NCBI GenBank assembly: GCA_963838925.1
Contig: CAWISW010000002.1
Span: forward strand, 384,001 to 448,000
DNA length: 64,000 nt
Direction of reading: 5' to 3'
From: an uncultured Nitrososphaerota archaeon
GTDB taxonomy: Archaea > Thermoproteota > Nitrososphaeria > Nitrososphaerales > Gagatemarchaeaceae
Part shown: positions 1-64,000 of the stretch, in pieces
Position numbering within the stretch: the stretch's first letter is position 1
Layout: the number at the start of each line of letters is the position of its first letter
Position numbers and translations under genes: made by a program
Notes under the pieces: generated by a model
The model's database searches: none
Seen by the model: the letters and a program-made list of their open reading frames with translations, nothing else
Told to the model about the DNA's origin: nothing

Positions 1-519
1 AATCCTGTTGAGCATCATGTAGCGCAGGGAGTCCGAGAGAGGCTGCTCTTCAGAGGTGACCTTCAGCCGTGACGCGACATCCCTCACCTTCAGGGGCACC
101 GTCATGTTTCTGAGCACCAGGCAGGGGATGATCTGGCTCAGAGAGAGGACCGCGATGGGCTCTCCGTCATCGTCGGTGATGGTCACGTCTCCGTACCTGT
201 TTGCTGCTATCTTCTTCAGGACCGACTGGAAATCGTCTCTGTGGCTCAGATACGAGATTTCAGACACGCCCAATCCTTCGATGACTTGCCCAATGGATTG
301 ACTCAGTCGGCTCAAGATCTCGGCGCTCGGCAAGTTCATGAGATGCGCCACCAGCTGATATCCGTAGAGCGCGCCGAGCACTTCGCTCCCGTCGGTGACG
401 AAGACCGAGGAGACGTCCCACGACGACAACATGGTGCCCAGCTGCAGCACGCTGTCTTCCTTCGAGACAGCCACGGGCGGCCTGACCGTGGTGCCCTGGA
501 GCAGCTCAGAGACGTTCAT
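1..519 (-). CDS. CBS-domain protein (runs off window edge)
   Basis: Own translation from ATG 519: MNVSELLQGTTVRPPVAVSKEDSVLQLGTMLSSWDVSSVFV...EEQPLSDSLRYMMLNRI; repeated CBS-like pattern; open to position 1. Confidence 0.65.
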   Translation of the reverse strand, partial: MNVSELLQGTTVRPPVAVSKEDSVLQLGTMLSSWDVSSVFVTDGSEVLGALYGYQLVAHLMNLPSAEILSRLSQSIGQVIEGLGVSEISYLSHRDDFQSVLKKIAANRYGDVTITDDDGEPIAVLSLSQIIPCLVLRNMTVPLKVRDVASRLKVTSEEQPLSDSLRYMMLNRI

Positions 520-768
520 TCCAAGGCCTGTGCTCGAAATCGTGTTTGAACCGTCTAAAAGCCATATTGTGCGCTTTCCCAATATCTTCGAGAGACTTTT
601 GGGGAACTACCGGGCCGCGAGGCGCAGGATGAGACGCGCTTGGCTTCGACCTTCGAGCAAGCAAAGTCGACCCGTGGCGACAGGCTCTGCGCGACAATCA
701 AGGCTCCAAACAATGTAAATATCTGCGGCGGGCTTCCGGGGAGGACATGGAAGGAAAGTTCGAGCGCC

Positions 769-1320
769 ATGGAGACACAATCTGACGACGCAACTTTGGT
801 CGTGAGCAGGCGGATAAGGCCGGGGCAGGAGCAGGCCTACGAGGGCTGGCTCCGGCGAGTCATCCAAGCAGCGAGGGCGTTCCCAGGATACATGGGTGTG
901 ACGACCCTTTCGCCCGAAGGGGTGGATTCCGACCTCAGGTATCTCATCTGGCGGTTCGACAACGCCGCGACGCTCGAGGCCTGGGAGAAGTCTGACGTGA
1001 GGAACAAGCTAGTGCAGGAAGTCCAGAACTACTCGACCCAGCACTACGAGAAGGCGACGGGGATGGAGACCTGGTTCTTGCTCCCGAGCATGAAGAAGAT
1101 CCAGGCGCCGCCCAAGTGGAAGATGTTCGCGGTGACCCTCCTCGCGGCGTACGTTGTCAGCTTCCTCGCCCGTTTCATCCTCGGCTCCTATCTGGGGTCT
1201 TGGCCGCTCTTCGCGAGCAACCTCGTCTTCTCCGGCATCCTTGTGGGGACCCTGACCTACTTCGCCATGCCGAGGCTCAGCTCTCTGCTCCGCAGCTGGC
1301 TCTACCCCAAGGACGGCTGA
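769..1320 (+). CDS. Antibiotic biosynthesis monooxygenase (ABM)-like protein with C-terminal membrane helices
   Basis: IRPGQEQAYEGW...FPGYMG...WRFD...LEAWEKS, then GMETWF, PPKWK and two hydrophobic helices; start ATG 769 preferred over 640. Confidence 0.8.
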   Translation: METQSDDATLVVSRRIRPGQEQAYEGWLRRVIQAARAFPGYMGVTTLSPEGVDSDLRYLIWRFDNAATLEAWEKSDVRNKLVQEVQNYSTQHYEKATGMETWFLLPSMKKIQAPPKWKMFAVTLLAAYVVSFLARFILGSYLGSWPLFASNLVFSGILVGTLTYFAMPRLSSLLRSWLYPKDG

Positions 1321-1328
1321 GGTCGGCA

Positions 1329-3341
1329 CTATTTCGGAGGCAGCCTGTCCGCGACGATCTCGGCGATGTCGCGCACCTCGAGGCCTCCCTTCGGTCCTTT
1401 CGCCGCGTCCTCGAGCATCGTGATGCAAAAGGGGCACGCCACTGCGAGCGTCTTCGCGCCGGTCTTCACCGCCTCCTCCATGCGTATCGCGCTGATCTTC
1501 GTCTTCTCAGGAACCTGATACCAGACGTTCGCCCCGCCCCCGCCGCAGCAGAAGCTCTTCTCGCGGCTCCGCGGCATCTCGACAACCTCGAAGCCTTCCG
1601 CCGCCTTGATGACGTCCCTCGGCGCGTCGTAGACCCCGTTCACCCTCCCGAGGTTGCACGGGTCGTGGAATGTCACCGCCCCTTCGCGCTTCTCCATCTT
1701 GAGCCTCCCCTGCCCGACCAATTCGCCGATGAGCTGCGAGTGGTGGATGACCTGGAAGTCCGCACCGAACTCGGGGTACTCGTTGAGGAAGGTGTTGAAG
1801 CAGTGCGGGCAGTGGACGACCACCTTCTTCGCCCCCGAGCGCGCGATGCTCTCGATGTTCCTGAGCGCGAGCTCCTGGAAGCGCGCCTCCTCCCCCATCC
1901 TCCTGACCGGCTCTCCCGTGCACGCCTCCTCGTTCCCGAGCACTGCGTAGTTCACCTTCGCCGCGTCCAGGATCTTGACCACCGCCTGCGTGAGCCTCTT
2001 TCCCCTGGGGTCGTAGCTCCCCTGGCACCCGACCCAGTAGAGGTACTCCGGGTTGGGGTTCGTCTTGAGCGTCGGGGCCCCGGCCTCCACGAGCCAGTTC
2101 TGCCTCTCTTGCTGGGGGAGCCCGAAGGGATTGTTCGCGCGCGCGACGTTCTCGAGGAACGCGCGCTTCATCGGGTCGAGCCTGTTCTCTGCTACCAGCG
2201 TCCGCCGAAAGTCCACGATGTAGTCGACTTGGTTGATGAAGACCGGGCATGCCTCCACGCAGGCGCTGCAGGTCGTGCAAGCCCACAGCTCGCTCTCGCG
2301 TATCACGCCCCTCGCGAAGACGTCCTCCTTCGGGGCTGCCTTCGACTGCTTCCCGAGGTCCTGGATGACGTCCCGTGGCGATAGGTCCCTTCCCGCGGCA
2401 TTCGCCGGGCAGACCTCCACGCATCTCCCGCAGTTGGTGCAAGCGTCGAGGGCAAGAAGCCTCAGGGGCGGGAAGTAGTCCGCAGTGCGAGCGTTGGGCG
2501 GCGCTTCCACCTCCCCCGTCTTGAGCATCGCCGCGAGGCTGAACGGGGTGCTCAGTTGCCCGCGGGGCTTCTCGGGCGCGAGGACGATGTTCGAGGCTGA
2601 GGTGAAGACGTGGATCAGCTTCGTGTACGGAGTCGCGGCAATCAGGGCCATGACCGAGAACATGTGCGCCCACCAGAAGCCCTGGTAGACGACCTGCGCC
2701 TGCGCGACCGAGAGCGACAGAGTCCCCCCGATGAGCGCCGAGAGCGCGTCCCCCACGGGCGAGAAGATCGCCCACTGTGATGGAACGGCGACGAACCTCA
2801 GCGCCTCGATGACGAACCCGGAGACGCCTATCCAGATGAGCATGCCCAGCACTACGCGGTCGTCCCAGCCCGTCCTCAGCTTGTCCAGCCGCTGGACGTA
2901 GCGCCGGTAGACCGCTATCGCGAGCCCGATTATGAAGAGGAGGCCGAGGGTATCCCCGAGGAACTCCAACGCTAGGTAAAAGTCCCCCTTGATGAAAATC
3001 CCCCCGCCGAAGATGGGCAGTATGTCGGACTGGACGAAGATCAGGAAGGTGTAGGCGAAGAGCATTAGGAACCCGTAGAAGACGGCCCCGTGCATCACAC
3101 CGCCGGAACCACCCTCCAGGACCTTCCTCTGGCCCAGGGCGTACTTGCCGAACCTCCCGAGCTTCGTCTTGAGGTCCTCGGACGAGAGCGAGAGGAACTC
3201 CCCGAGGCCCATCCCGTAGCTCCTCAGGTGTCTGTAGAGGCCGAGGAGCATGATGAGGCCGGCGGCGAAGAAGGTGATGTAGACCAGTGCGGGCGCGTAA
3301 GAGGGGAGAAAGAGGTAGCTCTGGCGCACCGGCTCCGACAT
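1329..3341 (-). CDS. Membrane-bound Fe-S oxidoreductase (HdrD/GlpC/FadF-like; NarI-like membrane domain, 2x[4Fe-4S], CCG domains)
   Basis: CTNCGRCVEVCP and CTTCSACVEACP ferredoxin motifs, YWVGC, CPHC, FHDPC, CCGGGG, CPFC; N-terminal TM helices with His. Confidence 0.9.
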   Translation of the reverse strand: MSEPVRQSYLFLPSYAPALVYITFFAAGLIMLLGLYRHLRSYGMGLGEFLSLSSEDLKTKLGRFGKYALGQRKVLEGGSGGVMHGAVFYGFLMLFAYTFLIFVQSDILPIFGGGIFIKGDFYLALEFLGDTLGLLFIIGLAIAVYRRYVQRLDKLRTGWDDRVVLGMLIWIGVSGFVIEALRFVAVPSQWAIFSPVGDALSALIGGTLSLSVAQAQVVYQGFWWAHMFSVMALIAATPYTKLIHVFTSASNIVLAPEKPRGQLSTPFSLAAMLKTGEVEAPPNARTADYFPPLRLLALDACTNCGRCVEVCPANAAGRDLSPRDVIQDLGKQSKAAPKEDVFARGVIRESELWACTTCSACVEACPVFINQVDYIVDFRRTLVAENRLDPMKRAFLENVARANNPFGLPQQERQNWLVEAGAPTLKTNPNPEYLYWVGCQGSYDPRGKRLTQAVVKILDAAKVNYAVLGNEEACTGEPVRRMGEEARFQELALRNIESIARSGAKKVVVHCPHCFNTFLNEYPEFGADFQVIHHSQLIGELVGQGRLKMEKREGAVTFHDPCNLGRVNGVYDAPRDVIKAAEGFEVVEMPRSREKSFCCGGGGANVWYQVPEKTKISAIRMEEAVKTGAKTLAVACPFCITMLEDAAKGPKGGLEVRDIAEIVADRLPPK

Positions 3342-3541
3342 TAGATGGCTGCGTTCACCCTGATTTGGTTAATACAGCTTGCGACCCTCGGCGCCGCTAG
3401 AGCCTTCGGTGAAGACCAATCCCCTAGGTTTATCTATCGTCGCAGCGGTGGAACAGACTGAGACGGCGCAATCTCGGAGAGAAAGGCGAAGTGATGCACA
3501 TGAAGCTTACAGCGTCGATGCCCTCGGCAGAGTGACCTCGG

Positions 3542-3970
3542 ATGAGCAATCCAGACGACGAAATGAACCCGTATGAAACATTGGGACTTCCTCCAGATGC
3601 CACTTTGGAGCAGGTGAAATCAAGGTTCAGGCAAGTCAACGACGCATATCTCAAGATACTCCAGTCGTCAAAGACCGGCGTGAGGGCCGGTGCGCCCAGT
3701 CGACCTAGTCCAACAGAAGACAGCACTGTCCAACCCAAGCCACAGCCAGATGCAAGTCCAAAGCAGGGGGCCTCGCCTCCGCAACAGACTCACACGGAGC
3801 CGATAGCCAAGATCAAGGCAAGGCTCGCAAAAGGGGAAATAAAGAAAGCCCAATTTGAGAAGCTGGCAAGAGAGCGGTACAATTACCTCAAGAACAAGCC
3901 CTTCAGCGAGTTGACGGACTCTGAGTTTGAAGAGAGAACCAAGGGGTTTGAAGGATTGAAGTTTCTATGA
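3542..3970 (+). CDS. J-domain-like protein lacking the HPD motif
   Basis: NPYETLGLPPDATLEQVKSR directly followed by FRQVNDAY; Pro/Gln linker; SHOCT-like RLAKGEIKKAQFEK. Confidence 0.6.
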   Translation: MSNPDDEMNPYETLGLPPDATLEQVKSRFRQVNDAYLKILQSSKTGVRAGAPSRPSPTEDSTVQPKPQPDASPKQGASPPQQTHTEPIAKIKARLAKGEIKKAQFEKLARERYNYLKNKPFSELTDSEFEERTKGFEGLKFL

Positions 3971-4028
3971 CCCAGTCGCACGACTAGGATAGGAGTCTAC
4001 CAAGTCGAGTCCTTCGCCTGAGACAGAC

Positions 4029-5957
4029 TCAGGCTGCCTTTCTGTCAACCCGCCTCCTGATTATCTTTCCACCACCCGCAGGGAGCATGCGCAGCACGTC
4101 ATCCACGCCGATGCTGACGCGCGCGTCGGCATACGGCGTCAACTCATGGAGAACTCGCTTTGCCGTGTCGGACGGCTTCTCCCTGCTCGGAACAAGGGTG
4201 ACGTGCCCCTTGGCCACCTTGATGATCGCCTCCTCGGGCCCTGAGATTATTCGTCCACCATCATCGATTCCCACTGCGACCTCCACCGTGTTCCTACTGA
4301 CGAAGTTCTTTTTCCCATTTATCGCGAACGAGCCGTGGGCGAGGAACTCCCCGCTCGGCCCCGCCGTGCCCACCTGCTCCGGGTTCACCCAGTAAGCGTC
4401 CGCCGCTCCCAGCCCGGTCTTCCACGCGCTGCTGAACGTCGCGGTCGCCTTCGCCACCTCCCTGACCTCCTCCTCCGTCTGCTCCTTCCCCCCCTTGAGC
4501 ACGAAGAACGGCGAGCCGAACAGGTCTGCGTGGTAGACCGTGTCGCCCTCCTGCAAGTGCCTCCGAATCAGGGTCGAGTTTGTCTGAGCGTCGCGCCCCC
4601 CGATGGCGAGCTTCCCCCCAGTCGTGAAGAACCACCTGAACTTCTCATACCACTCCTTCTTCGCCCTGGACAGGGGAATCGCCTTCACCCGGGCGGTCTC
4701 TTCCTTCCCGCTCTCCTTCTTGAGCTTGGGCTGGAGCTTCTTGATCGCGTCATCTATGTCCTGGATGTCGCGCTCAGTCCTCTTCGCCCGGTCGAAGATG
4801 GCCGAAGAGATGGACGCCTGCCCCTTCTCCGCTGATTTGTCGAGCGAGGATTGCAGGTCGCCGGGCAGGACCTTCGCGGCCTTCGCAATCTCCACGGCCT
4901 GCTCCGTGTCCGGAGCGGCCCTCACCAGCGGCGCCAGCTTCCTAAGCTCGGCGGAGAGCTTCGCGAGCCCGGTCTTCTTCTGCTCCAGGTCGGCGATGGT
5001 GGCCTGGAGCTCAAGGGCCCGTCGTTTGTGCGCCCCGCCTTTGGACTCCTCCTCTTCCGCGCGCGAGGCGCCCTCCTCCTCCGCCGTAAGCAGCCCTGAG
5101 AAGAGCAGCTTGTCGAGCAGCGGGCTCAGCGTGGGCGAGGCCTCGACGACCTGCCACCCCTTCGGATAGATGACCATGACCTCGACCGTCCCCTCGCCGG
5201 CACCCACCAGGCAAGGCCAAGGGTGGTTCTCGATGCCGTCCAGGATCTCCTTGACCGTCGCCATGATGTCGCCCACCTCCTTGTCGGGGATGTCCGTCGG
5301 GTCTTCCTGGACGTGGGAGAGGCGGGCCAGTATCTCGTCGACGTACCTCCTGGGGATGGATAGCCCCCTCCCGAGGGCTCGGCCGAGCGTGTTCTCCTTC
5401 GCCAGGGCCTTGGTCAGGTCCTCCCGCGTGACCGTGTCGAGCGAAGCCCGTGTCTGGGCGGGCGGGACGTAGGGAAGGCCCTTCGAGATCCTCCTCGACT
5501 CGCTCCGGACTTCGCGGAGGGCGAGGGTTATCTTGCCGTCAGGGCCGGTCAGCACGAGGTTGCCGGGAGGCATCAGCTCGAGGACGAGCTTGAAGCGGTC
5601 GTCCCCCTTCCCCTCGAACCCCAGCATGAGCACCCTGTCCAGGTCGAACTGCGTGACCGACTCGAGCTTGGCCCTGAGCAGGTGAGACCGCAGCGCCGTC
5701 GTGAACTCCGTCGTCTCCACACGGGCGGGCTTCTCGGTTATCCACGCGCCGAGCTTCGGGGAGAGAACAAGGGACACTTCGACAGACTCGCCGCCCTCGG
5801 CCCCTCCTGACTTTCTCATCCTGAGAAGCTGGCTCTCTCCAATCGAATAGATGTTCGAGACGTAGGTCCCCGCGAGCGCGGCGGAGATCTCCTTGGAGAG
5901 GACCCTGAACTCGAGCCCTGAAAGCGAACCCTTCGACTTGTCCGAGACCGACGACAT
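4029..5957 (-). CDS. rqcH: NFACT / Rqc2 (RqcH) ribosome quality-control protein
   Basis: Q-x-x-LDR, LELMPPGN, WYEKFRWF, GGRDAQTN, YHADLFGSPF, SSAWK, GEFLAHGSF motifs. Confidence 0.9.
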   Translation of the reverse strand: MSSVSDKSKGSLSGLEFRVLSKEISAALAGTYVSNIYSIGESQLLRMRKSGGAEGGESVEVSLVLSPKLGAWITEKPARVETTEFTTALRSHLLRAKLESVTQFDLDRVLMLGFEGKGDDRFKLVLELMPPGNLVLTGPDGKITLALREVRSESRRISKGLPYVPPAQTRASLDTVTREDLTKALAKENTLGRALGRGLSIPRRYVDEILARLSHVQEDPTDIPDKEVGDIMATVKEILDGIENHPWPCLVGAGEGTVEVMVIYPKGWQVVEASPTLSPLLDKLLFSGLLTAEEEGASRAEEEESKGGAHKRRALELQATIADLEQKKTGLAKLSAELRKLAPLVRAAPDTEQAVEIAKAAKVLPGDLQSSLDKSAEKGQASISSAIFDRAKRTERDIQDIDDAIKKLQPKLKKESGKEETARVKAIPLSRAKKEWYEKFRWFFTTGGKLAIGGRDAQTNSTLIRRHLQEGDTVYHADLFGSPFFVLKGGKEQTEEEVREVAKATATFSSAWKTGLGAADAYWVNPEQVGTAGPSGEFLAHGSFAINGKKNFVSRNTVEVAVGIDDGGRIISGPEEAIIKVAKGHVTLVPSREKPSDTAKRVLHELTPYADARVSIGVDDVLRMLPAGGGKIIRRRVDRKAA

Positions 5958-6059
5958 CTCCTCTCAACTCGCGCCTTGGTGGCCGACTTCGTGCAAGTTT
6001 TATTAACCTACTGCGGGCTCGGGTGAATTTGCTGACCTTTCAGACACAAGTGATTATCA

Positions 6060-6404
6060 TTGCCCTTTACTGACCTCGACAAGATCTTCTGGTTCAGGGC
6101 GGGTCTGGGGGTCGTCGGTGGGGTAGGGGCGGAGCTGCTCACAGGCTGCAAGGTAGTCATCCCGGCCGTCAAGGGTGGCGGGGCCTGCGTCGGGGGGCTT
6201 ACTCCTGACTATTCGACGGGCTTGCTCCTGGGCATGTTCCTCTTCCTTCTCTCCTACTACTTCCTCAAGGTGACCATAGGCAAGAGGTTCCCGAAGGACG
6301 AGCAGAGGAAGATCTACACCACAGGAGTGGGAGCGTTCGCGCTTCTCTTTGTCTTCTGCTGGATTCTGCTCTTCACTCTGGGCGTTTCTGACTTGAATCT
6401 TTAA
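6060..6404 (+). CDS. Small 3-TM membrane protein, EMC6-like
   Basis: Three hydrophobic helices; C-terminal TGVGAFALLFVFCWILLFTL resembles the EMC6/Rab5ip C-terminal helix. Confidence 0.55.
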   Translation: MPFTDLDKIFWFRAGLGVVGGVGAELLTGCKVVIPAVKGGGACVGGLTPDYSTGLLLGMFLFLLSYYFLKVTIGKRFPKDEQRKIYTTGVGAFALLFVFCWILLFTLGVSDLNL

Positions 6405-6720
6405 CGCGTTTCGCCCACTTGCCGAGCGTCTGGAGATATCCCTTGTCCAGGTCGTCCATCATCTGTATCTTTGGCAGCCTCTCCACCGCGCGCAGAATCT
6501 TGTCGGCGTCCGCCATCTTGTCGGGCGTCCTGTTCTCCATCACGTTGACTATCCCGTTGAGCGCAAGTAAGGCTCCCCTGCCGTACTCCGATGAGACCTG
6601 GGGCGACATGTGCGTCAGCCTCTGCCTCGCGTCCTCTAGCTTGGTGTGAACGAGCGACTCGATAATCACATCGACCTCTTCTTTGATCATGCTGCTTGAA
6701 AGCATAAGACGCATACGCAT
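6373..6720 (-). CDS. Hypothetical protein
   Basis: Plausible helical ORF with host-like codon use; start could be ATG 6690. Confidence 0.55.
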   Translation of the reverse strand: MRMRLMLSSSMIKEEVDVIIESLVHTKLEDARQRLTHMSPQVSSEYGRGALLALNGIVNVMENRTPDKMADADKILRAVERLPKIQMMDDLDKGYLQTLGKWAKRVKDSSQKRPE

Positions 6721-6790
6721 CGCTAATGTTTGTTTAAATGCTTATGCCATGAGATTGGACCGATTTCCGGCCCTCGACGGGCCTGTCCGT

Positions 6791-7540
6791 CTACTCGAAA
6801 CCTTTCTCGGTGAGCCTGAATTTCACGGGTTGTGCGGCATTCCGGGGCGACTCGACGTTGGCGTAGACGAAACTGCCCTGCCTTCTGAGCCGGATCGACT
6901 TGCTGACGAACCTCCCGAGGGTGAGGCCGCCCAGGTTGATGTCCTGGGTGACGCCGTTCCGGGTCACGGAGGCCACCCTGTTCGTGAGCAAGACGACCCT
7001 GCGGTGAAAGTAGGCGTCCAGCGCGATGCGGTTGAGGTACACGCCAAGAGCCCCCTGCCGCCTCCCCACCCTCTCCCTGTCGGGGAACTCGAGGGAGAAG
7101 TTCTTCGTGACCGTGTCTATGACGACAAGCTTCGCCGAGCTGACACGTGGGTCGTCGGCCATCCGCTTCAGGACGTGGGACTGCGCCTCGACGTCGCGGG
7201 CCCGAACGGAGAACACGCCCTCCAGCGTCGCCTTCGGCTCGAGCCCCCTCGCCTCCGCCATCTGGACGACCCTCTCCGGCCGGAAGGTCGACTCCGTGTC
7301 CACGTAGACCGACTTCCACCCGTTGGCCGCCGCGATGACCGTGGCCTGCATGGCGAGCTGGGTCTTGCCAGAGTTGCTCGGCCCGAAGACCTCGGTTATC
7401 TTTCCCTCCTCGTACCCGCCGCCTATCAGCCCGTCCATCCCGTCGGATCCGGTGCTCAGCTTCCCTAGAGAACGGGCGGCACCAAGCGCCTGGGCGAACG
7501 TTAGCGACCTCAGCTCGTTGCTGGGCGTCGGATCGGGCAA
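6791..7540 (-). CDS. RadA paralog / RadB-like RecA-family ATPase (no N-terminal HhH domain)
   Basis: ITEVFGPSNSGKTQL Walker A, YVDTESTFRPER, LVVIDT Walker B, LLTNRV. Confidence 0.85.
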   Translation of the reverse strand: MPDPTPSNELRSLTFAQALGAARSLGKLSTGSDGMDGLIGGGYEEGKITEVFGPSNSGKTQLAMQATVIAAANGWKSVYVDTESTFRPERVVQMAEARGLEPKATLEGVFSVRARDVEAQSHVLKRMADDPRVSSAKLVVIDTVTKNFSLEFPDRERVGRRQGALGVYLNRIALDAYFHRRVVLLTNRVASVTRNGVTQDINLGGLTLGRFVSKSIRLRRQGSFVYANVESPRNAAQPVKFRLTEKGFE

Positions 7541-7544
7541 GGGG

Positions 7545-7706
7545 TCAGGCCTCTTCTCTCTCGACCGCGCGGACCATTTCTGTTATCGTCTTCGCTTCTG
7601 GGTCCATCCGTGTTAGCTTCATCACGTCGCCCGCATCGACCGAGCACTCCCGAAGCATCTTGAGGTAGAACCACGTGCGCAGCCGAACGGCCTTCAAACC
7701 CGGCAC
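7545..7706 (-). CDS. Small hypothetical protein
   Basis: About 53-codon ORF filling the gap and ending 4 nt before the RadA paralog start; start uncertain. Confidence 0.35.
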   Translation of the reverse strand: MPGLKAVRLRTWFYLKMLRECSVDAGDVMKLTRMDPEAKTITEMVRAVEREEA

Positions 7707-7780
7707 CTTTCGGAATCCGGCTCGTGAGTTACTAAGCATATCTGTATCCTCTTCGTAGAAGGACGAGGGCGCCAGGAACC

Positions 7781-8224
7781 TTGACGCTGAGAACAAAGAG
7801 CATCTACGAGCCGGCGCAGCCCAGGGATGGGCTGAGGGTGCTGATAACGCGATATTATCCGCGCGGCGTGAAGAAGGACCGTTTCGACCGGTGGGCAAAG
7901 GAGCTCTCGCCCAGCCGCGAGCTGCTTGCCGAGTACAGGGGCGGCCAGAAGGACTGGGACCAATTCAGAGCGTCGTTCATTGAAGAGCTGAGGGCGAGTC
8001 CAGAATCCCTCCAAGCCCTCCGGTCGCTCTTCTCCCTCAGCAACGACCACGACGTCACGCTCCTGTGCTACGAAAAGGAAGGGCAGCCCTGCCATCGGCT
8101 TGTCGTCCGAGACATCCTGGCCTCCCAAGAAAGCCTCTCCAAGTTTCTCGTAGCGGGTTCGCGCGGTCACAGGAGGGAATCGACGGGGCGTAGACCTTCT
8201 CCCAAAGGCGCAAAACATTCGTGA
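7781..8224 (+). CDS. DUF488 (YeaO-like) family protein
   Basis: KSIYEP...DGLRVLITRYYPRGVKK...W.KELSPS.ELL, VTLLCYE...CHR. Confidence 0.85.
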   Translation: MTLRTKSIYEPAQPRDGLRVLITRYYPRGVKKDRFDRWAKELSPSRELLAEYRGGQKDWDQFRASFIEELRASPESLQALRSLFSLSNDHDVTLLCYEKEGQPCHRLVVRDILASQESLSKFLVAGSRGHRRESTGRRPSPKGAKHS

Positions 8225-8332
8225 AGCAGCGAAGTTATTCGCGCAGGAATTTTCCCGTTCTTCAAGGCGGGCCGGCTCATAATACGGATATCTTTTTATT
8301 AGCGACGAAAGGTCGGTCGAAACAGCTCCAAA

Positions 8333-8584
8333 GTGAACTCTTCTCCCCCACAGATGCCGAAGAGGCCTCTTGCTGTCCTGCAGAAAGCGATAAACAAGAA
8401 AGCGACCATCCGCCTCAAGACCGACGTCGAATACAAGGGAAAGGTCTCAAACGTTGACGCGTTCATGAACGTGATACTCGTCGACGCGGAGGAGTTCGAG
8501 GGCGGAGTAAAGTCAGCGAACTACGGCAAGGTAATCGTGAGAGGCGACAACGTCCTCTACGTCAAGCTCGAAAGCAACCTCTGA
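8333..8584 (+). CDS. Sm-like (Lsm/SmAP) RNA-binding protein
   Basis: Sm1 G...D.FMNVIL.DAEE and Sm2 IVRGDNV. Confidence 0.92.
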   Translation: MNSSPPQMPKRPLAVLQKAINKKATIRLKTDVEYKGKVSNVDAFMNVILVDAEEFEGGVKSANYGKVIVRGDNVLYVKLESNL

Positions 8585-8624
8585 GGCTATTGGCTTGGCA
8601 GACGCAATCCTAGGTGGCTCATAG

Positions 8625-9833
8625 GTGAACAGGTCAATCCACTCAGAGCAGCTCCCCGACTGCGTCTCCGACCTTCAGGTCGAGATCGTAGAGAGGAAGG
8701 GCATCGGGCACCCCGACAGCATAATCGACGGCGCCTGCGAAGCGGTCTCGATCGCGCTATCAAAGTACTACCTGGACAACTTTGACGTCATCTTCCACCA
8801 CAACGTCGACAAGGGCCTCTTGGTCGGCGGCAAGTCGACCGCGGTGTGGGGAGGAGGGAAGGTCACCGACCCGATCTACATCTTGGTGGCGGGCAGGGCG
8901 ACGGACTCCGTCCCCGTCGGAAACAAGATGGAGAAGGTTCCCGTGGAAGAGATCGCAAAGGAGGCCGTCGCCAACTACATCCGCGGGACCATGCGCTTCC
9001 TCGACCCCAAGAAGCACACGAAGGTAGAGACGATGATCAGGGCAGGCTCACGCGACCTCGTCGCGGTCTTCATGAGGAAGCAGGTGATGCCGGTCGCCAA
9101 CGACACCTCGATAGGCGTGGGCTTCGCGCCGCTCTCCGAGACTGAGAGGGTCGTCTTCGAGATCGAGCAGCTGCTCAACTCTTCGAAGTTCAAGACGAAG
9201 TACCCGTCTGTGGGCGAGGACGTCAAGGTCATGGGAATGAGGGTGGGCAAGAAGCTCAACGTCACGGTCGCGGCCGCCATGGTCAGCGGGCAGCTCAAGA
9301 ACGCCGGCGAGTACTCCAGCGTGATAAAGGACGTCAGGGAGGAGGTCGACGACTTCGTCGCCAAGTCCCCCCTCGACGTCCACGTCAGGCTCAACCAGGG
9401 GGACGACCCCAAGAGAGGCTCCTACTACCTCACTGTCACCGGCACGTCGGCGGAGCAGGGCGACGACGGGAACACCGGGAGGGGCAACAGGGTCAACGGC
9501 CTCATCTCGCCCATGCGCCAGTACTCGATGGAGGCGACGGCGGGGAAGAACCCGGTCAACCACACGGGCAAGCTCTACAACGCCGTGGCCGTGCACGCCG
9601 CGGAGCAGATCGCAGACGAGGTCAAGGGGGTGAGGGAGTGCTACGTCAGGATACTCAGCAGGATAGGCAGCCCAATCGACCAGCCGCAGATAGCCAGCGC
9701 GGCGGTCATCCTCGAGAAGGGGACGAAGATGAGCAGCGTGAGGGCGGAGGTCGAAGGGATACTCGACGACCAGCTGCGGGACATCCGCAACATCACGAAC
9801 CTCATCCTAGAGAAGCGCGTCATTCTGTTCTGA
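8625..9833 (+). CDS. mat: Archaeal S-adenosylmethionine synthetase
   Basis: VERKGIGHPD, HHNVDK, ANDTS, GEDVKVMG, GDDGNTGRGNR, EATAGKNPVNHTGK. Confidence 0.96.
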   Translation: MNRSIHSEQLPDCVSDLQVEIVERKGIGHPDSIIDGACEAVSIALSKYYLDNFDVIFHHNVDKGLLVGGKSTAVWGGGKVTDPIYILVAGRATDSVPVGNKMEKVPVEEIAKEAVANYIRGTMRFLDPKKHTKVETMIRAGSRDLVAVFMRKQVMPVANDTSIGVGFAPLSETERVVFEIEQLLNSSKFKTKYPSVGEDVKVMGMRVGKKLNVTVAAAMVSGQLKNAGEYSSVIKDVREEVDDFVAKSPLDVHVRLNQGDDPKRGSYYLTVTGTSAEQGDDGNTGRGNRVNGLISPMRQYSMEATAGKNPVNHTGKLYNAVAVHAAEQIADEVKGVRECYVRILSRIGSPIDQPQIASAAVILEKGTKMSSVRAEVEGILDDQLRDIRNITNLILEKRVILF

Positions 9834-10683
9834 CGGCGGGGAAGAGGCTCCCGCCTGTCACATAGTCGACCAGGGCGTCGATGTCGGCCGAAAGCCCATA
9901 GCTCCTCTCGAAGAACTTCTCGACCGCCCCCACGTCCCGCTTCATCAGCTCCTTCGCGTTGGGGTGGTCCCTTCCCACCCACTGGGGCCAGTCGATCAGC
10001 CAAACTGACGCGCCGTCCGTCAGGATGTTGTACTCGCTGAGGTCCCCGTTGATCATGCCCGCCTTCACGTAGGCGTCGCGCACCGTATCCATTATCTGCC
10101 TGAAGACCTTCCTCGCGTCGACAAGCTCCGGGCGGTTGGTCAGCCTCACGCCGGGCAGCTCCTTGAGGAGCACCGTGTGCCTGTTCGTGGCCACCGCGAC
10201 GGGGACGTTCTTGGTGAACTCCGAGAGCTTCTCGAGGGCGTTGAACTCCCTGCGAGCCGCCTGGTAGTTGACGTCGAGCCACGTGTTGAACTGGCGGGAG
10301 GACGCGTACCTCTTGCGGGTGACGTCGCGGAAGCTCGTCCTCCCCAGCCTGAACAGCTTGAGCGCGTAGAGCTCGCCTTTCTCGGAGAGCACCTCGTAGA
10401 CGTCCGACTCCTTCCCCTTCGCTATGAGCTTCCCGAGGGCGTTCGCGTAGTCCTTGTCGGCATAGAACTTCAGCGCGAGGAGGTCGACGGCAGGGATGTA
10501 GAGCTCGTAGGTCCTCCCCGACCCGATGAGCTTCCTCTTGTTCAGCTCGTTCAGGCCGAAGTTCACGCGGTCCATAGGCTGCCCCGACACCTTCGCTATC
10601 GACTCCGCAGAGGTCGTCGCCTTACCCAGCGTGCACTTCTCCAGCGCGCGGAGGGCCTGCCACTCCTCGGGCCTGAGCTGCAT
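9820..10683 (-). CDS. rio2: RIO2 atypical kinase
   Basis: N-terminal wHTH, GKESDVY, KLFRLGRTSF, GDLSEYNI, IDWPQW. Confidence 0.92.
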   Translation of the reverse strand: MQLRPEEWQALRALEKCTLGKATTSAESIAKVSGQPMDRVNFGLNELNKRKLIGSGRTYELYIPAVDLLALKFYADKDYANALGKLIAKGKESDVYEVLSEKGELYALKLFRLGRTSFRDVTRKRYASSRQFNTWLDVNYQAARREFNALEKLSEFTKNVPVAVATNRHTVLLKELPGVRLTNRPELVDARKVFRQIMDTVRDAYVKAGMINGDLSEYNILTDGASVWLIDWPQWVGRDHPNAKELMKRDVGAVEKFFERSYGLSADIDALVDYVTGGSLFPAVRTE

Positions 10684-10829
10684 GATGAGAGAGGCCGCGA
10701 TGTCGGTTGCTGACGTGGTCGGTTCGCCTGTTCGAGGTCACGCCGCGTCTGCGCTTCTTGAACCTTTCAAGGGGAACGCAGCCGCGGCTTTCGCAAGGCT
10801 GATATAACGACGCGAAGCCTCGGCAACCA

Positions 10830-11042
10830 ATGCCGCAGAAAAGGGGAGAGAAGGTGCTGAAGCCTGAAGCTAATCAGGTCATGCCTGACATCTACGAGAA
10901 GTGGTTGAACACCAGGGTCGAGGCTAGGACCGCGTCGCTGGGAGACCAGGAAGAGGACGACGTTGACAAGGCGGAGGACGTCCACGAGAAGGCCCACCTC
11001 CGCAAGAGAGGAAGGGGCACGGCAGCCAGCAGCTCCAAGTGA
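10830..11042 (+). CDS. Small hypothetical protein
   Basis: 70-aa ORF preceded by TATA-like GATATAA at about 10801. Confidence 0.4.
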   Translation: MPQKRGEKVLKPEANQVMPDIYEKWLNTRVEARTASLGDQEEDDVDKAEDVHEKAHLRKRGRGTAASSSK

Positions 11043-11044
11043 GC

Positions 11045-12112
11045 CTAACCCAGCCCTCTAGCAACCGCTTCAGAGTACGCCTTCCAGTAGCCGTCCTGTC
11101 CCGGCGTGTGAGGCTCTGCTTTCGAGCCTCCCGAGGCCACCCATAGGCCCTTCCGCTTCCCCTTCGGGCCGATCCGTCCGATCTCGTAGCTCGCTATCCC
11201 CTCCTCGCGGAGGGCCGCAACGGCGTCTTCGACGGCCCAGGGCCTGCAGGTGATTATCAAGGTCCCCTCGCTGAGCGTGGTGAGAGGGTCCAGCCCGAAC
11301 GACTCGCAAACGGCCGCCGTCTCGTCCGAGACGTTCACCTTGTCGCGGTCCACTATCACGGAAAGCCCGCACGCGCTTGAGAGCTCGAAGAGGCCGCCTA
11401 GCACCCCGCCCTCCGTCGCGTCGTGCATCGACGTGACACTCTCGCGCAGCCCTACCGATGCCGCAGTGAGCGCGTCCTTCACGGTCGAGCAGTCGCGGAG
11501 GCGAGCCTTTGCCCTCCTTAGCAGCGCGGCTCCGGCTTTCTCCCTTACCGTCTCGGGGAAGCAGTGCGAAAGGACGGCGGTCGCCCCTATCGCGGCGCCC
11601 TTCGTGATGACAACGGCGTCTCCTGGCTTCGCCATCGCAGGGGTCACGTACGAGGCTCTGTCCGCCACGCTGAACATGGTGCCCCCGCCGACCACCGTGT
11701 AGCCAGAACCGGGGTACCTGCCCGTGTGCCCGCCCGCTATCGCGATCCCGAGCGCTCTGCACTCGTCGCCGACGGCCTTGAGATACGCCTCCACCACAGG
11801 CAGCTCCATCGCAGGCGGGAGGTTCAGGTCCAGCATCGCGAACTGCGGGCCCACGCCGCTCGTCGCCAGGTCGGAGGCGATCAGGTGGACACTGAGCCAG
11901 GCCGACTCCCTCATCCCTATGGCGGGGATGACCGAGAGCGGGTCGCTGGTGACGATGAGCACCTTCTTCCCTCCTAGCGCGATGACCGCGTTGTCCAGCC
12001 CGTGCCCCGGCTTCACGATGAGCTCGCTCCGCTTCGCGCCAAGGTTGGAGAAGACCGCGCTCTCGAGGAACTCTCGCGGGACCTTCCCCTGCTGCGTCAT
12101 CTCGCCGCTCAA
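11045..12112 (-). CDS. AIR synthase-related protein (PurM/HypE/ThiL superfamily)
   Basis: GLDNAV, SDP, SDLATSG, GGHTG, MHDATEGG, DPL...SEGTL. Confidence 0.88.
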   Translation of the reverse strand: MSGEMTQQGKVPREFLESAVFSNLGAKRSELIVKPGHGLDNAVIALGGKKVLIVTSDPLSVIPAIGMRESAWLSVHLIASDLATSGVGPQFAMLDLNLPPAMELPVVEAYLKAVGDECRALGIAIAGGHTGRYPGSGYTVVGGGTMFSVADRASYVTPAMAKPGDAVVITKGAAIGATAVLSHCFPETVREKAGAALLRRAKARLRDCSTVKDALTAASVGLRESVTSMHDATEGGVLGGLFELSSACGLSVIVDRDKVNVSDETAAVCESFGLDPLTTLSEGTLIITCRPWAVEDAVAALREEGIASYEIGRIGPKGKRKGLWVASGGSKAEPHTPGQDGYWKAYSEAVARGLG

Positions 12113-12711
12113 CTTCTGTAGCCGAGTCGCCTGAACGTCGGGCCTGCGCCCGCGATTATCGCGAAAGCGATCGGGATGAAGGCGAGGTCAGCGAAGGTCG
12201 CGAGGTCGGGGAGCGCCAAGACCAGCCCGGAATAGAGGTCGGTGGGGCTCCCGTACCCGAAGAGGCCGTAGGTGTAAAAGAGCCAGTCTGGCACTAGGAA
12301 CGCGAAGGTCTCGTAGACCGTCGCGACCACCATTGCGAACGCGAGCGTCCTCCTGCCCTTGTTGGCTGCCCACGCGATGATGAGCACCTCCGGAGCCCTC
12401 GCCCAGACCATCCCGAATGGGTAGATGGGGGAGCCGCCCGCCTTGGTCGTGATGTTGAAGAGCTCGCCCACGAACCCGCCGACGGCGGTCGCCGCGAAGG
12501 CGTCCCACTTGTCCGCCAGCGCCGCTAGCGCGAAGTAGATCGCCGGGGCGAGCGTGATCTCGAAGACCGGCGGCGGGAGGGGTATCGAGATGATCGTGCA
12601 GACGGCGATGAGGGCGGAGAAGACGGCGACCAGCGCCAGCCTCATGTTCGTCGTGGGCGTCGACTTGCCTGAAGTCGTCTCGTGGAACGCCGACTCCGCG
12701 TAGGTTCCCAT
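12109..12711 (-). CDS. ECF transporter S component (possibly thiamine or precursor)
   Basis: LALVAVFSALIAVCT.ISIP N-terminal pattern, about 6 TM; divergent from ThiN-HTH regulator. Confidence 0.7.
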   Translation of the reverse strand: MGTYAESAFHETTSGKSTPTTNMRLALVAVFSALIAVCTIISIPLPPPVFEITLAPAIYFALAALADKWDAFAATAVGGFVGELFNITTKAGGSPIYPFGMVWARAPEVLIIAWAANKGRRTLAFAMVVATVYETFAFLVPDWLFYTYGLFGYGSPTDLYSGLVLALPDLATFADLAFIPIAFAIIAGAGPTFRRLGYRS

Positions 12712-12753
12712 TGGACTTGTTACGCCCTTTCTCAGGAATCTTATAAATCACCT

Positions 12754-12768
12754 CATAAGTGACTTATG
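12754..12768. promoter_or_regulatory. Palindromic operator candidate CATAAGT-G-ACTTATG
   Basis: Perfect 7-1-7 inverted repeat between TATA box TTATAAA (12741) and ATG 12771. Confidence 0.55.
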
Positions 12769-12770
12769 CC

Positions 12771-13712
12771 ATGCATCCCCCCTGTGAGATAATGGTCGAC
12801 TCCTTCCTGCCCTCCATGCGAGCGCTGGTCGCCAAGAGGCTGAAGGAGGACGGGCTCTCCCAGGGCAAGATCGCGAGCCTCCTCGGGATGACGCAGGCCT
12901 CGGTGAGCTCCTACCTCTCCACCTCCTCGCAGAAGCCGACGAGCGCGCTCTCGAGCCTCGGGGTCACGTCAGAGGAGGCGGAGACCTACGCCGCGCTCCT
13001 CGCCGAGGACCTGAAGAACAACCCCACTTACGCCGTCGCCACCCTCTACTCGATTTGGAGCAGGCTCATCGGAGGCGGGGACGCTTGCGCGGTTCACAGG
13101 AGCGAGCATCCCTTCCTCGCGACATGCGACGTCTGCATGAAGGTGTTCGGCCCTGAGAGGGGGCACTCGGAGGGGGCGGTCGAGCACGTGGAGGGCGCCC
13201 TCCGGTCGATAGAGGGCTCTTCGCTCTTCGTGCGCGTCATGCCCGAGGTCTCAGTGAACGTGGCCTACGCCCCGGAAGGTGCCAAGTCAGCCGAGGACGT
13301 TGTCGCGATCCCGGGAAGGATCGTGAGGGTGAGGGGGCAGGCGCGCTCCTTCATGAGGCCCGAGTACGGGGCTTCCACCCACCTGGCCGCGATACTCCTG
13401 GAGGTGGAGCGAAAGCACCGCGCCCTCAGGGCCGCGATGAACCTCAGGTACGACGAGAGGATGGCTAAGGTCCTCGCCAAGCTCGGGGTCGAGACGCTCA
13501 CCATCGGGCGCTCCTATCCGTCGGGGGGCCAGGACAAGGTCCTCGGCGCGCTCCACGCCCGCCTCTCCGCACCAGCCGGCGCAGAAGAGTTCGAGGCGGT
13601 CGTCGACGTAGGAGGCGAGGGCGTCGAGCCAAGCCTCTACCTCTTCGCCGAGGACGCGACCAGGGTCGTGAAGAGGGCGATAGAGATAGCCAGGGCCTAC
13701 GCTTCAGGCTGA
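12771..13712 (+). CDS. HTH + ThiN-like domain protein (ThiR-type thiamine regulator)
   Basis: PPCE...LPSMRALVA...GLSQGKIASLLGMTQASVSSY HTH; MPEVSVN, VVAIPGRI, PEYGASTHLA, AAMNLRY, GGEGVEP ThiN motifs. Confidence 0.85.
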   Translation: MHPPCEIMVDSFLPSMRALVAKRLKEDGLSQGKIASLLGMTQASVSSYLSTSSQKPTSALSSLGVTSEEAETYAALLAEDLKNNPTYAVATLYSIWSRLIGGGDACAVHRSEHPFLATCDVCMKVFGPERGHSEGAVEHVEGALRSIEGSSLFVRVMPEVSVNVAYAPEGAKSAEDVVAIPGRIVRVRGQARSFMRPEYGASTHLAAILLEVERKHRALRAAMNLRYDERMAKVLAKLGVETLTIGRSYPSGGQDKVLGALHARLSAPAGAEEFEAVVDVGGEGVEPSLYLFAEDATRVVKRAIEIARAYASG

Positions 13713-15356
13713 GCGCGCGGCGACCTGGACCTTCTTCCCCTTCGTCTCGTGGGCGACCATCGCGGCCTTGAGGAAGGCCAGGAACATCGGCTCGGGGTAC
13801 TCTGGCCTGCTGCAGTACTCAGGGTGGTACTGGGTGCCCATGAAGAACGGGTGGTCCTTCAACTCTAGGATCTCGGCGCGCCTCCCCCCGTCGCTGAACG
13901 CTGAGAAGTGCATCCCCGCGTCCTCGAGCTTCTGCATGTAGGCCTGGTTGAGCTCGAACCTGTGCCTGTGCCTGCCTCTCACGCTCTTGCTCTGGTAGAT
14001 GTCAAAGGCCTTGCTCGGCTTCTCCACCGAGATGTCGTGGCCTCCCAGCCTCATCGTCCCTCCCATGTTCGAGATGCCCTTCTGCTCTGGGAGCAGGTCG
14101 ATGACAGGGTCTGGGGTGTTCTGGTTTATCTCGACGGAGTTGGCCTCCTTCAGGCCCAGCACGTTCCTAGCGAACGACACAATCGAGAGCTGGAACCCGA
14201 AGCACAGGCCGAGCAACGGCTTCTGCGTCCGTCTGGCGTAGTCGGCCGCCCACATCTTGCCCTCGGTCCCCCTCTTCCCATAGCCCTGGGGCAGGACGAC
14301 TCCATCCGCCGCGTCGATTGTCTTGCGGGCCGCGTCCACGCGGCTCGTACCCTCGAAGTCCTCGGACTCTATCCACTTGATGTCCACGCCGACGCCGTTC
14401 GCCGCGGCCGCGTGCTTCAGGGCAAGGTTGACGCTCACGTAGCTGTCCATCAGCGTCACGTACTTCCCGACCATCGCGACGGTCACCGACCGCTTCTGCC
14501 GGACGAACCTCGAGGCGACCTCGTTCCAGTCGAGGAGGTCGGTCCTCCTAACCTTGAGGCGAAGGTGCCCCACCAGGGGCTTCATGACCCCTTCCTTGAA
14601 CAGCGCTTCCGGTACCTGGTAGATGGTCTCGACGTCAGGGTTAGAGATGACGCTGTCCACCGGGACGCTCGTGAACAAGGCCAGCTTCTCCTTCGCATCA
14701 GCTGGGAGGGACCTCGTCCCCCTCACGACGATGAGGTCGGGCTGTATCCCTATGCGCCTTAGCTCCTGGACGCTGTGCTGTGTGGGCTTCGTCTTCATCT
14801 CCCCAACCGCTCCCATCTCGGGCGCGAGCGTGACGTGGACGAAGAGCGTGTTCTCCATCCCGTCCTCGAGCCGCATCTGCCTGAACGCCTCGAGGAATGG
14901 CAGGCTCTCGATGTCCCCCACCGTCCCCCCGCACTCTATCACCGCGACGCTCGAGCCGCTCTTGGTCGTCCGCTCCCTGATCCTTCGCTTGATCTCGTCG
15001 GTCACGTGCGGGATTATCTGGACGCACTTTCCGAGGTACTTGCCCTTCCGCTCGTCCTCGATCACCGCGTTGTACACCTGCCCGGTAGTGATGTTGTCCT
15101 CCTTGCTTAGGTCCTTGTTGAGGAACCTCTCGTAGTTCCCCAGGTCCATGTCGCACTCGCCGCCGTCGTCCGTGACGAAGACCTCGCCGTGGGCGATCGG
15201 GTTCATCGTCCCCGCGTCGAAGTTGATGTACGGGTCTACCTTCATGCAGGTCACCGTGAGACCGGAGCGTTGGAGGATTTTCGCGAGAGAAGAGGTCGTG
15301 ATGCCCTTCCCGAGCCCGGACATCACCCCTCCAGTTACAAAGATGTACTTCGGCAC
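13704..15356 (-). CDS. pyrG: CTP synthase
   Basis: KYIFVTGGVMSGLGKG, GEVFVTDDGGECDMDLGNYER, KTKPTQHSV, GLCFGFQ, QYHPE; GTG start 15356. Confidence 0.97.
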   Translation of the reverse strand: MPKYIFVTGGVMSGLGKGITTSSLAKILQRSGLTVTCMKVDPYINFDAGTMNPIAHGEVFVTDDGGECDMDLGNYERFLNKDLSKEDNITTGQVYNAVIEDERKGKYLGKCVQIIPHVTDEIKRRIRERTTKSGSSVAVIECGGTVGDIESLPFLEAFRQMRLEDGMENTLFVHVTLAPEMGAVGEMKTKPTQHSVQELRRIGIQPDLIVVRGTRSLPADAKEKLALFTSVPVDSVISNPDVETIYQVPEALFKEGVMKPLVGHLRLKVRRTDLLDWNEVASRFVRQKRSVTVAMVGKYVTLMDSYVSVNLALKHAAAANGVGVDIKWIESEDFEGTSRVDAARKTIDAADGVVLPQGYGKRGTEGKMWAADYARRTQKPLLGLCFGFQLSIVSFARNVLGLKEANSVEINQNTPDPVIDLLPEQKGISNMGGTMRLGGHDISVEKPSKAFDIYQSKSVRGRHRHRFELNQAYMQKLEDAGMHFSAFSDGGRRAEILELKDHPFFMGTQYHPEYCSRPEYPEPMFLAFLKAAMVAHETKGKKVQVAARSA

Positions 15357-15497
15357 ATTGGACCTACTTCGAAGATGTATATTGGCTTTTTTGTTGTCGC
15401 GGGGGCTTGGGGCTCTTTGCGCCAGAGCTGTTCTCAAGACTGAGAAACATTGCTTAGGTTTATTAGACCAATCCGGTCTTCAAGGGATTAGAGGAAA

Positions 15498-15920
15498 TTG
15501 ACAGTGTCTGCAGAAGAAAGGAACATCGTCCTGACGGACAGGGTCTTCCAAAGGCTGCTGAGGGCCAAGGGAGAGGACGAGAGCATCTCCGACGTGATCA
15601 TGCGCCTGACATCGACGAAGCTCTTCGGCCTCCAAAGGAGAGGGGAGGAGGAGATCCAGACTTCTGACGACGTGACGCTCTCGGTGAGCGTCGATCAGGA
15701 CCTATGCATGGGCGCAGAGAGCTGCGTGTCGCTCGCCCCCGAGGTGTTCTCACTGGACGAGAGTCAGCTGGGTCGGAGGACCGGCACCGAGCCGCTGGGG
15801 ATGATCGACGTCGAGCCGATGACAGTGGACAGCGAGAGGATCATCAGGGCAGCGAAGTCTTGCCCCTACAAGGCAATCCGCGTCCGCAACACAAAGTCAG
15901 GCGACCAGCTCGTCCCATAG
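15498..15920 (+). CDS. Fusion of a VapB/DUF217-like RHH domain and a [3Fe-4S]-type ferredoxin
   Basis: RNIVLTDRVFQRLLRAKGEDESISDVIMRL followed by VDQDLCMGAESCVSLAPEVF...AAKSCPYKAI. Confidence 0.75.
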   Translation: MTVSAEERNIVLTDRVFQRLLRAKGEDESISDVIMRLTSTKLFGLQRRGEEEIQTSDDVTLSVSVDQDLCMGAESCVSLAPEVFSLDESQLGRRTGTEPLGMIDVEPMTVDSERIIRAAKSCPYKAIRVRNTKSGDQLVP

Positions 15921-16086
15921 CCGGCGAGGACGGGCCGCACCGCGCATATGGGAGTTGTCTGACGCATTCCAATCCGCGCCGACCGGGCTCATTTTCATTA
16001 TTGAAAATCGCCTCCGCCCATTAAATACCACTCGAGCGCAATTCCAGAAGAAGTAGAGTTGCACTGGCACTGGCAGGTCTATCGGT

Positions 16087-17127
16087 GTGAGTGGCCCGAT
16101 AGACTCTGACAGTGCAGAATTCAAAGAGTGGGCAGCGAAGAGGCTGGCAGAAATCCGCCTTCTTGAGGAAGACGAAAAGCGCGCGGTAGAATCGCCCCCG
16201 GATGAGCTGAAGGAGATATTTCGAGTCGTCGACTACGAGGTGGCGCCCATTCTGGACGCCGGAGGCGTCCCCATCACGAGGGAAGAGCTCGACGCGATGT
16301 TTGCCGAGTGGTTCGTCCGCAGAAGGGCCACGCAGGCACAGTCCACCCAAAACTCAGCGTCGACTGCCCAGCCAACGGAGGCCAGCGTGGCGAGCCAGGT
16401 CTCGGCCTTCTTCTCTGACCTGAGGGCGAGAAGGTTCGGGCGCCCCCTCAGGAGGGCCATGAGGTTCGTCGGCATCCTCGTCATGCTTGTCCCGCTCGTC
16501 TTCGTGCCTGTTTACTTCTTCCTGTCCGTTCAGATCCCCCCTCCAGTGGCGAGCGGAGCTGTGACCATCTCGCCTGCTAACCCGCTCATCGCGCCTGGCC
16601 AGACGCAGAACTACACGGTGCTTACTCTGAGCGAGCCTGCCTCCAAAGCCCCGGTCGCCGCGACGCTCTCGGCCTTCACGCCTCAGGGACTTTCGTTCGA
16701 CATCTCACAGTCCTATGGCGCGCCGCAGGTGACGACGCTGGTCCCGGTGGTCATCCACGCTTCGCTTTCGCTCGCCGCCGGCCCCTACCAGGTGACCGTG
16801 AGAGTGCAGGAGGGGGCCGCGGTGAGGAACCAGACCTTCACGGTGACGGTCGTGCCGGCGCTGGTGGTGATGGAGCACCTCGCGTTCGTGCCCCAGTTCC
16901 TGAACGTCACGAAGGGGACGACCGTCTACTGGATGAACCTCGACTCTACAATCGGCTGCTGCGACCCAGGATACCACGACGTCGCGTTCCGCGCCGGGAT
17001 GAACATGACGTCTCCGATACTAGAAAGGCTGGACACGTGGAGCTTTACGTTCGACACGCCTGGCCAGTTCTTCTATTACTGCACGATCCACCCGTTCATG
17101 GCCGCGGAAGTAAGCGTCACCGACTAG
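16087..17127 (+). CDS. Membrane-anchored blue copper (cupredoxin) protein with Ig-like domain
   Basis: Single TM at about aa 127-148; AFVP..LNV.KGTTVYW.N; type-1 Cu ligands H (YHDV) and YYCTIHPFM. Confidence 0.85.
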   Translation: MSGPIDSDSAEFKEWAAKRLAEIRLLEEDEKRAVESPPDELKEIFRVVDYEVAPILDAGGVPITREELDAMFAEWFVRRRATQAQSTQNSASTAQPTEASVASQVSAFFSDLRARRFGRPLRRAMRFVGILVMLVPLVFVPVYFFLSVQIPPPVASGAVTISPANPLIAPGQTQNYTVLTLSEPASKAPVAATLSAFTPQGLSFDISQSYGAPQVTTLVPVVIHASLSLAAGPYQVTVRVQEGAAVRNQTFTVTVVPALVVMEHLAFVPQFLNVTKGTTVYWMNLDSTIGCCDPGYHDVAFRAGMNMTSPILERLDTWSFTFDTPGQFFYYCTIHPFMAAEVSVTD

Positions 17128-17258
17128 GGGCAGAATCCACGTTCGCACTTGTTAATATTCCGGCCTGCACGCGCTGACTTTTGAGCCCAGAACCGTCATT
17201 CTCAATCGTGAGAATCGTCTCCCCCCTATAAATGCCCCACGAAGGAAACTTCACGGTA

Positions 17259-18821
17259 ATGTTCACGCTTGAAAGAAGTTCAAAGGCTGCAAGGATCGGG
17301 CAGCTAGCGCTTGGCGCGCTGCTCGGCATCTCGGCGCTGGCGCTGATGTCGCCATTCTCGCCAGTCTACGGTCAGACGCAGATCGTCACGGTCACGCCTG
17401 GATCGGTCAACTTGGGACTGACGACATCGATTGCGGTAGCCGGTCCCGCTGCGGGAAGCTACACTCTAGAGGTCGTCTCGCCTAGCGGTGTGACATACTC
17501 GCAGCCCGTAACCTTTTCAGCAGTAGGGCAGACGCAGACTCTCGTCTTCGGGAACGCCACTTCGGGCTTCAACGTCGCAGTGAAGGAGGTCGGGACATAC
17601 AACGTGTTCCTGATGCAAGGCTCGACTGTGGTGGGCACGAGTTCCTTCTACTCGACCAACAAGCTCTTCATCACCATGGACATGGTGACCGGAGGAACCT
17701 GCTATTTCATCAACAACGAGCCGAGGGGATGGAAGTGGATCCCTAGGTTCTACGTGTACTATGCATCAAACCCCACTCTTCCCCTGGCAGCAATTCCGGT
17801 TGGCGCTCCGGCAGCTGGAGCAAAGGACCTCCGCACTCTCTTGATTCATGACGCGAACATCACCGTGACTTTCACGCAGCCTGACAACAAGACGGTCACG
17901 ACTGCCTCTTGGGACTCCGGGGCGCTCCTATGGAGAGGGATAGTCAATCCGGCTTGGAACTACACCTACGTCGGGTCATGGAACCCTACCGTGACGGCCA
18001 AGGACGCCGCCGGTAACTCGGGCACCTACCAGTACACGGGGTACCCCTTCGACATCACCCCAGCCACGCTCACGGCGGGCATAACCCTGATTGACTCCAA
18101 GACGGCAGCGCCGGTCGCCTCGATCTACGCTGGAGAGTCCATCACCATCAGCGCCATTGTCAAGTATCCAACCAACCCTGAGCCGACGACAGGGTTCGTG
18201 ACCGGCCTCGACTCAGTCAACCGCGGAGGCGTGGTGACTGCCATCGTGGGATGGGGCACATGGAACGCCACGACAAACACCTTCGGCGGTGGCGCCGCCA
18301 ACCCTGGCGGAGTCTTGGGCACCGTAAAGCTGACAAACACTAACGGCATCAACGGCACATGGACTGGGCCGTTCACTGTAGCCTCCACACTACCAACACT
18401 TCCAACTGGCGTGAGCTTCGCCGTGGCCATACAATCATCTGACAAGGCCAATCCACCGAATACGGGTCTTCAAGTAATGAGCTTGGGACTTGCGCCTACA
18501 CCCGCAGCAGGCGGAGGCACAGTCTCCACCACGACAGTCACAGCACCCGCCGCAACGACCACGGTCACAGGACCCGGAGCGACGACTACGGTGGTAGTAT
18601 CGGGCTCCCAGACCCTCACTCAGGCAACTAGCACAACCACCGCAACGACAACCGTAACCGCGGCCGTCAGCACCGCTGTAAGCACTGCATTCAGCACAAT
18701 GACATCGACCATCTCGCAAGTGACCCAGTCGATACCGACGATCGCATACGCCGGGATGATAGCCCTCCTAGTGGTCGGACTCGTCATCGGGCTAGTAGTG
18801 AAGATGCCAAGATCGAAGTAG
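17259..18821 (+). CDS. Secreted surface protein with Ser/Thr-rich stalk and C-terminal membrane anchor
   Basis: Signal-peptide-like N-terminus, beta-rich body, many NxS/T sequons, Thr-rich linker, TM helix + KMPRSK. Confidence 0.75.
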   Translation: MFTLERSSKAARIGQLALGALLGISALALMSPFSPVYGQTQIVTVTPGSVNLGLTTSIAVAGPAAGSYTLEVVSPSGVTYSQPVTFSAVGQTQTLVFGNATSGFNVAVKEVGTYNVFLMQGSTVVGTSSFYSTNKLFITMDMVTGGTCYFINNEPRGWKWIPRFYVYYASNPTLPLAAIPVGAPAAGAKDLRTLLIHDANITVTFTQPDNKTVTTASWDSGALLWRGIVNPAWNYTYVGSWNPTVTAKDAAGNSGTYQYTGYPFDITPATLTAGITLIDSKTAAPVASIYAGESITISAIVKYPTNPEPTTGFVTGLDSVNRGGVVTAIVGWGTWNATTNTFGGGAANPGGVLGTVKLTNTNGINGTWTGPFTVASTLPTLPTGVSFAVAIQSSDKANPPNTGLQVMSLGLAPTPAAGGGTVSTTTVTAPAATTTVTGPGATTTVVVSGSQTLTQATSTTTATTTVTAAVSTAVSTAFSTMTSTISQVTQSIPTIAYAGMIALLVVGLVIGLVVKMPRSK

Positions 18822-18829
18822 GTGCTAGC

Positions 18830-20626
18830 ATGGTCACAACCATGAGGCTAGCGCTGAGCATATCGCTCCTTGGCATTTGCTTCATCCTGCTGTCAGCGGG
18901 AACCGTCCATGCGGCGACAACATCGCCCTCCATCGCGATTTCGTCTTCCGCGGGGTACGTGGGGAGCAAGGTCACAGTCACGGGTGCGGGTTATCCCCCA
19001 AGCGCTACCCTCAACATCGAATGGAACTCGGCGAACGCAAACTGGAACGTCGGGAGCTCTCCTCCTCAGGTTACGGGCACCACGGTAACGCCCGACGAGA
19101 AGGTGCTCGGGTCGACGCAGACCAACTCCTCAGGCGGGTTCAGCGCCCAGATTACGCTGCCGCCTGACTTCGGCATGCAGCACTTCATACAGGCTTATGC
19201 GGCAAACGGCACCGCTTACGCCCCGAAGGCCACGTACACGCTCGAGCCCCAGTTCAGCTTCTCTCCCACGAGCGGACCGGCGGGGACCCCAATCACGGTG
19301 ACCGGGACAGGAATGGGAGACGGGCTCTACTCCACTAACTACCATGTCTCTTGGGATAACAACTACGTTGGTTACGCCACCGCCATCACCACGGGGGGAT
19401 CGACCACCTTCACCATCTACGCGTCCGGCGTGCCAGGCACGCACTATGTCGCCGTCTATCAGGGCTATCCAGGCCCGGGCTACCTGAACGCTGAGCAGAT
19501 CCCGGTTGCGAGCCAGAGCCAGTCGTACTTCCCTCCGGGATGCGTCGTGCTAGTTTCATGCACGATGCCCTACTACGCGAACTTCACCGTGACGGCACCA
19601 GACCCTCCGACTGCAGGAAGCAGTAGTGGGATGGCCATCTCTGGCGCGATAGTCTCGGTCCCTCTTCTGATCACAGCGGCCGCCATTGCGGGGAGCGCCG
19701 TCTTCGTGTCCAGGCAGGACCCTGAGCGCCGAAGGGCTATCTCCAGAAGCATGGCGGCGATCGTGGTGATAGTAGTTCTGGCTGTGGCCGGAGTAGCGTT
19801 GTTCGCCACGGCCTCGCAGGGCGCTTCGACGGTCACCTCTACAGTGACTTCAACGGTTTCGGCTGCGCCCCCGACTACATCAAGCACGTCATCGTCCTCC
19901 TCGCAGATCAGCTTCACGCCGGTCGCCACGACCGACAGGCCGAACATAGTGGTGCCGGTCTACAGCAACGCCACGACGGGCCCTCGCATCAGCGTTACGC
20001 CCACGATTGTCTCGGTGGGCGGCACGATAACCGTGACCGGCGCAGGCTTCACCCCCAACACCCAGCTGCCCCTAACGTGGTCGACTAGACAGGGGAGCAA
20101 CCTGCTTGGCTACAAGCTCGTTGCCCTGCCCCTGAAGAACGTGACCACGGACGGCAATGGGGCGTTCACCTTGACCCAGAAGGTGCACTCGGACGTCGGC
20201 GGGGTGCACTTCATTGCGGCAGGCAACCTGACCGAGAGGTCAAACGGGACAGTCTTCCTCCAGAGGTCGGGGTCCATCAGCGCGACCCAGGGTCCGGCCG
20301 GAACGAAGATAGTGATCTCGTTCGTGGGTGTGGGCTGGGACTACAACACCAACCTCATCAGCGTCGACTATGACAACTCGTATGTAGGATACGGGTGCGG
20401 GTTCAACACAGGTGGCAACACGACTATCACAATATTCGCGGCGGGCGCGCCGGGAGTGCACGACATCGACATCTACCCGTCGATCTGGTGGGGCGCTTCA
20501 GGTCCCACCGCCCAGCAGGTGACGATCTACAGGTACCCGCTCCTGACTCCGCAGGACCATCCAGAGTTGATGCCTTCGTTCCACTTCACGTTCCTTATAA
20601 CGGGCGGGAGCGCGGCGAGCGGTTAG
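18830..20626 (+). CDS. Secreted Ig-like (IPT/TIG-like) repeat protein with central TM hairpin; paralog of 23358..25166
   Basis: Repeated G..ITVTG.GF.P units, SPTSGPAGTPITV, central two hydrophobic helices. Confidence 0.75.
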   Translation: MVTTMRLALSISLLGICFILLSAGTVHAATTSPSIAISSSAGYVGSKVTVTGAGYPPSATLNIEWNSANANWNVGSSPPQVTGTTVTPDEKVLGSTQTNSSGGFSAQITLPPDFGMQHFIQAYAANGTAYAPKATYTLEPQFSFSPTSGPAGTPITVTGTGMGDGLYSTNYHVSWDNNYVGYATAITTGGSTTFTIYASGVPGTHYVAVYQGYPGPGYLNAEQIPVASQSQSYFPPGCVVLVSCTMPYYANFTVTAPDPPTAGSSSGMAISGAIVSVPLLITAAAIAGSAVFVSRQDPERRRAISRSMAAIVVIVVLAVAGVALFATASQGASTVTSTVTSTVSAAPPTTSSTSSSSSQISFTPVATTDRPNIVVPVYSNATTGPRISVTPTIVSVGGTITVTGAGFTPNTQLPLTWSTRQGSNLLGYKLVALPLKNVTTDGNGAFTLTQKVHSDVGGVHFIAAGNLTERSNGTVFLQRSGSISATQGPAGTKIVISFVGVGWDYNTNLISVDYDNSYVGYGCGFNTGGNTTITIFAAGAPGVHDIDIYPSIWWGASGPTAQQVTIYRYPLLTPQDHPELMPSFHFTFLITGGSAASG

Positions 20627-20633
20627 GGGACTG

Positions 20634-21461
20634 GTGACGTCTTTGACTCCAGAGAACGACAAGGACGAAAAGAAGGAGGCCGCCCAGCCGCAGGGGGCGT
20701 CTCCCAACGACCAGAGCATCACCCGCAGGAACCTGCTGAGGGCGGGGCTCACTTTGGGCCTGATCACCATGGTCGCAGGCATCGCCTCCGTGGCGAAGTC
20801 GCTCTTCTCCCCGGCAAACCCGCCCTCGCCGCTGGAGGCGCAGACCACCACTCCCACGGTCACCAAGACCAAGACGGTCACCTCCACGATCACACAGCAA
20901 GGAGGCAACCAGACCGGAACAGCCTCTGCGAGCGCTACCACATCAGAGGAGAGCACCTCGACGTCGACCACGTCGACCACCTCTTCTCCTTTCCCGCAGC
21001 TGATGATAGCCAACATCAGTGACCTCGTCGTGTCCACTCCGATATCGTTCAACTACCCTCTTGAGGAGACACCGAACATCCTGGTGAAGCTCGGGGTGAA
21101 GGCTGAAGGGGGCGTCGGGCCGGACGGAGACATCGTCGCGTACAGCGTGGTGTGTCAGCACCTGGGCTGCATCATGGGCTTCGTCGCGAAAGGAGATGCA
21201 CCCGCTTGCGAGTCTGACTATACGGCAGCCGGACCGATAGGGTACTGCTGCTGCCACGGGAGCGTCTACGACCTCGTAAATGGCGCGAAGGTGACGGACG
21301 GGCCGGCGCCGAGGGCTGTGCCTCAGGTGACCCTCTCAATCGACGACTCTGGGGACATATACGCGGTGGGCATGGGCCCGCCCACGATCTTCGGGCACAC
21401 CAGCGGCTCAAACAACGTCTTGCTTGACCTTCAAGGCGGCACGCTCGTGAGTGGACAATAG
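20634..21461 (+). CDS. Tat-exported Rieske [2Fe-2S] protein (SoxL/AioB-like)
   Basis: ITRRNLL twin-arginine; GGVGPDGDIVAYS; CQHLGC and CCCHGSVYD boxes; GPAPR. Confidence 0.92.
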   Translation: MTSLTPENDKDEKKEAAQPQGASPNDQSITRRNLLRAGLTLGLITMVAGIASVAKSLFSPANPPSPLEAQTTTPTVTKTKTVTSTITQQGGNQTGTASASATTSEESTSTSTTSTTSSPFPQLMIANISDLVVSTPISFNYPLEETPNILVKLGVKAEGGVGPDGDIVAYSVVCQHLGCIMGFVAKGDAPACESDYTAAGPIGYCCCHGSVYDLVNGAKVTDGPAPRAVPQVTLSIDDSGDIYAVGMGPPTIFGHTSGSNNVLLDLQGGTLVSGQ

Positions 21462-21462
21462 A

Positions 21463-23052
21463 ATGACAGAGCAAGAAGCAGAGTCAAGTCAGCAGGAAGA
21501 AGAGAAGAAGAGCTCGAGTCGCTTCCATCCTTCCGAGGAGGCGGCCCCTCACGAACGTCTGCTCGCCAGGACAGTCCACTGGTTCGACGACAGGCTCGGG
21601 CTGTCGTACCAGATGTTCCGGCCCGCGCCGGCTTACTCTGTCAACCCTTTCTACTGGCTAGGCGCCTTGGCGGTGGTCGCCTTCGGAATCCAGGCCGTCA
21701 CCGGGATGATGATGATGATCTACTACATCCCCACTCCCGCGCAGGCATACTCCTCCACCCTCTTCATCTTCGAGAACGTGAGCTACGGCAGGTTCCTCGA
21801 GACGGTCCACCTCTATACCGCTTACGCAATGATAATGCTCGCCTTCATGCACATGATGAGGGGCTACTTCGTCTCGGTCCACAAGAAGCCGCACGAGCTG
21901 ATGTGGATAACCGGAATGATAATGGGATTCGTCACGCTGGGCTTCGGCTTCACCGGATACCTTCTCCCCTGGACGGTCGTCTCCAAGTCCGCCACGGACG
22001 TCGGGATCGGGATGATGGCCGCCCTTCCCCAGCCTCTATCGAACTTCATACAGTTCCTGATCGTAGGCGGGGGGACGGACTCCGGGACGATGCTGAGGTT
22101 CTTCGACCTGCATGTCGTGGTCCTCCCCGCCGTCCTCGTGATCCTTCTCGCCGGGAAGATGTACATGCTCGAGGCGCACGGCGTGTCCGAGCCCGTCACG
22201 GGGCCGGTCCCCGTACCTGAGAAGAAGAGGAGGCTAATCCCGATCTTCCCAGACCTGACGTTCTACCTGCTGGAGCTAGCTGCGCTGTTCGGAGTGGCGA
22301 TCTTCCTCATCTCCGTCGCCTTCCCGCTCAACCTTCCGCCCCAATACACCCCGACACTTGCAGCCCAGTCTACGCCGCAGCCTGACTGGTACTTCCTGTG
22401 GGTCTACCAGGTGCTGAAGATCGCGATCTTCGAGGGCCCCGGGCTCACCGTAGCGCTCACCCTCATATCCCTGGTCTTCATCGGGCTCATCGTACTCCCC
22501 TTCGTGGACAGGGGCACCAACCGCAGGATAGCGTCGAGGAGGAACTTCGTCACGCTCGGGCTGATCTTCGTGGCTGAGGTCGCAGTCCTGACCCTCTGGG
22601 GATACGAGACCCCCGGGAAGATCATCCCCAACGAGCAGGCCGTGCTATACCTCGGCGGGACTGCCCTTCTGGTGGCCCTGGTCTCGGCGGGCATGTACAG
22701 AGTGATCTTCAGAGGGCTGCCAAAGGGGACGACCCAGGCTGGGGGCACGACGACGACCCCCACCGGCGCCCCGTACGCGACGAGAGCGTTCAACAGCGCC
22801 GCGCTGTGGACCGCCTCCAGCTTCGTGGTGCTTCTGACGCTCGGGACGTTCGGCATCGGCGGCGCGCTATCCTCGTCGGTGCAGCTGATAGTGCAGGGCG
22901 CCAGCTTCTCAATCCTCTCGTCACTAGCGGTGTCGCTCGCAGAGCTCTCGATAGCGGTCGCGGGGACTGTCTACCTTCTCTATCGGCTTGACCTGGGCAC
23001 GGGATCGATCAGGCGCAGGGTGAAGGCGTTCGAGGTGGGGTGGAAGTCGTGA
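21463..23052 (+). CDS. Cytochrome b of a Rieske/cyt b complex (SoxN/SoxC-like)
   Basis: H-x13-H in helix B, GFTGYLLPW, RFFDLH, QPDWYF, extra C-terminal TM helices. Confidence 0.92.
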   Translation: MTEQEAESSQQEEEKKSSSRFHPSEEAAPHERLLARTVHWFDDRLGLSYQMFRPAPAYSVNPFYWLGALAVVAFGIQAVTGMMMMIYYIPTPAQAYSSTLFIFENVSYGRFLETVHLYTAYAMIMLAFMHMMRGYFVSVHKKPHELMWITGMIMGFVTLGFGFTGYLLPWTVVSKSATDVGIGMMAALPQPLSNFIQFLIVGGGTDSGTMLRFFDLHVVVLPAVLVILLAGKMYMLEAHGVSEPVTGPVPVPEKKRRLIPIFPDLTFYLLELAALFGVAIFLISVAFPLNLPPQYTPTLAAQSTPQPDWYFLWVYQVLKIAIFEGPGLTVALTLISLVFIGLIVLPFVDRGTNRRIASRRNFVTLGLIFVAEVAVLTLWGYETPGKIIPNEQAVLYLGGTALLVALVSAGMYRVIFRGLPKGTTQAGGTTTTPTGAPYATRAFNSAALWTASSFVVLLTLGTFGIGGALSSSVQLIVQGASFSILSSLAVSLAELSIAVAGTVYLLYRLDLGTGSIRRRVKAFEVGWKS

Positions 23053-23324
23053 CAGAATTGGACGAGCGGATAGGGGTCAGAATCGTGGGGCTGCTCCTCG
23101 TCGTCGCCGCTGCCGCGGTCGTCGGGCTGTGGACCCTCGACACATCGGTCGTGTCGGGCGAGTCCCTCTACGCGATCTACGTCTCGATAGACCTCATCTG
23201 CTTCTCCATGATTGCCTACATCTACAGGAAGACCAAGGTGGGCGACAGCTTCGGCCGCATCCCGATGCTCGCGGGGTGTTTCATGCTTGCCCTTCTTGTG
23301 GTCGCAGGCCTCGCAGTAATCTAG
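23049..23324 (+). CDS. Small 3-TM membrane protein, probable complex subunit
   Basis: GTGA overlap with the cyt b stop; three hydrophobic helices. Confidence 0.7.
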   Translation: MTELDERIGVRIVGLLLVVAAAAVVGLWTLDTSVVSGESLYAIYVSIDLICFSMIAYIYRKTKVGDSFGRIPMLAGCFMLALLVVAGLAVI

Positions 23325-23357
23325 AATCGCTCGCTTAAATCGAGCTCGAGTCGTTGA

Positions 23358-25166
23358 ATGAGCATGGGCATCCCGAGCCGACCTCTCGCAAGAGTAGGCG
23401 TACTGAACATCTCCTTGGTGGCGGCAGCGTCCTTAGCGTGCCTCCTCATGCTTGCAGCCTCGGCGAATGCCGCGAATGCCGCGACCGCCGCTCCCGCGAT
23501 CACCGTCTCGCCTACGGCGGCGATCGTCGGGGCGAGCATCACCGTCAGCGGGACCGGCTTCACGCCCAGCACCAGCCTCACCCTTCAGTGGGCCTCGGTG
23601 AACGCCTCCTGGGTGGTCTCCGGAAACCCGCCTCAAGTCACGGGAATCAAGACCGTACCGATCCAAAGGATGCTGGGCTCCGCGCAGACCAACGCCACGG
23701 GCGCCTTCACGGCTCAGATAACCGTCCCCACCGACTACGGGGCCTCCCACTTCATAGAGGCCTTCCTCACCAACGGGACCGCGCTGCCGCCGAGGGCGAC
23801 CTTCATAGTCGAGCCCTCGTTCACGTTCTCGCCCAAGAGCGGCCCCGCCGGGACGCCCATCAACGTTGTTGCGACCGGACTCGCAGACGGGCTGTATTCG
23901 ACCAGCTACCACCTCTCTTGGGACAACACGTACGTGGGCTACATGACGGCGATGGACTCTTGGGGGGCGACCAACTTCACCTTCTACGCTTCGGGGACTC
24001 CAGGGACCCACTTCATAGACATCTACCAGGGTTACCCCGGGCCGGGTTACCTCAACCCGCAGCAGGGTCCGCCGTCCTCGGAGACGCAGTCTGTCTTCGG
24101 GAGTTACATCCCGTTCCATGCTAACTTCACGATAACGCCGCTTCAGGTCAACCCGATGTCGACCTCGCAGACGAATACATCCACCATGCGCTACAGCGCG
24201 CCCGGCTCCGCAGAGTCCGGGTCCCTCGCCCTTCTTGCGGTGCTCGCAGGAGGCGCGCTCTTCGTCTCGAGGAAGGACCGCGAGCAAAGAGAGGCCATCT
24301 CACGGGTGCTTGTAGCGGTCGTGATCATCGTGCTCGTGGCAGTCGCCGGCGCAGGGCTCTACCTGACCACGGGCTCCGGCTCGACAACTACTAACACCTC
24401 GACATCGTCTTCGACCTCGAGCAGCTCGACCTCGACCTCCGTTACCTCCACCATACCTCAGGTCGGCTTCGTTCCTGTCGCTACGGCTGTGAGGCCGCAG
24501 ATCACGGTCCCGGCGCTGAACGTCGCCACCACAGGCCCGCGCATCACAATATCTCCCACGATAGCCAGCGTGGGGGACAACATCACCGTCAAGGGAGCTG
24601 GCTTCGCGCCGAACGCGTCGCTCCCTCTGACCTGGGCCACCAGGCAGGGCAGCAACCTTCTCGGTTATCAGCTCGTCAACAAGCCTCTGAGGACCGTCAC
24701 CGCGAGCAGCGGCGGCTCGTTCTCGTTCACGATGAAGGTCCCGCCAGACCTGGGAGGGCTCCACTTCATCGCCGCGAGCAACCTCACAGAGCACTCCAAC
24801 GGCACGCTCTTCATCCAGAGGAGCGCCACAATCAGTGCGACCCAAGGACCGCAGGGAACCACCATCCAAGTGATAATGCACGGGGTCGGCTGGGACTTTA
24901 ACACGAACATCGTCGCCGTGGACTATGACAACTCGTACATCGGTTACGCGTGCGGATTCAACAGCGGAGGAAACGTCACAGTCTCGATAGTCGCCAGCGG
25001 AGCGCCGGGGATCCACACGATCGACGTCTATCCGTCGATATGGTGGGGGCCGTCCGTCTTCGCCAACCAGCAGGTCGTCGAGTACAGGTACCCGCTCCTG
25101 ACTCCGCAGGACCATCCAGAGCTGATGCCGTCGTTCCACTTCACGTTCCTGATGACTCCCGGCTAG
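23358..25166 (+). CDS. Secreted Ig-like repeat protein with central TM hairpin; paralog of 18830..20626
   Basis: Colinear similarity including YQGYPGPGYLN, TRQGSNLLGY and YRYPLLTPQDHPELMPSFHFTF. Confidence 0.75.
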   Translation: MSMGIPSRPLARVGVLNISLVAAASLACLLMLAASANAANAATAAPAITVSPTAAIVGASITVSGTGFTPSTSLTLQWASVNASWVVSGNPPQVTGIKTVPIQRMLGSAQTNATGAFTAQITVPTDYGASHFIEAFLTNGTALPPRATFIVEPSFTFSPKSGPAGTPINVVATGLADGLYSTSYHLSWDNTYVGYMTAMDSWGATNFTFYASGTPGTHFIDIYQGYPGPGYLNPQQGPPSSETQSVFGSYIPFHANFTITPLQVNPMSTSQTNTSTMRYSAPGSAESGSLALLAVLAGGALFVSRKDREQREAISRVLVAVVIIVLVAVAGAGLYLTTGSGSTTTNTSTSSSTSSSSTSTSVTSTIPQVGFVPVATAVRPQITVPALNVATTGPRITISPTIASVGDNITVKGAGFAPNASLPLTWATRQGSNLLGYQLVNKPLRTVTASSGGSFSFTMKVPPDLGGLHFIAASNLTEHSNGTLFIQRSATISATQGPQGTTIQVIMHGVGWDFNTNIVAVDYDNSYIGYACGFNSGGNVTVSIVASGAPGIHTIDVYPSIWWGPSVFANQQVVEYRYPLLTPQDHPELMPSFHFTFLMTPG

Positions 25167-25295
25167 GCTCAACAGCGGTCTGCCGGTTGGGAGCCCTGCC
25201 AAGGCGGGGCGCCATGGGGCTGCTCTCCCCGGCCGAACGCGAGACTCAGTCCCTGTCTCGATTTGACTTGGGACCGGTCACTGCCAGAGCTGTAA

Positions 25296-26282
25296 TCAGG
25301 CCGTGACGATTATCGTCGCGTTACCGGCTGACGTGTGAAGGGTGTCCATGTAGGTGTAGGTTCCTGGCGTGGTGAGTGTGATGCTCCAGATGCTGTAGGA
25401 GTTGATTGCGGGGGACGTCGTGCTAATTACCGAAGTGAACATTAAGGTCTTTGCCCCGCTGTCGTACACTCCGCACCAAGTGTGCGGAGGGTCAGCGTTG
25501 TAGAAGTACACGGTCGAGCCCGACTTCACGGTCAGACTGGTGGGGCTGAACTCGAAGCTCTGCAGGTACACGAGGTTCTGGACGACGCGGACCGGAAGGG
25601 GCACCGACGCCGAGAACGTTCCAGAGGTGGCCGCGACCGAGACCGTGAAGTTGCCGGGAGTCGCGGAGGCGCTCGCGAACACAGTGACCGCCTCTGCTGC
25701 AGGGAAGCCCGCCGAAAGCTTCACCGAGCTCGGGGAGATCTTCACAGTGAGGCCGTTGGACGCCGTGGCGTTGAATGTGACCGTTTCGCTCCCCGTCGCA
25801 CTTGAGGACGGGTTGAGCGTGAGCGAGATGTAGCTTGCATTGTTGCCTGGCGAGACGACCACAGAGGGCGCGTTGGCGACCATGGAGAACACGAAGGCTG
25901 GCGCGGTCGCCGTCGAGGAGGCTGACGACGTGCTGCTCGAGGTGCTGGTCGAACTACTGCTCGAGCTGCTGCTCGAGGACGTCGTGGTCGTGGTCGACGA
26001 GGTCGTAGAAGTGCTGCTTGTCGTGCTAGACGTCGAGGAAGTCGCTGAGGTTGTGCTTGGACTAGTGCTCGTCGTCGTGCTAGTGGTCGTAGTGGAGCTC
26101 GAGCTGGGCGTGGTGGTGCTCGATGTCGACGTCGTCGTCTGGGTGGTCGACGGGCTCGTCGAGCTCGTGCTGGAGCTGGACGACAGAGCCAGGTAGGCTC
26201 CCGCCCCAACCACGATCACTATCACGACTACCGCAATTGCAATGACAGAAGTGCTGACGCCCCGTCTGGCCCTAAAATTCAT
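25296..26282 (-). CDS. Surface protein: class III-like signal peptide, Ser/Thr stalk, Ig-like + degenerate cupredoxin domain
   Basis: MNFRARRG|VS + hydrophobic run; FSPTSLTVKSGSTVYFYN; C-terminal half aligns with 16087..17127; TATA-like TTTAAG about 25 nt upstream of ATG 26282. Confidence 0.75.
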   Translation of the reverse strand: MNFRARRGVSTSVIAIAVVVIVIVVGAGAYLALSSSSSTSSTSPSTTQTTTSTSSTTTPSSSSTTTTSTTTSTSPSTTSATSSTSSTTSSTSTTSSTTTTTSSSSSSSSSSTSTSSSTSSASSTATAPAFVFSMVANAPSVVVSPGNNASYISLTLNPSSSATGSETVTFNATASNGLTVKISPSSVKLSAGFPAAEAVTVFASASATPGNFTVSVAATSGTFSASVPLPVRVVQNLVYLQSFEFSPTSLTVKSGSTVYFYNADPPHTWCGVYDSGAKTLMFTSVISTTSPAINSYSIWSITLTTPGTYTYMDTLHTSAGNATIIVTA

Positions 26283-26370
26283 CAAAAACATTCCATTTTC
26301 CTCCATCTTAAACGTTCTTCACTAAGGATTCTGTTAACTGATTTGCACGGTAAGGTTCGGAATTTCTTCA

Positions 26371-27323
26371 ATGACTATTCTGACTATAAGGCCTTCAATC
26401 TCAGTCACCCAATCGATAAATATGAAGGTCACCAAACGATGCCTGTTGGTCGCGCCTTTCAGCAGGAGGGCTCAATGGTGGCCCCTGATTGTAATGGGGC
26501 TCTTTTCTCTGATACTCTATTGGGGTCAGTTTCGGACGTTTCTGGGTCTCAACGCGCCGACGCTGAGCGAATTGGCCAACCTTGCGAATTTGCTTATCGT
26601 AGGGTTGATTTTTGTGGAGGCTTGGCCTTTTTTAGGCATCCACGGCTCCATCTCCGTAAGAGACAACTAGAGTATCATCGTCATCCGATTATCTACAAGC
26701 TTCCATTCATGACTCAGGAAGCTTATGATAACCCCGTTCTAGAGATATTCGCGGAAGTTCTCAATTTCAGCGGGTTTCTGCCAATAGTGCGAGCCACCGA
26801 CTGTCATGCACAAGTCATGTTCTTGGGGACGCAGAAGAACAAAGTCATAACCGCCCTTGACGACCGAATATGGGACAACGGGAAATCTTCGTTAACAATG
26901 CACACTGGCTTGCACCCAAGGTCAGTGAGGCTTTTCGCTTTGGACACCATGAGCCACATCATTGTCGAGAAGCGAGACGATGAAGATGGCGAGATTACTC
27001 CGGCGATCTTGCCAAACGGGGAATATCGGATGATTATTGTGCTTGATGCAGAGGACACTATGTCTACTGAGCAAGAGCTGGGAACCTTCAATTTTCCCGA
27101 CTCGTTCCTTGCTGAGGCTCAAGCTGAGACTTCATCTTACGATGTGTGGAAAGGAAGAGTGAGTGACACTGGCTATGCCATCTTCATAGAGAGAACTAGG
27201 GAAGGAAAGAACATAGCAAACGTGGTTGGTAAAGTTCCGGACAAGCGGTTAGCCGAACTGAAGTCAAAGGAATTGAAGGGTTTCGAGGTTAGGACATTGT
27301 GGCCCGCGCCTCCGTCATCGTAA
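26371..27323 (+). CDS. Passenger hypothetical membrane protein split across two frames (-1 shift at about 26628-26634)
   Basis: Frame of 26371 gives two TM helices ending WPF; the -1 frame continues FRHPRLHLRK... to 27323; T TTT TTA at the junction; start uncertain. Confidence 0.5.
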
Positions 27324-27370
27324 TATCCATATGGATATAGACTTAAGTAGTGGCATATCCATAGGGATAT
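27323..27370 (+). promoter_or_regulatory. Transposase promoter with two 16-bp palindromic operators
   Basis: ATATCCATATGGATAT (27323-27338) and ATATCCATAGGGATAT (27355-27370) flank TATA-like CTTAAGTA (27342-27349). Confidence 0.65.
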
Positions 27371-28277
27371 GCGTCGAATCATGCCTTGCAAATACTGCCT
27401 CTCGCAATGCGTCAAGCCTAACGGCTCGATGAAGGGAAAGAAGACGCTAAAGTGCATGGATTGCGGTAAGAGATTCACGGAGAGCGAAAGCCTTCCGAAA
27501 ATGAGGGTGAACAAGCACGCCATAGTCACGGCCCTCTCGATGTATTTCGAAGGCCTCTCTACGCGCAAGGTCTCTCGCCAGCTAGAGTCGATATTCGGAG
27601 AGAAGGTTTCGCAGGTCACGATTTGGAAATGGGTGAGGAAGTATTCGGTTCTAGTCAGCGCCTACACGAAGACGCTCTCGCCCCAAATCGGCGGAAGGTG
27701 GCACCACGACGAGACCGTGATACGATGCGAGGCTCAGAACCAATGGTTCTGGGAGATGCTAGACGAAGACACGCGCTTTATAGTCGCGTCGCACCTTTCA
27801 GAGACTAGGACGCTCAAGGACACAATCACCCAATTCAGGAAGGGGCTTGAGACGGCCAAACACAAGCCGACCGTCCTGTATGTCGATGGCTCGAACCAAT
27901 ACGACCAAGCCTTCAACACGGTCTTCTATTCGAGATACAAGGTAGCAAGGCCTGAACTAGTGAAGAACATCGGCATACGCTCCCGCGAGACAAACAACAT
28001 CATAGAGCGACTGCATGAGACCGTGAAGGAGCGCACCCGACCGATGCGCGGGTTCAAGAACCAAGACTCGGCCCGAGCGATCTTGGAGGGATATGTGGTG
28101 AATTACAATTTCGCAAGGCCTCACCTGTCCTTGAAGGGGAAGACTCCCGCACAACAGGCGGGAATCGAGGTGAAGGGATGGAAGCAATTGGTAGAAAACG
28201 CCATAAAGAAGGAGGCCTTGAACCCACAAAGTCAGGAGGGAGAGCGAATCACAATCGCTCCTTTGCAGGTGGTATGA
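27369..28277 (+). CDS. IS6-family DDE transposase with N-terminal Zn finger
   Basis: CKYC...CMDC; YFEGLSTRKV HTH; WHHDET, VDGS, NNIIERLH catalytic D-D-E; RPMRGFKN; YNFARPH. Confidence 0.92.
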   Translation: MRRIMPCKYCLSQCVKPNGSMKGKKTLKCMDCGKRFTESESLPKMRVNKHAIVTALSMYFEGLSTRKVSRQLESIFGEKVSQVTIWKWVRKYSVLVSAYTKTLSPQIGGRWHHDETVIRCEAQNQWFWEMLDEDTRFIVASHLSETRTLKDTITQFRKGLETAKHKPTVLYVDGSNQYDQAFNTVFYSRYKVARPELVKNIGIRSRETNNIIERLHETVKERTRPMRGFKNQDSARAILEGYVVNYNFARPHLSLKGKTPAQQAGIEVKGWKQLVENAIKKEALNPQSQEGERITIAPLQVV

Positions 28278-28456
28278 GCGACATGAGAAAGGCGCTGGTT
28301 GCACTACCGGAGGAAGTGTGGGCCATTATCGACCGAGACCTAGGCGACACTATGGGCCACGGCTACTCGGACACGATAAGGAGCATCGTTTTAGCATGGC
28401 TCTCGGAGAACGGATACCTAGTGAAAGGAGGAAAAGGCCACGGCAAAGAAAAGTAA
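28274..28456 (+). CDS. Ribbon-helix-helix (CopG-like) protein
   Basis: ATGA overlap with the transposase stop; MRKALVALPEEVWAIID...YSDTIRSIVLAWL. Confidence 0.7.
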   Translation: MSDMRKALVALPEEVWAIIDRDLGDTMGHGYSDTIRSIVLAWLSENGYLVKGGKGHGKEK

Positions 28457-28577
28457 GGACGAGGAAATCGACATACTCGACGATATGCTGACCTCCCTAG
28501 TTGACCTCTTGGAAGAGAAGGGCGTTATTACCCAAGAGGAATGGGAACAGCGCATCAAGAAGAAACTCAAAACATAG
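28440..28577 (+). CDS. Small helical protein with apparent ACG start
   Basis: AGGAGG at 28426-28431, 8 nt before ACG; (M)AKKSKDEEIDILDDMLTSLVDLLEEKGVITQEEWEQRIKKKLKT. Confidence 0.6.
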   Translation, partial: TAKKSKDEEIDILDDMLTSLVDLLEEKGVITQEEWEQRIKKKLKT

Positions 28578-28616
28578 ATTCATATAAGAAGCGCCTTGGA
28601 GAATCAACCGACTAGA

Positions 28617-28727
28617 ATGTCCGGCTCCTTCGACAGCGTCGTTGAGCTGTTCGCCGCAGCGATAGCAGCGATTATTGGCCTCTATGTAATCTACATCTTG
28701 GTCAAGACACTTTTCTTCGGCGGATAG
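28617..28727 (+). CDS. 36-aa single-TM peptide (passenger)
   Basis: MSGSFDSVVELFAAAIAAIIGLYVIYILVKTLFFGG; TATA-like CATATAA upstream. Confidence 0.5.
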   Translation: MSGSFDSVVELFAAAIAAIIGLYVIYILVKTLFFGG

Positions 28728-28728
28728 C

Positions 28729-28869
28729 ATGAACCCATCCCTTGTCCTAGCAGGTGGAATCATGATGCTGATTGGCGTGTTCGAATTCTCGAACAATCAG
28801 CCATTGGAATTCCTGACTGTTTTGTTAGGAGGGTTTACCATGTATCAAGGGTCGAGAAGTGGTAGATAA
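28729..28869 (+). CDS. 46-aa hydrophobic peptide (passenger)
   Basis: MNPSLVLAGGIMMLIGVFEFSNNQPLEFLTVLLGGFTMYQGSRSGR; starts 1 nt after the previous stop. Confidence 0.45.
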   Translation: MNPSLVLAGGIMMLIGVFEFSNNQPLEFLTVLLGGFTMYQGSRSGR

Positions 28870-29099
28870 CGAAGGATGAGAAAACTGGAAGGCCAACCCC
28901 TTCTAAGTATGACCGCCTTTTCGGGATGTCATTTTTTCTCGTCGCGGGCTATCTGATTTACTACTTGGTCTCTCAGCAATCGAATCTGAGTGAAGCATCA
29001 GAGGGAGTTATAGGCGCGATAACTGTGGTCTGCCTTGTACTCGCCGGAATAGTGTTCACAGGTAGAGATTTTCCCGATATCAAGGTCTTATCGGCATAG
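28866..29099 (+). CDS. Small 2-TM protein (passenger); ATA start or internal ATG 28926
   Basis: ..YDRLFGMSFFLVAGYLIYYLVS...GVIGAITVVCLVLAGIVFTG..; ends 11 nt before the right IR. Confidence 0.45.
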   Translation: MTKDEKTGRPTPSKYDRLFGMSFFLVAGYLIYYLVSQQSNLSEASEGVIGAITVVCLVLAGIVFTGRDFPDIKVLSA

Positions 29100-29241
29100 A
29101 TTTTAGCCGTGTGCAAATCAGTTAACAGAATCTTCACTAAGAGACGACAATCTGCGATTTTGAGGGGAAAATCGGGTGCTCAGGGAGCCGCGGGGAGTCC
29201 AGCGGTTTAATATGAGCAGTAGGGCCCTCGAACCCCTGGAA

Positions 29242-29766
29242 ATGACAACTCCATTGATGGACTTGTACACGCTCGTCGGCATCGCAACCGTGGCCGTCGG
29301 GATACTGGTGGCAGAGGAGGCCCTGAGCTTCGTGGTTCGGAGGGCGGCAAGGAGGGCGAGGGCTGGCCCGACCGTCCTGCGAGACCTCGGGACTGGCATG
29401 AGGCTCATCGCGCTGGTGCTGATCCTCTCGGACGTCCTGAGCGCCTCCGGCCTCTCGTCCCTCTTCACGACCCTTACCATCTCAGGGATCCTGGCCGTCG
29501 CGGTCTCGCTCGCGCTTCAGACGACGCTCTCGAACGTGATCTCCGGGCTCCTCCTCTTCAGCGACGGGGTGCTGCGCCTGGGCGACACGGTAGAGTACAG
29601 CAGCGCGAAGGGCAAGGTGGTACGCGTCGGCCTGAGGAACACGTGGATCAAGACCGAGCACGGCCACCTGGTGGTGGTAAGCAACTCCTCGCTTTCGGGA
29701 GGCCCTCTCGTGAACCACACGGCGACAGAGCGGCTCTCGAAGAAGTACGCCTTCGAAGCGGATTGA
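29242..29766 (+). CDS. MscS-family small-conductance mechanosensitive channel (short form)
   Basis: AVSLALQTTLSNVISG, LRLGDTV, G.V..VGLRNT.I, VSNS. Confidence 0.85.
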   Translation: MTTPLMDLYTLVGIATVAVGILVAEEALSFVVRRAARRARAGPTVLRDLGTGMRLIALVLILSDVLSASGLSSLFTTLTISGILAVAVSLALQTTLSNVISGLLLFSDGVLRLGDTVEYSSAKGKVVRVGLRNTWIKTEHGHLVVVSNSSLSGGPLVNHTATERLSKKYAFEAD

Positions 29767-29778
29767 ATGAGGCGGCCT

Positions 29779-30780
29779 TCACTCGGGCCTGAACTGGTAG
29801 GTGGGCAGCGCGAGGTCCGATATGTCGACGAAGATGCTCGCCACCCTCTCCAGGAGCGCGAGGAGGTCGACCATCATTCCGGTGGACGTCCCCTTCATCC
29901 CGACCATCCCCTTCGAAAGCTCGCCGAGCTTCTCTCGCATCGCGGCCACCTCGGTGTGGGTGCGCCTCGGCTGTACGCGCCTCCTCGCCAGGAACGACGA
30001 TATCGCGACGTCGCCCATCTTCTCCAGCGTGCCGAGGAACTGGACCAGCTGCGCGGCCACCTCCTTGCCCAAGTCCTCGCCGGCAGCGCGCTTTGAAAAG
30101 TCGGCGACTGCGTCCCCGAGGCTCTCTAGGTAGCTCGCGAGAACGCGGTAGTCGAGGCACTCGATGGGGGCAAGCTTGTACCTCTCCGCGACCTCAGGAT
30201 CGATGGTCGCCGTCCGGATGGTCCTGACCAGGAGGAAGTAGAGCCTGTCCACCTCGTCGTCCCTCTCGCCCACCAGCGCCAGAAGGGCGCGGTCGTGCCT
30301 CGCGCCCTCCGCGGAGTCCCGAAGCATCCCGCTGATGAGGCTCGCCATCCTCCTCACTATCCTCTCCGGGTCGAGCACCGCCGGGTCGGGGAGGAACTGG
30401 AGGGTCATGCTCTTCGCGTCCTCGTCCACGATCTCGAGGCCCACCAGCCTCGTCACGGCGGCCTTGAGCCTCCCCCTGTCCTCCCTGGATATCACCGTCT
30501 TACCCTCGACCCGTATCGCGTTGCTCCCCATGAGGTAGGCGCCGGTGACGTCGTTTGTCACGTAGCTCAGGCTCTCCCTCGGGTACTCGATGACGACCTC
30601 TTGGTCCTCCTGCTTTACGCCCTTCTCGCCTATCGGCTTCACCATTAGCCTCCTCGCCGAGATCTCTTCCACGGCCACGCTCGAGCCACGCACGATGCCG
30701 TTCTTCTTTGCCCAGCTCTTCGGAAGGGAGATCAGGACGGTCCCCCCGCCCATCTCAAGGACCTTGCGGGTATCCATCAA
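29779..30780 (-). CDS. AbrB-PhoU family regulator
   Basis: RKVLEMGGGTVLISLPKSWA AbrB domain; DDEVDRLYF and LESLGD PhoU motifs. Confidence 0.9.
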   Translation of the reverse strand: MMDTRKVLEMGGGTVLISLPKSWAKKNGIVRGSSVAVEEISARRLMVKPIGEKGVKQEDQEVVIEYPRESLSYVTNDVTGAYLMGSNAIRVEGKTVISREDRGRLKAAVTRLVGLEIVDEDAKSMTLQFLPDPAVLDPERIVRRMASLISGMLRDSAEGARHDRALLALVGERDDEVDRLYFLLVRTIRTATIDPEVAERYKLAPIECLDYRVLASYLESLGDAVADFSKRAAGEDLGKEVAAQLVQFLGTLEKMGDVAISSFLARRRVQPRRTHTEVAAMREKLGELSKGMVGMKGTSTGMMVDLLALLERVASIFVDISDLALPTYQFRPE

Positions 30781-30813
30781 AATCTATAGAGTTCTATAGA
30801 TTATTTATAGATT
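30781..30813. promoter_or_regulatory. Inverted/direct repeat operator candidate
   Basis: AATCTATAGA-GT-TCTATAGATT perfect 10-2-10 palindrome (30781-30802) plus a third TATAGATT copy. Confidence 0.6.
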
Positions 30814-30850
30814 ATCTTGATAAATTGTGAGGCCCGCACGGGCTTCAAGC

Positions 30851-31669
30851 ATGTTCTACGGGACCGTGCGGCCGACTGCCGCAGGCAAGGTCACTCTGAT
30901 CGCCATGACGGCCGCCCTCTACGCCGTGGCCAAGGGGCTGACCGCTTTCATCCCGACGCCCTTCGGCGTGGGCCAGTTCCTCCTCTTCATTTTCGTCCCC
31001 GCGTTCTTCGCGATAGTCGGGGACACGCTCTCTGCCGCGGTGGGAGCAGCAATAGGGACGTTCCTCGGCGACGTGATCTTCCTCACGCCCTTGGGCCAGA
31101 CCAACCCCGCGCTCTCGCTCGTCTCGGGAGTGCCCGCGAACTTCGTCGCATTCCTCCTCTTCGGCTACCTCGTGAAGAGGTACAAGTCGTGGCCGGCGTT
31201 CATCTCTAGCACCGTCCTATGCATCACCCTCGGGAACCTCATCGCCGGGGCGCTCGTCGTCGGTTTCGCCGCCCAGGTCTTCCTTCCCGCCTTCGCCAGC
31301 GTCACCGCAAAGTACGGCGTGGTCACCCTGGTGCTCGGGTACACGCTCTTCTGGACGGGGACGATGGTCCCCGCGGTGGTCATCGCCGTCCCGCTCCTGC
31401 TCAGGGCCCTCAGGCCGCTGGTGGGGCGCTCGAGCATCCTCGCCTACTATCCGGAGTGGTCAGACTACGAGGTGGGCCGCCTGCTTCCCGCCTCGCTGGC
31501 CTACGCCGTCGGGTTCATCGTGATTGGTGTCGGGTTCTTCGTGCTCCAGTTCAACGTCCTGCAGGGCTGGTCGGTGATAGGAAGCTGGATCCTGGTCGCC
31601 GGAGTCGTCCTTGCTATAGTCGGTCCGGCCGTGGGCCTGTTAGCCGGGACAAAGCGGTCGAGCTACTAG
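30851..31669 (+). CDS. ECF S-component-like membrane transporter (possibly pantoate/pantothenate)
   Basis: LIAMTAALYAV...IPTP.G N-terminus, about 8 TM; abuts pantoate kinase. Confidence 0.7.
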   Translation: MFYGTVRPTAAGKVTLIAMTAALYAVAKGLTAFIPTPFGVGQFLLFIFVPAFFAIVGDTLSAAVGAAIGTFLGDVIFLTPLGQTNPALSLVSGVPANFVAFLLFGYLVKRYKSWPAFISSTVLCITLGNLIAGALVVGFAAQVFLPAFASVTAKYGVVTLVLGYTLFWTGTMVPAVVIAVPLLLRALRPLVGRSSILAYYPEWSDYEVGRLLPASLAYAVGFIVIGVGFFVLQFNVLQGWSVIGSWILVAGVVLAIVGPAVGLLAGTKRSSY

Positions 31670-32608
31670 ATGCAGCCCCGGACCGCACTCGCGTTCGCCC
31701 CGGCTGTCATCTCGAACTTCTTCGTGGTCCACAACGAGGGGCTCTCGCTGAACCCCCCAGACCTCTCCAAGGTGGGCGCGACGGGCGGGGGGTTCACGCT
31801 ATCGAAGGGGGTGTACACCAACGCCTGGGTCGTCCCCAGCGCCTTTCGAGCGGTTTCAGTGGCCGTCAACGGCGACGCGAGCTACCCCGCAGAGACGACG
31901 ACCAAGGCCGTCGAGCTCCTCCTCGAGAGCGTCAGACACCCGCCGGTGCTGGTGGAGCTCGTCCAGACCGTCGAGGTCCCCATAGGCGCCGGATTCGGGA
32001 GCAGCTCCGCCTCCGCGCTCTCCGCGGTCATGGCGGTCGCTGCTGCCCTCAAGCTCCCCCTAAGCAAGGAGCGGGTCGCGACCTTCGCGCACGAGGCCGA
32101 CATCGTGCGGCACACCGGGCTGGGGACGGTCTCCTCAACGTACAACCACTCGGGCGCAGCAATCATAGTCCACCCCGGCGGGCCCGGGGTCGCGAGGCTG
32201 AAGGCCATCAAGGTCCCGACTGGTGTCAGGGTCGTGACCGCGTGCCTATCGAGGAAGCCGAAGGCCACCCTGCTCACGTCCACGAGAAAGCGCGACAAGA
32301 TCAACAGGCTGGGCGAGGTGGCGCTGGCTCAGGCCTCCGACCTCAAGCTGGAGAGCCTCCTGGAGGCCGGACACGCCTTCGCCGAAGGGCTGGGCCTGAT
32401 GACCCGGGCCGTGGAGCACCTGGTCGCGGCCGCGCTCGAGAGCGGCGCCATAGGGGCGAGCCAGAACATGGTGGGCAACTCGATGCACGCCGTCGTCCAT
32501 GACGAGGACCTCGAGGCGGTTACCTTGGCCCTCCGCTCGGCCTCGAGGGCCGCCACGCTCGACTCCTTCCGGATCGGGGGAAGGATGGCAAGGATTCTGA
32601 CGGAATAG
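31670..32608 (+). CDS. pok: Pantoate kinase (GHMP superfamily)
   Basis: AFAP..ISNFF, GATGGG, VPIGAGFGSS, AHEADI...TGLGTV, ASQNMVGNS. Confidence 0.88.
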   Translation: MQPRTALAFAPAVISNFFVVHNEGLSLNPPDLSKVGATGGGFTLSKGVYTNAWVVPSAFRAVSVAVNGDASYPAETTTKAVELLLESVRHPPVLVELVQTVEVPIGAGFGSSSASALSAVMAVAAALKLPLSKERVATFAHEADIVRHTGLGTVSSTYNHSGAAIIVHPGGPGVARLKAIKVPTGVRVVTACLSRKPKATLLTSTRKRDKINRLGEVALAQASDLKLESLLEAGHAFAEGLGLMTRAVEHLVAAALESGAIGASQNMVGNSMHAVVHDEDLEAVTLALRSASRAATLDSFRIGGRMARILTE

Positions 32609-32681
32609 TTTGCGCGACTTTGCGCATGCTTAGGCTTATATCGCCACTTCTCCACAGCTAAAGCTAGCCGGAGTTCACAGA

Positions 32682-35600
32682 ATGGGGTATATTCGAAGGC
32701 TCGAAGTAAAGGGTTTCAAGTCCTTCGGCCCTCGCGCGCTCACCATCACGTTCGAACAGGGGCTGAACGTAGTCACCGGTCCCAACGGCAGCGGCAAGTC
32801 CAACATCGCAGACGCCATCCTCTTCGCCCTGGGCGAGAACTCGCCGAGGATCCTCAGGGCTGCGCAGGGGCGCCTGACCGGCCTGATCTACGACCCCAAG
32901 AGGGAGGCCATCGAGGCCCGACAGCAGGGGGCGGAAGGTGAGACCGCCGAGGCAGCGGCGGGGCGCGCGTTCCCAACCGAGGAGCGCCCCTCAAGCTGCA
33001 AGGTGAGCCTACAGATCGACAACACGGACAGGAAGATCCCGGTCGACGCCGACCTCGTCACTCTGACGAGGGAGCTCAAGAACAACGGCGAGAACTCATA
33101 CTACCTCAACGGCAAAAAGTCCACCAAGAGCATGATCGCCGACTTCCTCGAGGTCTCGGGCCTCTCGCCCAGCGGGCTCAACGTGATCCCTCAGGGCGCC
33201 GCGACGAGGGTGGCCGACCTCACCCCCGACGAGAAGAGGAAGATGATAGAGGACGTCGTCGGCATCTCGAAGTTCGACGACAAGAAGGCCGAGGCCCAGA
33301 AGCAGCTGTCGCAGGCCGACACCAAGCTACAGATAGAGCTCGCGAGGACCGGGGAGATGAAGTCGCAGCTCGAGCGCCTCGAGGAGCAGAGGAACGACCT
33401 CGTTAGGTTCAACCAGCTCGAGGGGCAGCTGAGCTGGCTCAAGGCCGTCCAGACATCCAGGAGGGTGACCGAGCTCCGCGAGAAGCTGAGCTCCAACAAG
33501 CGGATGGAGGAGGAGCTCACGCTCAAGCTAGACGAGGTGCGCAAGAGGAAGGAGGAGTTCGAGTCTCGAGTAACCGGTCAGACCGCAGAGAAGGAGAAGT
33601 TCATCATCGAGATAGTCCAGGGAGGGGGCGAGGGCCCCACCAAGCTCCGCGACGAGCTCGAGTCGGTCAGGCTCCGCCGCGACCAGCTGACAGGAGAGGT
33701 CTCGAGGCGCGAGGAGAACATCAGGAGGCTCGAGATGGAGTCGATGCCCACCCTGCGCTCCATAGTCGCAGAGCGAAAGAAGCAGGTCACGGCTGTCAAC
33801 TCGACCGTCGAGTCGCTACAGACCACGAACGAGAAGCTCGACGCAAAGAGGAAGGACCTGAGCGCGCAGCTCCAGGACATCCTCGACGCCGAGGAGACGC
33901 TCCGCGCGACCATAGAGCGCAACAGGAAGCAGGGCGACAGGATCAGGGCGAAGCTCGTCGACCTCTCCGAGGAGGTCTCCCCCATCGGGCTGGAGATCAA
34001 CGCCGTGCAGGCCGGCCTGGGCGCCGAGAAGAAGCGGGCGGAGGAGCTGGAGGCGAGGGTCAAGAACTTCACGGAGCTCCTCGACAGGCTGGACAACAAC
34101 TCGAAGCAGCTCCTGGAGCTACAGACAAAGGAGACGGAGCAGCTGGCCGAGATAGACCAGGAGCTTTCCGGGCTCGAGAAGGAGAGGAACCTCATCGAGC
34201 AGAGCATCGGCGCGGCGAGCAAGGTGCTCGACAAGGCCTCGGGCGAGGTCGCCACGCAGACGGCCAAGGCCGATTTCTCCGAGGAGCTCAACTCGGACCG
34301 CGTGGGGCACGGGAGGCTCAGGGAGCTTTGCGAGGGCGGCGGGATCCCCGGATACATCGGGATGGTGAACGAGCTCGTGACCTACCCAGCCCAGTACACC
34401 AGGGCGTGCTCCGCCGTCATGGACATGTGGAGCAGCGCGTTCGTCGTCTCCGACGTCAGGTCGATGACCGCGCTGATCAAGGCCGGCAAGAGGCTCAACA
34501 TCAAGTCGTTCGCGATAATCCCGCTCTCCGAGGTGAGCGAAGTGAGGCCCGTCTCGGTCGGAAAGTCGGCGGGGGTGATAGGTCCTCTCTCGACCGTGCT
34601 GAAGGCCGACAAGCAGTACAGGGGCCTCATGAACTTCATCGCCGGGGACACAGTCCTCGTCGAGTCAGAAGGGATCGCGTACATCCTCGCCTCCGAGGGG
34701 TTCAAGACGGTGACCCCAGATGGGGAGATCTTCGAGCTGGGCGGGAGGGCCTTCGCGTACGGCCTCAGGGACGCGCTCTCGAAGGTGCTGGAGGCCCTCG
34801 AGGACATCGAGAACGTGGGCGAGGTCCAGGGGGCGGTCAAGGCACTCAGGGCCGCCATCGACAAGCGGAAGCAGCAGATGGGCTCTCTCGAGAGCGAGGA
34901 CAAGTCGCTCACAAAGGACCGCGTCAAGAAGATAGCCTCTGTGGCGGCCCTCAGGGCTGAGGCCGAGACCGTCGTCAGGCTCTCCAAGCGCTACAGAGCG
35001 ATGCACCGCTCCATCAACCAGGACTACGAGGCCCAGATGAGGTCGGTGGAGAGGCTCCAGAGGCGCGAGGCATCGCTCCAACTGAAGAGGGACGCCATAA
35101 CCACCGAGATGAAGCTGCTCAAGGACGGCCTCTCGGAGCAAGAGTCCCTCGGGCTCGACGGGTTCATCGCGGAGATCGAGAACGCCAGGAATGACCTCAG
35201 CCTCCAGCTCAGCGAGCTGTCGTCCAAGATATCGGAGTTCCACCTGTCCTACACGCGTGAGAAGGCAAACCTGGAGCAGATGGTGGTGCCCAACCTCGAG
35301 CGCGTGAGGCAGGACCTCGAGGCGAGCGAGATGCAGTACGAGGCCGACAGGCAGTTCGTGATAGCCTCCAGGAAGGAGCTCACCGAGCTGAACCACAGGT
35401 TCGCCGACCTCGACTCCCAGCTCCTGAAGGTGCTCGACTCCTCCACAAACAGCAGGCCCGTCCTGGAGGAGTTCGACAACAAGATCCGCAGGCTAAGGGA
35501 GGAGGCCGCCGCAGCGGAGCGCTCGGCCTTCAACACGGAGAAGGAGATCTTCGCGCTCCAGCAGAGCGCGATCTCGCTCCAGGACAAGGTCGCCGAGCAA

Positions 35601-36305
35601 CTCAGCAGCCTGAGGTTCTATGGCTACGACGAGGTCCTCGAGCTCTTCGAGGGGAGCGACCAGCTCCTCTCGCAGGTGGAGTTCGAGCACGAAGGCCTCG
35701 CGAGGACCGTCAACAAGAGCTCGGAGAGGGACTACGGCGTCGTCTACGACAGCTACAGGAACCTCTCCCAGAGGATCAACGAGCTCGAGCAGGAGAGGAA
35801 CTCCATCGTGAGGTTCATAGAGAGCGTGGACTCTGAGAAGAGGAAGGTCTTCGCCACCGCCTTCGAGACAATCAACAAGGAGTTCGCCGTCACCTTCAAG
35901 ACCCTGACGCAGGGCGAGGCGTGGCTCGAGCTGGAGAACAAGGAGGAGGTGTTCACCGGCGGGATCTACATGATGGCGAGCTTCAGGGGAAAGCCCGCCT
36001 GGGAGTCCTCGTCCATGTCGGGAGGGGAAAAGTCGGTGACAGCCGTCGCGCTCATACTCGCCATACAGAGGGTCAACCCGCACCCGTTCTACCTCTTCGA
36101 CGAGATCGACCAGAACCTCGACCAGGCCAACTCGCAGAGCCTCGCCAGCTTCTTCAAGGAAAGGTCGCAGCAGTCCCAGATCATCGTGGTCTCCCTCAAG
36201 GACACCATGGTCGCGGGGAGCGGCGTCGCCTACGGGGTCTACAACGTCGCCGGCATCTCGAGGATAGTGCGCGCAAAGATGGAGGTCCAGGTCAAGAGTG
36301 GTTGA
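32682..36305 (+). CDS. smc: Chromosome segregation protein SMC
   Basis: GFKSF, GPNGSGKSN, long coiled coils with hinge, MSGGEKS, YLFDEID. Confidence 0.96.
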   Translation: MGYIRRLEVKGFKSFGPRALTITFEQGLNVVTGPNGSGKSNIADAILFALGENSPRILRAAQGRLTGLIYDPKREAIEARQQGAEGETAEAAAGRAFPTEERPSSCKVSLQIDNTDRKIPVDADLVTLTRELKNNGENSYYLNGKKSTKSMIADFLEVSGLSPSGLNVIPQGAATRVADLTPDEKRKMIEDVVGISKFDDKKAEAQKQLSQADTKLQIELARTGEMKSQLERLEEQRNDLVRFNQLEGQLSWLKAVQTSRRVTELREKLSSNKRMEEELTLKLDEVRKRKEEFESRVTGQTAEKEKFIIEIVQGGGEGPTKLRDELESVRLRRDQLTGEVSRREENIRRLEMESMPTLRSIVAERKKQVTAVNSTVESLQTTNEKLDAKRKDLSAQLQDILDAEETLRATIERNRKQGDRIRAKLVDLSEEVSPIGLEINAVQAGLGAEKKRAEELEARVKNFTELLDRLDNNSKQLLELQTKETEQLAEIDQELSGLEKERNLIEQSIGAASKVLDKASGEVATQTAKADFSEELNSDRVGHGRLRELCEGGGIPGYIGMVNELVTYPAQYTRACSAVMDMWSSAFVVSDVRSMTALIKAGKRLNIKSFAIIPLSEVSEVRPVSVGKSAGVIGPLSTVLKADKQYRGLMNFIAGDTVLVESEGIAYILASEGFKTVTPDGEIFELGGRAFAYGLRDALSKVLEALEDIENVGEVQGAVKALRAAIDKRKQQMGSLESEDKSLTKDRVKKIASVAALRAEAETVVRLSKRYRAMHRSINQDYEAQMRSVERLQRREASLQLKRDAITTEMKLLKDGLSEQESLGLDGFIAEIENARNDLSLQLSELSSKISEFHLSYTREKANLEQMVVPNLERVRQDLEASEMQYEADRQFVIASRKELTELNHRFADLDSQLLKVLDSSTNSRPVLEEFDNKIRRLREEAAAAERSAFNTEKEIFALQQSAISLQDKVAEQLSSLRFYGYDEVLELFEGSDQLLSQVEFEHEGLARTVNKSSERDYGVVYDSYRNLSQRINELEQERNSIVRFIESVDSEKRKVFATAFETINKEFAVTFKTLTQGEAWLELENKEEVFTGGIYMMASFRGKPAWESSSMSGGEKSVTAVALILAIQRVNPHPFYLFDEIDQNLDQANSQSLASFFKERSQQSQIIVVSLKDTMVAGSGVAYGVYNVAGISRIVRAKMEVQVKSG

Positions 36306-36951
36306 AGGCGGCATCCTGGCCAGGCCACCGCTGAACCTCCTCATCGACCCCAACGCAGCGAAGAGGAAGAGCCCGTGGGAGATCCACATCTCGGAGCTCC
36401 TGGACATGTTCCTCGACGCGATACTAAAGTCGGAGTTCCTCGACCTCAGGGCCGCTGGGACCGCGGCGCTTACCTCAGCCACAATATACCGGTTCAAGGT
36501 AGAGTCGCTCTTCCTGTTCGAGAAGCTCCAGCGCGAGAGGAGGGTCCTCGACTCAGTCGAGCCACCGCAGATCGTCGTCATGCCGTTCAGGTACGAGGTG
36601 TACTCCACCACCGTCGACGAGCTCTTCGACGCGCTCACGCGCATCCTCGAGGAGATAGTCCACAACGACAGAGAGGAGAGCACTGTCTCGCCCTCCCTCC
36701 TCGAAGAGGGCCCGCCGCCCAACCCAGAGGACTACCTCATCACCATACTCTCGAACCTCCAGGCCTTCCAGCGGGTCCTGAGAGAGCGGATAGGAGCGCT
36801 CGGGAGGATAAAGTTCTCCGACCTCATCGCCGGGATGCCCCTCATAGAGGCGGCACGCACGTTCATCCTCCTCCTCTTCGCCGCGAGCAACGGGACGGTC
36901 GTGCTGGACCAGGAAGGCGAGTACGACCTCCAAGTGATACTGGTGGGCTGA
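36298..36951 (+). CDS. scpA: Kleisin ScpA
   Basis: PWEIHI..L, DLRAAG.A, RFKVESL, RTFILLLF, LDQE; directly follows smc. Confidence 0.88.
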   Translation: MVEGGILARPPLNLLIDPNAAKRKSPWEIHISELLDMFLDAILKSEFLDLRAAGTAALTSATIYRFKVESLFLFEKLQRERRVLDSVEPPQIVVMPFRYEVYSTTVDELFDALTRILEEIVHNDREESTVSPSLLEEGPPPNPEDYLITILSNLQAFQRVLRERIGALGRIKFSDLIAGMPLIEAARTFILLLFAASNGTVVLDQEGEYDLQVILVG

Positions 36952-36958
36952 CCGCGAG

Positions 36959-37546
36959 ATGAGCGAGCCTCAGCAGCAGGAACAGACAGAAAGGGTCGAG
37001 CAAGCCGAACAGACTGCGCGCCCCAAGGTCAGCGACGAGGAGATCAGGGCTAGGATCGAGGCGGCCCTCTACTCCTCAGGGAGGGCGCTCGACGCCGAGC
37101 AGCTTGCGAAGGCCGCCGGGATCTCCTCCAAGAAGAGGGCGATGGACGAGGCCAAGGCGATCCAGCAGAGGATGAAGTCCATGGTCTCCGCGATCGAGGT
37201 GGTTGAGTACCCAGGCCAGAGATACGCCATGCAGCTCAAGGCCGAGTACACCAGCGTCGCGAGGAAGTTCGCGACCAAGCCTCTGCTGTCCAAGGCCGCG
37301 CTCCGTACCCTCTCGTTCATCGCATACTTCCAGCCCATCTCGAGCGCCGACCTAGCGCTCAGGAGGGGCTCACAGGCCTACGACCACGTGAAGGACCTCG
37401 AGGAGGTTGGGTTCCTCGCCTGGGAGAGGAAGGGAAGGTCGAAGCTCTACAGGACCACCACGGAGTTCTCAGAGTACTTCGGGCTGAGCGTCGACCCACA
37501 GACCCTGAAGCACCAGCTCGAGAGGCGCGCCCTCATACTCCGATAG
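36959..37546 (+). CDS. scpB: ScpB
   Basis: IEAALY, LSKAALRTLSFIAYFQPI, RG, GR...Y.TT.EF..YFG. Confidence 0.92.
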   Translation: MSEPQQQEQTERVEQAEQTARPKVSDEEIRARIEAALYSSGRALDAEQLAKAAGISSKKRAMDEAKAIQQRMKSMVSAIEVVEYPGQRYAMQLKAEYTSVARKFATKPLLSKAALRTLSFIAYFQPISSADLALRRGSQAYDHVKDLEEVGFLAWERKGRSKLYRTTTEFSEYFGLSVDPQTLKHQLERRALILR

Positions 37547-37611
37547 CCGGATCCCCAAAAGGATCAAGAGAAAGTTCGGGCGCTCGCTTCGACGCGGAGG
37601 GCGACGGCATT

Positions 37612-37863
37612 TTGGGTGCCCCTTCGCGGGAAGACACTCCGACCACAAGGCGCAACTTTAGCAGAGGCTCCGTTGCCGCGCTGTCATTCGTCGTGCTGAT
37701 GGAGTTCGGCTTTGGCTTCACTTTCAGGTACCTCGTCCCGAACCTCGCCGTCGCGACGCTCGACGAGCTGTATTTCCTCACCTTTGCAATCGCTACGGCT
37801 GGGACCTTGCTAATCTACCGATATCTTCCAGATTCGAAGAAGCCCGCGTTCGACCTCTCGTAG
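37612..37863 (+). CDS. Small 2-TM hypothetical protein
   Basis: Two hydrophobic segments; fills the intergenic gap. Confidence 0.5.
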   Translation: MGAPSREDTPTTRRNFSRGSVAALSFVVLMEFGFGFTFRYLVPNLAVATLDELYFLTFAIATAGTLLIYRYLPDSKKPAFDLS

Positions 37864-37928
37864 CTTGACGCGGTCTTCCGGAAGAAAGGCTTAACACCCT
37901 CCCTTGGCGGGAGTCGCCAGAACGCGAC

Positions 37929-38312
37929 TTGGTAAAGGCAGTAGAGAACCTGAGGAAGAAGAAGCTCACCGGCGGGAAGAGGCGCCCGTTCCGTGGACGC
38001 AAGGCGTGCGAGGCAGACGACTACGCTTTCGAGACGGCGGTGGGCGAGCCTGTCAGCTCTCCCAAGCGCACGAGGGGAGGTAGCTGGAACTTCGGCCTGC
38101 GCTACGCTAACAAGGCCAACGTCTTCGACCCTTCCACAAGCAAGACCGTCAAGACCGACATCCTCAGGGTGACGGCGAACCCGGCCAACAGGGAATACGA
38201 GAGGAGAGGCGTCATCACGCGGGGGGCCACGATCGAGACCAAGCTCGGCAAGGCGAGGGTCACCTCGAAGCCCAGCGACGACGGCGTCGTCAACGGCGTC
38301 CTCATCAAGTAA
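37929..38312 (+). CDS. rps8e: 30S ribosomal protein eS8
   Basis: KKLTGGK, RTRGG, NPANREYERRGVITRGATIET.LG.ARVTS.P..DGVVNGVL. Confidence 0.96.
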   Translation: MVKAVENLRKKKLTGGKRRPFRGRKACEADDYAFETAVGEPVSSPKRTRGGSWNFGLRYANKANVFDPSTSKTVKTDILRVTANPANREYERRGVITRGATIETKLGKARVTSKPSDDGVVNGVLIK

Positions 38313-38520
38313 GAAGGGGTTCCGCTAACTCTTCGGCTCAAGCCGTTGTCGAGTCAACTTGCTGGCATCGACTCGGAGGATTAGGGTAGTCGTCCCGTTC
38401 CACGTCACCGCTTCACTTGCCAGCCCTTTTTCCTTCTCAATCGGACTGCAGGAGGTAGTAGCTTGTTGCGAGCGACATTCACCCTGCGTCTCCGACCGGG
38501 AGAGAAGGGAACGGTCGAAC
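38300..38520 (-). ncRNA. Putative TnpB omega/reRNA overlapping the tnpB 3' end (boundaries approximate)
   Basis: Inference from the TnpB family rule; the ORF has a long non-globular tail after RuvC-III running into the element end. Confidence 0.45.
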
Positions 38521-39654
38521 CTCGACCGCCCCCTTGCGGACAGGTTCATGGCTGCGTGCACGTCCCTGTCTGTCCACCTGCTACACGCCTGACACCACAG
38601 CATCCTCGCATGCGCGACATCGTCCCTTGCGGGACTGCGGAGCTTCTCCCCACACGTCGAGCACCTCGACGAGGAACCAGAGGTGTCAGACCTCGTGAGC
38701 TGGATTGTGGTCACGCCCCTCCACGCGGCCTTGTATTCGAGCATCTTCTTGGCCTTCCAGTGGGGCCACGAGTTGAGCCTGAACCTATACTCCGCTCCCT
38801 TGCGGTTCCCCCTGTGATACAACTTACTGATGCCCGTCAGGTCCTCGATGGCGAGAGCGGCCCCGTCCTTCGCGGCGACGTCGACGACGTAGTTCGTGGC
38901 CGCGTGGATGAGCTGGTCGCCCCTGTGATTCGCCCTCTCCCAGTACTTGCGGGCGAGCCTCCTTCGCATCCTGACGTCGTTCCTCTTGAACGAGCCGACT
39001 ATCTCCCTTGTAGTCTGCCTGACCCTGACCAGCTTTGACATCCCAACTACCGTGACCTTCTCTCTGTCCCCGAACGCTATGTTCTTCTCGTTCCTGTCCA
39101 CGCCGTAGACCCTCCTGATCTGGGCAGGCTCGATGTCCTCGCTGTAGCAGAGTGAGAGCGAATCGCGCGTTAGGGTAAGGCTCCTCACCTCCCTGTCGGC
39201 GAGCTTCTTCAGCGTGTATGGTTCGAGTTGGATGTCGAAATATTTGTCGCGCCTCAGTGGGATGAAGAGCCGCCCCTTCATCGTGATGAAGAACCCGGAG
39301 ATGATGCACACGACGGGTCTCAGAGGTCTTGCATGGCTGACCCTGACGCCTCGCCTCTCGCCCTTTTCACGGCTTCGGACGACGGCACAGGCCCGCGTCA
39401 TCGATGCGAGCTTGTAACACGAAGGCAGTTTGATGTCCTTGAGCGTGCGGTAGAACCCCTTCATCCCTCTGCGGCTCTCGATCTTGTTTTCTTCGGCGTA
39501 CTGGATGGCGTTGTATGTGAGGGTCAAACACTCGGAGAGCAGGTCGCCGAGCTGCAGGCTGGAATAAGATTGAGTGACGGACTTTGTGGCTCGCAACCAT
39601 AAGCTACACTGGAATCGTATAAATGCGCACATGCGCCGAAGAGTTAACAGAGCC
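38318..39654 (-). mobile_element. Non-autonomous tnpB-only element with IS6-like terminal inverted repeats (1337 bp)
   Basis: IRs GGTTCCGCTAACTCTTCGGC (38318-38337) and GGCTCTGTTAACTCTTCGGC (reverse complement of 39635-39654), 17/20 identical; direct repeat TAAGAAGG at 38310-38317 and 39655-39662. Confidence 0.9.
38325..39596 (-). CDS. tnpB: TnpB RNA-guided endonuclease
   Basis: RuvC-I YGVDRN, RuvC-II AIEDL, Zn finger CSTC...CQAC, RuvC-III DRDVHAAMNL; TTG start 39596 with TTTATA about 22 nt upstream. Confidence 0.93.
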   Translation of the reverse strand: MRATKSVTQSYSSLQLGDLLSECLTLTYNAIQYAEENKIESRRGMKGFYRTLKDIKLPSCYKLASMTRACAVVRSREKGERRGVRVSHARPLRPVVCIISGFFITMKGRLFIPLRRDKYFDIQLEPYTLKKLADREVRSLTLTRDSLSLCYSEDIEPAQIRRVYGVDRNEKNIAFGDREKVTVVGMSKLVRVRQTTREIVGSFKRNDVRMRRRLARKYWERANHRGDQLIHAATNYVVDVAAKDGAALAIEDLTGISKLYHRGNRKGAEYRFRLNSWPHWKAKKMLEYKAAWRGVTTIQLTRSDTSGSSSRCSTCGEKLRSPARDDVAHARMLWCQACSRWTDRDVHAAMNLSARGRSRFDRSLLSRSETQGECRSQQATTSCSPIEKEKGLASEAVTWNGTTTLILRVDASKLTRQRLEPKS

Positions 39655-39724
39655 TAAGAAGGAAACTACTATAACACTCGCGACACGCGGCGGTCGCAGT
39701 CGAGCACGGGTTGAGCGCCTCTAG

Positions 39725-40024
39725 TTGAAGGAATACGAGCGTTTCGTCGTCTGGCTCGACTATATCGACTCAGAAAGGAAGCGGAGCGAGGGGCGCAGGG
39801 TCCCTCTGAACTCGTGCGTGCGAGCGCCGAACCTGGAGGAGATGGTCCAGGCGTGCAGGAAGCTCAACCTCGACGCCCAGCCCGAAAAGGCATTCTACCC
39901 CCGGGCCTCGCGCCGACAGTCAGGATACGTCTCGATAAAGAAACAGGGGCAAAAACAGCAGGTTATCATGGCAATTGCCCGAGAATTGTCAAGAATCAGG
40001 GGTTCGCAGCCAAAGAAAGTTTAA
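39725..40024 (+). CDS. srp19: Signal recognition particle protein SRP19
   Basis: VVWLDYIDS..KRSEGRRVP, P.LEEM..A, K.YPR, GYV. Confidence 0.93.
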   Translation: MKEYERFVVWLDYIDSERKRSEGRRVPLNSCVRAPNLEEMVQACRKLNLDAQPEKAFYPRASRRQSGYVSIKKQGQKQQVIMAIARELSRIRGSQPKKV

Positions 40025-40054
40025 AGGCAACCTTTGGGCTTCTAAGGAAGCCAT

Positions 40055-40279
40055 ATGCAGGAAGTTGGCGAGGTCCTCCATCAGGCGAAGAGCGGAAGGC
40101 TGATCATACGTTTGTCAGGCAAAGTCTACGCTGGCCAGGTGCTCCTGGACTCGAAGGGGAGGAACGCCGCGAAGATCATAGAGCTCATCGGCCCCGTCTC
40201 GAGGCCTTACGCATCTGCGGCTCCAGCGTCCGACCGCGCGGCCACTGGGAAGGAAGGCCGGAAGCTCTTCGTGGGGTGA
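40055..40279 (+). CDS. gar1: H/ACA RNP protein Gar1
   Basis: VGEVLH, KIIELIGPVSRPYA; conserved rps8e-srp19-gar1-tfb context. Confidence 0.85.
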   Translation: MQEVGEVLHQAKSGRLIIRLSGKVYAGQVLLDSKGRNAAKIIELIGPVSRPYASAAPASDRAATGKEGRKLFVG

Positions 40280-40288
40280 CCGGGGCAA

Positions 40289-41233
40289 GTGTGGGACCCC
40301 AAGGCAGACAGCGAAGTCTATAGGACGGACTGCCCCAACTGCGGGAACAGGCTCTTCGGCGACTCTGAGAAGGGCGAGCAGGTCTGCCAGTCCTGCGGCT
40401 ACGTCGCCCAGGCGGGCGCGGACGAGGGGCCCGAATGGAAGGCGATCGACCTCGAAGAGAAGACGAAGAGGGTCAGGGTCGGGTCCCCGACGACGCTAAC
40501 TCTGCACGACCTGGGGCTCTCTACTGACATCGGAAGGGACATGCGCGACTCGCACGGGAAGTACCTCGACCCCACGATGCGCGCCACGGTCGAGAAGATG
40601 CGCAAGTGGCAGAGCCGCGTGAGGACGATCAACAGCCAGGAGAGGGGACTCGCCATCGTGCTAGCGAAGATAACCGAGGTGTGCGACAACCTGAACCTCC
40701 CTCGCAACGTCGCAGAGACGGCGGCGCACATATACCGCACATCGGTCAAGCTCAAGGTAGCGAAGTCAAAGTCGATAATGGGGATGACCGCGGCGACCGT
40801 CTACCTGGCGTGCAGAAAGTGCGGAGTGAGCAGGACCCTCAAGGAGGTCGCGAGGGCGGCCGGGATAGACAAGGGATCCGTCGCCAAATACTTCAGGCTG
40901 ATACTCAAGGACGTCGAGAAGGAGTACGTCCCCCCCGCCTCTGTGGAGAAGCACATCTCGAAGCTCGTCAACCTCGCGAAGATCGACCCGCGCGTCGAGC
41001 ACCTCGCGCTCCAGCTCTCGCGCCTGACCAACGACTCGAAGATCTCGAGCGGCAAGGCACCGGCGGGGCTCGCGGCGGCGTACGTCTACATGTCCTCCGT
41101 CATGAGGGGGGAGCACCTCCCACAGCGCGAGGTCGCCGAGTTCGCGGAGGTCACGGAGGTCACCGTGAGGAACAGATGCAGAGAGCTGCTCGACAATTAC
41201 ATTATAAGGCAGAAGATAGGGTCAACCGAATAG
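40289..41233 (+). CDS. tfb: Transcription initiation factor TFB
   Basis: CPNC...CQSCG Zn ribbon, GPEWKA, RVGSP, HDLGLST, cyclin repeats, VTEVTVRNR. Confidence 0.95.
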   Translation: MWDPKADSEVYRTDCPNCGNRLFGDSEKGEQVCQSCGYVAQAGADEGPEWKAIDLEEKTKRVRVGSPTTLTLHDLGLSTDIGRDMRDSHGKYLDPTMRATVEKMRKWQSRVRTINSQERGLAIVLAKITEVCDNLNLPRNVAETAAHIYRTSVKLKVAKSKSIMGMTAATVYLACRKCGVSRTLKEVARAAGIDKGSVAKYFRLILKDVEKEYVPPASVEKHISKLVNLAKIDPRVEHLALQLSRLTNDSKISSGKAPAGLAAAYVYMSSVMRGEHLPQREVAEFAEVTEVTVRNRCRELLDNYIIRQKIGSTE

Positions 41234-41752
41234 TTGGCAAAGGGCGCGAAGGGCAAGAGCGTAAAGGCCGCGAAGAAGGCACCGGCCAAGGCTAAGCCCG
41301 TCCAGAAGGAACCGGAGAAACCGGTAGAGAAGAAGCCCAAGCCTCTTCCTAGGACCGAGAAGACCGAGGAGGAGCTGGTCGACCTCACCTCCCGGGTGTA
41401 CAAGCTCGTGGTCGAGAGGGGGAAGGACGGGGTCCTCCAGAGCGAGATCTGGAAGGAGCTGGGGCTCACCAGCAGGGACGGCTCACGTCTCGCCATCAGG
41501 CTCGAGAAGCGCGGCATGATACGGCGAGTGAAGGTCTTGGATGACGGCAGGTGGACCTACAAGCTCACGCCCCTGCGCCTCCCCGCTAACATTTCATCCA
41601 TGGAGTCGGCGCCGTGCATCGTCTGCCCGGTCGAGTCGAAGTGCTCGGTGACGACGGACATCAACCCGCTGACCTGTCCGCTCATCGGCCCCTGGGTGAT
41701 GAAGGAGTTCGCGGCCTCCAAGACGATGGAAGTCGCGCCACCGGTAGTCTAG
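41234..41752 (+). CDS. TFE-beta / RPC34-like wHTH + Fe-S protein
   Basis: GVLQSEIWKELGL..RDGSR...RLEKRG wHTH; PCIVCP...C...NP.TCP...W Cys cluster. Confidence 0.8.
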   Translation: MAKGAKGKSVKAAKKAPAKAKPVQKEPEKPVEKKPKPLPRTEKTEEELVDLTSRVYKLVVERGKDGVLQSEIWKELGLTSRDGSRLAIRLEKRGMIRRVKVLDDGRWTYKLTPLRLPANISSMESAPCIVCPVESKCSVTTDINPLTCPLIGPWVMKEFAASKTMEVAPPVV

Positions 41753-41758
41753 TCCAAG

Positions 41759-42352
41759 ATGAGACTCGAGGACGCGAAGCGAGACCAGTACAGGAAGCTC
41801 GCCAGGGAAGAGGGCTACAAGAGCAGGGCGGCCTACAAGCTCCTAGAGAACGTCAGGAAGTACCGCCTGATCAAGCCAGGCGACTACGTCCTCGACTTCG
41901 GCGCTGCACCAGGGGGCTGGCTGCAGGTAGCCTCCGCGGCCGCAGGAGAGACTGGGCTCGTCGTCGGAGTAGACCTCGAGCCGGTCGACCTCAATGAGCC
42001 CAACATGGTGACGATCCAGTCAGACATAAAGTCGCCCGAGCTCTCCGTGAAGCTCGAGAGGGCCCTCTCAAGGAAGGCCGACGTGGTGCTCTCTGACCTC
42101 TCGCCGCAGGTCATGGGGACGTGGGACCTCGACCACTACAGGCAGATCGAGCTAACCATGGCGGCCGCCTCCCTGATGGGCGGGTTCCTTCGCAAGGGCG
42201 GGAGCGCCATGTTCAAGGTCTTCGATGGCGAGAGGTTCGGGGAGATGAGGGCCCTCCTCTCGAAGCAGTTCGAGAAGGTCCAGATAACGAAACCAAAGGC
42301 GAGCCGCAAGGGGAGCGCCGAGCTCTACCTCGTGTGCTTCGGCTTTCGCTGA
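41759..42352 (+). CDS. rlmE: 23S rRNA 2'-O-methyltransferase RlmE/FtsJ
   Basis: YKSRAAYKL, DFGAAPGGWLQ, VLSDLSP, KVF, KPKASR..S.E.Y. Confidence 0.93.
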   Translation: MRLEDAKRDQYRKLAREEGYKSRAAYKLLENVRKYRLIKPGDYVLDFGAAPGGWLQVASAAAGETGLVVGVDLEPVDLNEPNMVTIQSDIKSPELSVKLERALSRKADVVLSDLSPQVMGTWDLDHYRQIELTMAAASLMGGFLRKGGSAMFKVFDGERFGEMRALLSKQFEKVQITKPKASRKGSAELYLVCFGFR

Positions 42353-42411
42353 AGGCGAAGTGCGACCTTTCTTCCACATCCTTCTTAAGGGAAAAGCGCG
42401 CTCGGGCGTGC

Positions 42412-43983
42412 ATGAAGAGGACACTGCCCCTAGCGGCCGCGTCTTTGGCGCTCCTCGTGCTGTCGCTAGCGAGCGGGATGGCCGCGGTCTCAGCCGCCGG
42501 AGCCGCGGTCAGCTTGTCCACGGTCGGCGTGGGGAACGCGCCCACCGCGCTCGCCTACGACCAGGGAAACGGCTACGTGTACGCCGCGAACTCCAACTCC
42601 TCCAGCGTCTCAGTGATCAACGGGACCTCGGTCGTCGCGACTGTCGCGGTGGGCTCTGACCCCACCGCGCTCGTGTACGACCCTGCAAACGGGTTCGTCT
42701 ACGTTAGCAACACCAATTCGAGCACCGTCACGGTGATCTCAGGGACACTCGCCGTCGGCACGGTGAACGTCGGCGCGGGTCCGACGTCCCTGGTCTACGA
42801 CCCGGTCAACGACTACGTCTACGTTTCTGACACCAATGTGAGGGGAGAGGGGAACCTGCGGGACAACGTGACGGTACTTGAAGGGACGGGCGTCGTGTCC
42901 ACCATTGGCGTCGGCTCCCTCCCAGCGTCTCTCGTATTCGACCCCGACAACGAGTACGTCTACGTGGCAGTCAAGGGCTCGGGAACGGTCGTCGAGCTGT
43001 CGGGGACGACCGTCGCGGCGACCACGAAAGGGTTCTCCACGCCTAACGCGCTCCTCTACGACCCCGTGAACGGCGCGGTGTACGTGTCGAACCTCGGCTC
43101 AAGCGTCGTCTCGGAGGTCTTCGGGTCCGCGCTCACCGCCAACATAACGGTCGGGGTTGACCCCGTCGCGCTCGCCTTCGACCCGACCAACGACTACGTC
43201 TACGTCGCGAACTTCGACAGCTCGAGCCTCTCAGTCATCTCTGGATCTGCGGTCACCGCAAACGTAACTCTAGGGCTCTTCCCGTCGGCGCTCGTCTACG
43301 GCGCCTCTGACCACCGACTCTATGTCGCCAACGCGAACTTTGCCGCCACCGTTGGAACGGTCTGGGAGGTGGCTGGCACCGCCGTGGCCGGGAACCTCAC
43401 GGCGGGCGTGGAGCCAAGGCCTCTGGGCCAGCAGCACATGATTTACGACCCCTCAAATGGCGACGTCTACGTCGCGAACGTCCTCTCAGGGAGCGTCTTG
43501 GCGATACAGACAGGCCCCGCCACCTCCTCGACCTCGACCACCACGACTGCGACTTCCAGCTCCTCATTGACGTCCACGGTGACCACTACAAGCGCGACCA
43601 GCAGCACCACAACGAGCACTCAGACGACGACATCGTCGACCTCGAAAGCCTCCTCATCCACCACGCTGACGAGCACATCTAGCGCTTCAAGCACGACAAG
43701 CACGAGCCCAACGACCAGCACGACTGCCTCAAGCTCCAGTGCCTCGGCTTCGGCGTCATCTAGCGCCTCGTCGTCGAGCAGCCCGTCATCCACGAGCATC
43801 ACGACCACAACGACGACCACGAGCACTTCGTCTTCGATCCAGTCCACGGCAGCGAGCACGACGGTTCAAAATCCCACCACACCCGCGGCGCCCAACAACA
43901 CCGGCTTCGTCATCGTCGGCGCGCTCGCAGTGGCTGGGCTCCTGCTAGTCGTAGGGGCGGTCGTCGTCCGCAGAGGCAAGTGA
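42412..43983 (+). CDS. YVTN/YncE beta-propeller surface protein with Ser/Thr stalk and C-terminal anchor
   Basis: Eight VG..P..L.YDP.N..VYV.N repeats, signal peptide, TM + RRGK. Confidence 0.88.
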   Translation: MKRTLPLAAASLALLVLSLASGMAAVSAAGAAVSLSTVGVGNAPTALAYDQGNGYVYAANSNSSSVSVINGTSVVATVAVGSDPTALVYDPANGFVYVSNTNSSTVTVISGTLAVGTVNVGAGPTSLVYDPVNDYVYVSDTNVRGEGNLRDNVTVLEGTGVVSTIGVGSLPASLVFDPDNEYVYVAVKGSGTVVELSGTTVAATTKGFSTPNALLYDPVNGAVYVSNLGSSVVSEVFGSALTANITVGVDPVALAFDPTNDYVYVANFDSSSLSVISGSAVTANVTLGLFPSALVYGASDHRLYVANANFAATVGTVWEVAGTAVAGNLTAGVEPRPLGQQHMIYDPSNGDVYVANVLSGSVLAIQTGPATSSTSTTTTATSSSSLTSTVTTTSATSSTTTSTQTTTSSTSKASSSTTLTSTSSASSTTSTSPTTSTTASSSSASASASSSASSSSSPSSTSITTTTTTTSTSSSIQSTAASTTVQNPTTPAAPNNTGFVIVGALAVAGLLLVVGAVVVRRGK

Positions 43984-43993
43984 CGCAGAAGGT

Positions 43994-45136
43994 CTAGCTG
44001 GACGAACCCTTGACCGCGGCGACGACCTCTTCGTACGAAGCGGTCGTCTTCAATCCTTGCGACCCGAAGGGCTGCCGTATCGCCGACCTGCCAGAGGCCT
44101 TCAACGCGTCCACCACCGTCTGGAACTTCACGGACGAGATCTTCTCCCTGGAAGTGATCCCTTCCATGGAATATCCGAACGGCGGGAACCCGTCGACCCC
44201 CTCCAGCGCGTTAAGAGCCTCCGCGGCGCCCCTCCATCCGAGGGCCGCGCAGTCCTTCGCGGCCTCCATCGCTAGGCGCTCGTCGACCAGCTTTCCCACC
44301 CACTGAGGCCCGATGGACTTCGCCTTCCCTCCGCACCTCGGGCAGACTGTGCTGTAGCTGGCCGTCATGGAGGCCTCGTGACAGGTCCCGCAAGCCGCGA
44401 CGTAGCCCAGCTCCTTGAGGCACCGGTCGGACATCGCCGCACCCCTGGCGACCCTGAAGTAGACCCGCAAGTAGTGCAGGGTGCTGTGCGCGGCCAGAGG
44501 CTGTATCGCAGTGTCGACGATCCCGCCGATTCGTGCGCAGAACCCGAGGAGAACTCGTATGGCAGCCTCGTGCGCGAACTCGCTCTTGACGATCTGCGCG
44601 CCGTACCTCCTCAGGGCGGCTGTTGGGTACACCCCGCAGAGCGTGGCGGTGTCTGTCGCAGTCATCGAGACTATCGCACCGTCGTCGGCGGCGGTAAGCG
44701 CCCCCTGGACGTATGGCGCAGGCGTCCCGAAAGGGTCGACGTCGACCGCGTCGAACCTCTCAAGCCTCCCGAACCGGGAGTGGAGGTACGCGTTCGACTC
44801 CTCGTGGACAAACTCGCACCGCGCGCCGACACGGCTCTTCCTTGCGTTCTTCTTCGCTATCGCGAGCGAGGTCGCGTTGAACTCGACGAGGGTCACCTCC
44901 ACGGTCTTCGAGGCCTCGTTCGCGACCCGGACTCCCCTCGCACCGACCCCTGCGAGGGCGTCGAGGAAGCTTGATGGCCCGGTGGCCCTCGCTATCGCGA
45001 CCGAGACGTCGCGGTTGACCCTCGCGGCTGGGTTGAAGAACGCGGGGAAGGTCTTGGGCTCCTTCGCCTTCAGGCTCTCCGCCGGGACGTACAGGTCGGT
45101 CGAGCCCTCGCGCGAGAGGGCCAGCTTGGGGAGCAA
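43994..45136 (-). CDS. trm1: tRNA (guanine-26-N2)-dimethyltransferase
   Basis: FFNP...NRD, DALAGVGARGVR, DVDPFGTP, TATD, HYLRVY, Zn ribbon. Confidence 0.93.
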   Translation of the reverse strand: MLPKLALSREGSTDLYVPAESLKAKEPKTFPAFFNPAARVNRDVSVAIARATGPSSFLDALAGVGARGVRVANEASKTVEVTLVEFNATSLAIAKKNARKSRVGARCEFVHEESNAYLHSRFGRLERFDAVDVDPFGTPAPYVQGALTAADDGAIVSMTATDTATLCGVYPTAALRRYGAQIVKSEFAHEAAIRVLLGFCARIGGIVDTAIQPLAAHSTLHYLRVYFRVARGAAMSDRCLKELGYVAACGTCHEASMTASYSTVCPRCGGKAKSIGPQWVGKLVDERLAMEAAKDCAALGWRGAAEALNALEGVDGFPPFGYSMEGITSREKISSVKFQTVVDALKASGRSAIRQPFGSQGLKTTASYEEVVAAVKGSSS

Positions 45137-45193
45137 GAACCTTGGCGCCGCCGACGAAGCATTTAAGCCGAGTCTGAAGGGTTCGGCTAGAAC

Positions 45194-45742
45194 TTGTCGT
45201 CCCCGAAAACAAAGATCTGGCTCGTCACGGGCCCCCCGGGCATCGGCAAGTCCTCGCTGGTCTCAAAGGTCGTCTTCTCGGTGAGGTCCAGGGGACACGG
45301 GGTCGGCGGCTGCCTTACCAAGGAGGTAAGGAAGGGGAGAGAGCGCACCGGGTTCAGGATTATCGACCTCCTGAGCGGGAACGAGGCCGAGCTTGCGTCA
45401 GTGAGCGGGCTGGGCCCCCGGGTGGGCAAGTATCGCGTGAACATCACGAACCTCTCCTCTCTAGGGGCAGGCTCGCTGCTCCGCGCGGCCGAGGTCGCGG
45501 ACTTCATCGTGATCGACGAGGTGGGCCCTATGGAGCTCACGAGCCCCGAGTTCAGGAGGGGCGTCAAGGCGTGCCTCGCCTCCGGGAAGCCGATGCTGAT
45601 AGTGCTGCACGAGAGCATGAAGGACCCCCTCATGACCGAGATCTCGGAGCAGCCGAACAGTACCCTGGTCGAGCTGACCCTCCACAACAGGGAGGGGGTG
45701 GCGCAGCAGCTCCCCTCGGAGATTGCCTTAAGTCTGGGCTGA
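45194..45742 (+). CDS. THEP1-family nucleoside triphosphatase
   Basis: TGPPGIGKS, EVR.G..RTGF, RVGKY.V, IDEVGPMEL. Confidence 0.9.
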   Translation: MSSPKTKIWLVTGPPGIGKSSLVSKVVFSVRSRGHGVGGCLTKEVRKGRERTGFRIIDLLSGNEAELASVSGLGPRVGKYRVNITNLSSLGAGSLLRAAEVADFIVIDEVGPMELTSPEFRRGVKACLASGKPMLIVLHESMKDPLMTEISEQPNSTLVELTLHNREGVAQQLPSEIALSLG

Positions 45743-45757
45743 GGAGAGCAGACTGGC

Positions 45758-46405
45758 GTGCTAGTCGGCGGCTGTGACGAAGCCGGGCGTGGGTGTGTGT
45801 TGGGCCCGCTCGCAGTCGCCGGTGTCTCGGTAGACTCGAGAAGGCTCAATGAGTTGGCCGAGCTGGGGGTCAAGGACTCGAAGATGCTCACGGCGAACCA
45901 GCGCGACTCGCTCTACGTCGAGATCATGAGGGTCTGCAGCGGGGTCGGCGTGTCGCGGATACCGCCTAACGAGATAGACCGGTACGTGAGGAGGGGCAAG
46001 AAGCACCGGCGCCTAAACTACCTCGAGACGATCCACATGGCGAAGGTCATCGACGGGCTCGGGGTCGACGAGGTCTTCATCGACGCCCCAGACATCAACC
46101 CCGCGAGGTTCACCGCCGAGCTCGTCGAGCTGATGACCTCAAAGCCGAGGATAGTCGCTGAGCACAAGGCGGACGTAAACTACGCAATAGTCTCCGCGGC
46201 CTCGATAGTGGCGAAGGTCGAAAGGGACCGCGACATCGCGGACCTCAGGGCGCTCCACGGCGACTTTGGGTCGGGCTACCCCTCAGACCCGGACACCATC
46301 GCGTTCCTGAAATCGTGGGTGAAGCGGGAGAGCTCGCAGCCCGAGTTCGCGAGGAAGAGCTGGAAGACGTGGGACAGGATCGCCGTCTTCCCCACGCTGG
46401 ACTAG
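45758..46405 (+). CDS. rnhB: Ribonuclease HII
   Basis: GCDEAGRG.VLGPL, VKDSK, EHKAD, SAASIVAKV.RD, GSGYPSDP. Confidence 0.96.
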   Translation: MLVGGCDEAGRGCVLGPLAVAGVSVDSRRLNELAELGVKDSKMLTANQRDSLYVEIMRVCSGVGVSRIPPNEIDRYVRRGKKHRRLNYLETIHMAKVIDGLGVDEVFIDAPDINPARFTAELVELMTSKPRIVAEHKADVNYAIVSAASIVAKVERDRDIADLRALHGDFGSGYPSDPDTIAFLKSWVKRESSQPEFARKSWKTWDRIAVFPTLD

Positions 46406-47094
46406 AGCTGCCGCATCGTCGCCCAGATCAGCGCGTGGTCCTTGTCGTACGGGCGGAGGTCGATCACCCTCTCCACGGCGAAGCCGGCGTCCCTGAGCTT
46501 CTGCGCCTCCTCCTTGAAGACCAGCGAGGGCTCCTTGAGCTGGTCTATGCTCCTCGCCTTGACGATGAGCAGGAGCATACCGTCCTTCTTCAGGTGCGCC
46601 CTCGCGTTTGTAATCGCGATCTCAGTCTGGTCCCTCTGCGCGATGTCGCAGTAGACCACGTCCATCTTCCCGAACCCGCCGAACCTCTCGGTCTCCCTCG
46701 CGTCGGAGATGAACGGGATGACGTTGGGCCTCGCCTTCGCGACCTTCTCGAGGAACTCCCTCCCCACGCGCGCCGAGAGCTCCACGCCCACAAGGAGCCC
46801 CTCGCTCCCCACGATGTCAGAGACGTGGGAGGCAGTGGTCCCGGTCGATGCGCCGAGGTAGAGCACCTTGTCGCCGCTCCTTATGATGTCGGCTGGAAGC
46901 TCGCCCTTCAGGATCGCCCCGGCGAGCTTGCTCCTGTACGGGTCCCAGCTTCGGTATTCGCTGCCGTGTATCTTCAGGAGGTCCTCGTCATACACCCTGC
47001 TGCCCGGGACGAGGTTTCTTGTAAAAGCGCCTCTCCTTCCCTCCCGGCCGCCTTCCCGCCCCCGGCCTTCCATAACGAGGACGTTGCTGGTCAT
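46402..47094 (-). CDS. flpA: Fibrillarin
   Basis: YRSWDPYRSKLA, VLYLGASTGTTASHVSDI, YCDIAQ, KARSID, PYDKDH. Confidence 0.96.
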   Translation of the reverse strand: MTSNVLVMEGRGREGGREGRRGAFTRNLVPGSRVYDEDLLKIHGSEYRSWDPYRSKLAGAILKGELPADIIRSGDKVLYLGASTGTTASHVSDIVGSEGLLVGVELSARVGREFLEKVAKARPNVIPFISDARETERFGGFGKMDVVYCDIAQRDQTEIAITNARAHLKKDGMLLLIVKARSIDQLKEPSLVFKEEAQKLRDAGFAVERVIDLRPYDKDHALIWATMRQL

Positions 47095-48238
47095 TTCGCC
47101 GGAACTCTCTTCGCTGTTCCGGACGCATCGGCGGTGGCTCCTTATACTTTATCTTGATCTCGGCGAGCCTCTTCTCAAAGAGCCCGGTCAGCTCGCCCGC
47201 CTTCTCGCCCCGGTAGTAGTCGATGCGGGCCGCGATCGCAATCTTGTTCGCCAGCGTCCTTGCGATCTTCCCCCTCTGCCACTTGGGCGCCATGTGCACC
47301 GCCTCGTGCTGGAAGAGTATGCCGTGCTTGGGGGGCCTCGACCCCGTCCTGATCGCCCTGAAGAGGGCCTTCTCAGCCCCCAGGACCTGTATCGTGCTCG
47401 CGGGAAGCCTAGCCATCCTCTCGAGCCCCCCCGCCCTCGCTATGAGCCGCGCCCCGATAGTCGCGCCCGCGACTGCCGTGATGTTGGGCGCGATCTTGTT
47501 CATCGTCGACTCCACCGTCTCGGCCATCTTCTCCCTCTCTGCGGCGGTCTTGACCGCCAGCTCGGCGAGGCCGATGATGCGGCGGATGTCCCTCTCCGAA
47601 ATGGTGCCCCCCTTCGACTTCTCGGCGGCGAGGACTATCGCCTCCGCCTTCTTGTCGCCGAACCCCTGCTTCTCCAGGGACTCTACGTCGAAGGTCCCCC
47701 GCCTCCCTATCTCGATGATCAGCTTCGCAAGCGCGAGGTTGTCCTTGAGGATGTCCTGGAGCTCTGGGAAGTGGAGGCTGTACCACTCCATCGTCCTCTC
47801 GGTCATGATGTTGAGGAATCGGTCGAGCTCGTCGAGAGCCATTATAGCGTTGACGAGGTGGAGGTCCTCCTTCGAGGACGCCTCGCTGACCTCGTGCTCC
47901 GCGGCCGCGATGGCGCTCGCCCTCGCGCTCTCCAGCGCGGTCCCGGCGTCGCTCGCGAACCCGGCCTTGGCGATGAGCTTGAACTTCCTCGCGTCGAGGT
48001 CGTCGCGCTCGTCGTCTGTAGTTATCATCGTCTCGATGCCGAACTCCTCCATCTTCTCCTTAGCGGGGATGCTCGAGACCTTCAGGCGCGAGATGCCCTT
48101 CCTCTTGACCCCTTCCGCGACCCTCTTGAGCCTCTCGTCGCGCGCCTGCCCCTTCTCCGCCCTCTCTGAGACCAGGACGTCGTCACCTTGGACGACTATG
48201 AAACCAGCGTCTGTCTCGTAGAGAATCGGCTCCGGCAA
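46988..48238 (-). CDS. nop5: Nop5 (Nop56/58) C/D RNP protein
   Basis: EWYSLHFPEL, IAPN, GARLIA.AG, PASTIQVLGAEKALF, PKHG, RGKIAR. Confidence 0.95.
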   Translation of the reverse strand: MPEPILYETDAGFIVVQGDDVLVSERAEKGQARDERLKRVAEGVKRKGISRLKVSSIPAKEKMEEFGIETMITTDDERDDLDARKFKLIAKAGFASDAGTALESARASAIAAAEHEVSEASSKEDLHLVNAIMALDELDRFLNIMTERTMEWYSLHFPELQDILKDNLALAKLIIEIGRRGTFDVESLEKQGFGDKKAEAIVLAAEKSKGGTISERDIRRIIGLAELAVKTAAEREKMAETVESTMNKIAPNITAVAGATIGARLIARAGGLERMARLPASTIQVLGAEKALFRAIRTGSRPPKHGILFQHEAVHMAPKWQRGKIARTLANKIAIAARIDYYRGEKAGELTGLFEKRLAEIKIKYKEPPPMRPEQRREFRRNDQQRPRYGRPGAGRRPGGKERRFYKKPRPGQQGV

Positions 48239-48289
48239 GAAAAGTTCGCTTGCTGCGTCGGCGGGGCACGGATAAAGGTTACCGCGTCA

Positions 48290-48751
48290 CTAGTTCGTCA
48301 CGGTCATCGTCACGTTGTTGGAGCGGGCCGTGCTCCCGTCGGCGAAGGTCACCACCGCGTAGACCTGGTTGACGCCCACGTCCGAGGGGTCGGCGGGGCC
48401 GGAGTCGATGACGTACGTGTAGTGCGTTGAGGTCACGTTCCACGCGAGGTCTCCGTAGACGTGGTTCCTGAACACCTGGTGCAGGGAGACGGGGGCGGTA
48501 GAGTTGGGCACGGAGATGGAAAGCAGCAGCTCCTGTCCGAGCGCGTAGGTCGCGTTCGTGACCGGGTTCCCGCTCGGGTCGATCGCCCTCGCCACCACCT
48601 GGACTGAGGAGGCGGTCGACGTGGAATGGTCGGTCGCCTCGACATACATTCCCAGGACCATCGCGCCCCCGATGACGAGGATGAGGATGGCTGCCACCGA
48701 GGACTGTCCGATAGCGCCCCTTGAGTCGAAGAGTTTCAGACTGCCGCTCAA
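48290..48751 (-). CDS. Secreted/pilin-like protein with class III-like signal peptide
   Basis: SRGA|IGQSSVAAILILVIGG; beta-rich C-terminus; TTG start 48751, TATA-like TTTAAG near 48779-48784. Confidence 0.55.
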   Translation of the reverse strand: MSGSLKLFDSRGAIGQSSVAAILILVIGGAMVLGMYVEATDHSTSTASSVQVVARAIDPSGNPVTNATYALGQELLLSISVPNSTAPVSLHQVFRNHVYGDLAWNVTSTHYTYVIDSGPADPSDVGVNQVYAVVTFADGSTARSNNVTMTVTN

Positions 48752-48905
48752 CTCCGGCGTGCCTCCAGCCTGCCCAGCCTTAAATAGCCGCCCTGAGCCC
48801 CTCATCAATACAGGAGTGTAAGGGTACGCCAACACACGGTTGGCCTCGAGGCGATTAACCTCGGCAAAGCCGATGGGCGGCTAAATAGTCTGACTCCCTG
48901 AGCAG

Positions 48906-49544
48906 ATGATGACTCTGAAGAACTGCAGAACTTGCGGTAAGGCTCTCCCCAAGCGCGACTCCCAATTCTGCGACAGAGCATGCTACTCCCAAGCCTACAG
49001 GAATGGGATTATCACGAACCGGGGCTGGTTCAGGAAAGGAATACCCTCTCTCAACAAGGGGAAGACGCTCGAGTCTTGGGTCGGCAAGGAGAGAGCCCGA
49101 GAAATTAGGCACAGGATGTCGGAGAACTCGAAGGGGAAGGCCGGTCAACTCAGGAGGTTGAACGAGGATCCGCGGGTCTTGGGCAAGAGAAGGCTTTCTC
49201 GCAGGTTCCACGAGGCAGTCGTGCAGACCCTCGTCAAGGAGTTTAGAACCTTGGGTTGGAGGTGCTACACTTTGTCAGAGTACGTCAAGGAAGAGAGGAC
49301 ACCGGACGCGATTTTGTTTGACGGAAGGGAGTTAGTAGCTTTGGAGGTCGAAGTGAAGAAGAAGTGGAAGCCCACCGAAGCTTCGATGACTCGGCGGCTA
49401 ACTGATTTGAATGGTTCGTCAAGATTCTTCGATAGGACCAGCGTCGTATTTCCAGATGAGGGACTCGATATGGCCGAGCAGGTCCCCATGCTTGTTGGCG
49501 AGATATTGAATCGCAAAAGATTATATGAGGACTCCCCGAGCTAG
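48906..49544 (+). CDS. Homing-endonuclease-like protein (Zn finger + NUMOD-like motifs + PD-(D/E)xK-type domain)
   Basis: CRTC...FCDRAC; GWFRKG...NKGK and EIRHRMSENSKGK NUMOD3-like motifs; TPDAIL...ALEVE; more AT-rich than flanks. Confidence 0.7.
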   Translation: MMTLKNCRTCGKALPKRDSQFCDRACYSQAYRNGIITNRGWFRKGIPSLNKGKTLESWVGKERAREIRHRMSENSKGKAGQLRRLNEDPRVLGKRRLSRRFHEAVVQTLVKEFRTLGWRCYTLSEYVKEERTPDAILFDGRELVALEVEVKKKWKPTEASMTRRLTDLNGSSRFFDRTSVVFPDEGLDMAEQVPMLVGEILNRKRLYEDSPS

Positions 49545-49568
49545 AAATCGGAGGATTGAAAATACAAC

Positions 49569-49764
49569 ATGCCGACCCACGGGAGTCAGCAGCTAAGAGC
49601 AACTCTTACTGCCTCCAATCACTAAGGCCGGGAAAGTCCGATCGCAAACTCCGAAGATCGAGGGGAAGGTCCACAGAAGCAAGATCCCTAAGGTAAGGAA
49701 CACCCGGACCTACATCAAGAGATTTACTCTAAAGAGAAAACCTGGACAGAATTGGAGACTTTAG
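49569..49764 (+). CDS. rps30e: 30S ribosomal protein eS30, split: join(49569..49587,49619..49764)
   Basis: Spliced product [54 protein letters not shown] (54 aa); absent from the ORF track. Confidence 0.9.
49588..49618 (+). other. 31-nt bulge-helix-bulge pre-mRNA intron
   Basis: Helix GGAG:CTCC, 3-nt bulges TCA and AAT, internal hairpin GCAG-C-TAAGAG-CAA-CTCTTA-CTGC. Confidence 0.82.
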
Positions 49765-51377
49765 ACTCCGATTCTCAAGACGGCAGAGAGGCGGCGGCTA
49801 TCTCCTCGATAGTCGTCTCCATTCTCTCTGGCCAGATTGCCTCACGCCACCAGCTCGAGCAGGCCAAGAAGGAGGCCGCCAAGCGTCACCGCCTCGACAA
49901 GTTCCTCACAAACTCTCAGATCTACCTCGCGCTCACACCGGAAGAGAGGAACGGGAGGAAGGAGATCTTCAGGGTCCACCCGCGAAGGAGCGCATCGGGC
50001 ATAGTGATCGTCACGGTCTTCACCTCTCCCGCGAGCTGCCCGCACGGGACCTGCGTCTATTGCCCGGGAGGGCCCTCCATGGGCACGCCCCAGAGCTACG
50101 TCCCCGACGGCCCGAGCATGCGGGGTGCCAAGGCGGTGGGCTTCGACCCGTTCCTTCAGGCCCAGAAAATGCTGAAGAAGTACCTCGACAGGGGGCACGA
50201 GGCGTCCAAGGTCGAGTTGATGGTCGAGGGCGGGACGTTCCTCGCGATGCCCCGCGACTACCAGAAGTGGTTCATCAAGGGCGCCTTCGACGGGCTGAAC
50301 TGCGCCCCCACCCCGACAGCCTCGCTGGAGCAGGCGCATGCCGCCAACGAGTCCGCCGAGTACAGGTCGGTCGGGCTGACGATCGAGACCAAGCCAGACT
50401 GGTGCCGCCCCGAGCACGTTGACATGCTTCTCTCGTACGGCGTCACAAAGGTGGAGATAGGCGTCCAGGCGCTGAGGGACGAGATACTCGCCAGGAGCAA
50501 CCGGGGCCACACGGTGCAGGACACGGTCGACGCCTTCCAGGCCGCGCGGGACTCCGGCCTGAAGATAGCGGCCCACATGATGCCCGGGCTTCCGGGGTCT
50601 AACCCGGGGGACGACCTAGCCGACCTCCTAAGGCTCTTCGAGGACGAGTCGCTCAGGCCGGACATGATGAAGCTGTACCCGACGACGGTGGTCAGGGGGA
50701 CCGCCCTGGCGAAGATGTGCGAGGCGGGCCTCTACAGGCCCTACGACCTCGAGACCGTCGTGAGACTCATCGCCGAGATGAAGGTCCACGTCCCGAGCTG
50801 GCACAGGATCATGAGAATCCAGCGCGAGATCCCAGAGGCGGACATCACCGCCGGGAGCAGGGCGGGAAACCTCCGGGAGCTGGTCCTGGCGAAGGTGAAG
50901 GAGGACGGGAACTCGTGCGGCTGCATACGGTGCCGGGAGGTGGCCATGGACTCGCCATCAGCGCTCGGGGAGAGCGAGCAGGGAGACCTGGTCATGCGAA
51001 AGCAAGACTACGGGGCCTCAGGGGGGACAGAGGTCTTCGGGACATACGAGTACGAGAAGACGGGGAAGCTCGCCGGGTTCGTCAGGATGAGGTCCCCATC
51101 CGACGTGGCGCACCGGCGTGAGCTGCAGGGCGGAGCGTGCATCGTCAGGGAGCTCAAGGTCTACGGGAGGGTGGTGTCCGTCGGCTCCCACGACGAACAG
51201 GCTTTCCAGCATCGCGGCCTTGGCCACTCCCTCTTGGAGGCGATGGAGCAGGAGGCGCGAGAGGCCTTCGACGCCCGCACCCTCCTCGTGATGAGCGCGG
51301 TCGGGACTAGGAACTATTACCGCAAGTTCGGGTACGAGCGGCTCGGCCCGTACATGGCGAAGCAGCTGCCAGCATAG
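49752..51377 (+). CDS. elp3: Elp3 tRNA U34 carboxymethyltransferase (radical SAM + acetyltransferase)
   Basis: CPHGTCVYCPGG, GGTF, IETKPD, VEIGVQ, HMMPGLPG, RIQREIP, CIRCRE, RELKVYG, QHRGLG; true start may be slightly downstream. Confidence 0.95.
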   Translation: METLDSDSQDGREAAAISSIVVSILSGQIASRHQLEQAKKEAAKRHRLDKFLTNSQIYLALTPEERNGRKEIFRVHPRRSASGIVIVTVFTSPASCPHGTCVYCPGGPSMGTPQSYVPDGPSMRGAKAVGFDPFLQAQKMLKKYLDRGHEASKVELMVEGGTFLAMPRDYQKWFIKGAFDGLNCAPTPTASLEQAHAANESAEYRSVGLTIETKPDWCRPEHVDMLLSYGVTKVEIGVQALRDEILARSNRGHTVQDTVDAFQAARDSGLKIAAHMMPGLPGSNPGDDLADLLRLFEDESLRPDMMKLYPTTVVRGTALAKMCEAGLYRPYDLETVVRLIAEMKVHVPSWHRIMRIQREIPEADITAGSRAGNLRELVLAKVKEDGNSCGCIRCREVAMDSPSALGESEQGDLVMRKQDYGASGGTEVFGTYEYEKTGKLAGFVRMRSPSDVAHRRELQGGACIVRELKVYGRVVSVGSHDEQAFQHRGLGHSLLEAMEQEAREAFDARTLLVMSAVGTRNYYRKFGYERLGPYMAKQLPA

Positions 51378-51413
51378 AGGGGCTAAAAGCGGCGGGCCCC
51401 GACCTCGTGCGCC

Positions 51414-52073
51414 GTGATCATCGGGAACTGCGGCTTCGCCGACGACGCCCTCTACGACCTCGACTCAAACACTTGGGTCCGGCTCAAGGAAGGCGAGCCT
51501 GCCACCGTGGGAATCACCTCGATCTTTGCCTGGCTGGCGGGTTCCGTCACGTCGGTGTCGTTCAAGCCGCCTGGGACGGTGGTGGCGCGGGGCAACGGGC
51601 TCGGATCGGTCGAAGGCCCGAAGCGCTTCGACATCGTCCGGAGTCCCCTCACCTGCAGGGTGGTGAGCGTGAACGAGTCGTTGGTCGGGAGCCCGAGGCC
51701 GCTCAACCACGACCCGTACTCCGCAGGTTGGTTCGCCACGCTCGAGCCTCTCAAGCCGGACGAGCTCTCCCTGCTCGAGCCGCCCGGGGACGCCAAAGAG
51801 GCGCTCCAGAGGAAGATCGCCGAGCTCAGGGTCAGGTGCTTCGCCGAGTTCCCCGACGACGAGATGGTCGAGATCGGGACGGAGTGCTCCGCTGTCCTGG
51901 CGCGCCTCGACGAGCTGCTCTCGCGCTCGCCCAAGGGGTTAGTCGTCCACCTGGTCTCGGACGACCTCTCTTCGGAGGTTGAGATGATGGGGTGGAGCGA
52001 GAGGACCGGGAACCTCCTCCTAGAGAAGAGGAGAGAAGGGAACCTTATCCACTATATCGTGAAGAAGGCCTAG
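51414..52073 (+). CDS. GcvH-like lipoyl-carrier domain fused to a TusA-like domain
   Basis: TWVR...VGIT, GSVEGPK, RSPL, LNHDPY..GW; C-terminal IGTECS...VSDD....E...W...TGN...Y.VKK. Confidence 0.8.
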   Translation: MIIGNCGFADDALYDLDSNTWVRLKEGEPATVGITSIFAWLAGSVTSVSFKPPGTVVARGNGLGSVEGPKRFDIVRSPLTCRVVSVNESLVGSPRPLNHDPYSAGWFATLEPLKPDELSLLEPPGDAKEALQRKIAELRVRCFAEFPDDEMVEIGTECSAVLARLDELLSRSPKGLVVHLVSDDLSSEVEMMGWSERTGNLLLEKRREGNLIHYIVKKA

Positions 52074-52094
52074 CTGCCTAAAGTGAGGGGCTCC

Positions 52095-52949
52095 CTACCT
52101 CTCGACCGGGGTGCCCACGGAGTTGCCCCACTCGGTCCAAGAGCCGTCGTAGTTCTTCACGTTGGGGAACCCTAGCAGGTACTTCAGGACGAACCACGAG
52201 TGCGAGGACCTCTCGCCTATCCTGCAGTAGGTGATCACCTCCTTGTCCGGGGTGACGCCCTTGGGCGCGTAGAGCGCCTCGATGTCCTTCCTCGACTTGA
52301 ACGTCCCGTCCGCGTCGTTGACCGTCTGCGCCCACGGGATGTTCTTCGCTCCGGGGATGTGCCCGCCCCTTTGGGCGTGCTCCGTCGGATACTCGGGGGG
52401 AGCGAGGATCTCTCCGCTGAACTCCTTCGGTCCCCTCACGTCGACAAGAACCTTGTCCCCGAGTTGGAGCGCCTGGAGAACGTAGTCCCTGTAGACTCTC
52501 AGCGAAGGGTCCGGCTTTCCGGGCTTGTAGCTCGTCTTCCCGTATGCCGGGACGTCCTTCGTCACGGGCCTGTCTTCGAGGAGCCACTTCTTCCTTCCGC
52601 CGTTCAGTATCTTGACCTTCTCTACACCGTGGGACTTGAAGACCCAGAACGCGAACGCTGCGAACCAGTTGTTGAAGTCCCCGTAGAGGATGACCCAAGT
52701 GTCAGGGGTGATCCCTGCGTTGCTGAACAGGGCCTCCAGCTGCTCCCTGCTCAAGACGTCCCTCCTCAGGGGGTCGTTGATGTCCTTCTTCCAGTCGAAT
52801 AGGACGGCCCCGGGGATGTGGCCTGTCCCATAGTTCGCCGCCGGGTCGTAGTCTACCTCTGCGATTCTAACGTCGGCATCCTTGTGGTGCTGCAGGACCC
52901 AGTTGGTGTCCACCAGCACGTCGGGGTGCGCGTATTCAGTGACGCTCAT
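52095..52949 (-). CDS. Tandem-domain rhodanese / thiosulfate sulfurtransferase
   Basis: GHIPGA twice, YCRIGERS active-site loop, YDGSWTEWG. Confidence 0.93.
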   Translation of the reverse strand: MSVTEYAHPDVLVDTNWVLQHHKDADVRIAEVDYDPAANYGTGHIPGAVLFDWKKDINDPLRRDVLSREQLEALFSNAGITPDTWVILYGDFNNWFAAFAFWVFKSHGVEKVKILNGGRKKWLLEDRPVTKDVPAYGKTSYKPGKPDPSLRVYRDYVLQALQLGDKVLVDVRGPKEFSGEILAPPEYPTEHAQRGGHIPGAKNIPWAQTVNDADGTFKSRKDIEALYAPKGVTPDKEVITYCRIGERSSHSWFVLKYLLGFPNVKNYDGSWTEWGNSVGTPVER

Positions 52950-53137
52950 ATTATCACATGCGTTATTATTCCCTATATCAAGGGCACTGCCCAAGATATT
53001 CTATTGCGAATCCCACGCTATGGAGCGCCCGTACGACCACGCTCAAGGCCTGGACGAAGAAGGAGATGGCGCGCATCTTCTCGAGCCTGGAAGGCTAGGC
53101 CCTTCATCGAACCCGCTCCTGAAGACCTCAAAGCTTT

Positions 53138-54490
53138 ATGCGGTCTGAGGAGGAACCGGATGGCAGCGACATGCCAGGACTCTCGGGATACCGCGGCCCC
53201 TCCGCGAAGCTACTGGAAGGTGCTGGCGCCAACATAGGGGACGTCCTGGAGGTCAGCACGGGGGGCGAGAGAGTCAGGGGGACGCTCGTCCCGAGGTACG
53301 AGCACGACGACGAGAAGCACATCGTCATCAAGCTGAAGAACGGTTACAACGTCGGCATCTCCGTCGAGAAGATCTCCAAGGTCGAGCGGGTGGCGAAGGG
53401 CGAGGCACCGAAGTTCGTCGCCCCCGCGAAGCTCGCGAACAAGGGCCTACCAGTGGTCTCAATCCTGGGGACGGGCGGGACGATTGCTAGCCGCGTGGAC
53501 TACCGGACCGGAGCGGTCGCACCCGCGACGACGGCCGGAGAGCTCTACTCCCTCTTTCCCGAGCTATCTGAGATAGCCAACATCGCTCCCGAGATCGTCC
53601 TGAGCGTGTACAGCGAGAACCTCGAACCGGGCCACTGGGAGACGATAGCCAAGAAAGCCTCCGAGGTCGTCTCGAAGGGCGTCTCAGGGATAATCCTCAC
53701 GATGGGGACTGACACGATGGGCTACACGGCAGCCGCCCTGAGCTTCGCGCTAAAGGGCATCCCCGTCCCGCTCTTCATCGTGGGGTCGCAGCGCTCCTCC
53801 GACAGGCCTTCCTCCGACGCTTTCCTCAACCTGATCGGCGCGGCGACGATGGCGGTCCAGGCGGACTTCTCGGGGGTCTTCGTGGTCATGCACGCCGACT
53901 CTAGCGACGAAAGGCTCGCCGTCCACATGGGGACGCGCGTGAGGAAGAACCACACAAGCGCGAGGGACGCGTTCGAGTCGATGGGAGTCGAGCCTGTCGG
54001 ATACTGGTCGCGCGACGGGACTCAGGTCACCGCGCGCGAGGCGCCCCCGCCCCGTGGAAAGACAGCCGGGTTCTCAGCGAAGCCGAAGTTCGACCCCCGA
54101 GCGGCCCTCGTGAAGTTCTTCCCGTCGATGTCTAGCGAGTACCTAGGAGCCCTGCTGGGCTCGGGGCTCCGCGGTCTGGTCTTCGAGGGGACGGGACTCG
54201 GGCACATAAACAGCAAGAACCTCGAGGTGGTGGAGAAGTTTATCGCAGGCGGAGGGGTCGTCTGCATGACGTCTCAGTGCCTGTGGGGGAGGGTGGACAT
54301 GAACGTCTACGACACGGGGAGGGACCTTCTCAAGGCCGGCGTGGTCCCCCTCGAGGACATGCTCCCTGAGACGGCCATCGCGAAGCTCATGTGGGCGCTG
54401 GGCAACTTCAAGACCGCCGAGGAGGTCAAGGCCGTCATGCAGGAGAACCTCACCGGCGAGACGACAGGCAGGTCCACGCAGAGGAGGTAG
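53138..54490 (+). CDS. gatD: Glu-tRNA(Gln) amidotransferase subunit D
   Basis: KLKNGYNVG, TGGTIASRVDYRTG, GTDTM, GSQRSSDRPSSD, GTGLGH. Confidence 0.96.
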   Translation: MRSEEEPDGSDMPGLSGYRGPSAKLLEGAGANIGDVLEVSTGGERVRGTLVPRYEHDDEKHIVIKLKNGYNVGISVEKISKVERVAKGEAPKFVAPAKLANKGLPVVSILGTGGTIASRVDYRTGAVAPATTAGELYSLFPELSEIANIAPEIVLSVYSENLEPGHWETIAKKASEVVSKGVSGIILTMGTDTMGYTAAALSFALKGIPVPLFIVGSQRSSDRPSSDAFLNLIGAATMAVQADFSGVFVVMHADSSDERLAVHMGTRVRKNHTSARDAFESMGVEPVGYWSRDGTQVTAREAPPPRGKTAGFSAKPKFDPRAALVKFFPSMSSEYLGALLGSGLRGLVFEGTGLGHINSKNLEVVEKFIAGGGVVCMTSQCLWGRVDMNVYDTGRDLLKAGVVPLEDMLPETAIAKLMWALGNFKTAEEVKAVMQENLTGETTGRSTQRR

Positions 54491-54495
54491 GCGCC

Positions 54496-56412
54496 CTGGA
54501 GCGACGAGCCCCGGCCACGACCCTGCCCTTCGACCCCGAGTCCAGCCGGCTCAGGGTGGGCCTTGAGATCCACCAGCAGCTGGCCACCGACACCAAGCTC
54601 TTCTGCCCCTGCCCCATAGTGAAGTCTGAGGAGCTGCCGCTCTGCTTCGAGAGGAGGCTCCGCCCCACGCAGAGCGAGTTGGGTCAGATAGACCCGGCAG
54701 CGGTCTTCGAGTTCAACAAGGGGAGGGTCAACCTCTACAAGTGGAACCCCGAGTCCTCGTGCCTGGTCGAGGCGGACGAGGAGCCCCCACACCCTCCGAG
54801 CAGGGACGCCATCGAGACGGCCATCCTGGTCGGGGAGATGCTCGGCGCCAAGGCCGTGGACGAGGTCCACGTCATGCGCAAGATAGTGATAGACGGGTCG
54901 AACACCTCTGGCTTCCAGAGGACTGCCATCATCGCCCTGGGAGGGGCGCTGAGCGTCGACGGAACGAGCGTGGGGGTGCAGACGATTACCGTCGAGGAGG
55001 ACTCCTCGAGGGTGCTCAAGGAGGGGGCGCAGGCGAGGGAGTATGCGCTCGACAGGCTGGGGGTGCCCCTCGTCGAGATCGCCCTCGACCACGTCTTGGG
55101 GGTGCCCGAGTACGTCGAAGCCGTGGCCCTCTCTCTGGGAAGGTCTCTCCGCTCCACTGGAAGGGTCGCGAGGGGCCAGGGCACCATCAGGCAGGACCTG
55201 AACGTGTCGATACTCGACGGGCAGGCCGTGGAGGTGAAGGGAGTCCAGAAGCTCAGCCTCATCTCGAAGGTCGTCCGTTACGAGGCGACGCGACAGATGG
55301 GGCTGGTGAAGATCGCGAGGGAGATCAAGAGGAGGGGCCTGGCTGACGTCTCCTGCGCCATGAAGGACGCGACGGGGACCATGAAGGCCACCGCGTCCCC
55401 GGTTCTCAAGCGCATCATCCAGAAGGGAGGAGCGGTGACGTGCGTGGCCGCAAACGGGTTCGCAGGGCTCTTCGGGCTCGAACCGTTCCCCGGGATCCGC
55501 CTGGGGAAGGAGCTCGCGGAGATCGCAAGGACGAACGGCCTGGGCGGGGTGATCCACTCCGATGAGTTCGCGAAGCAGGGTGTGACAGAGGGCGAGGCTG
55601 CCGCCCTCCGTGCTCTCACAGGCTCCGGTCCCAGCGCGGGGCTCGTCCTTGTCGCCGGCGACTCGCCAGAGAGGGTGGGGACGGTCGCAGCGCTCGTCGT
55701 AGAGCGCATCAAGAAAGCCCACGTCGGTGTCCTCGGAGAGACGCGAGCAGCCACCTTCGAGGGCGAGACCAGGTACCAGAGGCCGCGCCCGGGCGCAGCG
55801 AGGATGTATCCCGAGACCGACATCCCGGAGATAGTCGTCTCAGAGGACTGGAAGCTCAGCCTCAGGAGGCACCTCCCCGTCCCGTGGAAGGAGAAGGTCG
55901 CTGGGTTCTCCAGGAAGCACTCTCTGAGCGAGGAGGCCGCCCTCCAGCTCTACGACTCGGACAACTCGAAGCTCTTCGAAGAGCTCGCGGCCAAGCTGAA
56001 GCTCGAGCCTTCGGTGATCGCCTCAATCCTCGTGGAGATACCGGTGCGCCTCTCGAGGGAGGGCATCGACGAGTCGAAGATCACCGAAGAGACGCTCTCC
56101 GACGTCCTGGGGGCGGTCGACGCGGAACGGTTCGCGAAGGAGGCTGCGATAGAGGTGCTCCGCTCGATCGGCAAGGGGGAGACGCGCGACGTCGACGAAG
56201 CGGTCTCGAAGCTGGGCCTGACCGGGATGAGCGACGCGGAGCTCGACAAGATAATCAGCGGCGTAATGCAGCGCAACAAGGCCCTCACGGAAGAGAAGGG
56301 GGAGCGGGCCTTCAGCGTCCTCATGGGCGAGGTGATGAAGCTCGCGAGAGGGAGAGTCGACGGACAGAAGGTGAGCAGGCTCTTGAAGAAGGCGATGGAG
56401 AAGGGCGCCTAG
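54496..56412 (+). CDS. gatE: Glu-tRNA(Gln) amidotransferase subunit E
   Basis: GLEIHQQL, CLVEADEEPP, MRKIVIDGSNTSGFQRT, GTIRQDLN, RMYPETDIP; probable CTG start after AGGAGGT. Confidence 0.95.
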   Translation: MERRAPATTLPFDPESSRLRVGLEIHQQLATDTKLFCPCPIVKSEELPLCFERRLRPTQSELGQIDPAAVFEFNKGRVNLYKWNPESSCLVEADEEPPHPPSRDAIETAILVGEMLGAKAVDEVHVMRKIVIDGSNTSGFQRTAIIALGGALSVDGTSVGVQTITVEEDSSRVLKEGAQAREYALDRLGVPLVEIALDHVLGVPEYVEAVALSLGRSLRSTGRVARGQGTIRQDLNVSILDGQAVEVKGVQKLSLISKVVRYEATRQMGLVKIAREIKRRGLADVSCAMKDATGTMKATASPVLKRIIQKGGAVTCVAANGFAGLFGLEPFPGIRLGKELAEIARTNGLGGVIHSDEFAKQGVTEGEAAALRALTGSGPSAGLVLVAGDSPERVGTVAALVVERIKKAHVGVLGETRAATFEGETRYQRPRPGAARMYPETDIPEIVVSEDWKLSLRRHLPVPWKEKVAGFSRKHSLSEEAALQLYDSDNSKLFEELAAKLKLEPSVIASILVEIPVRLSREGIDESKITEETLSDVLGAVDAERFAKEAAIEVLRSIGKGETRDVDEAVSKLGLTGMSDAELDKIISGVMQRNKALTEEKGERAFSVLMGEVMKLARGRVDGQKVSRLLKKAMEKGA

Positions 56413-56483
56413 GGCCTCCTTCCACTATTCAAGATTTTTGCGAAGGACGCTTATATAACAACACCCCACTGTCATGCTCGTCG

Positions 56484-57089
56484 ATGCCAGAAGACAACAT
56501 CAAAATCAGAGTGAGGGCGGGCGACAGCGAGGCGGAGATAGAGGCGCCCCTCTCGAGCATCAGAGAGGCAATCGAGCTCATTCCTGACGTCATCGCGAAG
56601 CTCCCGAAGGCGGGAGCAGGCGCCAAGCCCCAGCCTGCCGGGACCCAAGGCGAGGCCGCGACGGTCCGGGCCCCGGAAGCAGCTTCCATGTCGATCCAGG
56701 ACGCATCTGCCGCCTCAACGATGCCGATGGTGACCGTCGAGAAGGGCGACTCTCTCAGCGACGTCATCTCCAAGTTCTTCTCCGACTCCTGGGGGAGGAG
56801 CCCGAGGAAGCTCATGGAGGTGAGGGACGCGCTCCAGTCGTACGGCCTGAACTACCCGAAGCAGTCCGTCGCAGTCGCCCTCTTGAGGCTGGCCAAGGGC
56901 TCCAAGCTCCGCAGGTTCAAGGGCGAGGGAGGCGAGTACGTCTACACCGCCTCCACTGGGGCGGCGCGCATCTCCGGGCCCACACAGCCAGCCGCGAGGC
57001 AGCTCATCGAGGAGGAGGCCGCGCCACCGCTCGAGACCGGGGAGGAGCAGGAAGAGCAACTCGACCTCGACGCGCCCGCGGCGAACTGA
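56484..57089 (+). CDS. Hypothetical protein with C-terminal winged helix
   Basis: IKIRVRAGDSEAEIEAP N-terminus; W...PRKL.EVRDAL...G...VAVALLRL...KLRR...YVY. Confidence 0.7.
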   Translation: MPEDNIKIRVRAGDSEAEIEAPLSSIREAIELIPDVIAKLPKAGAGAKPQPAGTQGEAATVRAPEAASMSIQDASAASTMPMVTVEKGDSLSDVISKFFSDSWGRSPRKLMEVRDALQSYGLNYPKQSVAVALLRLAKGSKLRRFKGEGGEYVYTASTGAARISGPTQPAARQLIEEEAAPPLETGEEQEEQLDLDAPAAN

Positions 57090-57146
57090 AATCCCTCTCG
57101 GTGAACAAATGTTTAATCGGGGAGAAATCTCTCCCGGAGTCCGCGT

Positions 57147-57680
57147 TTGTCCGTTACAACTGATAGGCAGCTAGCGGTGGTGGTCAGCTACGGCGAGGTG
57201 AAGGTCGAGTTCACGGGCTCTCCCGACGTCGTCTTCCGCTCGATCCACGAGTTCATATCGAAGGAGATCCCCAACATAGACCTCGCGAAGAGCATCTCGG
57301 TCAACTACTCGCTAAACGACCTGATACAGATGTTCAAGGACTACATCCGGTTCACCGAGGAGGGGCCGAGGGTCTGGGTGCAGGACAAGAAGCTGAGCGA
57401 CAAGGACGTCATCGCGCTGCAGCTCGTCGCAGCCAAGGCGGCGATGCTCTCCGGCAAGGCGAGGAGCGACGACATGAACGTCCTCGAGCTCCAGGCCGCC
57501 ACGAGCCTCCTCGCGAAGACGATAGGCTCGCGCCTATCTGAGCTGAACAAGTCGGGGGCGGTCGACAGGCTCGAGGGCGAGGGCACGGGGAGGTACCGGA
57601 TCACGACGACCGGGGTGCACTGGCTCCACGGCCAGCTCACGAAGAAGTTTCCCAGGTCGCCTCAGGCGCCCGCGCCCTGA
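57147..57680 (+). CDS. Hypothetical protein with C-terminal winged helix
   Basis: VSYGEVKVEFTG N-terminus; KTIGSRLSEL...G...YRITT.G. Confidence 0.75.
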   Translation: MSVTTDRQLAVVVSYGEVKVEFTGSPDVVFRSIHEFISKEIPNIDLAKSISVNYSLNDLIQMFKDYIRFTEEGPRVWVQDKKLSDKDVIALQLVAAKAAMLSGKARSDDMNVLELQAATSLLAKTIGSRLSELNKSGAVDRLEGEGTGRYRITTTGVHWLHGQLTKKFPRSPQAPAP

Positions 57681-58108
57681 GGCTCGAGCGGTCGCTTCTG
57701 CACGTACCGGTAGTTCCTCATCGTCCCGTCCCTGAAGAGCGTCCCCTCCCTCACGAGGTCGACCAACGAGTGCGAGACCGCGGTGCGGTCGTAGTGGTAT
57801 CCCCTCCTCGCGAGCTCCTCGTGCACCTCGCCCAGGTTCTTCTCGGTGGCGAACCACCCCTCCTTCCACATCCTCTCCAGGAGCCCCCTGCACGTGTCGA
57901 ACCTCTTCCCCTCCTCCCCAGGAGCGGGCTGGTCGAGCGACGCTTCTATCGAGACCTGCTCTTTCGATACCATCCCTGCCAGCACGCTCTCGACGGCCTG
58001 CTGCACCTTGTCCGGCACGCATGTTATCTCGATCTCCCAGGTCCCTCGCTTGAGCTTCACGGTCACGCTGGGAGGAGGGGCATCACCCGACAACGGGGTC
58101 AACCTCAT
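57662..58108 (-). CDS. Hypothetical protein with C-terminal winged helix
   Basis: VKLKRGTWEIEIT N-terminus; EGWF...KNLGEVHEEL..RGYHY...VS..L..LVR.G.L.R.G...YRY. Confidence 0.75.
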   Translation of the reverse strand: MRLTPLSGDAPPPSVTVKLKRGTWEIEITCVPDKVQQAVESVLAGMVSKEQVSIEASLDQPAPGEEGKRFDTCRGLLERMWKEGWFATEKNLGEVHEELARRGYHYDRTAVSHSLVDLVREGTLFRDGTMRNYRYVQKRPLEPQGAGA

Positions 58109-58217
58109 CGGTCATGGCAGGCGCCATCCGGTCGCCGCCCGGTCGATGTAAGAGTTCGGGAGTGCCGTGTATCTCGATGTTCGGGCGCCCGCGTGCGGTG
58201 CCCATGACGGACTCATC

Positions 58218-58282
58218 TTGCGCAATAGCATGTTGCGCAACACTTATTAATTAAGTTGCGGATAGGCATGTTGCGCAACATG
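58218..58282. promoter_or_regulatory. Array of TTGCGCAA palindromes around an AT-rich promoter
   Basis: TTGCGCAA at 58218, 58233 and 58271; the last extends to the perfect CATGTTGCGCAACATG (58267-58282); CTTATTAATTAAG at 58243-58255. Confidence 0.7.
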
Positions 58283-59272
58283 AACAATCAATTGAGCGTC
58301 GCAACTGTCGTGAACATGGACACACTACAATCTCTCGCGAAGGAGTTCAAGCAACGCTTCGAGCTCTCTTCTGACCTGATACACGAGAAGCTGGCGGGCA
58401 AGGAGTTCATCTTCAACCACGACGGGAAGGACACGTATCCCTTCGCTGGCTGGAGCGAGGCTTGCGACGGCGAGCTGCGGCCGATAATCCCCGTGCAAGA
58501 GCAGGTTACGATAGCTTCGACAGACTCCTCGTGCATCCTGCTCGGCGAGTCATTCGAGGGGGCGGTCTACGCAGTTAGGGCGGCAGTGGCATTCAGCTGC
58601 GGAGGCCTCGTCAGGGGGTACTTCAGGGTCGGGCCGACGATCGTCTACCTTTCCGCGAAGGGAGCCTACGGCCTGCCCTCCGACCTCGAGCCGTTCGAGC
58701 TGCGGGTGGCGCTCACAGACCACCAGATCGCAGAGCGGATAATCAGGAACGCCGTCGAGCAAAAGATCGTCTCGACGTTGGTCTGCTCGCCGCAGATTTC
58801 CATCGTGATGGCCGACGGGTCACTCAAGCACCCATTCGAGCTTTACCCGGCAAAGACCAGCCAGTCCGAATCCGACGCATGTCTCGTCGGCTTCTCAAAG
58901 TCGAGCTCCTTGGTCGCGTCGAGCAGGCTCACTGGGACGGTCTCGAAGGCGATCGGCCCAGCCTACTGCGCCGCACAGGAAGGCGCAATCCAGACGATAG
59001 TCGCCAAGTTCAGCAACGACGGTCTGGTCTTCAGGCTGGACGTCGCCAGGCCCATCGCGCAGCTCCAGCGCGTCCTCGGACTCGTCATCCACAACGACGG
59101 GTTCTCGGTCGGCTACCCGGAGTCTCTCCGGGTCGCCCACCACCTATCGGTCTTCTCACGGTCTGAGGACTGCGCGCTCAAGGCCTATCTGAGCAAGCGG
59201 TACCTCCTCAAGCACCTGCCAGCATTCGGGCTCCGCAGGATGACGCTCGGCGGGCTGAGCAACTCAGGGTGA
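58280..59272 (+). CDS. NurA-like nuclease domain protein
   Basis: ASTDSS, MADGSL, GFSKSS, FRLD, GYPESL..AH..S. Confidence 0.8.
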   Translation: MNNQLSVATVVNMDTLQSLAKEFKQRFELSSDLIHEKLAGKEFIFNHDGKDTYPFAGWSEACDGELRPIIPVQEQVTIASTDSSCILLGESFEGAVYAVRAAVAFSCGGLVRGYFRVGPTIVYLSAKGAYGLPSDLEPFELRVALTDHQIAERIIRNAVEQKIVSTLVCSPQISIVMADGSLKHPFELYPAKTSQSESDACLVGFSKSSSLVASSRLTGTVSKAIGPAYCAAQEGAIQTIVAKFSNDGLVFRLDVARPIAQLQRVLGLVIHNDGFSVGYPESLRVAHHLSVFSRSEDCALKAYLSKRYLLKHLPAFGLRRMTLGGLSNSG

Positions 59273-59281
59273 CCTTGGCAA

Positions 59282-60799
59282 ATGAGAATCCTGCGAAAGG
59301 AAGGCGCGAACATCCTGGTGGTGGCCTCCCCCAACGAGAACGTGAGGCTGGGGGACTATCTCATGGTCTCCGACAAGGACGAAAGGAGCCTGATCCTTCA
59401 GATCTACGACGAGAACTACCTCGACGTCAGCGGGATAGAGGAAGAGGTGGCCAGGGAGGAGGTGCTCTTCTCGTCAACGCAGGGGGTGACCGAGGACCCC
59501 GCGGACGTGGGGACGATCTCGAAGGAGATACGCGACATGAGGCTGCTCCAGTGCAAGGCGAGGGGCAGCATCGAGCACGGGCGCTACAGCTCCCGGAACG
59601 ACTGGATACCCTCGCGCACCGCCTCGAAGATCACGAAGCTGAGCGTGAACGAGCTTCTCGACATGGTCGGGAGGCCGGGCGAGAGGTTCATCAAGATCGG
59701 CCGGACGGGGAGCAGGAACCACCAGTTCAGCATCCCCGCGGAGGCGCTCGACGGGCGGGTCACCATAATCACCGGTAGGAAGGAGTCGGGCAAGTCACAC
59801 CTTGCCAAGATGATGGTCAGGGGCCTCGTCCAGCAGGGAGCCTACTGCATCGTCTTCGACCTCAACGACGAGTACGGCAGCATCGGGATGAAGGCGGACG
59901 GGAGCGGCACCGACGTCGCGAAGAAGGTCGAGGTCAAGAGGCCAGGGCGCAACCTGAAGTTCTCCCTCGCGGGCGCGGGGCTCCGCGCGATCACCTCCCT
60001 TCTACAGCACTCGCTTGACATGACGGGCACCTCCATCCGGGAGTTCATCCGGATATGGGAGGCCATGGAGGCGAAGCACGAGGTGGGCCTGACCTGCCTG
60101 GGGAACTACATCCAGCAGTGGCGGTGCAACGAGTTCGTCCGGGACGCCCTCTACTCCAGGTTCTACACCCTCTCGAACTCCGGCATCTTCTACGAGGGCA
60201 AGGCGGGCGACCCGGACTTCCGCGAGGAGGACGCCATCGAGAGCTTCTTCGCGGCGCACCCAGACGGCGGTGCGCTCGTAATCTCTCTCACCCGGACCTC
60301 CCCGCTCAACAGGAGGATGACGGTCGAGCTCATCCTCTCGAAGCTCGTCGAGCTGCTCGAGCACAGGAAGATCCCTCCGGTCTTCCTCCTCTCGGAGGAG
60401 GCGCACCTCTACCTGCGAGACACCTACTGGGAGGACCTCATCACGAGGATGAGGCACTTCGGGGTCTTCACCACCTTCGTGACGAACCAGCCCGACGCCA
60501 TCAAGCAGGAGATCTACAGGCAGGCGGACAACATCTTCCTCTACAACTTCTCCAACGACTCGGACCTCTCGCTCGTCTCCCAGGCCTCCATGGTGGACAC
60601 CGACACCGTGAGGTCGATAGTCCGCACCCTCCCGCCGAGGATGTGCCTCGCGCTTGGGCACGCGGTGAGCAACCTCCCCATCCTAGTGAACGTGGACGCC
60701 TTCGACTCCCCGCCCACCGGGCTCACGAGGCTCTTCTTCCAGAAGGAGGGGGACGCGGTCAGCGTCGCTGTCAGGGGGCGCAGGGGCCCCGAGCCATGA
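59282..60799 (+). CDS. HerA/FtsK-family ATPase (DUF87)
   Basis: HAS-barrel-like N-terminus, ITGRKESGKS, VFDLNDEY, LLSEEAH, RMRHFG, TNQP. Confidence 0.88.
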   Translation: MRILRKEGANILVVASPNENVRLGDYLMVSDKDERSLILQIYDENYLDVSGIEEEVAREEVLFSSTQGVTEDPADVGTISKEIRDMRLLQCKARGSIEHGRYSSRNDWIPSRTASKITKLSVNELLDMVGRPGERFIKIGRTGSRNHQFSIPAEALDGRVTIITGRKESGKSHLAKMMVRGLVQQGAYCIVFDLNDEYGSIGMKADGSGTDVAKKVEVKRPGRNLKFSLAGAGLRAITSLLQHSLDMTGTSIREFIRIWEAMEAKHEVGLTCLGNYIQQWRCNEFVRDALYSRFYTLSNSGIFYEGKAGDPDFREEDAIESFFAAHPDGGALVISLTRTSPLNRRMTVELILSKLVELLEHRKIPPVFLLSEEAHLYLRDTYWEDLITRMRHFGVFTTFVTNQPDAIKQEIYRQADNIFLYNFSNDSDLSLVSQASMVDTDTVRSIVRTLPPRMCLALGHAVSNLPILVNVDAFDSPPTGLTRLFFQKEGDAVSVAVRGRRGPEP

Positions 60800-61119
60800 C
60801 CCTGGTCGAGCCCGCGGTCTCCCCGGCGGAGCCCGCGGCCCAGTCCTCTGACAACAAGGCCGCGACGGCGTGCGCCTTCTGCAGGAGGAGGCTGGCCGAG
60901 GAGTTCTACTTCACCTGCAGGAGGTGCAACGCCTCCTACTGCTACATCCACATGTCGCGCCACCAGCCCGTCCCCTGCGCTAGGATGGAGGCGAGGCGCC
61001 GCCGAACCTCGAGAATGCCCGTCCCCGTCGCTGCGCCTCAAGCGGCGCGTGCTAGGCCGGGGGATCAATCCATCCTCCCCGGGGCTGAGTCGTTGGACCG
61101 CTGTTCGGCAAATGTTTAA
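60796..61119 (+). CDS. Small AN1-like zinc-finger protein
   Basis: CAFC...FTCRRC...YCYIH...H...C; ATGA overlap with the HerA-like gene. Confidence 0.65.
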   Translation: MTLVEPAVSPAEPAAQSSDNKAATACAFCRRRLAEEFYFTCRRCNASYCYIHMSRHQPVPCARMEARRRRTSRMPVPVAAPQAARARPGDQSILPGAESLDRCSANV

Positions 61120-61145
61120 TAGACATTCACCCCCTTTGGACTTGC

Positions 61146-61853
61146 ATGGAATCGTCCCGGCAGGAGTCGATAGCGAAGATTGCTGGCGAGGTTGTCGCCA
61201 GCGAGGAGCCGGGCAAGGCGCTAAAGTCCTGGCGCGAGAAGCTCGGGATACGCCAGATCAACCTGGCCAGGCAGCTGAAGCTGTCCCCGTCGGTCCTTAG
61301 CGATTACGAGAGCGGCAGGAGGCCGTCCCCGGGAGTCCTCTTCGTGAGGAAGTACGTCGAGGCCATGGTCACCCTCGACGAGTCGCAGGGGAGGGTCGCC
61401 TCGAGGCTGCTCTCGAGGGAGGACAGCTCCGCGATCCTCGCGATAAAGGAGTTCGTCGAGCCAATCAGCGCCACCGACCTCCTCCACAGGGTGAAGGGGA
61501 AGGTCCTCGCGGGAGACCCGAGCAAGCTGCACCTCTACGGCTACACGGTGGTCGACAGCATCAAGACGATCTACGCGCTCTCGGGATACGACTTTTACCG
61601 CATCTTCGGCGCCACGACGGAGAGGGCGATAATATTCACAAAGGTGGGCATGGGGAGGAGCCCGCTGGTGGCGATCAGGGTGTCCCAGCTCAAGCCCAGG
61701 GTGGTCGTCGTCCACGGCCCGGAGCACCTCGACCCGCTCGCGGTCGACCTGGCGAAGAAGGAGGGGCTAGTCCTCGCGCTCTCCCACAGCACCGACGAGG
61801 CCGACATCATCTCCTCGCTCGCCACTCTGGGGCGCGAGCGCGCCAAGCCCTGA
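61146..61853 (+). CDS. Archaeal XRE-HTH transcriptional regulator (COG1709-like)
   Basis: KIAGEVV.S..PG..LKSWRE, PSVLSDYESGRR, YGYTVVDS, G.TTERA.IFTKV..GRSP. Confidence 0.88.
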   Translation: MESSRQESIAKIAGEVVASEEPGKALKSWREKLGIRQINLARQLKLSPSVLSDYESGRRPSPGVLFVRKYVEAMVTLDESQGRVASRLLSREDSSAILAIKEFVEPISATDLLHRVKGKVLAGDPSKLHLYGYTVVDSIKTIYALSGYDFYRIFGATTERAIIFTKVGMGRSPLVAIRVSQLKPRVVVVHGPEHLDPLAVDLAKKEGLVLALSHSTDEADIISSLATLGRERAKP

Positions 61854-61914
61854 CGCGCGCTCCCTCGGGAAACCTTTTAGGTCGTAGTTCGGGCGCGTCG
61901 AAAAGCGGCTTTTC

Positions 61915-62733
61915 TTGCTTCAAGTCTCCCTACTCTCCGCCCTAGCCTACCTGGCCATCGTCGTCATCTTCGCCCTGGTCGCCATAGGGGCCAAGGCCAT
62001 CGACAGTCGGGGGTTCCTGGCCAGCCTAGCGGTGGGCTACCCCATCCTCCTGGGCGGGGGGTGGCAGTGGTTCGTCATCGTCGCCACCTTCTTCGTCCTG
62101 GGCGTCGCCTTCACTTGGTACCGCTACGAGTACAAGAAGAGCATCGGGAGCGCCCAGGAGAAGGGAGGGACCCGGAACTGGCCGAACATCCTCGCCAACG
62201 GGGGCGTCGCCGCGCTCCTCGGCCTCGGCGAGTTCCTGGGAGGGGGCCTGGGGTTCGCGGTCCTCTACGTGGGCGCGGTGTCGGCGGCGGCGAGCGACAC
62301 GGTCGCGACGGAGCTCGGCCTGCTCAACCGCTCCCCTCCGAGGCTCGTCACCGACCTGAGGAAGACAGTCTCGCCGGGCACGTCGGGGGGCGTGAGCCCG
62401 ATGGGCTTGGCTGGGACCGTCCTCGCATCCGCGCTGATAGGGGTGGTCGCTGCCCTATTAGGCGTCGCGAGCGGCCTCAAGGGGGCGGACGTCCTCGCTG
62501 TATCGGTCTTCGGCGGGGTCGTGGGCTCCCTGGCTGACAGCGTCGCGGGCGCCACGTTCCAGCGCAAGAGCTTCTGCGTCGTCTGCGGCAAGCCCTCGGA
62601 GAACCTCATGCACTGCGGCGAGCCGACGAGGTACTCCTCAGGGGTGAAGTTCGTGGACAACCACGTGGTCAACGTGCTCGCCACGCTCTTCGGGGCGCTG
62701 GGCGCGGTGGCGCTCTACCTGCTCGTTCGGTAG
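61915..62733 (+). CDS. DUF92 (TMEM19-like) membrane protein
   Basis: RNWPNILANG, DTVATELG, PGTSGGVS..G, DS.AGATFQ, DNHVVN. Confidence 0.9.
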   Translation: MLQVSLLSALAYLAIVVIFALVAIGAKAIDSRGFLASLAVGYPILLGGGWQWFVIVATFFVLGVAFTWYRYEYKKSIGSAQEKGGTRNWPNILANGGVAALLGLGEFLGGGLGFAVLYVGAVSAAASDTVATELGLLNRSPPRLVTDLRKTVSPGTSGGVSPMGLAGTVLASALIGVVAALLGVASGLKGADVLAVSVFGGVVGSLADSVAGATFQRKSFCVVCGKPSENLMHCGEPTRYSSGVKFVDNHVVNVLATLFGALGAVALYLLVR

Positions 62734-62749
62734 GTCTCTCAGCCTTGTC

Positions 62750-64000
62750 TCAGAGGTGGGCTTTCAGCCACTCGCCCAGCTTGTCCTTGCTTACCTTGTC
62801 CTGGGACCTGTCGTCCCTGTGCCTCACCGTCACCTCGCCCTTCTCCAGCGTGTCGTGGTCTATCGTCACGCAGAAGGGTATCCCCGCCTCGTCCGCCCTC
62901 GCGTACCTCCTGCCTATGGAGCCAGACTCGTCGTAGAAGAGGTCGTAGTCCACGCGCAGCGCGTTGTAGAGCCGCTCGGCCTCGACGTCGAGCCCGTCCT
63001 TGGACACCAGGGGGAATATCCCCGCCTGTATGGGGGCGATGTCCGGCCTCAGGGACAGGTACACCCTGTCCCCGCCCTTGCTGTCCTTCTCTGACCTGTA
63101 CGCCTTCTCTAGGATGACGTAGAGGCTCCTGTCGACCCCCATCGAGAGCTCGAAGATGTGCGGGAGCACCTTCTTCCCGTCCTCCTGGATGGTGTAGTCC
63201 GTCCCGCTAACCTCGGAGTGCCTCTTGAGGTCGTAGTCCGACCTGTAGTTGCAGGCGACCAGCTCCAGCCACCCCACCGAGGTCCTAACCTCGAGGTCGA
63301 AGGCGACCTTGGAGTAGAAAGCCTTCTCCACGTCCGAGAGAGTCCTGAGCCTGATGTCCGCCTTCGGGAGGCCGATCGCCTCCTCGTAGAAGCTCTGGAT
63401 GAGGTAGAGGTAGTAGCCGATGAGCTTGTTCGGGACGGTCCCGGCGGCGATGGCCTCGGAGACCTTCGTTGAGACCGGCTCGACGTCCCCCTTCGAGACG
63501 GAGAGCGCAAACTCGGAGGCCACGTCGAACTTGGGGAGCGACACGTTCTCCGGGTCGAAGCAGACCTCGATCTCGGCCTGGTAGATCTCCCTGACCCTCA
63601 AGACGCCCTGCCTCGGGGCTATCTCGTTCCTGAAGCTCTTCCCGAACTGCGCGAAGCCCTTCGGGAGCTTGATCCTCTGGGTCTTGAAGAGGTACGGTAT
63701 GTCCGCGAATATGCCCTGGCAGGTCTCCGGCCTGAGGTACGCCTCGTCCCCCTGGGGTCCTATCCCGAGCCTGAACATCATGTTGAACCTCTTCGTCCCG
63801 GTGAGCTCGGCCTTGCACTTTGTGCACCTGATGCCGTTCTCCTTGAGGAGCTCGTCGTACACTTCGTCCGGCAGGTTCTCGGGGGTCGCCTGGCCCAGCT
63901 TCTCCTCGATCAGCTTGTCCGGCCTGTAGAGCGAGCGGCAGTTGCCGCAGACGACTATGGGGTCGGTGAAGTTTGAAAGGTGGCCCGAGGCGACGAAGAC
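62750..64000 (-). CDS. glyS: Glycine--tRNA ligase, class II alpha2 type (5' end outside window)
   Basis: SGHLSNFTDP, YLRPETCQG, GKSFRNEI.PR, ELSMGVDR, SGSIGRRYARADEAG. Confidence 0.95.
   Translation of the reverse strand, partial: VFVASGHLSNFTDPIVVCGNCRSLYRPDKLIEEKLGQATPENLPDEVYDELLKENGIRCTKCKAELTGTKRFNMMFRLGIGPQGDEAYLRPETCQGIFADIPYLFKTQRIKLPKGFAQFGKSFRNEIAPRQGVLRVREIYQAEIEVCFDPENVSLPKFDVASEFALSVSKGDVEPVSTKVSEAIAAGTVPNKLIGYYLYLIQSFYEEAIGLPKADIRLRTLSDVEKAFYSKVAFDLEVRTSVGWLELVACNYRSDYDLKRHSEVSGTDYTIQEDGKKVLPHIFELSMGVDRSLYVILEKAYRSEKDSKGGDRVYLSLRPDIAPIQAGIFPLVSKDGLDVEAERLYNALRVDYDLFYDESGSIGRRYARADEAGIPFCVTIDHDTLEKGEVTVRHRDDRSQDKVSKDKLGEWLKAHL

Follow-up and report, generated by a model that had tools for sequence, protein, structure and literature searches.

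The benefit usually ascribed to TnpB is the restoration of elements that have been excised without a scar, and a 2026 review (PMC13565253) holds, in the part that treats this question, that elements which never excise gain little from it. The corresponding sections of the same review describe IS200/IS605 elements as having neither inverted repeats nor duplications and as inserting 3' of a fixed short motif. It is already published that TnpBs may lie between inverted repeats, be linked to DDE transposases and, in some cases as solo genes, be mobilized in trans: the relevant portion of Altae-Tran et al. (2023; PMC10691335) distinguishes six such DDE-linked branches and names IS630, and the DDE-associated families named in the matching part of the review are ISL2, IS630 and IS1031 (PMC13565253). 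In Fanzor, according to the passage of that review concerned with it, the duplication is short and conserved and belongs to the TAM, with the 3' copy placed in the scaffold. The archaeal SisTnpB1 is reported, in an excerpt of the preprint 10.1101/2023.03.06.531077, to use a TTTAA TAM, to tolerate WNHNN and to have a seed at +1..+10. Members of the IS6 family, as set out in the family sections of PMC7986276, have 8-bp direct repeats, 15–20-bp inverted repeats, a GG tip and the motifs cTGTt and caaa, and are thought to move replicatively with recombination-dependent resolution; those sections list one passenger-carrying member and the archaeal clades Halobacteria, Thermococcales, Methanococcales and Sulfolobales.

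The locus described here resembles each of these systems in part. With the TnpBs of IS200/IS605 (ISDra2, SisTnpB1 and the IS1341-type solo tnpB) it has in common the TnpB/Cas12f fold, the RuvC D/E/D residues, a zinc ribbon, a structured RNA over the 3' end of the gene and the right end, and a guide expected beyond the right end, and with the IS1341-type solo tnpB the lack of a transposase gene in the element. Unlike IS605 (no repeats, no duplications, a fixed TAM of 4–5 nt), it has inverted repeats of ~20 bp and a variable 8-bp duplication, and unlike the IS200/IS605 system it has no Y1 transposase that could be found in its genome, and solved TnpBs are distant (E 1e-6 to 1e-7). As in the DDE-associated TnpBs of PMC10691335, within the portion describing them, tnpB stands between inverted terminal repeats, its 3' end no more than 250 bp from where the transposon ends, and, as for the solo members, the ends resemble those of transposase-bearing elements and mobilization in trans is presumed; unlike those families that the parts of the sources cited name (IS630, ISL2, IS1031), the ends are of IS6 type. 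The locus shares with IS6/IS26 the 8-bp duplications, the 15–20-bp repeats with GG tip and cTGTt and the occurrence of IS6-type DDE transposases in the same genome and window, but differs in that the transposase gene is missing inside the element and the 'caaa' motif is absent. Like Fanzor in eukaryotic DDE transposons, it joins a TnpB-type nuclease to a duplication-making transposon, and its TAM/guide logic must accommodate the duplication; unlike the short conserved TA and TTAA duplications within the Fanzor TAM, the duplication here is 8 bp long and unconstrained.

This arrangement was not found described in the literature on TnpB with IS6, on TnpB in Thaumarchaeota or on IS6 with TATA targeting. 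In particular, the main text of PMC10691335 (Altae-Tran et al., 2023), the supplements of which may include IS6, has no whole-word match for 'IS6'; the DDE-related portion of that paper makes no mention of promoter-directed insertion for DDE-associated TnpB, and the family sections of PMC7986276 report no promoter-directed, oriented target choice for IS6. What appears to be new, as far as no mention of it was found and subject to those 2023 supplements, is the combination of IS6-type ends, an unconstrained 8-bp duplication that would enter the guide, and insertion directed by BRE/TATA.

Anatomy of the element and of its copies

In the stretch of DNA analysed (64,000 nt from an uncultured Nitrososphaerota archaeon; hereafter the window), the ribosomal protein S8e gene rps8e (37929..38312, plus strand; ORF list and Pfam PF01201, 9.4e-31) and the SRP19 gene (39725..40024, plus strand; PF01922, 1.3e-18) bracket a long minus-strand ORF with a Cas12f1-like TNB domain. 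The element, with corrected bounds, is 1337 bp long (38318..39654), and its first and last bases on the plus strand, GGTTCCGCTAACTCTTCGGC and GCCGAAGAGTTAACAGAGCC, are inverted repeats of one another at 17 of 20 positions, likewise a corrected figure. The right terminal repeat (38318..38337, minus strand) has its outer tip at 38318, the base up to which the copies align, and reads GGTTCCGCTAACTCTTCGGC from the tip inward on the plus strand; the left terminal repeat (39635..39654, minus strand) has its outer tip at 39654 and reads GGCTCTGTTAACTCTTCGGC on the minus strand. On each side of the element stands one copy of TAAGAAGG, at 38310..38317 by the right end (RE) and at 39655..39662 by the left end (LE). 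The rps8e stop codon, TAA at 38310..38312, forms the first three bases of the RE copy and remains intact after the insertion, as the first-pass annotation had stated.

The sole gene within the element is tnpB (38325..39596, minus strand, 423 codons from a TTG), and the ORF list contains no transposase gene inside it. The start is uncertain: the open frame extends to 39632, inside the left repeat, and in both paralogues in-frame stops upstream leave the TTG as the first start. A TATA-like box, TTTATA (39618..39623, minus strand), lies 22 nt upstream of the TTG, a spacing near the mode of 23–25 nt of 80 promoters of this genome, and its position is kept in all three genome copies (as ATATTT in L002); it is likely to be the tnpB promoter.

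To judge from its sequence, the protein is a divergent member of the TnpB family. The model PF07282 (the TNB/zinc ribbon domain between RuvC-II and RuvC-III) matches at 50.4 bits (2.5e-13; cut-off 26.3), the TnpB domain model TIGR01766 just passes (33 bits against a cut-off of 32) and NCBIfam guided_TnpB NF040570 reaches 70 bits, below its cut-off of 100. All of 14 sequences keep the catalytic residues D167 (GVDRNEKN), E251 (AIEDL) and D345 (DRDVxAA) unchanged; in this triad the E and the second D align to solved relatives, and the zinc-ribbon cysteines C315, C335 and C338 are invariant. In HMMER, the solved chains of Cas12f and TnpB-like proteins matched with E of only 1e-6 to 1e-7; with an AlphaFold model, for which 14 natural sequences were used (pLDDT 70.8, falling below 50 in the last 56 residues), Foldseek gave AsCas12f (9e-14), ISFba1 TnpB (2e-11) and ISDra2 TnpB (4e-11), all with probability 1.0 and TM 0.46–0.52. 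Pairwise dN/dS over the first 345 codons is 0.11–0.28, and the TnpB protein is therefore kept by selection. Pfam, invariant residues, dN/dS and Foldseek support a TnpB-type nuclease, as named in the first-pass annotation, and one under purifying selection; the gene encodes an intact, active-looking TnpB RNA-guided nuclease.

The genome itself (1.84 Mb in 3 contigs, 87% complete) holds two paralogues of the element, which are 82% and 78% identical to it over exactly the same span and end at the same bases, between duplications that differ from that of the window (TTTCGGCC and TGCACTGG); the direct repeats match at 8/8 positions in all three copies. The 20-nt end has 21 matches in the genome when five mismatches are allowed, and those with three or fewer lie solely at the six ends of the three copies. 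Six genomes of the same genus, those in which the rps8e–SRP19 junction was readable, have the site without the element, as ...CTCATCAAG|TAAGAAGGAAAtACTATAtCAC... or a close variant: rps8e, with an identical AAG-stop end, runs directly into a single TAAGAAGG, exact or altered in one or two bases, and then into the SRP19 upstream region. Since these six congeners carry a single copy without the element, and the paralogues agree, we regard the 8-bp duplication as a true target-site duplication; the element evidently went in behind the stop codon of rps8e and ahead of the SRP19 promoter (BRE/TATA), and TAAGAAGG was duplicated in the process. The empty site that the first-pass annotation had reconstructed hence exists in nature and, the duplication being real, a guide derived from the flank would begin with it.

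Beyond this genome, TnpB protein matches at E <= 1e-20 occur in 27 of 61 related genomes, and the named relatives are metagenome-assembled genomes labelled Thaumarchaeota, Nitrososphaerota or Candidatus Gagatemarchaeum. Copies were delimited by tip motif and duplication. The genome set began with 30 loci of 45% identity or more, of which 24 were accepted (3 in the own genome and 21 relatives elsewhere) and 6 dropped, one at a contig edge (L008) and five mis-delimited (L010, L011, L039, L040 and L045). The 24 copies have common ends and duplications that are all different, matching at 8/8 positions in 12 and at 7–8 of 8 (at most one mismatch) in 18; duplications are sometimes 9 bp. A metagenome set has the same build and again different duplications: 21 of 42 scored loci passed a 7/8 duplication filter and, with 3 duplicate sites removed, left 18 non-redundant copies, among which L150 (the same mis-delimited element as L010) was kept. 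Inspected by eye, L010, L011, L039 and L040 have a plausible left end that the motif described below precedes by ~20 nt, and their duplications have decayed. A TnpB family of ~41% identity is also present in the same genomes.

The ends and the transposition family

The element is not IS605-like; its ends fit the IS6 type, with a GG tip, cTGTt, ~20-bp inverted repeats and the 8-bp duplication (of the repeat motifs, CTGTT occurs next to the GG tip feature, whereas 'caaa' does not occur). Against membership of IS200/IS605 stand the 17/20 inverted repeats, the variable 8-bp duplications and the result for the Y1 (HUH) transposase, PF01797 having 0 matches in the own genome at its 87% completeness. 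IS6-type transposases are at hand: the genome has four DDE_Tnp_IS240 loci, and one of these, an IS6 transposase, lies within the window at 27369..28277 (NCBIfam 'IS6 family transposase' NF033587, 141.7 bits, cut-off 125). The wider search covered 45 DDE loci, of which 14 could be delimited, 25 had no call of terminal repeats plus duplication, 3 were unmatched by two queries and 3 gave spurious delimitation calls that were rejected (L087, L134 and L139). Among these 45 there was no transposase-bearing element with near-identical ends, the best agreeing at 36–38 of 48 end bases, and at no locus do both genes lie within one pair of ends, the sole co-occurrence (L088) being two elements in tandem.

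From these sequence comparisons, we consider the element a non-autonomous transposon with ends of the IS6-family type. It also has the marks of a DDE-associated TnpB, namely inverted terminal repeats, a stop codon (TAG) 7 nt from the tip and related ends on transposase-bearing elements, and we infer that an IS6-type DDE transposase would carry out its transposition in trans.

Oriented placement beside host promoters

When the 24 genome copies are aligned by their ends, the duplication (-8..-1 from the left end) and the whole right-end flank contain zero information. Farther out on the left, positions -20..-15 from the left end read A-T-W-T-A-A at 1.0–1.7 bits each, followed by G and C in about half of the copies, and T stands at -11 (17/24) and -10 (18/24), that is, at -3 and -2 from the duplication. 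The strongest part of the flank is the TATA hexamer at -12..-7 from the duplication; over 41 sites, T occurs at -3 and at -2 in 28 each. With a leave-one-out weight matrix (PWM), 23 of the 24 sites fall within the top 0.6% of random genome positions and 20 within the top 0.1%, and the site in the window scores 7.5, a value reached by 0.05% of random positions. The motif is missing at one copy (L046, genome G009), which sits in tandem behind a transposase-bearing IS6 element at the same spot; there the promoter motif is found just past the IS6 element, and the same duplication occurs three times. Scored with the genome-trained matrix, 12 of the 18 metagenome left flanks reach at least 6 bits, as against 1 of 18 right flanks, and 17 of 18 lie above about the 99th percentile of random positions, the single miss being the known mis-delimitation (L150), which scores -15.

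Read on the other strand, the motif is nAAnGC-TTAWAT, a BRE with a TATA box after it, both directed away from the element. The tRNA genes of the genome carry the same pattern ~30–37 nt upstream, as do 80 TTAWAT hexamers with an ATG-initiated ORF 18–37 nt later (mode 23–25), and outward ORFs start 36–47 nt past the duplication in 15/24 left-end flanks compared with 2/24 right-end flanks. In the window, the host BRE/TATA of SRP19 (39663..39675, plus strand), AAACTACTATAAC, is seen in the empty sites and matches the genome promoter pattern, and transcription of SRP19 leads away from the element; a copy in another genome (L035) sits in the same way at the rps8e promoter. Altogether, placement 8 bp upstream of a BRE/TATA, in this orientation, holds at 40 of 42 delimited sites. 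Elements of this lineage insert 8 bp upstream of archaeal promoters, the left end facing the BRE, and this is why the T-rich flank exists. A T-rich motif beside the duplication does, as the first-pass annotation anticipated, recur at other insertions, but it is a host BRE/TATA firing away from the element.

The transposase-bearing IS6 elements of the same genus behave likewise but are looser in this respect. Among the 14 that were delimited, the motif stands in register at the left end in 4 and at the right end in 3, is shifted 5–9 nt further out in 6 and is absent in 1; since it is in register at 7 of 14 elements of this kind, it need not be a TAM. The left end faces the promoter in register in 23/24 TnpB elements compared with 4/14 transposase-bearing ones (p 2e-5), and the T's at -3 and -2 from the duplication are found in 71% and 75%, whereas the matching A's of the BRE are found in 45% and 30% of the 80 generic promoters (p 0.036 at -3 and 1.2e-4 at -2), both comparisons being made on small samples of related elements from several subfamilies.

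The 40 oriented sites provide a clean case of promoter-directed integration in archaea and link transposition with the transcription machinery in a way that is directly testable. The yeast elements Ty3 and Ty1 integrate at Pol III genes, at a short, set interval ahead of a promoter to which TBP-type factors bind. The likeness is one of analogy only, and in one respect, namely that the insertion keeps a constant, short distance to a downstream promoter, a safe site in a compact genome; the enzymes and the domain of life differ, and the archaeal lineage is without a known tethering factor.

Structured RNA, putative guide and possible TAM

The last 240 nt of the 24 delimited copies were aligned together with 20 nt of flank. 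RNAalifold predicted 33 pairs in 7 helices, 11 of the pairs with changes on both sides; paired cells amounted to 96.0%, compared with 34–49% when the partners were slid by 1–3 columns, and the covariation score of 0.282 (0.127 in shuffles) was reached by 0/500. The many G.U pairs make the structure strand-specific and fit an RNA of the tnpB-sense strand. In the last two helices, which include two pairs with compensatory changes, a conserved core (GUUG...ACU) pairs with AGUUAGC inside the right inverted repeat, and they close so as to leave 6 nt (GGAACC) up to the element tip. Folded singly, the RNA sequence of the copy in the window gives -91.2 kcal/mol (z = -3.2); the synonymous rate (dS) is 0.2–0.6 in the last ~60 codons and 0.5–2.2 in the core; and Rfam, at a permissive threshold, returned no relevant family, only a chance snoRNA match (E 0.76). 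This covariation argues for a structured, omegaRNA-like RNA covering 38533..38324 on the minus strand, over the last ~70 tnpB codons and the RE repeat, and reaching the tip. An RNA that ends inside the element is accordingly not favoured, and a structure that reaches the tip is what a flank-derived guide needs.

In all characterized TnpB systems that we know of, the guide lies beyond the right end. Here, by analogy with IS605/IS607 TnpB, the putative guide template is 38298..38317 (minus strand), made up of CCTTCTTA (the duplication) and CTTGATGAGGAC (the antisense of the rps8e 3' end); section 9 of PMC10691335 covers in part the location of the guide in characterized systems. On balance we favour the reading that the guide consists of the duplication and the flank. 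Transcription would run on into the flank, so that the 3' part of the read-through RNA would be CCUUCUUACUUGAUGAGG... and the guide would comprise CCUUCUUA, the duplication, and then antisense rps8e. The first-pass annotation had proposed that the duplication becomes the seed of such a guide and that a T-rich TAM exposes empty alleles and spares the occupied one, and its reading of both junctions proved accurate. The minus-strand flank at 38317..38300 is CCTTCTTACTTGATGAGG; in the occupied allele it is preceded by GGAACC, the reverse complement of 38318..38323; the other copy of the duplication is preceded by TAGTTT (39663..39668 reads AAACTA on the plus strand); and on the TTT side just the 8 duplicated bases match the RE flank, the next base being G instead of C. 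The geometry of self and non-self is hence as claimed. To a guide that starts at the tip, the empty allele would present TTT and then CCTTCTTACTTGATGAGG..., where a 16–20-nt guide match would be contiguous, and TnpB would cut and recombination copy the element in; the occupied allele would be spared, because at the right junction the match follows GGAACC and at the left junction it extends for 8 nt and then runs into the repeat.

The T-rich flank at issue is the complement of the SRP19 BRE/TATA, GTTATAGTAGTTT, and the TT nearest the duplication is 39664..39665. A T/A-rich motif does lie 5' of the duplication on the tnpB-sense strand, as the TAM proposal requires, but both flanking T's occur together in just 20 of 41 sites, which is weak for an obligatory TAM. 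The best-conserved part of the flank is too far from the duplication to be the TAM for a guide starting at the tip: the TATA hexamer, considered as a candidate, is rejected since it stands 6–7 nt from the duplication and the last bases of the element mismatch the intervening ones. The duplication itself, being unconstrained, can only be guide or spacer. Conversely, selection acting on a TAM that lies 5' of the guide match would lead to the strict register and orientation of the TnpB elements, and the relaxed TAM on record for SisTnpB1 means that a weak motif does not exclude a TAM. We consider a TAM role of the T-rich flank less likely than not; taken as a whole, the guide and TAM interpretation of the first-pass annotation is partly supported.

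The anatomy is secure as regards an IS6-ended, TnpB-only element with a real duplication, beside a promoter, with a structured RNA to its tip. We give an even chance to the complete account, in which this non-autonomous element, by means of an active-looking TnpB and a flank guide, would home into empty alleles. Homing itself is our inference: the copies are old (78–82% identical) and the site is empty in six congeners, so that there is no sign of spread by this route. Moreover, because IS6 movement is described as replicative, nothing would need restoring and the usual benefit of a TnpB would not apply. An intact, selected TnpB with its RNA, on the ends of a family believed to be replicative and to make variable 8-bp duplications, puts the restoration model to the test: TnpB may promote genuine homing into unoccupied alleles, seeded by the duplication, or else its function is a different one. 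We suggest, tentatively and as a rather unlikely case, that an archaeal IS6 lineage uses the promoter (BRE/TATA, perhaps with bound TBP/TFB) as an oriented landing pad, that TnpB has co-opted the complement of the BRE A-tract as its TAM and that the duplication is the guide seed. If so, RNA-guided homing would serve a replicative, duplication-making DDE transposon, and there would be a third TAM solution beside those of IS605, where the TAM is the transposase target, and Fanzor, where it is the conserved duplication. For a compact archaeal nuclease, the copies offer a naturally occurring series of putative guide/TAM pairs.

It is a serious possibility, although we put it at clearly less than even, that promoter targeting alone explains the flank: the BRE/TATA would be what the IS6-type machinery aims at, or where insertions survive, the TnpB TAM would be another, relaxed or unknown one, and the T's would be idle in cleavage. 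The agreement of the motif with the tRNA upstream regions and the 80 TTAWAT-plus-ATG promoters, the outward ORFs on the left-end side and the presence of the motif in sites that are still empty all point this way, as do the transposase-bearing IS6 elements that have it without a TnpB (7/14 in register and 6/14 shifted by 5–9 nt), the tandem of both element kinds at one promoter in G009 with its threefold duplication, the limited co-occurrence of the two T's and the precedent, in the preprint excerpt, of an archaeal TnpB with a relaxed TAM (WNHNN; 10.1101/2023.03.06.531077). Such a view leaves aside the far stricter register and orientation of the TnpB elements and the excess of T's over generic promoters, which weigh against it within the small related samples concerned. 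A role of TnpB other than homing (resolution or stimulation of IS6 cointegrates, copy-number control or defence-like cleavage), or processing of the RNA inside the element such that the flank is irrelevant, strikes us as improbable; restorative homing has no obvious use where transposition is replicative and resolved by recombination, as the mechanistic sections of PMC7986276 have it, and the relatives give no evidence of spread to the empty site, yet the structure here reaches the tip as in characterized TnpB systems.

A division of labour like that of Fanzor, with the 3' duplication in the RNA scaffold, the 5' duplication in the TAM and a guide beginning after the duplication (CUUGAUGAGG...), would follow the solved Fanzor complexes of duplication-making transposons (PMC13565253, in its structural part); we judge it very improbable here, as none of the 8 duplication positions carries information across 41 sites, so that the protein could not read it as a TAM, and the last conserved helix closes before the tip with nothing conserved beyond. 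Finally, we rejected, as having next to no likelihood, the idea that TnpB itself makes the duplication, by a staggered RNA-guided cut ~12 and 20 nt from a TTTAA-like TAM with subsequent capture of the element. A TATA-like ATTTAA does precede the duplication by 12 nt and the left end by 20 nt, and SisTnpB1, in the excerpt of its preprint, recognizes TTTAA and cuts with 5' overhangs at 15–18 and 20–28 nt; but no guide could match new sites, GG/cTGTt ends with 8-bp duplications are the signature of IS6, the transposases of which are present, and the same duplications, similarly placed, are made by transposase-bearing IS6 elements that lack TnpB.

Insertion beside promoters and repeated use of sites

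Within the window, a transposase-bearing IS6-family element of 2806 bp (26327..29132) has perfect 20/20 ends, GATTCTGTTAACTGATTTGC, and is flanked by a 9-bp duplication, TTCACTAAG, at 26318..26326 and 29133..29141. It encloses an IS6 transposase gene (27369..28277; NF033587, 141.7 bits) and a passenger ORF of 326 aa (26343..27323) with no match in Pfam or NCBIfam; the list of family members in the IS6 review (PMC7986276) holds, among its entries, only one that carries a passenger. The left end of this element, too, is adjoined by a TATA-like motif (CTTAAAC). Among 14 delimited transposase-bearing IS6 elements of the genus (loci among L056–L141), 13 have a BRE/TATA-like motif at either end that lies no more than 9 nt from the register of the TnpB elements, which are inserted 8 bp upstream of a host promoter. 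Insertion near promoters seems to be general among these archaeal IS6 elements, and we found no report in the literature of IS6 target choice of this kind.

In one related genome (G009, contig C3, about 416–420 kb; loci L088 and L046), a TnpB element stands in tandem with an IS6 element that carries a transposase gene, both at one promoter, with three copies of the duplication TTCGTCGC(G); the very same bases have been struck by two independent insertions. The rps8e/SRP19 neighbourhood has likewise received two independent insertions: in another species (G020, contig C18; locus L035), a related copy of the TnpB element lies directly upstream of the rps8e promoter, on the opposite side of rps8e from the window copy.

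Three more distant TnpB genes, with 27–41% identity to the window TnpB, are present in the same genome (C1:60581-61519, C1:189650-190579 and C2:545716-546711). The sequences on either side of the C2 locus have their orthologues around a different TnpB element, which belongs to another genome (L020); this suggests that the two sites are a shared hot spot.

The two ends of the tnpB frame

At the 5' end of tnpB (window 39594..39632), the longest frame begins with an ATG within the left inverted repeat. In both full-length paralogues an in-frame stop leaves as the sole start a TTG that lies 22 nt downstream of an internal TATA-like box, which suggests that tnpB is translated from a leaderless TTG. 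A conserved, out-of-frame ATG is found 4 nt upstream.

At the 3' end, coding and RNA constraints are superimposed. The frame is open across the entire structured-RNA region (window 38325..38530 and its counterpart in each of the 24 delimited genome copies), and in 15 of these copies, despite indels, the stop lies exactly 7 nt from the element tip, which places it within the inverted repeat (TTRAC). The corresponding tail of TnpB (residues 368–423) is predicted to be disordered (pLDDT < 50).

Follow-up and report, generated by a model that had tools for sequence, protein, structure and literature searches.

Cas12 descends from TnpB, a nuclease whose biological rationale is, to our knowledge, understood for IS605 and IS607 elements only. 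These elements excise scarlessly, and the nuclease is needed to restore the donor copy. Members of the IS1341 group of IS200/IS605 consist of a lone tnpB of ~1.3 kb with a 3′ omegaRNA that reads into the flank and lack a transposase of their own, an organization that the archaeal element described here shares. As the initial annotation had stated and the review passages on these families confirm, neither IS605 nor IS607 elements have inverted repeats at their termini (TIRs) or target-site duplications. IS605-type elements are described in those passages as having subterminal hairpins and inserting 3′ of an invariable TAM-like sequence of four or five nucleotides, whereas the element described here has 20-bp TIRs and 8-bp duplications of variable sequence.

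TnpBs with inverted ends and a link to DDE transposases were already described in 2023. Passages of Altae-Tran et al. (2023, PNAS; PMC10691335) delineate six such TnpB branches, DDE-1 to DDE-6, in which TnpB lies within symmetrical inverted terminal repeats with its 3′ end near one transposon end and for which solo TnpBs with the same ends and mobilization in trans are suggested, all of which resembles the element described here; the claim that TnpB is unknown in a TIR/DDE context in prokaryotes is therefore outdated. The DDE-linked families are named ISL2, IS630 and IS1031 in a passage of a 2026 review (PMC13565253). IS6 (PF13610) is named in neither set of passages, although the supplementary tables of PMC10691335 may contain unlabelled overlap, and none of the papers retrieved in literature searches describes, by title and abstract, a TnpB within IS6-type ends, which those supplements may nevertheless list. 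A further difference is that the DDE-1 to DDE-6 branches were found through the adjacency of their genes to a DDE transposase, which is almost never seen in the TnpB loci described here.

Two other groups of elements are relevant. According to passages of a review of the IS6 family (PMC7986276), IS6/IS26 elements and their MITEs have a GG tip, a cTGTt motif, short inverted repeats and 8-bp direct repeats, as does the element described here, which differs from them in having no transposase gene, no ‘caaa’ motif and an RNA-guided nuclease as cargo. Fanzor elements (PMC3627910, PMC10530073) likewise carry TnpB-like RNA-guided nucleases in TIR- and duplication-bearing DDE transposons that are often non-autonomous; they occur in eukaryotes and their viruses, belong to other transposon superfamilies and encode longer proteins. 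We propose, with a probability of about 0.8, that the element described here belongs, as a non-autonomous member, to an archaeal lineage of IS6-family (DDE) transposons and carries nothing but an OMEGA module (tnpB plus omegaRNA); a transposase acting in trans would move it, and homing by TnpB might restore or spread it.

The tnpB element between rps8e and srp19

The element occupies positions 38318-39654 (1337 bp) of the window, i.e., the whole 64-kb stretch of DNA analyzed, which comes from a soil archaeon, and is flanked by rps8e and srp19. An intact tnpB is the sole gene between 20-bp terminal inverted repeats (IRs) that match at 17 of 20 positions, and the octamer TAAGAAGG is found on both sides; coordinates and shuffling agree with what the initial annotation had reported, and the observation of an IR-flanked and duplication-flanked tnpB element is confirmed. 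The right end (RE), on the tnpB 3′ side, has its IR at 38318-38337 (read inward, GGTTCCGCTAACTCTTCGGC), and the left end (LE), on the tnpB 5′ side, at 39635-39654 (read inward, GGCTCTGTTAACTCTTCGGC). The target-site duplications are at 38310-38317 on the RE side, where the TAA of the octamer is the stop codon of rps8e, and at 39655-39662 on the LE side. With up to three mismatches allowed, the 20-mer IR has exactly two matches in the 64-kb window, which are inverted, while 0.00 are expected from 100 shuffles. The octamer by itself is not rare in the window (three matches vs. 1.04 expected, with at least three in 9 of 100 shuffles); its frequency is unremarkable, and the telling point is that two copies of it directly abut the two IRs. 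The RE tip of this copy is slightly degenerate (GGTTCCGCT), the family form at both ends being GGYTCTGTT.

The tnpB ORF (38325-39632, minus strand) has 435 codons from the first ATG. Its product matches Pfam PF07282 with E = 2.5e-13 and 50.4 bits against a cut-off of 26.3. In an alignment of nine sequences with 26-65% identity to the window protein, the RuvC residues D179, E263 and D357 are invariant, as are C324, C327, C347 and C350 of the CxxC...CxxC zinc ribbon between RuvC-II and RuvC-III; in comparison with TnpB-like PDB chains, E263 and D357 also fall on the catalytic motifs. The true start is probably not the first ATG but the TTG at 39596 (codon 13), as the ORFs of relatives start at aligned residue 13. 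A TTTATA box inside the left end (39618-39623, minus strand), 27 nt upstream of this TTG and with similar boxes in the other copies in the genome, is probably the promoter of tnpB itself. ORF and Pfam searches of the element found no PF13610 (IS240/IS6-type DDE transposase) ORF; because no transposase is encoded, the element can only be a non-autonomous member of the IS6/IS26 family.

The genome contains three copies of the element, here called A (the window copy), B and C, whose full-length sequences are 78-82% identical to one another. All three have the IRs, and the 8-bp duplication is a different one in each (TAAGAAGG, GGCCGAAA and CCAGTGCA, respectively). The reading frame is open in copy A, while those of copies B and C contain in-frame TGA stops. 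None of 19 relatives examined at the rps8e-srp19 locus has the element there, and in three of them (L079, L081 and L083) the empty site consists of a single TAAGAAGG with the upstream sequence of srp19 after it. Because copies B and C have different 8-bp duplications and the empty site of relatives has a single TAAGAAGG, the duplication can be attributed to insertion. The initial annotation's expectation of further copies with IRs and duplications of their own, and of an element-free allele with one octamer and not two, is thus borne out on both counts. The remaining three TnpB paralogues of the genome (C1:60.5 kb, C1:189.6 kb and C2:545.8 kb) have no IR pair, with a single IS6-like end at one of them. 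A solo IS6-like end also lies at C3:382561, with no partner or gene nearby.

Related elements and IS6-family transposons in archaea

The related TnpB proteins have as little as 25-30% identity to the window protein. Candidate ends were available for 186 of their loci, at which IRs and duplications were scanned from the tip; local alignments not anchored at the tip often began a few bases off and mis-scored the duplications, while blastn-short self-comparison recovered only part of the IRs because many are imperfect. GGYTCTG-type IRs with an identity of at least 16/24 are present at 56 of the 186 loci, and in 29 of these 56 the duplication matches at 7 or 8 of its 8 positions, compared to 0/186 in a control with displaced flanks; the other 27 lack such a duplication, for which flank exchange accounts in some cases only. 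All 29 related insertions have T as the third base of the RE IR. Judging from the record titles, the hosts are Nitrososphaerota, including Ca. Gagatemarchaeum, Nitrososphaera and Nitrosopumilus, MAGs labelled Bathyarchaeia/Bathyarchaeota and one Asgard (Promethearchaeati) MAG. The IR-ended, duplication-making TnpB element is a widespread archaeal arrangement and not a one-off.

These data bear directly on whether the element is instead an ordinary IS200/IS605 or IS607-type element, moved by a Y1 or serine recombinase, whose IRs and octamers are a coincidence or a conserved target motif. Its tnpB-only content is that of the IS1341 group, and IS607 elements frequently end in GG according to a passage of PMC13565253. 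However, the sequence of the duplication differs at every insertion, empty sites have one copy and the displaced-flank control yields none, and the families in question have neither duplications nor TIRs in the passages that describe them. We give this reading virtually no chance. Membership in IS200/IS605 (IS1341 group) was rejected, as the group is characterized by subterminal hairpins and by the absence of TIRs and duplications, both of which are present here; membership in IS607 was rejected on the same absence of TIRs and duplications, the GG termini being the only likeness.

A young family is found in one complete Nitrosopumilus genome. This genome contains 40 element ends, compared to none for a control pattern; eight end pairs are spaced 1291 bp apart, and MITE-size end pairs are found as well. 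Five copies that were compared are 96.3-99.0% identical and have intact ORFs of 422 aa. Among nine copies, the duplication is perfect (8/8) in five and matches at 7/8 in one. The flanks of L165 and L281, two copies in inverted orientation, are swapped reciprocally, which is the outcome given for intramolecular replicative transposition in the IS6 review and would be expected of the replicative/cointegrate chemistry of IS6/IS26 (PMC7986276, passages on the mechanism), although homologous recombination between the two copies would yield the same pattern.

Transposase-encoding IS6-family transposons of the same lineages have IR tips that are up to 20/20 identical to those of TnpB elements, together with 8-bp duplications. 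Among the PF13610 transposons that have these tips together with 8-bp duplications are IS6_b and IS6_c of this genome, L038 (IR 14/14) and L052, as well as L057 in one scan, a second scan of the latter being mis-anchored. L272, with the duplication CGACAGCG, has a right IR that matches the window element at 18/20 and the TnpB loci L128, L177 and L260 at 20/20, and L277, a transposase-bearing element of Nitrosopumilus with the duplication CATTATTC, has an IR that matches the TnpB elements of the same genome at 18/20. The left IRs of L272 and of a further IS6 transposon, L274, lie outside their 3.4-kb loci and were located in longer sequence, while that of a third IS6 transposon, L273, was found neither in its 3.4-kb locus nor in longer sequence. 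The TnpB elements themselves have the 8-bp direct repeats and the short IRs, tipped by GG and containing cTGTt, that the initial annotation had named as IS6 hallmarks, in agreement with the IS6 review (PMC7986276, passages on the ends). Their IRs lack the ‘caaa’ that belongs to the IS6 consensus and have AAC in its place (...CTGTTAACTC), whereas IS6_b and IS6_c read ...CTGTTCAATC at this internal motif. The archaeal IS6-family relatives found in this work are transposons of 2-7 kb with cargo such as restriction-modification and HNH genes.

An IS6 transposase was found within only one of 206 TnpB loci, and as a separate element there. Within the genus, TnpB and the IS6 transposase (PF13610) show no association (both in 13, TnpB only in 4, transposase only in 4 and neither in 1), and G021, which is 69% complete, has 14 TnpB matches and no PF13610 match. 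This lack of co-occurrence would fit a reading in which a DDE transposase of another family, or some other enzyme, moves the elements, their likeness to IS6 having arisen by convergence or through the demands of the omegaRNA. Duplications of 8 bp are made by several IS families, and IR positions 7-13 are under the constraint of an RNA helix. Nevertheless, the tip GGTTCTGT lies outside that helix and equals the IS6 signature, the left-end IR has the same tip while forming no part of the omegaRNA, and PF13610 transposons with identical tips of 18-20 nt and 8-bp duplications are found alongside the TnpB elements within these lineages and even within one genome. We therefore regard movement by a non-IS6 enzyme as very improbable.

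A more specific question is which IS6 element might supply the transposase. The initial annotation pointed to a 2.8-kb IS6-family transposon 9 kb away in the window (26327-29133) that has passenger ORFs and 22-bp IRs beginning GATTCTGTTAACT and whose transposase ORF (27369-28277, plus strand) matches DDE_Tnp_IS240 with E = 1.2e-18. As it had noted, TCTGTTAACT is common to the IR of the TnpB element and both ends of this transposon at the same IR positions, with 12/14 identity over the tip; in the 64-kb window this sequence has four matches with at most one mismatch, compared to 1.2 expected, and four were reached in 2 of 100 shuffles. In G009, moreover, a related IS6 element with an 80% identical transposase adjoins a TnpB element at an identical target, where GCGACGAA is found three times. 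The tips of the neighboring transposon are, however, GA and not GG, and its duplication is 9 bp (TTCACTAAG) and not 8 bp, which corrects the initial annotation on both points. The three clear cases of the GA-tipped type (the window, L035 and L061) all have 9-bp duplications, a fourth, L049, being unclear (7/8), while those of TnpB elements are 8 bp. The IRs of the G009 relative match those of the window copy at only 14/22, so the shared 10-mer is not conserved, and the neighboring transposon, with a low GC content (49.5% vs. 61%) and a single copy, is probably recent while the TnpB copies are old. It is thus an unlikely source of the transposase. By their ends, transposons of the GG-tipped type with transposases of ~385-406 aa would be a better fit. 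The proposal that an IS6 system mobilizes the element in trans is supported by the match to the ends of transposase-bearing IS6 transposons, on which we base the inferred mobilization, except that the neighbor is probably not the partner.

No element contains a transposase, and nothing points to recent movement in this genome. Copy A may be a stranded relic of a family that was once mobilized by IS6 and is now immobile here, its tnpB being kept, if at all, for another role. The divergence of the three copies and the in-frame stops of two of them would fit such a history, as would the fact that the closest transposase-bearing IRs within this genome match at 12/14. Metagenome contigs from four soil DNA runs that cover the region likewise contain no joint across the element. 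On the other hand, the frame of copy A is open, none of its catalytic or zinc residues is lost, the IRs at its two ends and the whole of the covarying omegaRNA are retained, related families are plainly young elsewhere, and the assembly is 87% complete, such that a partner could be missing from it. We consider stranding a realistic prospect, though one with somewhat less than an even chance. In the same soil contigs, the empty site is found in one contig from a relative, and the terminal 80 nt of the element are piled to 50-63x, compared to ~4.5x in the flanks; we take no evidence on mobility from these contigs.

The predicted omegaRNA, its guide and the candidate TAM

A conserved structured RNA, the predicted omegaRNA scaffold, is found at 38318-38533 on the minus strand, where it overlaps the 3′ end of tnpB and reaches the tip of the element; the covarying structure thus spans ~215 nt up to the right-end tip. 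In an alignment of 22 sequences it contains 37 pairs, 13 of which have compensatory changes. The proportion of paired alignment cells is 95.8%, compared to 36-52% when the structure is slid along the alignment, and the covariation score is 0.288, compared to at most 0.109 when slid and with the observed value reached in 0 of 500 shuffles; because prediction and counting used one and the same alignment, these figures are flattered. The terminal helix (helix 7, columns 275-281 with 327-333) has 96.8% of its cells paired and double changes at two pairs; its 3′ strand (38324-38330, minus strand), which pairs with 38352-38358, lies inside the IS6-type IR. An Rfam scan of 37800-40200 matched no family. 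The sole match, to sR23, was below threshold (E = 0.79), lies within tnpB on the other strand and was taken as chance.

The guide of TnpB lies 3′ of the RE. Because the omegaRNA runs into the right-end IR, the guide would consist of the duplication and the adjoining flank, and the predicted template (38298-38317, minus strand), directly 3′ of the RE in the tnpB sense, comprises the duplication and the 3′ end of rps8e. By this anatomy, the RE-side TAAGAAGG, read in the tnpB sense, would provide the first 8 nt of the guide. Both the expression of the omegaRNA and the identity of its guide are inferred here from omegaRNA anatomy and established TnpB biology.

New in this work is a TTR motif that immediately precedes the left-end duplication on its 5′ side. 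In 25 of 29 insertions, T occupies position -2 of the LE flank, compared to 10 of 29 on the mirror side (Fisher p = 1.2e-4), positions -3/-2 are TT in 18 of 29 compared to 5 of 29, and position -1 is R in 24 of 29. The motif is present in seven of the nine copies of the young Nitrosopumilus family, while inspection by eye of eight transposase-bearing elements revealed TTR at only one of 14 readable flank sides (in IS6_b), the flanks of L057 being too short. At the corresponding position of the window copy (39663-39665, minus strand) the sequence in the tnpB sense is TTT, with T and not R at -1. We tentatively suggest, at slightly worse than even odds, that TTR acts as the TAM. The bias could also reflect an asymmetric preference of the transposase, or orientation-dependent survival beside AT-rich promoters, positions -12 to -7 being likewise A/T-rich. 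A host TATA box that drives tnpB was considered as a source of this A/T bias and set aside, since a TTTATA is already present within the element, 27 nt ahead of the start.

Based on these features, we propose the following model. An IS6-family transposase encoded elsewhere, the best candidates being those of the GG-tipped type, would bind the inverted ends that begin GGYTCTGTTAAC... and insert the element by an 8-bp staggered cut, as it would with its own transposons. The omegaRNA would be transcribed with tnpB or within its 3′ end, its last helix formed in part by the right-end IR, and would read outward into the duplication and the adjoining host flank as guide. In an empty allele, the sequence matching this guide would be preceded by the host bases that adjoin the left end, TTR in the majority of insertions; for this reason, TnpB is proposed to cut empty alleles (TAM TTR plus duplication plus right flank) and to spare the occupied one. 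Through repair from the occupied copy, the element would be restored or spread in the manner of IS605 and IS607 homing, but here for a duplication-making transposon. Homing by TnpB, like mobilization in trans, is a putative step of this model.

Implications for TnpB biology

IS6-type transposition is replicative, and the excision-repair rationale for TnpB is therefore not directly applicable. It is conceivable, though we would put it at a little under evens, that the OMEGA module is coherently built into replicative IS6-type transposons across archaea, with a last helix encoded by the IR, a guide that starts with the duplication and persisting insertions whose left-end duplication abuts a TTR TAM, and that TnpB acts against empty alleles, in homing or drive, on behalf of a transposon that never excises; a bolder possibility is that TAM binding by TnpB helps to place the IS6 transpososome. 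If this were true, TnpB would have left a footprint of its in vivo activity in the TTR enrichment of the 96-99%-identical Nitrosopumilus family, and TAM-aided placement of the transpososome would be a primitive form of nuclease-assisted target choice.

The cargo of archaeal IS6-family elements (restriction-modification, HNH and TnpB) appears common in comparison with the single passenger-carrying member, ISDsp3, that is given in the passages of the IS6 review (PMC7986276). Surveys by gene neighborhood would overlook transposase partners that act in trans. The lineage would be a prokaryotic counterpart of the Fanzor-in-TIR-transposon arrangements, and it may be a source of compact nucleases whose predicted TAM (TTR) is short and whose predicted omegaRNA is defined. 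What appears to be a large archaeal TnpB lineage resides in duplication-making IS6-type elements that are thought to be replicative, and the logic of repair after excision would need to be extended to allelic drive or retention.

The tnpB element of the window and its empty site

The tnpB-only element (1337 bp, 38318-39654) lies in the order rps8e ... TAAGAAGG / GGTTCCGCTAACTCTTCGGC ... tnpB ... GCCGAAGAGTTAACAGAGCC / TAAGAAGG ... srp19, with tnpB on the minus strand. In the 64-kb window, its 20-bp terminal inverted repeat (IR) is found at up to 3 mismatches at two sites only, which are the inverted ends of the element (0 expected, 100 shuffles); the 8-mer TAAGAAGG, not rare by itself, occurs three times, and two of these occurrences adjoin the IRs. 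Pfam searches assign TnpB to PF07282, the flanking genes to S8e and SRP19, and the transposase of the IS6 element at 26327-29133 to DDE_Tnp_IS240. The putative catalytic residues D179/E263/D357 and the four zinc-finger cysteines are invariant in nine relatives with 26-65% identity to the window protein, and solved TnpB/Cas12f chains match it across RuvC-II, the zinc ribbon and RuvC-III. The initial annotation's description of an intact tnpB with D-E-D and zinc finger, placed between inverted IRs and two copies of an 8-bp repeat, was therefore borne out.

Further copies with IRs and duplications, as well as an empty rps8e-srp19 allele, had been proposed as checks, and both were found. The genome (3 contigs, 1.84 Mb, 61% GC) contains two more full-length copies with 82% and 78% identity and the same IRs, each flanked by its own 8-bp direct repeat, GGCCGAAA and CCAGTGCA, that differs from that of the window copy; both have in-frame TGA stops, while the window copy is intact. 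Among 22 genus relatives, rps8e was located in 20, and in all 19 with a placeable rps8e 3' end the srp19 upstream region directly follows the rps8e stop codon. Three relatives have the empty site ...atcaag TAAGAAGG aaa(t/c)..., in which the 8-mer is present once. Given the distinct repeats at the other copies and the single 8-mer in the empty sites, the window duplication is the product of insertion at a staggered 8-bp cut. In the sister genome G020, a 73%-identical TnpB element (L029/L084, G020:C18:about 54434-55775; duplication CTTCGCAG) is found at the other end of rps8e from the window copy, ~55 bp upstream of the gene start.

IS6-type ends among archaeal TnpB elements

In the passages of PMC7986276 that define the IS6 family, 8-bp repeats, short GG-tipped IRs and cTGTt and caaa motifs are listed, which agrees with the earlier claim that IS6 ends have a GG tip and an 8-bp duplication. 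The TnpB elements have every listed end feature except the caaa motif. TnpB relatives (E <= 1e-20) were found in 27/61 related genomes, including the window's own, and in 17/22 of the genus; by record titles, the lineage belongs to Nitrososphaerota from soil and peat (Ca. Gagatemarchaeum and its kin), and farther relatives belong to Nitrososphaera, Nitrosopumilus, Bathyarchaeia, Methanomethylicota and one Promethearchaeati MAG. Genomes and metagenomes together gave 186 TnpB loci for a survey in which the best tip pair of the form G[GA]NNCNG was taken per locus. IR identity was at least 16/24 in 56 loci, and the flanking 8-mers agreed at 7/8 or 8/8 in 29 of them; in the control, for which the adjoining 8-mers on the outer side were compared, agreement stayed below 7/8 at every locus. 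Perfect duplications accompany even TnpBs with 28-31% identity to the window protein (L175 of an Asgard MAG, L168 and L169 of Nitrosopumilus). The IRs form several subtypes, to all of which a GGYTCTG start is common. The 27 of 56 IR-bearing loci without clear duplication count against the interpretation as elements mobilised by an IS6 system, as do the old and partly broken copies of the window genome.

A young family is present in one complete Nitrosopumilus chromosome (G061), where the IR 20-mer occurs 40 times (control pattern, 0) and eight IR pairs have the same spacing of 1291 bp. The five copies compared share 96.3-99.0% identity and intact 422-aa ORFs. Duplications are present in six of nine copies (8/8 in five, 7/8 in one); of the rest, one is unexplained and two are inverted copies with reciprocally swapped flanks (L165 at ~1.325 Mb, TAGAAACT/TTATGTTA; L281 at ~1.451 Mb, TTATGTTA/TAGAAACT; both on G061:C1), an exchange that implies a ~125-kb inversion, via either inter-copy recombination or intramolecular replicative transposition. 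The same IRs also form MITE-size pairs without ORF or clear duplications (L278:371-471, 101 bp; L279:325-465, 141 bp).

In two soil metagenome runs, summed contig depth is 50-63 over the terminal ~80 nt of the window element (38309-38395, IR and omegaRNA 3' part) vs ~4.5 in the flanks, and loose contig ends there show other IS6-type tips; there are therefore many related ends in the soil community.

Transposase-bearing relatives

IS6-type transposases (PF13610, DDE_Tnp_IS240) are encoded in 18/23 genus genomes, including the window's own, by elements of two types. Type (a), with a 302-aa transposase, GA-tipped IRs and 9-bp duplications (3/3 clear cases), includes the window IS6 transposon (26327-29133), L035 and L061. 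Type (b), with a 385-406-aa transposase, GGTTCTGT tips and 8-bp duplications, includes IS6_b and IS6_c of the window genome, L038, L052, L057 and L272, and its ends agree with those of the TnpB elements. For instance, the L038 IR is 14/14 identical to the left-end type of TnpB elements, and the right IR of L272 is 18/20 identical to the window tnpB element and 20/20 to the TnpB loci L128, L177 and L260. Within the Nitrosopumilus genome, the IRs of the TnpB elements are 18/20 identical to those of L277, a 6.85-kb transposon with a transposase remnant and the duplication CATTATTC. The neighbouring IS6 transposon named in the initial annotation is of type (a), and type (b) fits the TnpB elements better.

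Type (b)-related transposons are 2-7 kb long and carry cargo: an 804-aa N6_Mtase and HSDR_N fusion (L272:1037-5662, G007), an HNH-domain ORF (L274:1391-5475), and a methylase-like ORF, judged by its N-terminus (L277:586-7438, G061, transposase broken by other IS elements). All three are IS6-family transposons of 4-7 kb with 8-bp duplications, and their cargo looks defence-like. For the whole IS6 family, PMC7986276 counts only one member with a passenger. The GG-tip transposases (383-406 aa; G000 C2:509147-511129 and C3:179310-181693, L272:4435-5655) are extended at the N-terminus by roughly 100-200 aa, a region with a Cys-x-Cys motif and, in the single copy scanned, no Pfam match. The single-copy window IS6 transposon (2.8 kb, 49.5% GC vs 61% for the genome) has the appearance of a recently imported element with cargo, and contains several small ORFs besides one of 326 aa that lacks a Pfam match. 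Related elements of 1.9 kb in G020 and G009 have other passenger ORFs. The adjoining 336-aa ORF (25296-26306, minus strand), with an N-terminal half made up almost entirely of low-complexity Ser/Thr sequence, may encode a surface protein.

An IS6 transposase is near TnpB in just 1/206 loci (1.07 Mb), as a separate element at exactly the same target. At this locus (L061, G009:C3:414500-422500, about 2320-5575), an IS6 transposon whose transposase is 80% identical to the window's stands in tandem with a TnpB element; GCGACGAA occurs three times, and the order is TnpB element, GCGACGAA, IS6 element, CGCGACGAA. This means two insertions at one staggered cut or at cuts one base apart, and suggests either a strong hotspot or targeting of the insertion to the side of an IS6-type end. 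Co-occurrence of TnpB and transposase at the genus level was not found (13 genomes with both, 4 with TnpB alone, 4 with the transposase alone, 1 with neither), which also counts against the interpretation. The TnpB elements and transposase-bearing IS6 transposons look like non-autonomous and autonomous relatives with common ends, and we infer that the former are mobilised in trans. The observation of a tnpB element with IS6-type ends is confirmed, and its interpretation is supported.

Inverted terminal repeats have been described for six DDE-associated TnpB branches, with IS630 named in the text, and solo TnpBs with the same ends have been noted (Altae-Tran et al., 2023, PMC10691335). The families given in a 2026 review are ISL2, IS630 and IS1031 (PMC13565253); IS6 is unnamed in the main text passages of both. 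A literature search by title or abstract found no paper on TnpB in IS6-type ends.

The omegaRNA and the flank of the left end

A conserved fold is predicted for the final ~215 nt in 22 elements, with compensatory changes in 13 of its 37 pairs (e.g., columns 230/248, GC in 12 sequences vs CG in 10). Paired cells amount to 95.8% vs 36-52% with partners slid, and the covariation was matched by 0/500 shuffles; these values are biased in favour of the structure, which was predicted from the same alignment used for scoring. In the predicted last helix, window 38352-38358 pairs with 38324-38330, which are IR positions 7-13; this helix is followed by six nucleotides up to the tip, which read GGAACC in the window copy vs the family consensus AGAACC. 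Characterised TnpB systems take their guide from the sequence 3' of the right end. By analogy, the guide of the window element would be the duplication and the flank beyond the right end.

With tnpB used to orient 29 distinct insertions, the host sequence 5' of the left-end duplication tends to be TTR, with T at -3 in 20/29, T at -2 in 25/29 and R at -1 in 24/29. At the mirror of position -2 beyond the right end, T occurs in 10/29 (25/29 vs 10/29, Fisher p = 1.2e-4). In the young Nitrosopumilus family, TTG or TTA is at the left-end flank in 7/9 copies and at the mirror side in 0. Among eight transposase-bearing elements with duplications, TTR was seen at 1/14 readable flank sides (by eye, a small sample; L057 flanks too short). 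The bias may alternatively reflect an asymmetric transposase preference. Another alternative is survival near A/T-rich promoters; positions -12 to -7 are likewise A/T-rich. The TTR footprint has the appearance expected of a target-adjacent motif: in the empty allele the TTR bases would directly precede the guide-matching sequence, and in the occupied allele the IR tip would precede it. The footprint suggests TnpB homing against empty alleles.

Follow-up and report, generated by a model that had tools for sequence, protein, structure and literature searches.

How do archaeal bulge-helix-bulge introns that encode nothing arise and move? This is an open question, and introns in archaeal protein-coding genes, as far as found in the literature, amount essentially to the case of cbf5. 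The window analysed here, a stretch of 64,000 nucleotides from an uncultured Nitrososphaerota archaeon (contig CAWISW010000002.1, positions 384,001 to 448,000), raises the question in concrete form, with a free-standing nuclease-like gene directly upstream of a ribosomal protein gene, rps30e, that is interrupted by 31 nt (Table 1). A preliminary description of the locus had claimed that the nuclease cuts intronless rps30e alleles and that the insert confers immunity. We lean towards the reading that the gene encodes a new free-standing homing endonuclease, made up of a zinc ribbon, a helical region that binds DNA and a nuclease domain of the PD-(D/E)XK class, dimeric and Hjc-like, which is coupled to a protein-spliced 31-nt mini-intron in rps30e.

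Table 1 Features of the nuclease and rps30e locus (positions in the window; residues of the nuclease product)
Feature	Position	Strand	Remarks
Relic of an intronless-type rps30e start	48776-48841	+	Aligned to intact intronless genes; TATA-like TTAAATAG 48780-48787; Shine-Dalgarno-like GGAGTG 48813-48818; ACG CCA ACA CAC GGT T 48826-48841
Left end of the putative inserted cassette	48842-48905	+	Nuclease TATA-like box CTAAATAG 48881-48888
Free-standing nuclease gene	48906-49544	+	212 aa; stop TAG 49542-49544
Zinc ribbon, 4-Cys	residues 1-35 of the product of ORF 48906-49544		
Long helices	residues ~36-100		Conserved NKGRTLESWVG..I..MS.NS motif
PD-(D/E)XK (Hjc-like) nuclease domain, predicted	residues ~100-212		
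Intron-type rps30e signals	49516-49554	+	TATA-like AAAGATTATATG 49516-49527; Shine-Dalgarno GGAGG 49550-49554
rps30e	49569-49764	+	ATG at 49569; 54 aa after removal of the insert
rps30e exon 1	49569-49587	+	MPTHGS and first base of Leu codon; ATG CCG ACC CAC GGG AGT C
Putative mini-intron, bulge-helix-bulge type	49588-49618	+	31 nt, ORF-less; cuts restore frame
rps30e exon 2	49619-49764	+	Last two Leu bases to NWRL; TC ACT AAG GCC GGG AAA...TAG; stop TAG 49762-49764

The interrupted rps30e gene

An insert of 31 nt (49588-49618) interrupts rps30e at its HGS|LTK codons, as had been claimed. Without splicing, the frame opened by the ATG runs into a TAA (49620-49622), and the frame of exon 2 has no ATG, GTG or TTG start. 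A search with the 47-aa product of exon 2 found a single locus in each of 52 out of 61 related genomes, and the interrupted gene is the sole rps30e copy in intron-bearing genomes. The interruption recurs at this codon, once each, in 41 of the 97 genomes of the family with zero matches to a reversed control pattern, placing the insert above chance. The 54-codon gene has two alternative mini-intron sites, polymorphic among close relatives, and its intron-type alleles are further set apart from the intronless type by their promoter, Shine-Dalgarno sequence and start codon. In the window, the TATA-like AAAGATTATATG overlaps the 3' end of the nuclease ORF, in its final codons, and the GGAGG lies in the 24-nt spacer (49545-49568) between the two genes; intron-bearing rps30e is preceded by a conserved AAGATTAAAT/AAGATTAATC and GGAGG whether or not the genome carries the nuclease.

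The insert and its borders are predicted to pair through a central helix of exon GGAG (49582-49585) with intron CUCC, flanked by a 5' bulge UCA (49586-49588), an inner helix GCAG/CUGC and a 3' AAU, which is followed by only one G-C pair and a distant 3-bp GCC/GGC. Compared with the strict hBHBh' motif (4-bp central helix, two 3-nt bulges and both outer helices), the 3' outer helix is improper, and the motif is therefore of the relaxed form. With cuts placed between the second and third bulge bases, the predicted sites C|A and A|U coincide with the frame-restoring junctions (...AGT C|TC ACT...). Across 39 genomes, the 12 pairs of the structure are formed in 97.5% of cells, compared to 22-55% in slid controls, and none of 500 shuffles was as good; six of the 12 pairs changed on both sides, such as pair 15-49 (GC in 26, AU in 11), and RNAalifold independently recovered the same helices. 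The genome encodes one RtcB and two tRNA_int_endo (EndA) paralogues, which score 95.9 and 78.5 bits; a pair of EndA paralogues would fit the heterotetrameric broad-specificity type outlined in PMC5829648. We infer that the insert is spliced out as a bulge-helix-bulge mini-intron.

It is highly improbable that the insert is not an intron, with rps30e being a pseudogene or read by frameshift or bypass and the upstream ORF encoding an unrelated Hjc-like repair nuclease. The 3' cut site without a proper outer helix, and hence a motif short of the strict form, would be in keeping with this explanation, which is opposed by the retention of the insert at one codon in 41 genomes, the compensatory changes that keep its helices, the exact restoration of frame by the predicted cuts and the conservation of exon 2 in the only rps30e copy. 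Rfam had nothing at E<=1 for 48600-49900 and ARAGORN found no tRNA in the window; a sigma-70 promoter scan, whose model is not applicable to archaea, returned nothing. The literature consulted, supplementary files aside, held no report of an rps30e/S30e intron or of bulge-helix-bulge introns in thaumarchaeal mRNAs.

The nuclease gene and its fold

The ORF at 48906-49544 ends 24 nt before rps30e and has the anatomy given in the preliminary description, whose zinc finger and PD...ExE motif were substantiated by comparison of 12 intact homologues: C7, C10, C22 and C26 are invariant, as are H102...P133-D134...A145-x-E147-x-E149...K152 and K155 in 12 of 12. Its label 'NUMOD-like' found weak backing, with Pfam NUMOD3 (PF07460) matched in one of 14 relatives (E 0.0076) and in none of 12 close homologues. 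Scans of the ORF against Pfam, NCBIfam and PHROGs gave nothing above cut-off. Look-alikes proposed by a language model (scores 0.84-0.88) include NUMOD3 plus TnsA-like phage proteins, which are leads only. In more distant homologues such as P0007 and P0008, the zinc ribbon is missing or C2H2 fingers are present. The family is rare, with 40 matches at E<=1e-3 among 1.84 billion representatives, and dN/dS is 0.07-0.12 in the four pairs with estimable dS. The TATA-like box CTAAATAG lies ~20-25 nt upstream of the nuclease ATG, which points to a probably leaderless mRNA.

When PDB sequences were searched with a profile, Hjc resolvases came first (4tkd_A, E 0.019; 1hh1_A, E 0.028), and the alignment places the Hjc PD...ExK on PD134...E147xE149 of the nuclease. 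The AF2 model (pLDDT 83.3) contains the alpha-beta-beta-beta-alpha-beta core of the PD-(D/E)XK superfamily, in the order H89-115, E119-122, E135-138, E143-148, H158-170 and E177-181. The best Foldseek match was A. fulgidus Hjc (2wj0_A, E 2.3e-3, prob 1.00), followed by R2 restriction-like endonuclease and VRR-NUC; a weak likeness to the A. pernix splicing endonuclease (3ajv_C) was also seen at rank 33 (prob 0.96). The independent aligner VIA again placed an Hjc on top (2wcw_A, Z 7.5, rmsd 3.8, 103 aligned), with I-Ssp6803I (2ost, Z 6.6, rmsd 4.4, 102 residues) and I-Bth0305I (3r3p, Z 6.5, rmsd 4.4, 94 residues) also matched. Z scores to Hjc, VRR-NUC, I-Ssp6803I, McrC, Bax1 and Can2 ranged from 7.5 to 6.0, all below 8 and middling on the tool's own scale, and the top 25 were mostly PD-(D/E)XK nucleases. 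A homodimer model of residues 96-212 scored 0.63 against 0.02 for the best control, passing a mark that is reached by 20 of 30 solved homodimers and one of 23 single chains; at least 23% of contacts agreed between runs and partner pLDDT was at least 79, and this outcome may stem from solved Hjc dimers that the predictor had memorised. The C-terminal domain is thus modelled with a PD-(D/E)XK fold that most resembles those of archaeal Hjc resolvases, in agreement across profile search, Foldseek and VIA with the nuclease that had been claimed for it.

Within this domain, a helix bears H102 and E/D103, and D134 and E147 are invariant. The canonical lysine position of (D/E)xK is occupied by E149, giving an ExE variant, which we presume to resemble BamHI-like active sites. 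The invariant K152 and K155 come after it and could stand in for the missing catalytic lysine; catalytic activity is assumed here by analogy. The Pfam Hjc (PF01870) gathering cut-off of 21.1 bits was not reached (best E 0.033 in four of 14 relatives and 0.094 in one of 12), and the window protein itself gave no match to Pfam Hjc at E<=1. An Hjc above the Pfam cut-off is encoded elsewhere in the genome (G000:C3:788659-788850), and the nuclease, found in 16 of 97 family genomes, lacks the housekeeping-type conservation expected of Hjc, all of which argues against an unrelated repair nuclease.

Distribution, relic and proposed homing

The nuclease is present as one copy each in these 16 genomes, which represent five of ten genera. 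Twelve copies are intact, three are disrupted and one is cut by a contig end, with stops or frameshifts in those of G018, G101 and G064. Two fragments, of the N-terminal 60 aa (G074, E 2e-10) and the C-terminal 30 aa (G031, E 1e-3), were recovered among 25 examined intron-bearing genomes otherwise counted as nuclease-less. Such sporadic occurrence among close relatives with decaying copies is what is looked for in a homing endonuclease, and as part of the reading preferred here the family would, on balance, be a previously undescribed one with the life history of such an enzyme. A frameshifted copy was also noticed at locus L039, which in the same stretch looks identical to G064. Strong matches are confined to the family of the window among 401 genomes of the class, with weak 100-aa matches seen in another family, one of them in the unpublished genome G395. 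A profile of eight distant homologues retrieved only the window genome (G000) among 401 genomes of the phylum, and no relatives were found in viral contigs or phage records.

The co-occurrence expected in the preliminary description was confirmed. The intron-bearing rps30e lies 9-55 nt downstream of the nuclease in all 15 assessable genome loci, the 16th being at a contig edge; 48 of 49 assessable nuclease loci in metagenomes fit the intron pattern, and the remaining one likewise bears the intron. The nuclease was found in none of the 32 genomes whose rps30e site is uninterrupted. The gene therefore stands beside a gene with an ORF-less intron and never with an uninterrupted target, though tight linkage alone could explain both co-occurrence and exclusivity, since recombination that swaps the 5' region of rps30e would also swap the nuclease. 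These counts include kin and are not independent, so the association is overstated. Conversely, 26 of 41 intron-bearing genomes have neither an intact nor a disrupted nuclease gene, indicating that the intron persists without the nuclease. Given the other differences between the two allele types, plain replacement of alleles could also contribute to the patchiness.

By and large, the nuclease tree tracks genera, which, taken with the strong purifying selection, is also compatible with a long vertical residence and possibly a function for the host. It was accordingly considered whether the protein is a domesticated or accessory factor of rps30e, either a regulator that binds DNA or RNA or an aid in processing the relaxed splice motif, in line with its dN/dS, its largely genus-like tree, its fixed place just ahead of rps30e, whose promoter reaches into the final codons of the nuclease ORF, and its weak likeness to the A. 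pernix enzyme. This explanation appears improbable given that most intron genomes (26 of 41) manage without the gene, that pseudogenes and fragments are common, that two EndA paralogues, RtcB and a separate Hjc are already present, and that the relic described below points to arrival of the cassette by replacement of another allele.

Upstream of the nuclease lies a relic that aligns base for base, over promoter and first codons, with the intact intronless rps30e of G017 (also G022 and G020) at ~88% identity. Homology is lost after GGTT at 48841, or possibly 5 nt further with two mismatches, so that the relic ends 3 nt before the intron insertion site or, on the longer reading, 2 nt after it. 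This is a single event, its end uncertain by ~5 nt: a second copy of CCNACNCAYGG was found only in the window genome among 16 nuclease loci and in none of 58 metagenome loci. A junction falling by chance so near the insertion site, within a tolerated zone of ~100 nt, is estimated to have a probability of a few percent. Close relatives of the window genome by the neighbouring ELP3 gene (G017 and G022, 90-92% aa) carry intact intronless alleles, and in the ELP3 tree G018, with its disrupted nuclease, is sister to G017, intronless and without nuclease (support 97/92). The cassette has a GC content of 49-56% against 63-67% in the flanks. A block of GGGCGG(C/T)TAAAT and ~45 nt is common to the nuclease upstream regions of the window, G018 and metagenome loci L095-L102, and the neighbours farther upstream differ among them. 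A relic of this sort would be the expected scar of a break at the insertion site repaired off a nuclease-plus-intron donor, and it suggests that nuclease and intron entered this genome together as a selfish pair.

Two other origins of the arrangement were rejected. Reading 48842-49618 as one large nuclease-carrying intron yielded, by inspection, no frame-restoring junction and no matching central helix; tandem duplication is at odds with the different allele types of relic and gene (ACG CCA ACA versus ATG CCG ACC, as well as promoter and Shine-Dalgarno sequence). A right-hand recombination boundary was not seen in sliding identity to three intronless-type and three intron-type relatives, for which species divergence (~80%) is too high.

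The nuclease might instead be a selfish element (intronless homing) with its target elsewhere, for example in the intronless-type promoter or leader or in a neighbouring gene, the intron riding along by linkage with the allele lineage invaded first. We regard this as unlikely, though of some weight: patchiness, decay series, GC trough and variable upstream neighbours fit it equally, linkage over the 9-106 nt that separate nuclease and intron across loci explains the 15 of 15 and 48 of 49, and intron-type alleles have their own promoter and start codon. What speaks for the insertion site itself is that the relic breaks within ~3 nt of it and not in the promoter or leader, that the sole rps30e of every nuclease genome is interrupted there, and that the uninterrupted site codes for the most conserved S30e residues. 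Homing endonucleases favour targets that code for highly conserved residues.

Combining anatomy, distribution and relic, we infer cleavage of intronless alleles at this site, with immunity provided by the intron. In the collaborative homing proposed here, the nuclease would recognise the uninterrupted HGSLTKAG-coding sequence of an intronless rps30e and introduce a double-strand break at or near the insertion site. When this break is repaired off a nuclease-plus-intron chromosome, the recipient would gain the nuclease gene, the promoter and start of the intron-type allele, its exon 1 and the intron. Carriers would be safe from self-cutting because the 31-nt insert would split their recognition site, while the host splicing endonuclease (two EndA paralogues) and RtcB ligase would remove the insert from the RNA, so that S30e is still made. 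A one-sided invasion of the window genome would have left the old intronless-type promoter and the first 16 nt of coding sequence behind as the relic. The broader proposition, that free-standing homing endonucleases derived from resolvases are what spreads ORF-less bulge-helix-bulge mini-introns among archaeal protein-coding genes at the DNA level, with the intron as immunity element, we consider evenly poised.

The locus offers a nuclease family with the life history of a homing endonuclease and two polymorphic mini-intron sites in rps30e, together with natural intron-plus and intron-minus alleles and a relic that points to the cut site. If the proposal is true, it would provide a concrete mechanism for the gain of tiny protein-spliced introns, the window would keep the scar that one such element left on entering an essential ribosomal-protein gene, and the enzyme could yield a new programmable-site nuclease scaffold.

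Comparison with known systems

Hjc (PF01870; 2wcw, 1gef, 1hh1) is the best profile and structural match to the window nuclease over residues ~100-210, with an aligned PD...E and a symmetric dimer predicted. Unlike Hjc, the nuclease has an extra 100-residue DNA-binding-like N-terminal half, and it is patchy and not universal. PMC6083498 counts PD-(D/E)XK among the six recognised families of homing endonucleases. I-Ssp6803I (PD-(D/E)XK) and I-Bth0305I (EDxHD) share the fold class of the window nuclease, which differs from both in its zinc ribbon, long helical N-terminal half, ExE in place of ExK and position outside the intron; no sequence similarity to them was detectable. The genes of both lie within bacterial or phage group I introns.

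In archaea, LAGLIDADG homing endonucleases lie inside long rRNA introns. Homing of archaeal SSU rRNA introns has been suggested (PMC3082918). The present case is similar in combining an archaeal bulge-helix-bulge intron with a proposed spread at the DNA level by endonuclease break and repair, but the window intron has no room for a coding sequence and its nuclease partner is placed outside it. The bulge-helix-bulge intron of crenarchaeal cbf5 pre-mRNA is likewise short, ORF-less and located in a protein-coding gene, with presumed removal by the tRNA splicing endonuclease and gain and loss among relatives (PMC2738675). The window intron differs from it in host gene (rps30e), lineage, two alternative insertion sites and a nuclease partner, of which no report was found for cbf5 in that account.

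Among the closest parallels to the proposed mechanism is collaborative homing in cyanophage S-PM2, where F-CphI is paired with a group I intron in psbA (Zeng, Bonocora and Shub 2009; described in PMC6083498). In both systems, a free-standing endonuclease gene adjoins a gene with an ORF-less intron. F-CphI is specific for the intronless allele and its intron blocks self-cleavage, the cleavage having been demonstrated biochemically; the same intronless-allele specificity and protection by the intron are proposed here for the window nuclease. A resolvase-type origin applies to both, from Endo VII for F-CphI (PMC6083498) and with an Hjc-like fold for the window nuclease, the folds themselves differing (Endo VII/HNH-like versus PD-(D/E)XK). 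F-CphI acts in a phage with a self-splicing group I intron, whereas the window concerns an archaeal chromosome and an essential ribosomal-protein gene with a 31-nt insert that would need EndA and RtcB. If the proposal is true, the locus would represent an archaeal chromosomal counterpart of phage collaborative homing, extending it from group I to protein-spliced introns.

The split rps30e gene and its surroundings

Re-reading of the sequence gave the arrangement set out in the preliminary description, a free-standing nuclease ORF directly before an rps30e gene that is split by a short insert (see table). Taking out the 31 nt restores a 54-residue S30e, and rps30e was matched once in the genome of the window (G000), with no second copy. 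GC content falls to 49-56% over the nuclease gene, rps30e and an upstream relic of a second rps30e start (48750-49950), compared with 63-67% in the flanking Nop56 and ELP3 regions. The ELP3-like gene keeps its place after rps30e in almost every related locus, and Nop56 is directly followed by the nuclease gene in genomes G018 and G014 and at metagenome locus L099. As listed, the 181-aa ORF extends at its 5' end into the relic promoter, so its true start probably lies further inward; sequence homologous to this ORF region also precedes rps30e in the related genomes G017 and G022.

Features of the rps30e locus and of allele types at related loci
Feature	Position or loci	Strand	Description
181-aa ORF	48290-48835	-	hydrophobic segment; weak HYR-like Pfam match, E 0.006
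Relic of rps30e start	48776-48841		intronless allele type
Nuclease ORF	48906-49544	+	212 aa; ends 24 nt before ATG 49569
rps30e exon 1	from ATG 49569	+	frame reads MPTHGS, then reaches a stop
Insert (intron 1)	49588-49618	+	31 nt; removal joins AGT C to TC ACT
rps30e exon 2	to stop 49762-49764	+	remaining S30e (...NWRL) in other frame, no start codon
ELP3-like radical-SAM + GNAT protein	49752-51377	+	541 aa from TTG overlapping rps30e end
Second rps30e mini-intron	L016-L018, L021, L031, L033, L035, L037, L042, L044, L046, L047, L050, L053		outside the window
rps30e alleles with ACG at start position	L010, L015-L018, L021-L027, L033, L035, L037		also relic at 48826-48828

Structure of the insert and alternative rps30e alleles

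When the insert region was folded alone, exon GGAG paired with intron CUCC, flanked by a 5'-side 3-nt bulge (UCA), an inner helix (GCAG/CUGC) and AAU after the central helix. In archaea the splicing endonuclease makes its cuts after the second of the three bulge bases, and such cuts coincide exactly with both frame-restoring junctions of rps30e. The motif is of the relaxed rather than the strict form, because no proper outer helix adjoins the 3' bulge. G000 encodes RtcB and two splicing-endonuclease paralogues, the latter compatible with the broad-specificity heterotetramer described in PMC5829648.

The same interruption was found, once per genome, in 41 of the 97 genomes of the family, in which a reversed control pattern gave no matches, and in none of 304 sampled genomes belonging to 19 further families of the order. 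Covariation was analysed in 39 of the 40 intron copies fetched (that of G119 was not among them); G034 was excluded because a GTC-repeat run within the loop enlarges its intron to 46 nt (L061), the flanking helices being kept. The 12 pairs proposed form in 97.5% of the cells of this alignment, and in six of them both partners vary; where the exon's Gly codon has A instead of G, for instance, the intron has U instead of C (26 GC, 11 AU). None of 500 shuffles reached the observed values, pairing dropped to 22-55% when the partners were slid, and RNAalifold independently recovered the same helices. The insert is a conserved, structured RNA element, and these sequence features suggest that it is spliced out of the rps30e RNA; that it is not an intron at all appears very improbable.

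A second mini-intron of 19-20 nt separates the AGK from the VR codons and apparently forms a canonical bulge-helix-bulge (e.g. GGGG/AAA/UGCC..GGCA/CCCU/UUA). It occurs without intron 1 in G006, G012, G009, G003, G004, G016 and G007 and together with it in G021, G117, G076, G104, G102, G087, G101, G068, G025, G067 and G034; therefore, this 54-codon gene has two alternative intron sites that are polymorphic among close relatives. Start codons also vary. ACG stands at the start position in 15 of the 16 inspected family alleles with an intronless site (G022 has ATG). A GGAG/GGTG Shine-Dalgarno-like box lies about 8 nt before this ACG, and no in-frame ATG, GTG or TTG was seen near it; the near-cognate ACG may serve as the start. 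Intron-bearing alleles start with ATG (33/40) or TTG (7/40). At metagenome loci L095, L097, L098 and L100-L102, which hold the closest nuclease relatives there (74-80% aa), ACG ATA or ACG GTA stands where the window has ATG ATG, and these nuclease copies seem likewise to lack a standard start codon.

Fold, distribution and decay of the nuclease gene

The nuclease ORF matched no curated family above threshold, and of 1.84 billion representatives searched exhaustively with HMMER, 40 were relatives at E<=1e-3, six of them at E<=1e-30. Four cysteines, the NKGRTLESWVG...I..MS.NS motif and H102, P133-D134, A145, E147, E149, K152, K155 and FFD are invariant in the 12 intact close homologues. A nuclease fold for the C-terminal PD...ExE domain, as proposed earlier, is supported by three comparisons. 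A profile search of PDB sequences ranked Hjc resolvases first (E 0.019-0.8), aligning their PD...ExK on PD134...E147xE149; the AF2 model (pLDDT 83.3) gave as best Foldseek matches Hjc of A. fulgidus, S. solfataricus and P. furiosus (E 2.3e-3, prob 1.00); and an independent aligner gave Z 7.5 for Hjc, 6.6 for the PD-(D/E)XK homing endonuclease I-Ssp6803I and 6.5 for I-Bth0305I, values below 8 being middling for that tool, with PD-(D/E)XK nucleases making up most of its top 25. The protein is not Hjc itself, because it scores below Pfam's cut-off, carries a 100-residue N-terminal extension and coexists in G000 with a separate Hjc match above the cut-off. The label NUMOD-like remains weak; language-model look-alikes (scores 0.84-0.88), which are leads only, were phage NUMOD3-plus-TnsA-like or DUF559 proteins. 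Residues 96-212 were predicted as a homodimer (score 0.63 against 0.02 for the best control; runs agreeing in at least 23% of contacts, partner pLDDT at least 79), by a mark that 20 of 30 solved homodimers and one of 23 single chains attain, and this prediction may reflect memory of solved Hjc dimers.

The gene is present, always as a single copy, in 16 of the 97 family genomes and five of ten genera. Its suggested co-occurrence with the intron is borne out: 15 copies sit 9-55 nt upstream of an intron-bearing rps30e, the sixteenth locus (G099) being cut by a contig end, and none was found in the 32 family genomes with the uninterrupted HGSLTKA pattern (intron pattern 41, neither 24, both 0). 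Among 58 metagenome loci with a relative, 49 had at least 99 nt downstream, and all but one of these (48) matched the intron pattern. The exception, L104, also contains the intron, but one base is missing from a G-run: its exon 1, CACGGAGTC, has one G fewer than all other intron alleles. This would shift the frame and may reflect either a mistake in assembly or a defective allele.

The nuclease copies form a decay series. Twelve are intact, with dN/dS of 0.07-0.12 in the four pairs with unsaturated dS, and those of G018, G101 and G064 are disrupted. In G074 (L065) and G031 (L028), which the profile search counted as nuclease-less at its threshold of E<=1e-3, a remnant of the gene abuts the rps30e promoter on its upstream side: the first 60 residues in G074 (E 2e-10) and about 30 C-terminal residues in G031 (E 1e-3). 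The other 23 of 25 inspected nuclease-less intron genomes keep the promoter alone. Viral contigs and phage records yielded no relatives. Given this life history, the gene is very likely selfish and mobile; a host-function protein is improbable. The tree of the nuclease broadly tracks the genera, so vertical or within-genus descent accounts for much of its history.

The relic and the case for collaborative homing

The relic, found in G000, matches the 5' part of the intact rps30e of G017, which is intronless, over TATA box, Shine-Dalgarno sequence and initial codons (about 88% identity); it aligns with G022 and G020 as well. Similarity ends after ...CAC GGT T, where intronless genes continue CG C|TT ACA (the bar marking the intron position); the relic therefore ends 3 nt before the site, or 2 nt after it if its GGCCT is a mutated CGCTT. 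No second such relic was seen at the other 15 genome loci or the 58 metagenome loci. Tandem duplication was ruled out as its origin, because the relic is of the intronless type (ACG CCA ACA, GGAGTG) whereas the active gene is of the intron type (ATG CCG ACC, GGAGG, AAGATTATAT promoter). The closest sampled relatives by the neighbouring ELP3 gene, G022 (92% aa) and G017 (90% aa), are both intronless and lack the nuclease, and G018, with its disrupted nuclease, is sister to G017 in the ELP3 tree (support 97/92).

The simplest history for the relic is one of break and repair. A break in an intronless allele, at the insertion site or close to it, would have been repaired on a donor carrying nuclease and intron, primed from the exon-2/ELP3 side; copying would have extended through the intron, new exon 1, promoter and nuclease gene, and the left end of the cassette would have been joined without homology. 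The intron insertion site is a candidate target, as judged from the relic, the always-interrupted site in carriers and analogy with F-CphI and psbA (PMC6083498). Nuclease and intron lie less than about 110 nt apart, so linkage could explain the exclusivity. A homing nuclease with another target is unlikely; the relic ends near the insertion site and carriers are always interrupted there. On balance we lean towards collaborative homing, in which the nuclease would cut intronless alleles and the intron confer immunity.

Neither an intron in rps30e nor the pairing of a free-standing nuclease with a bulge-helix-bulge intron turned up in the openly accessible literature that was searched. Collaborative homing is already known from phages; the novelty here lies in the nuclease family, the putatively protein-spliced type of intron with its 31 nt, the location on an archaeal chromosome and the surviving scar of the proposed invasion.
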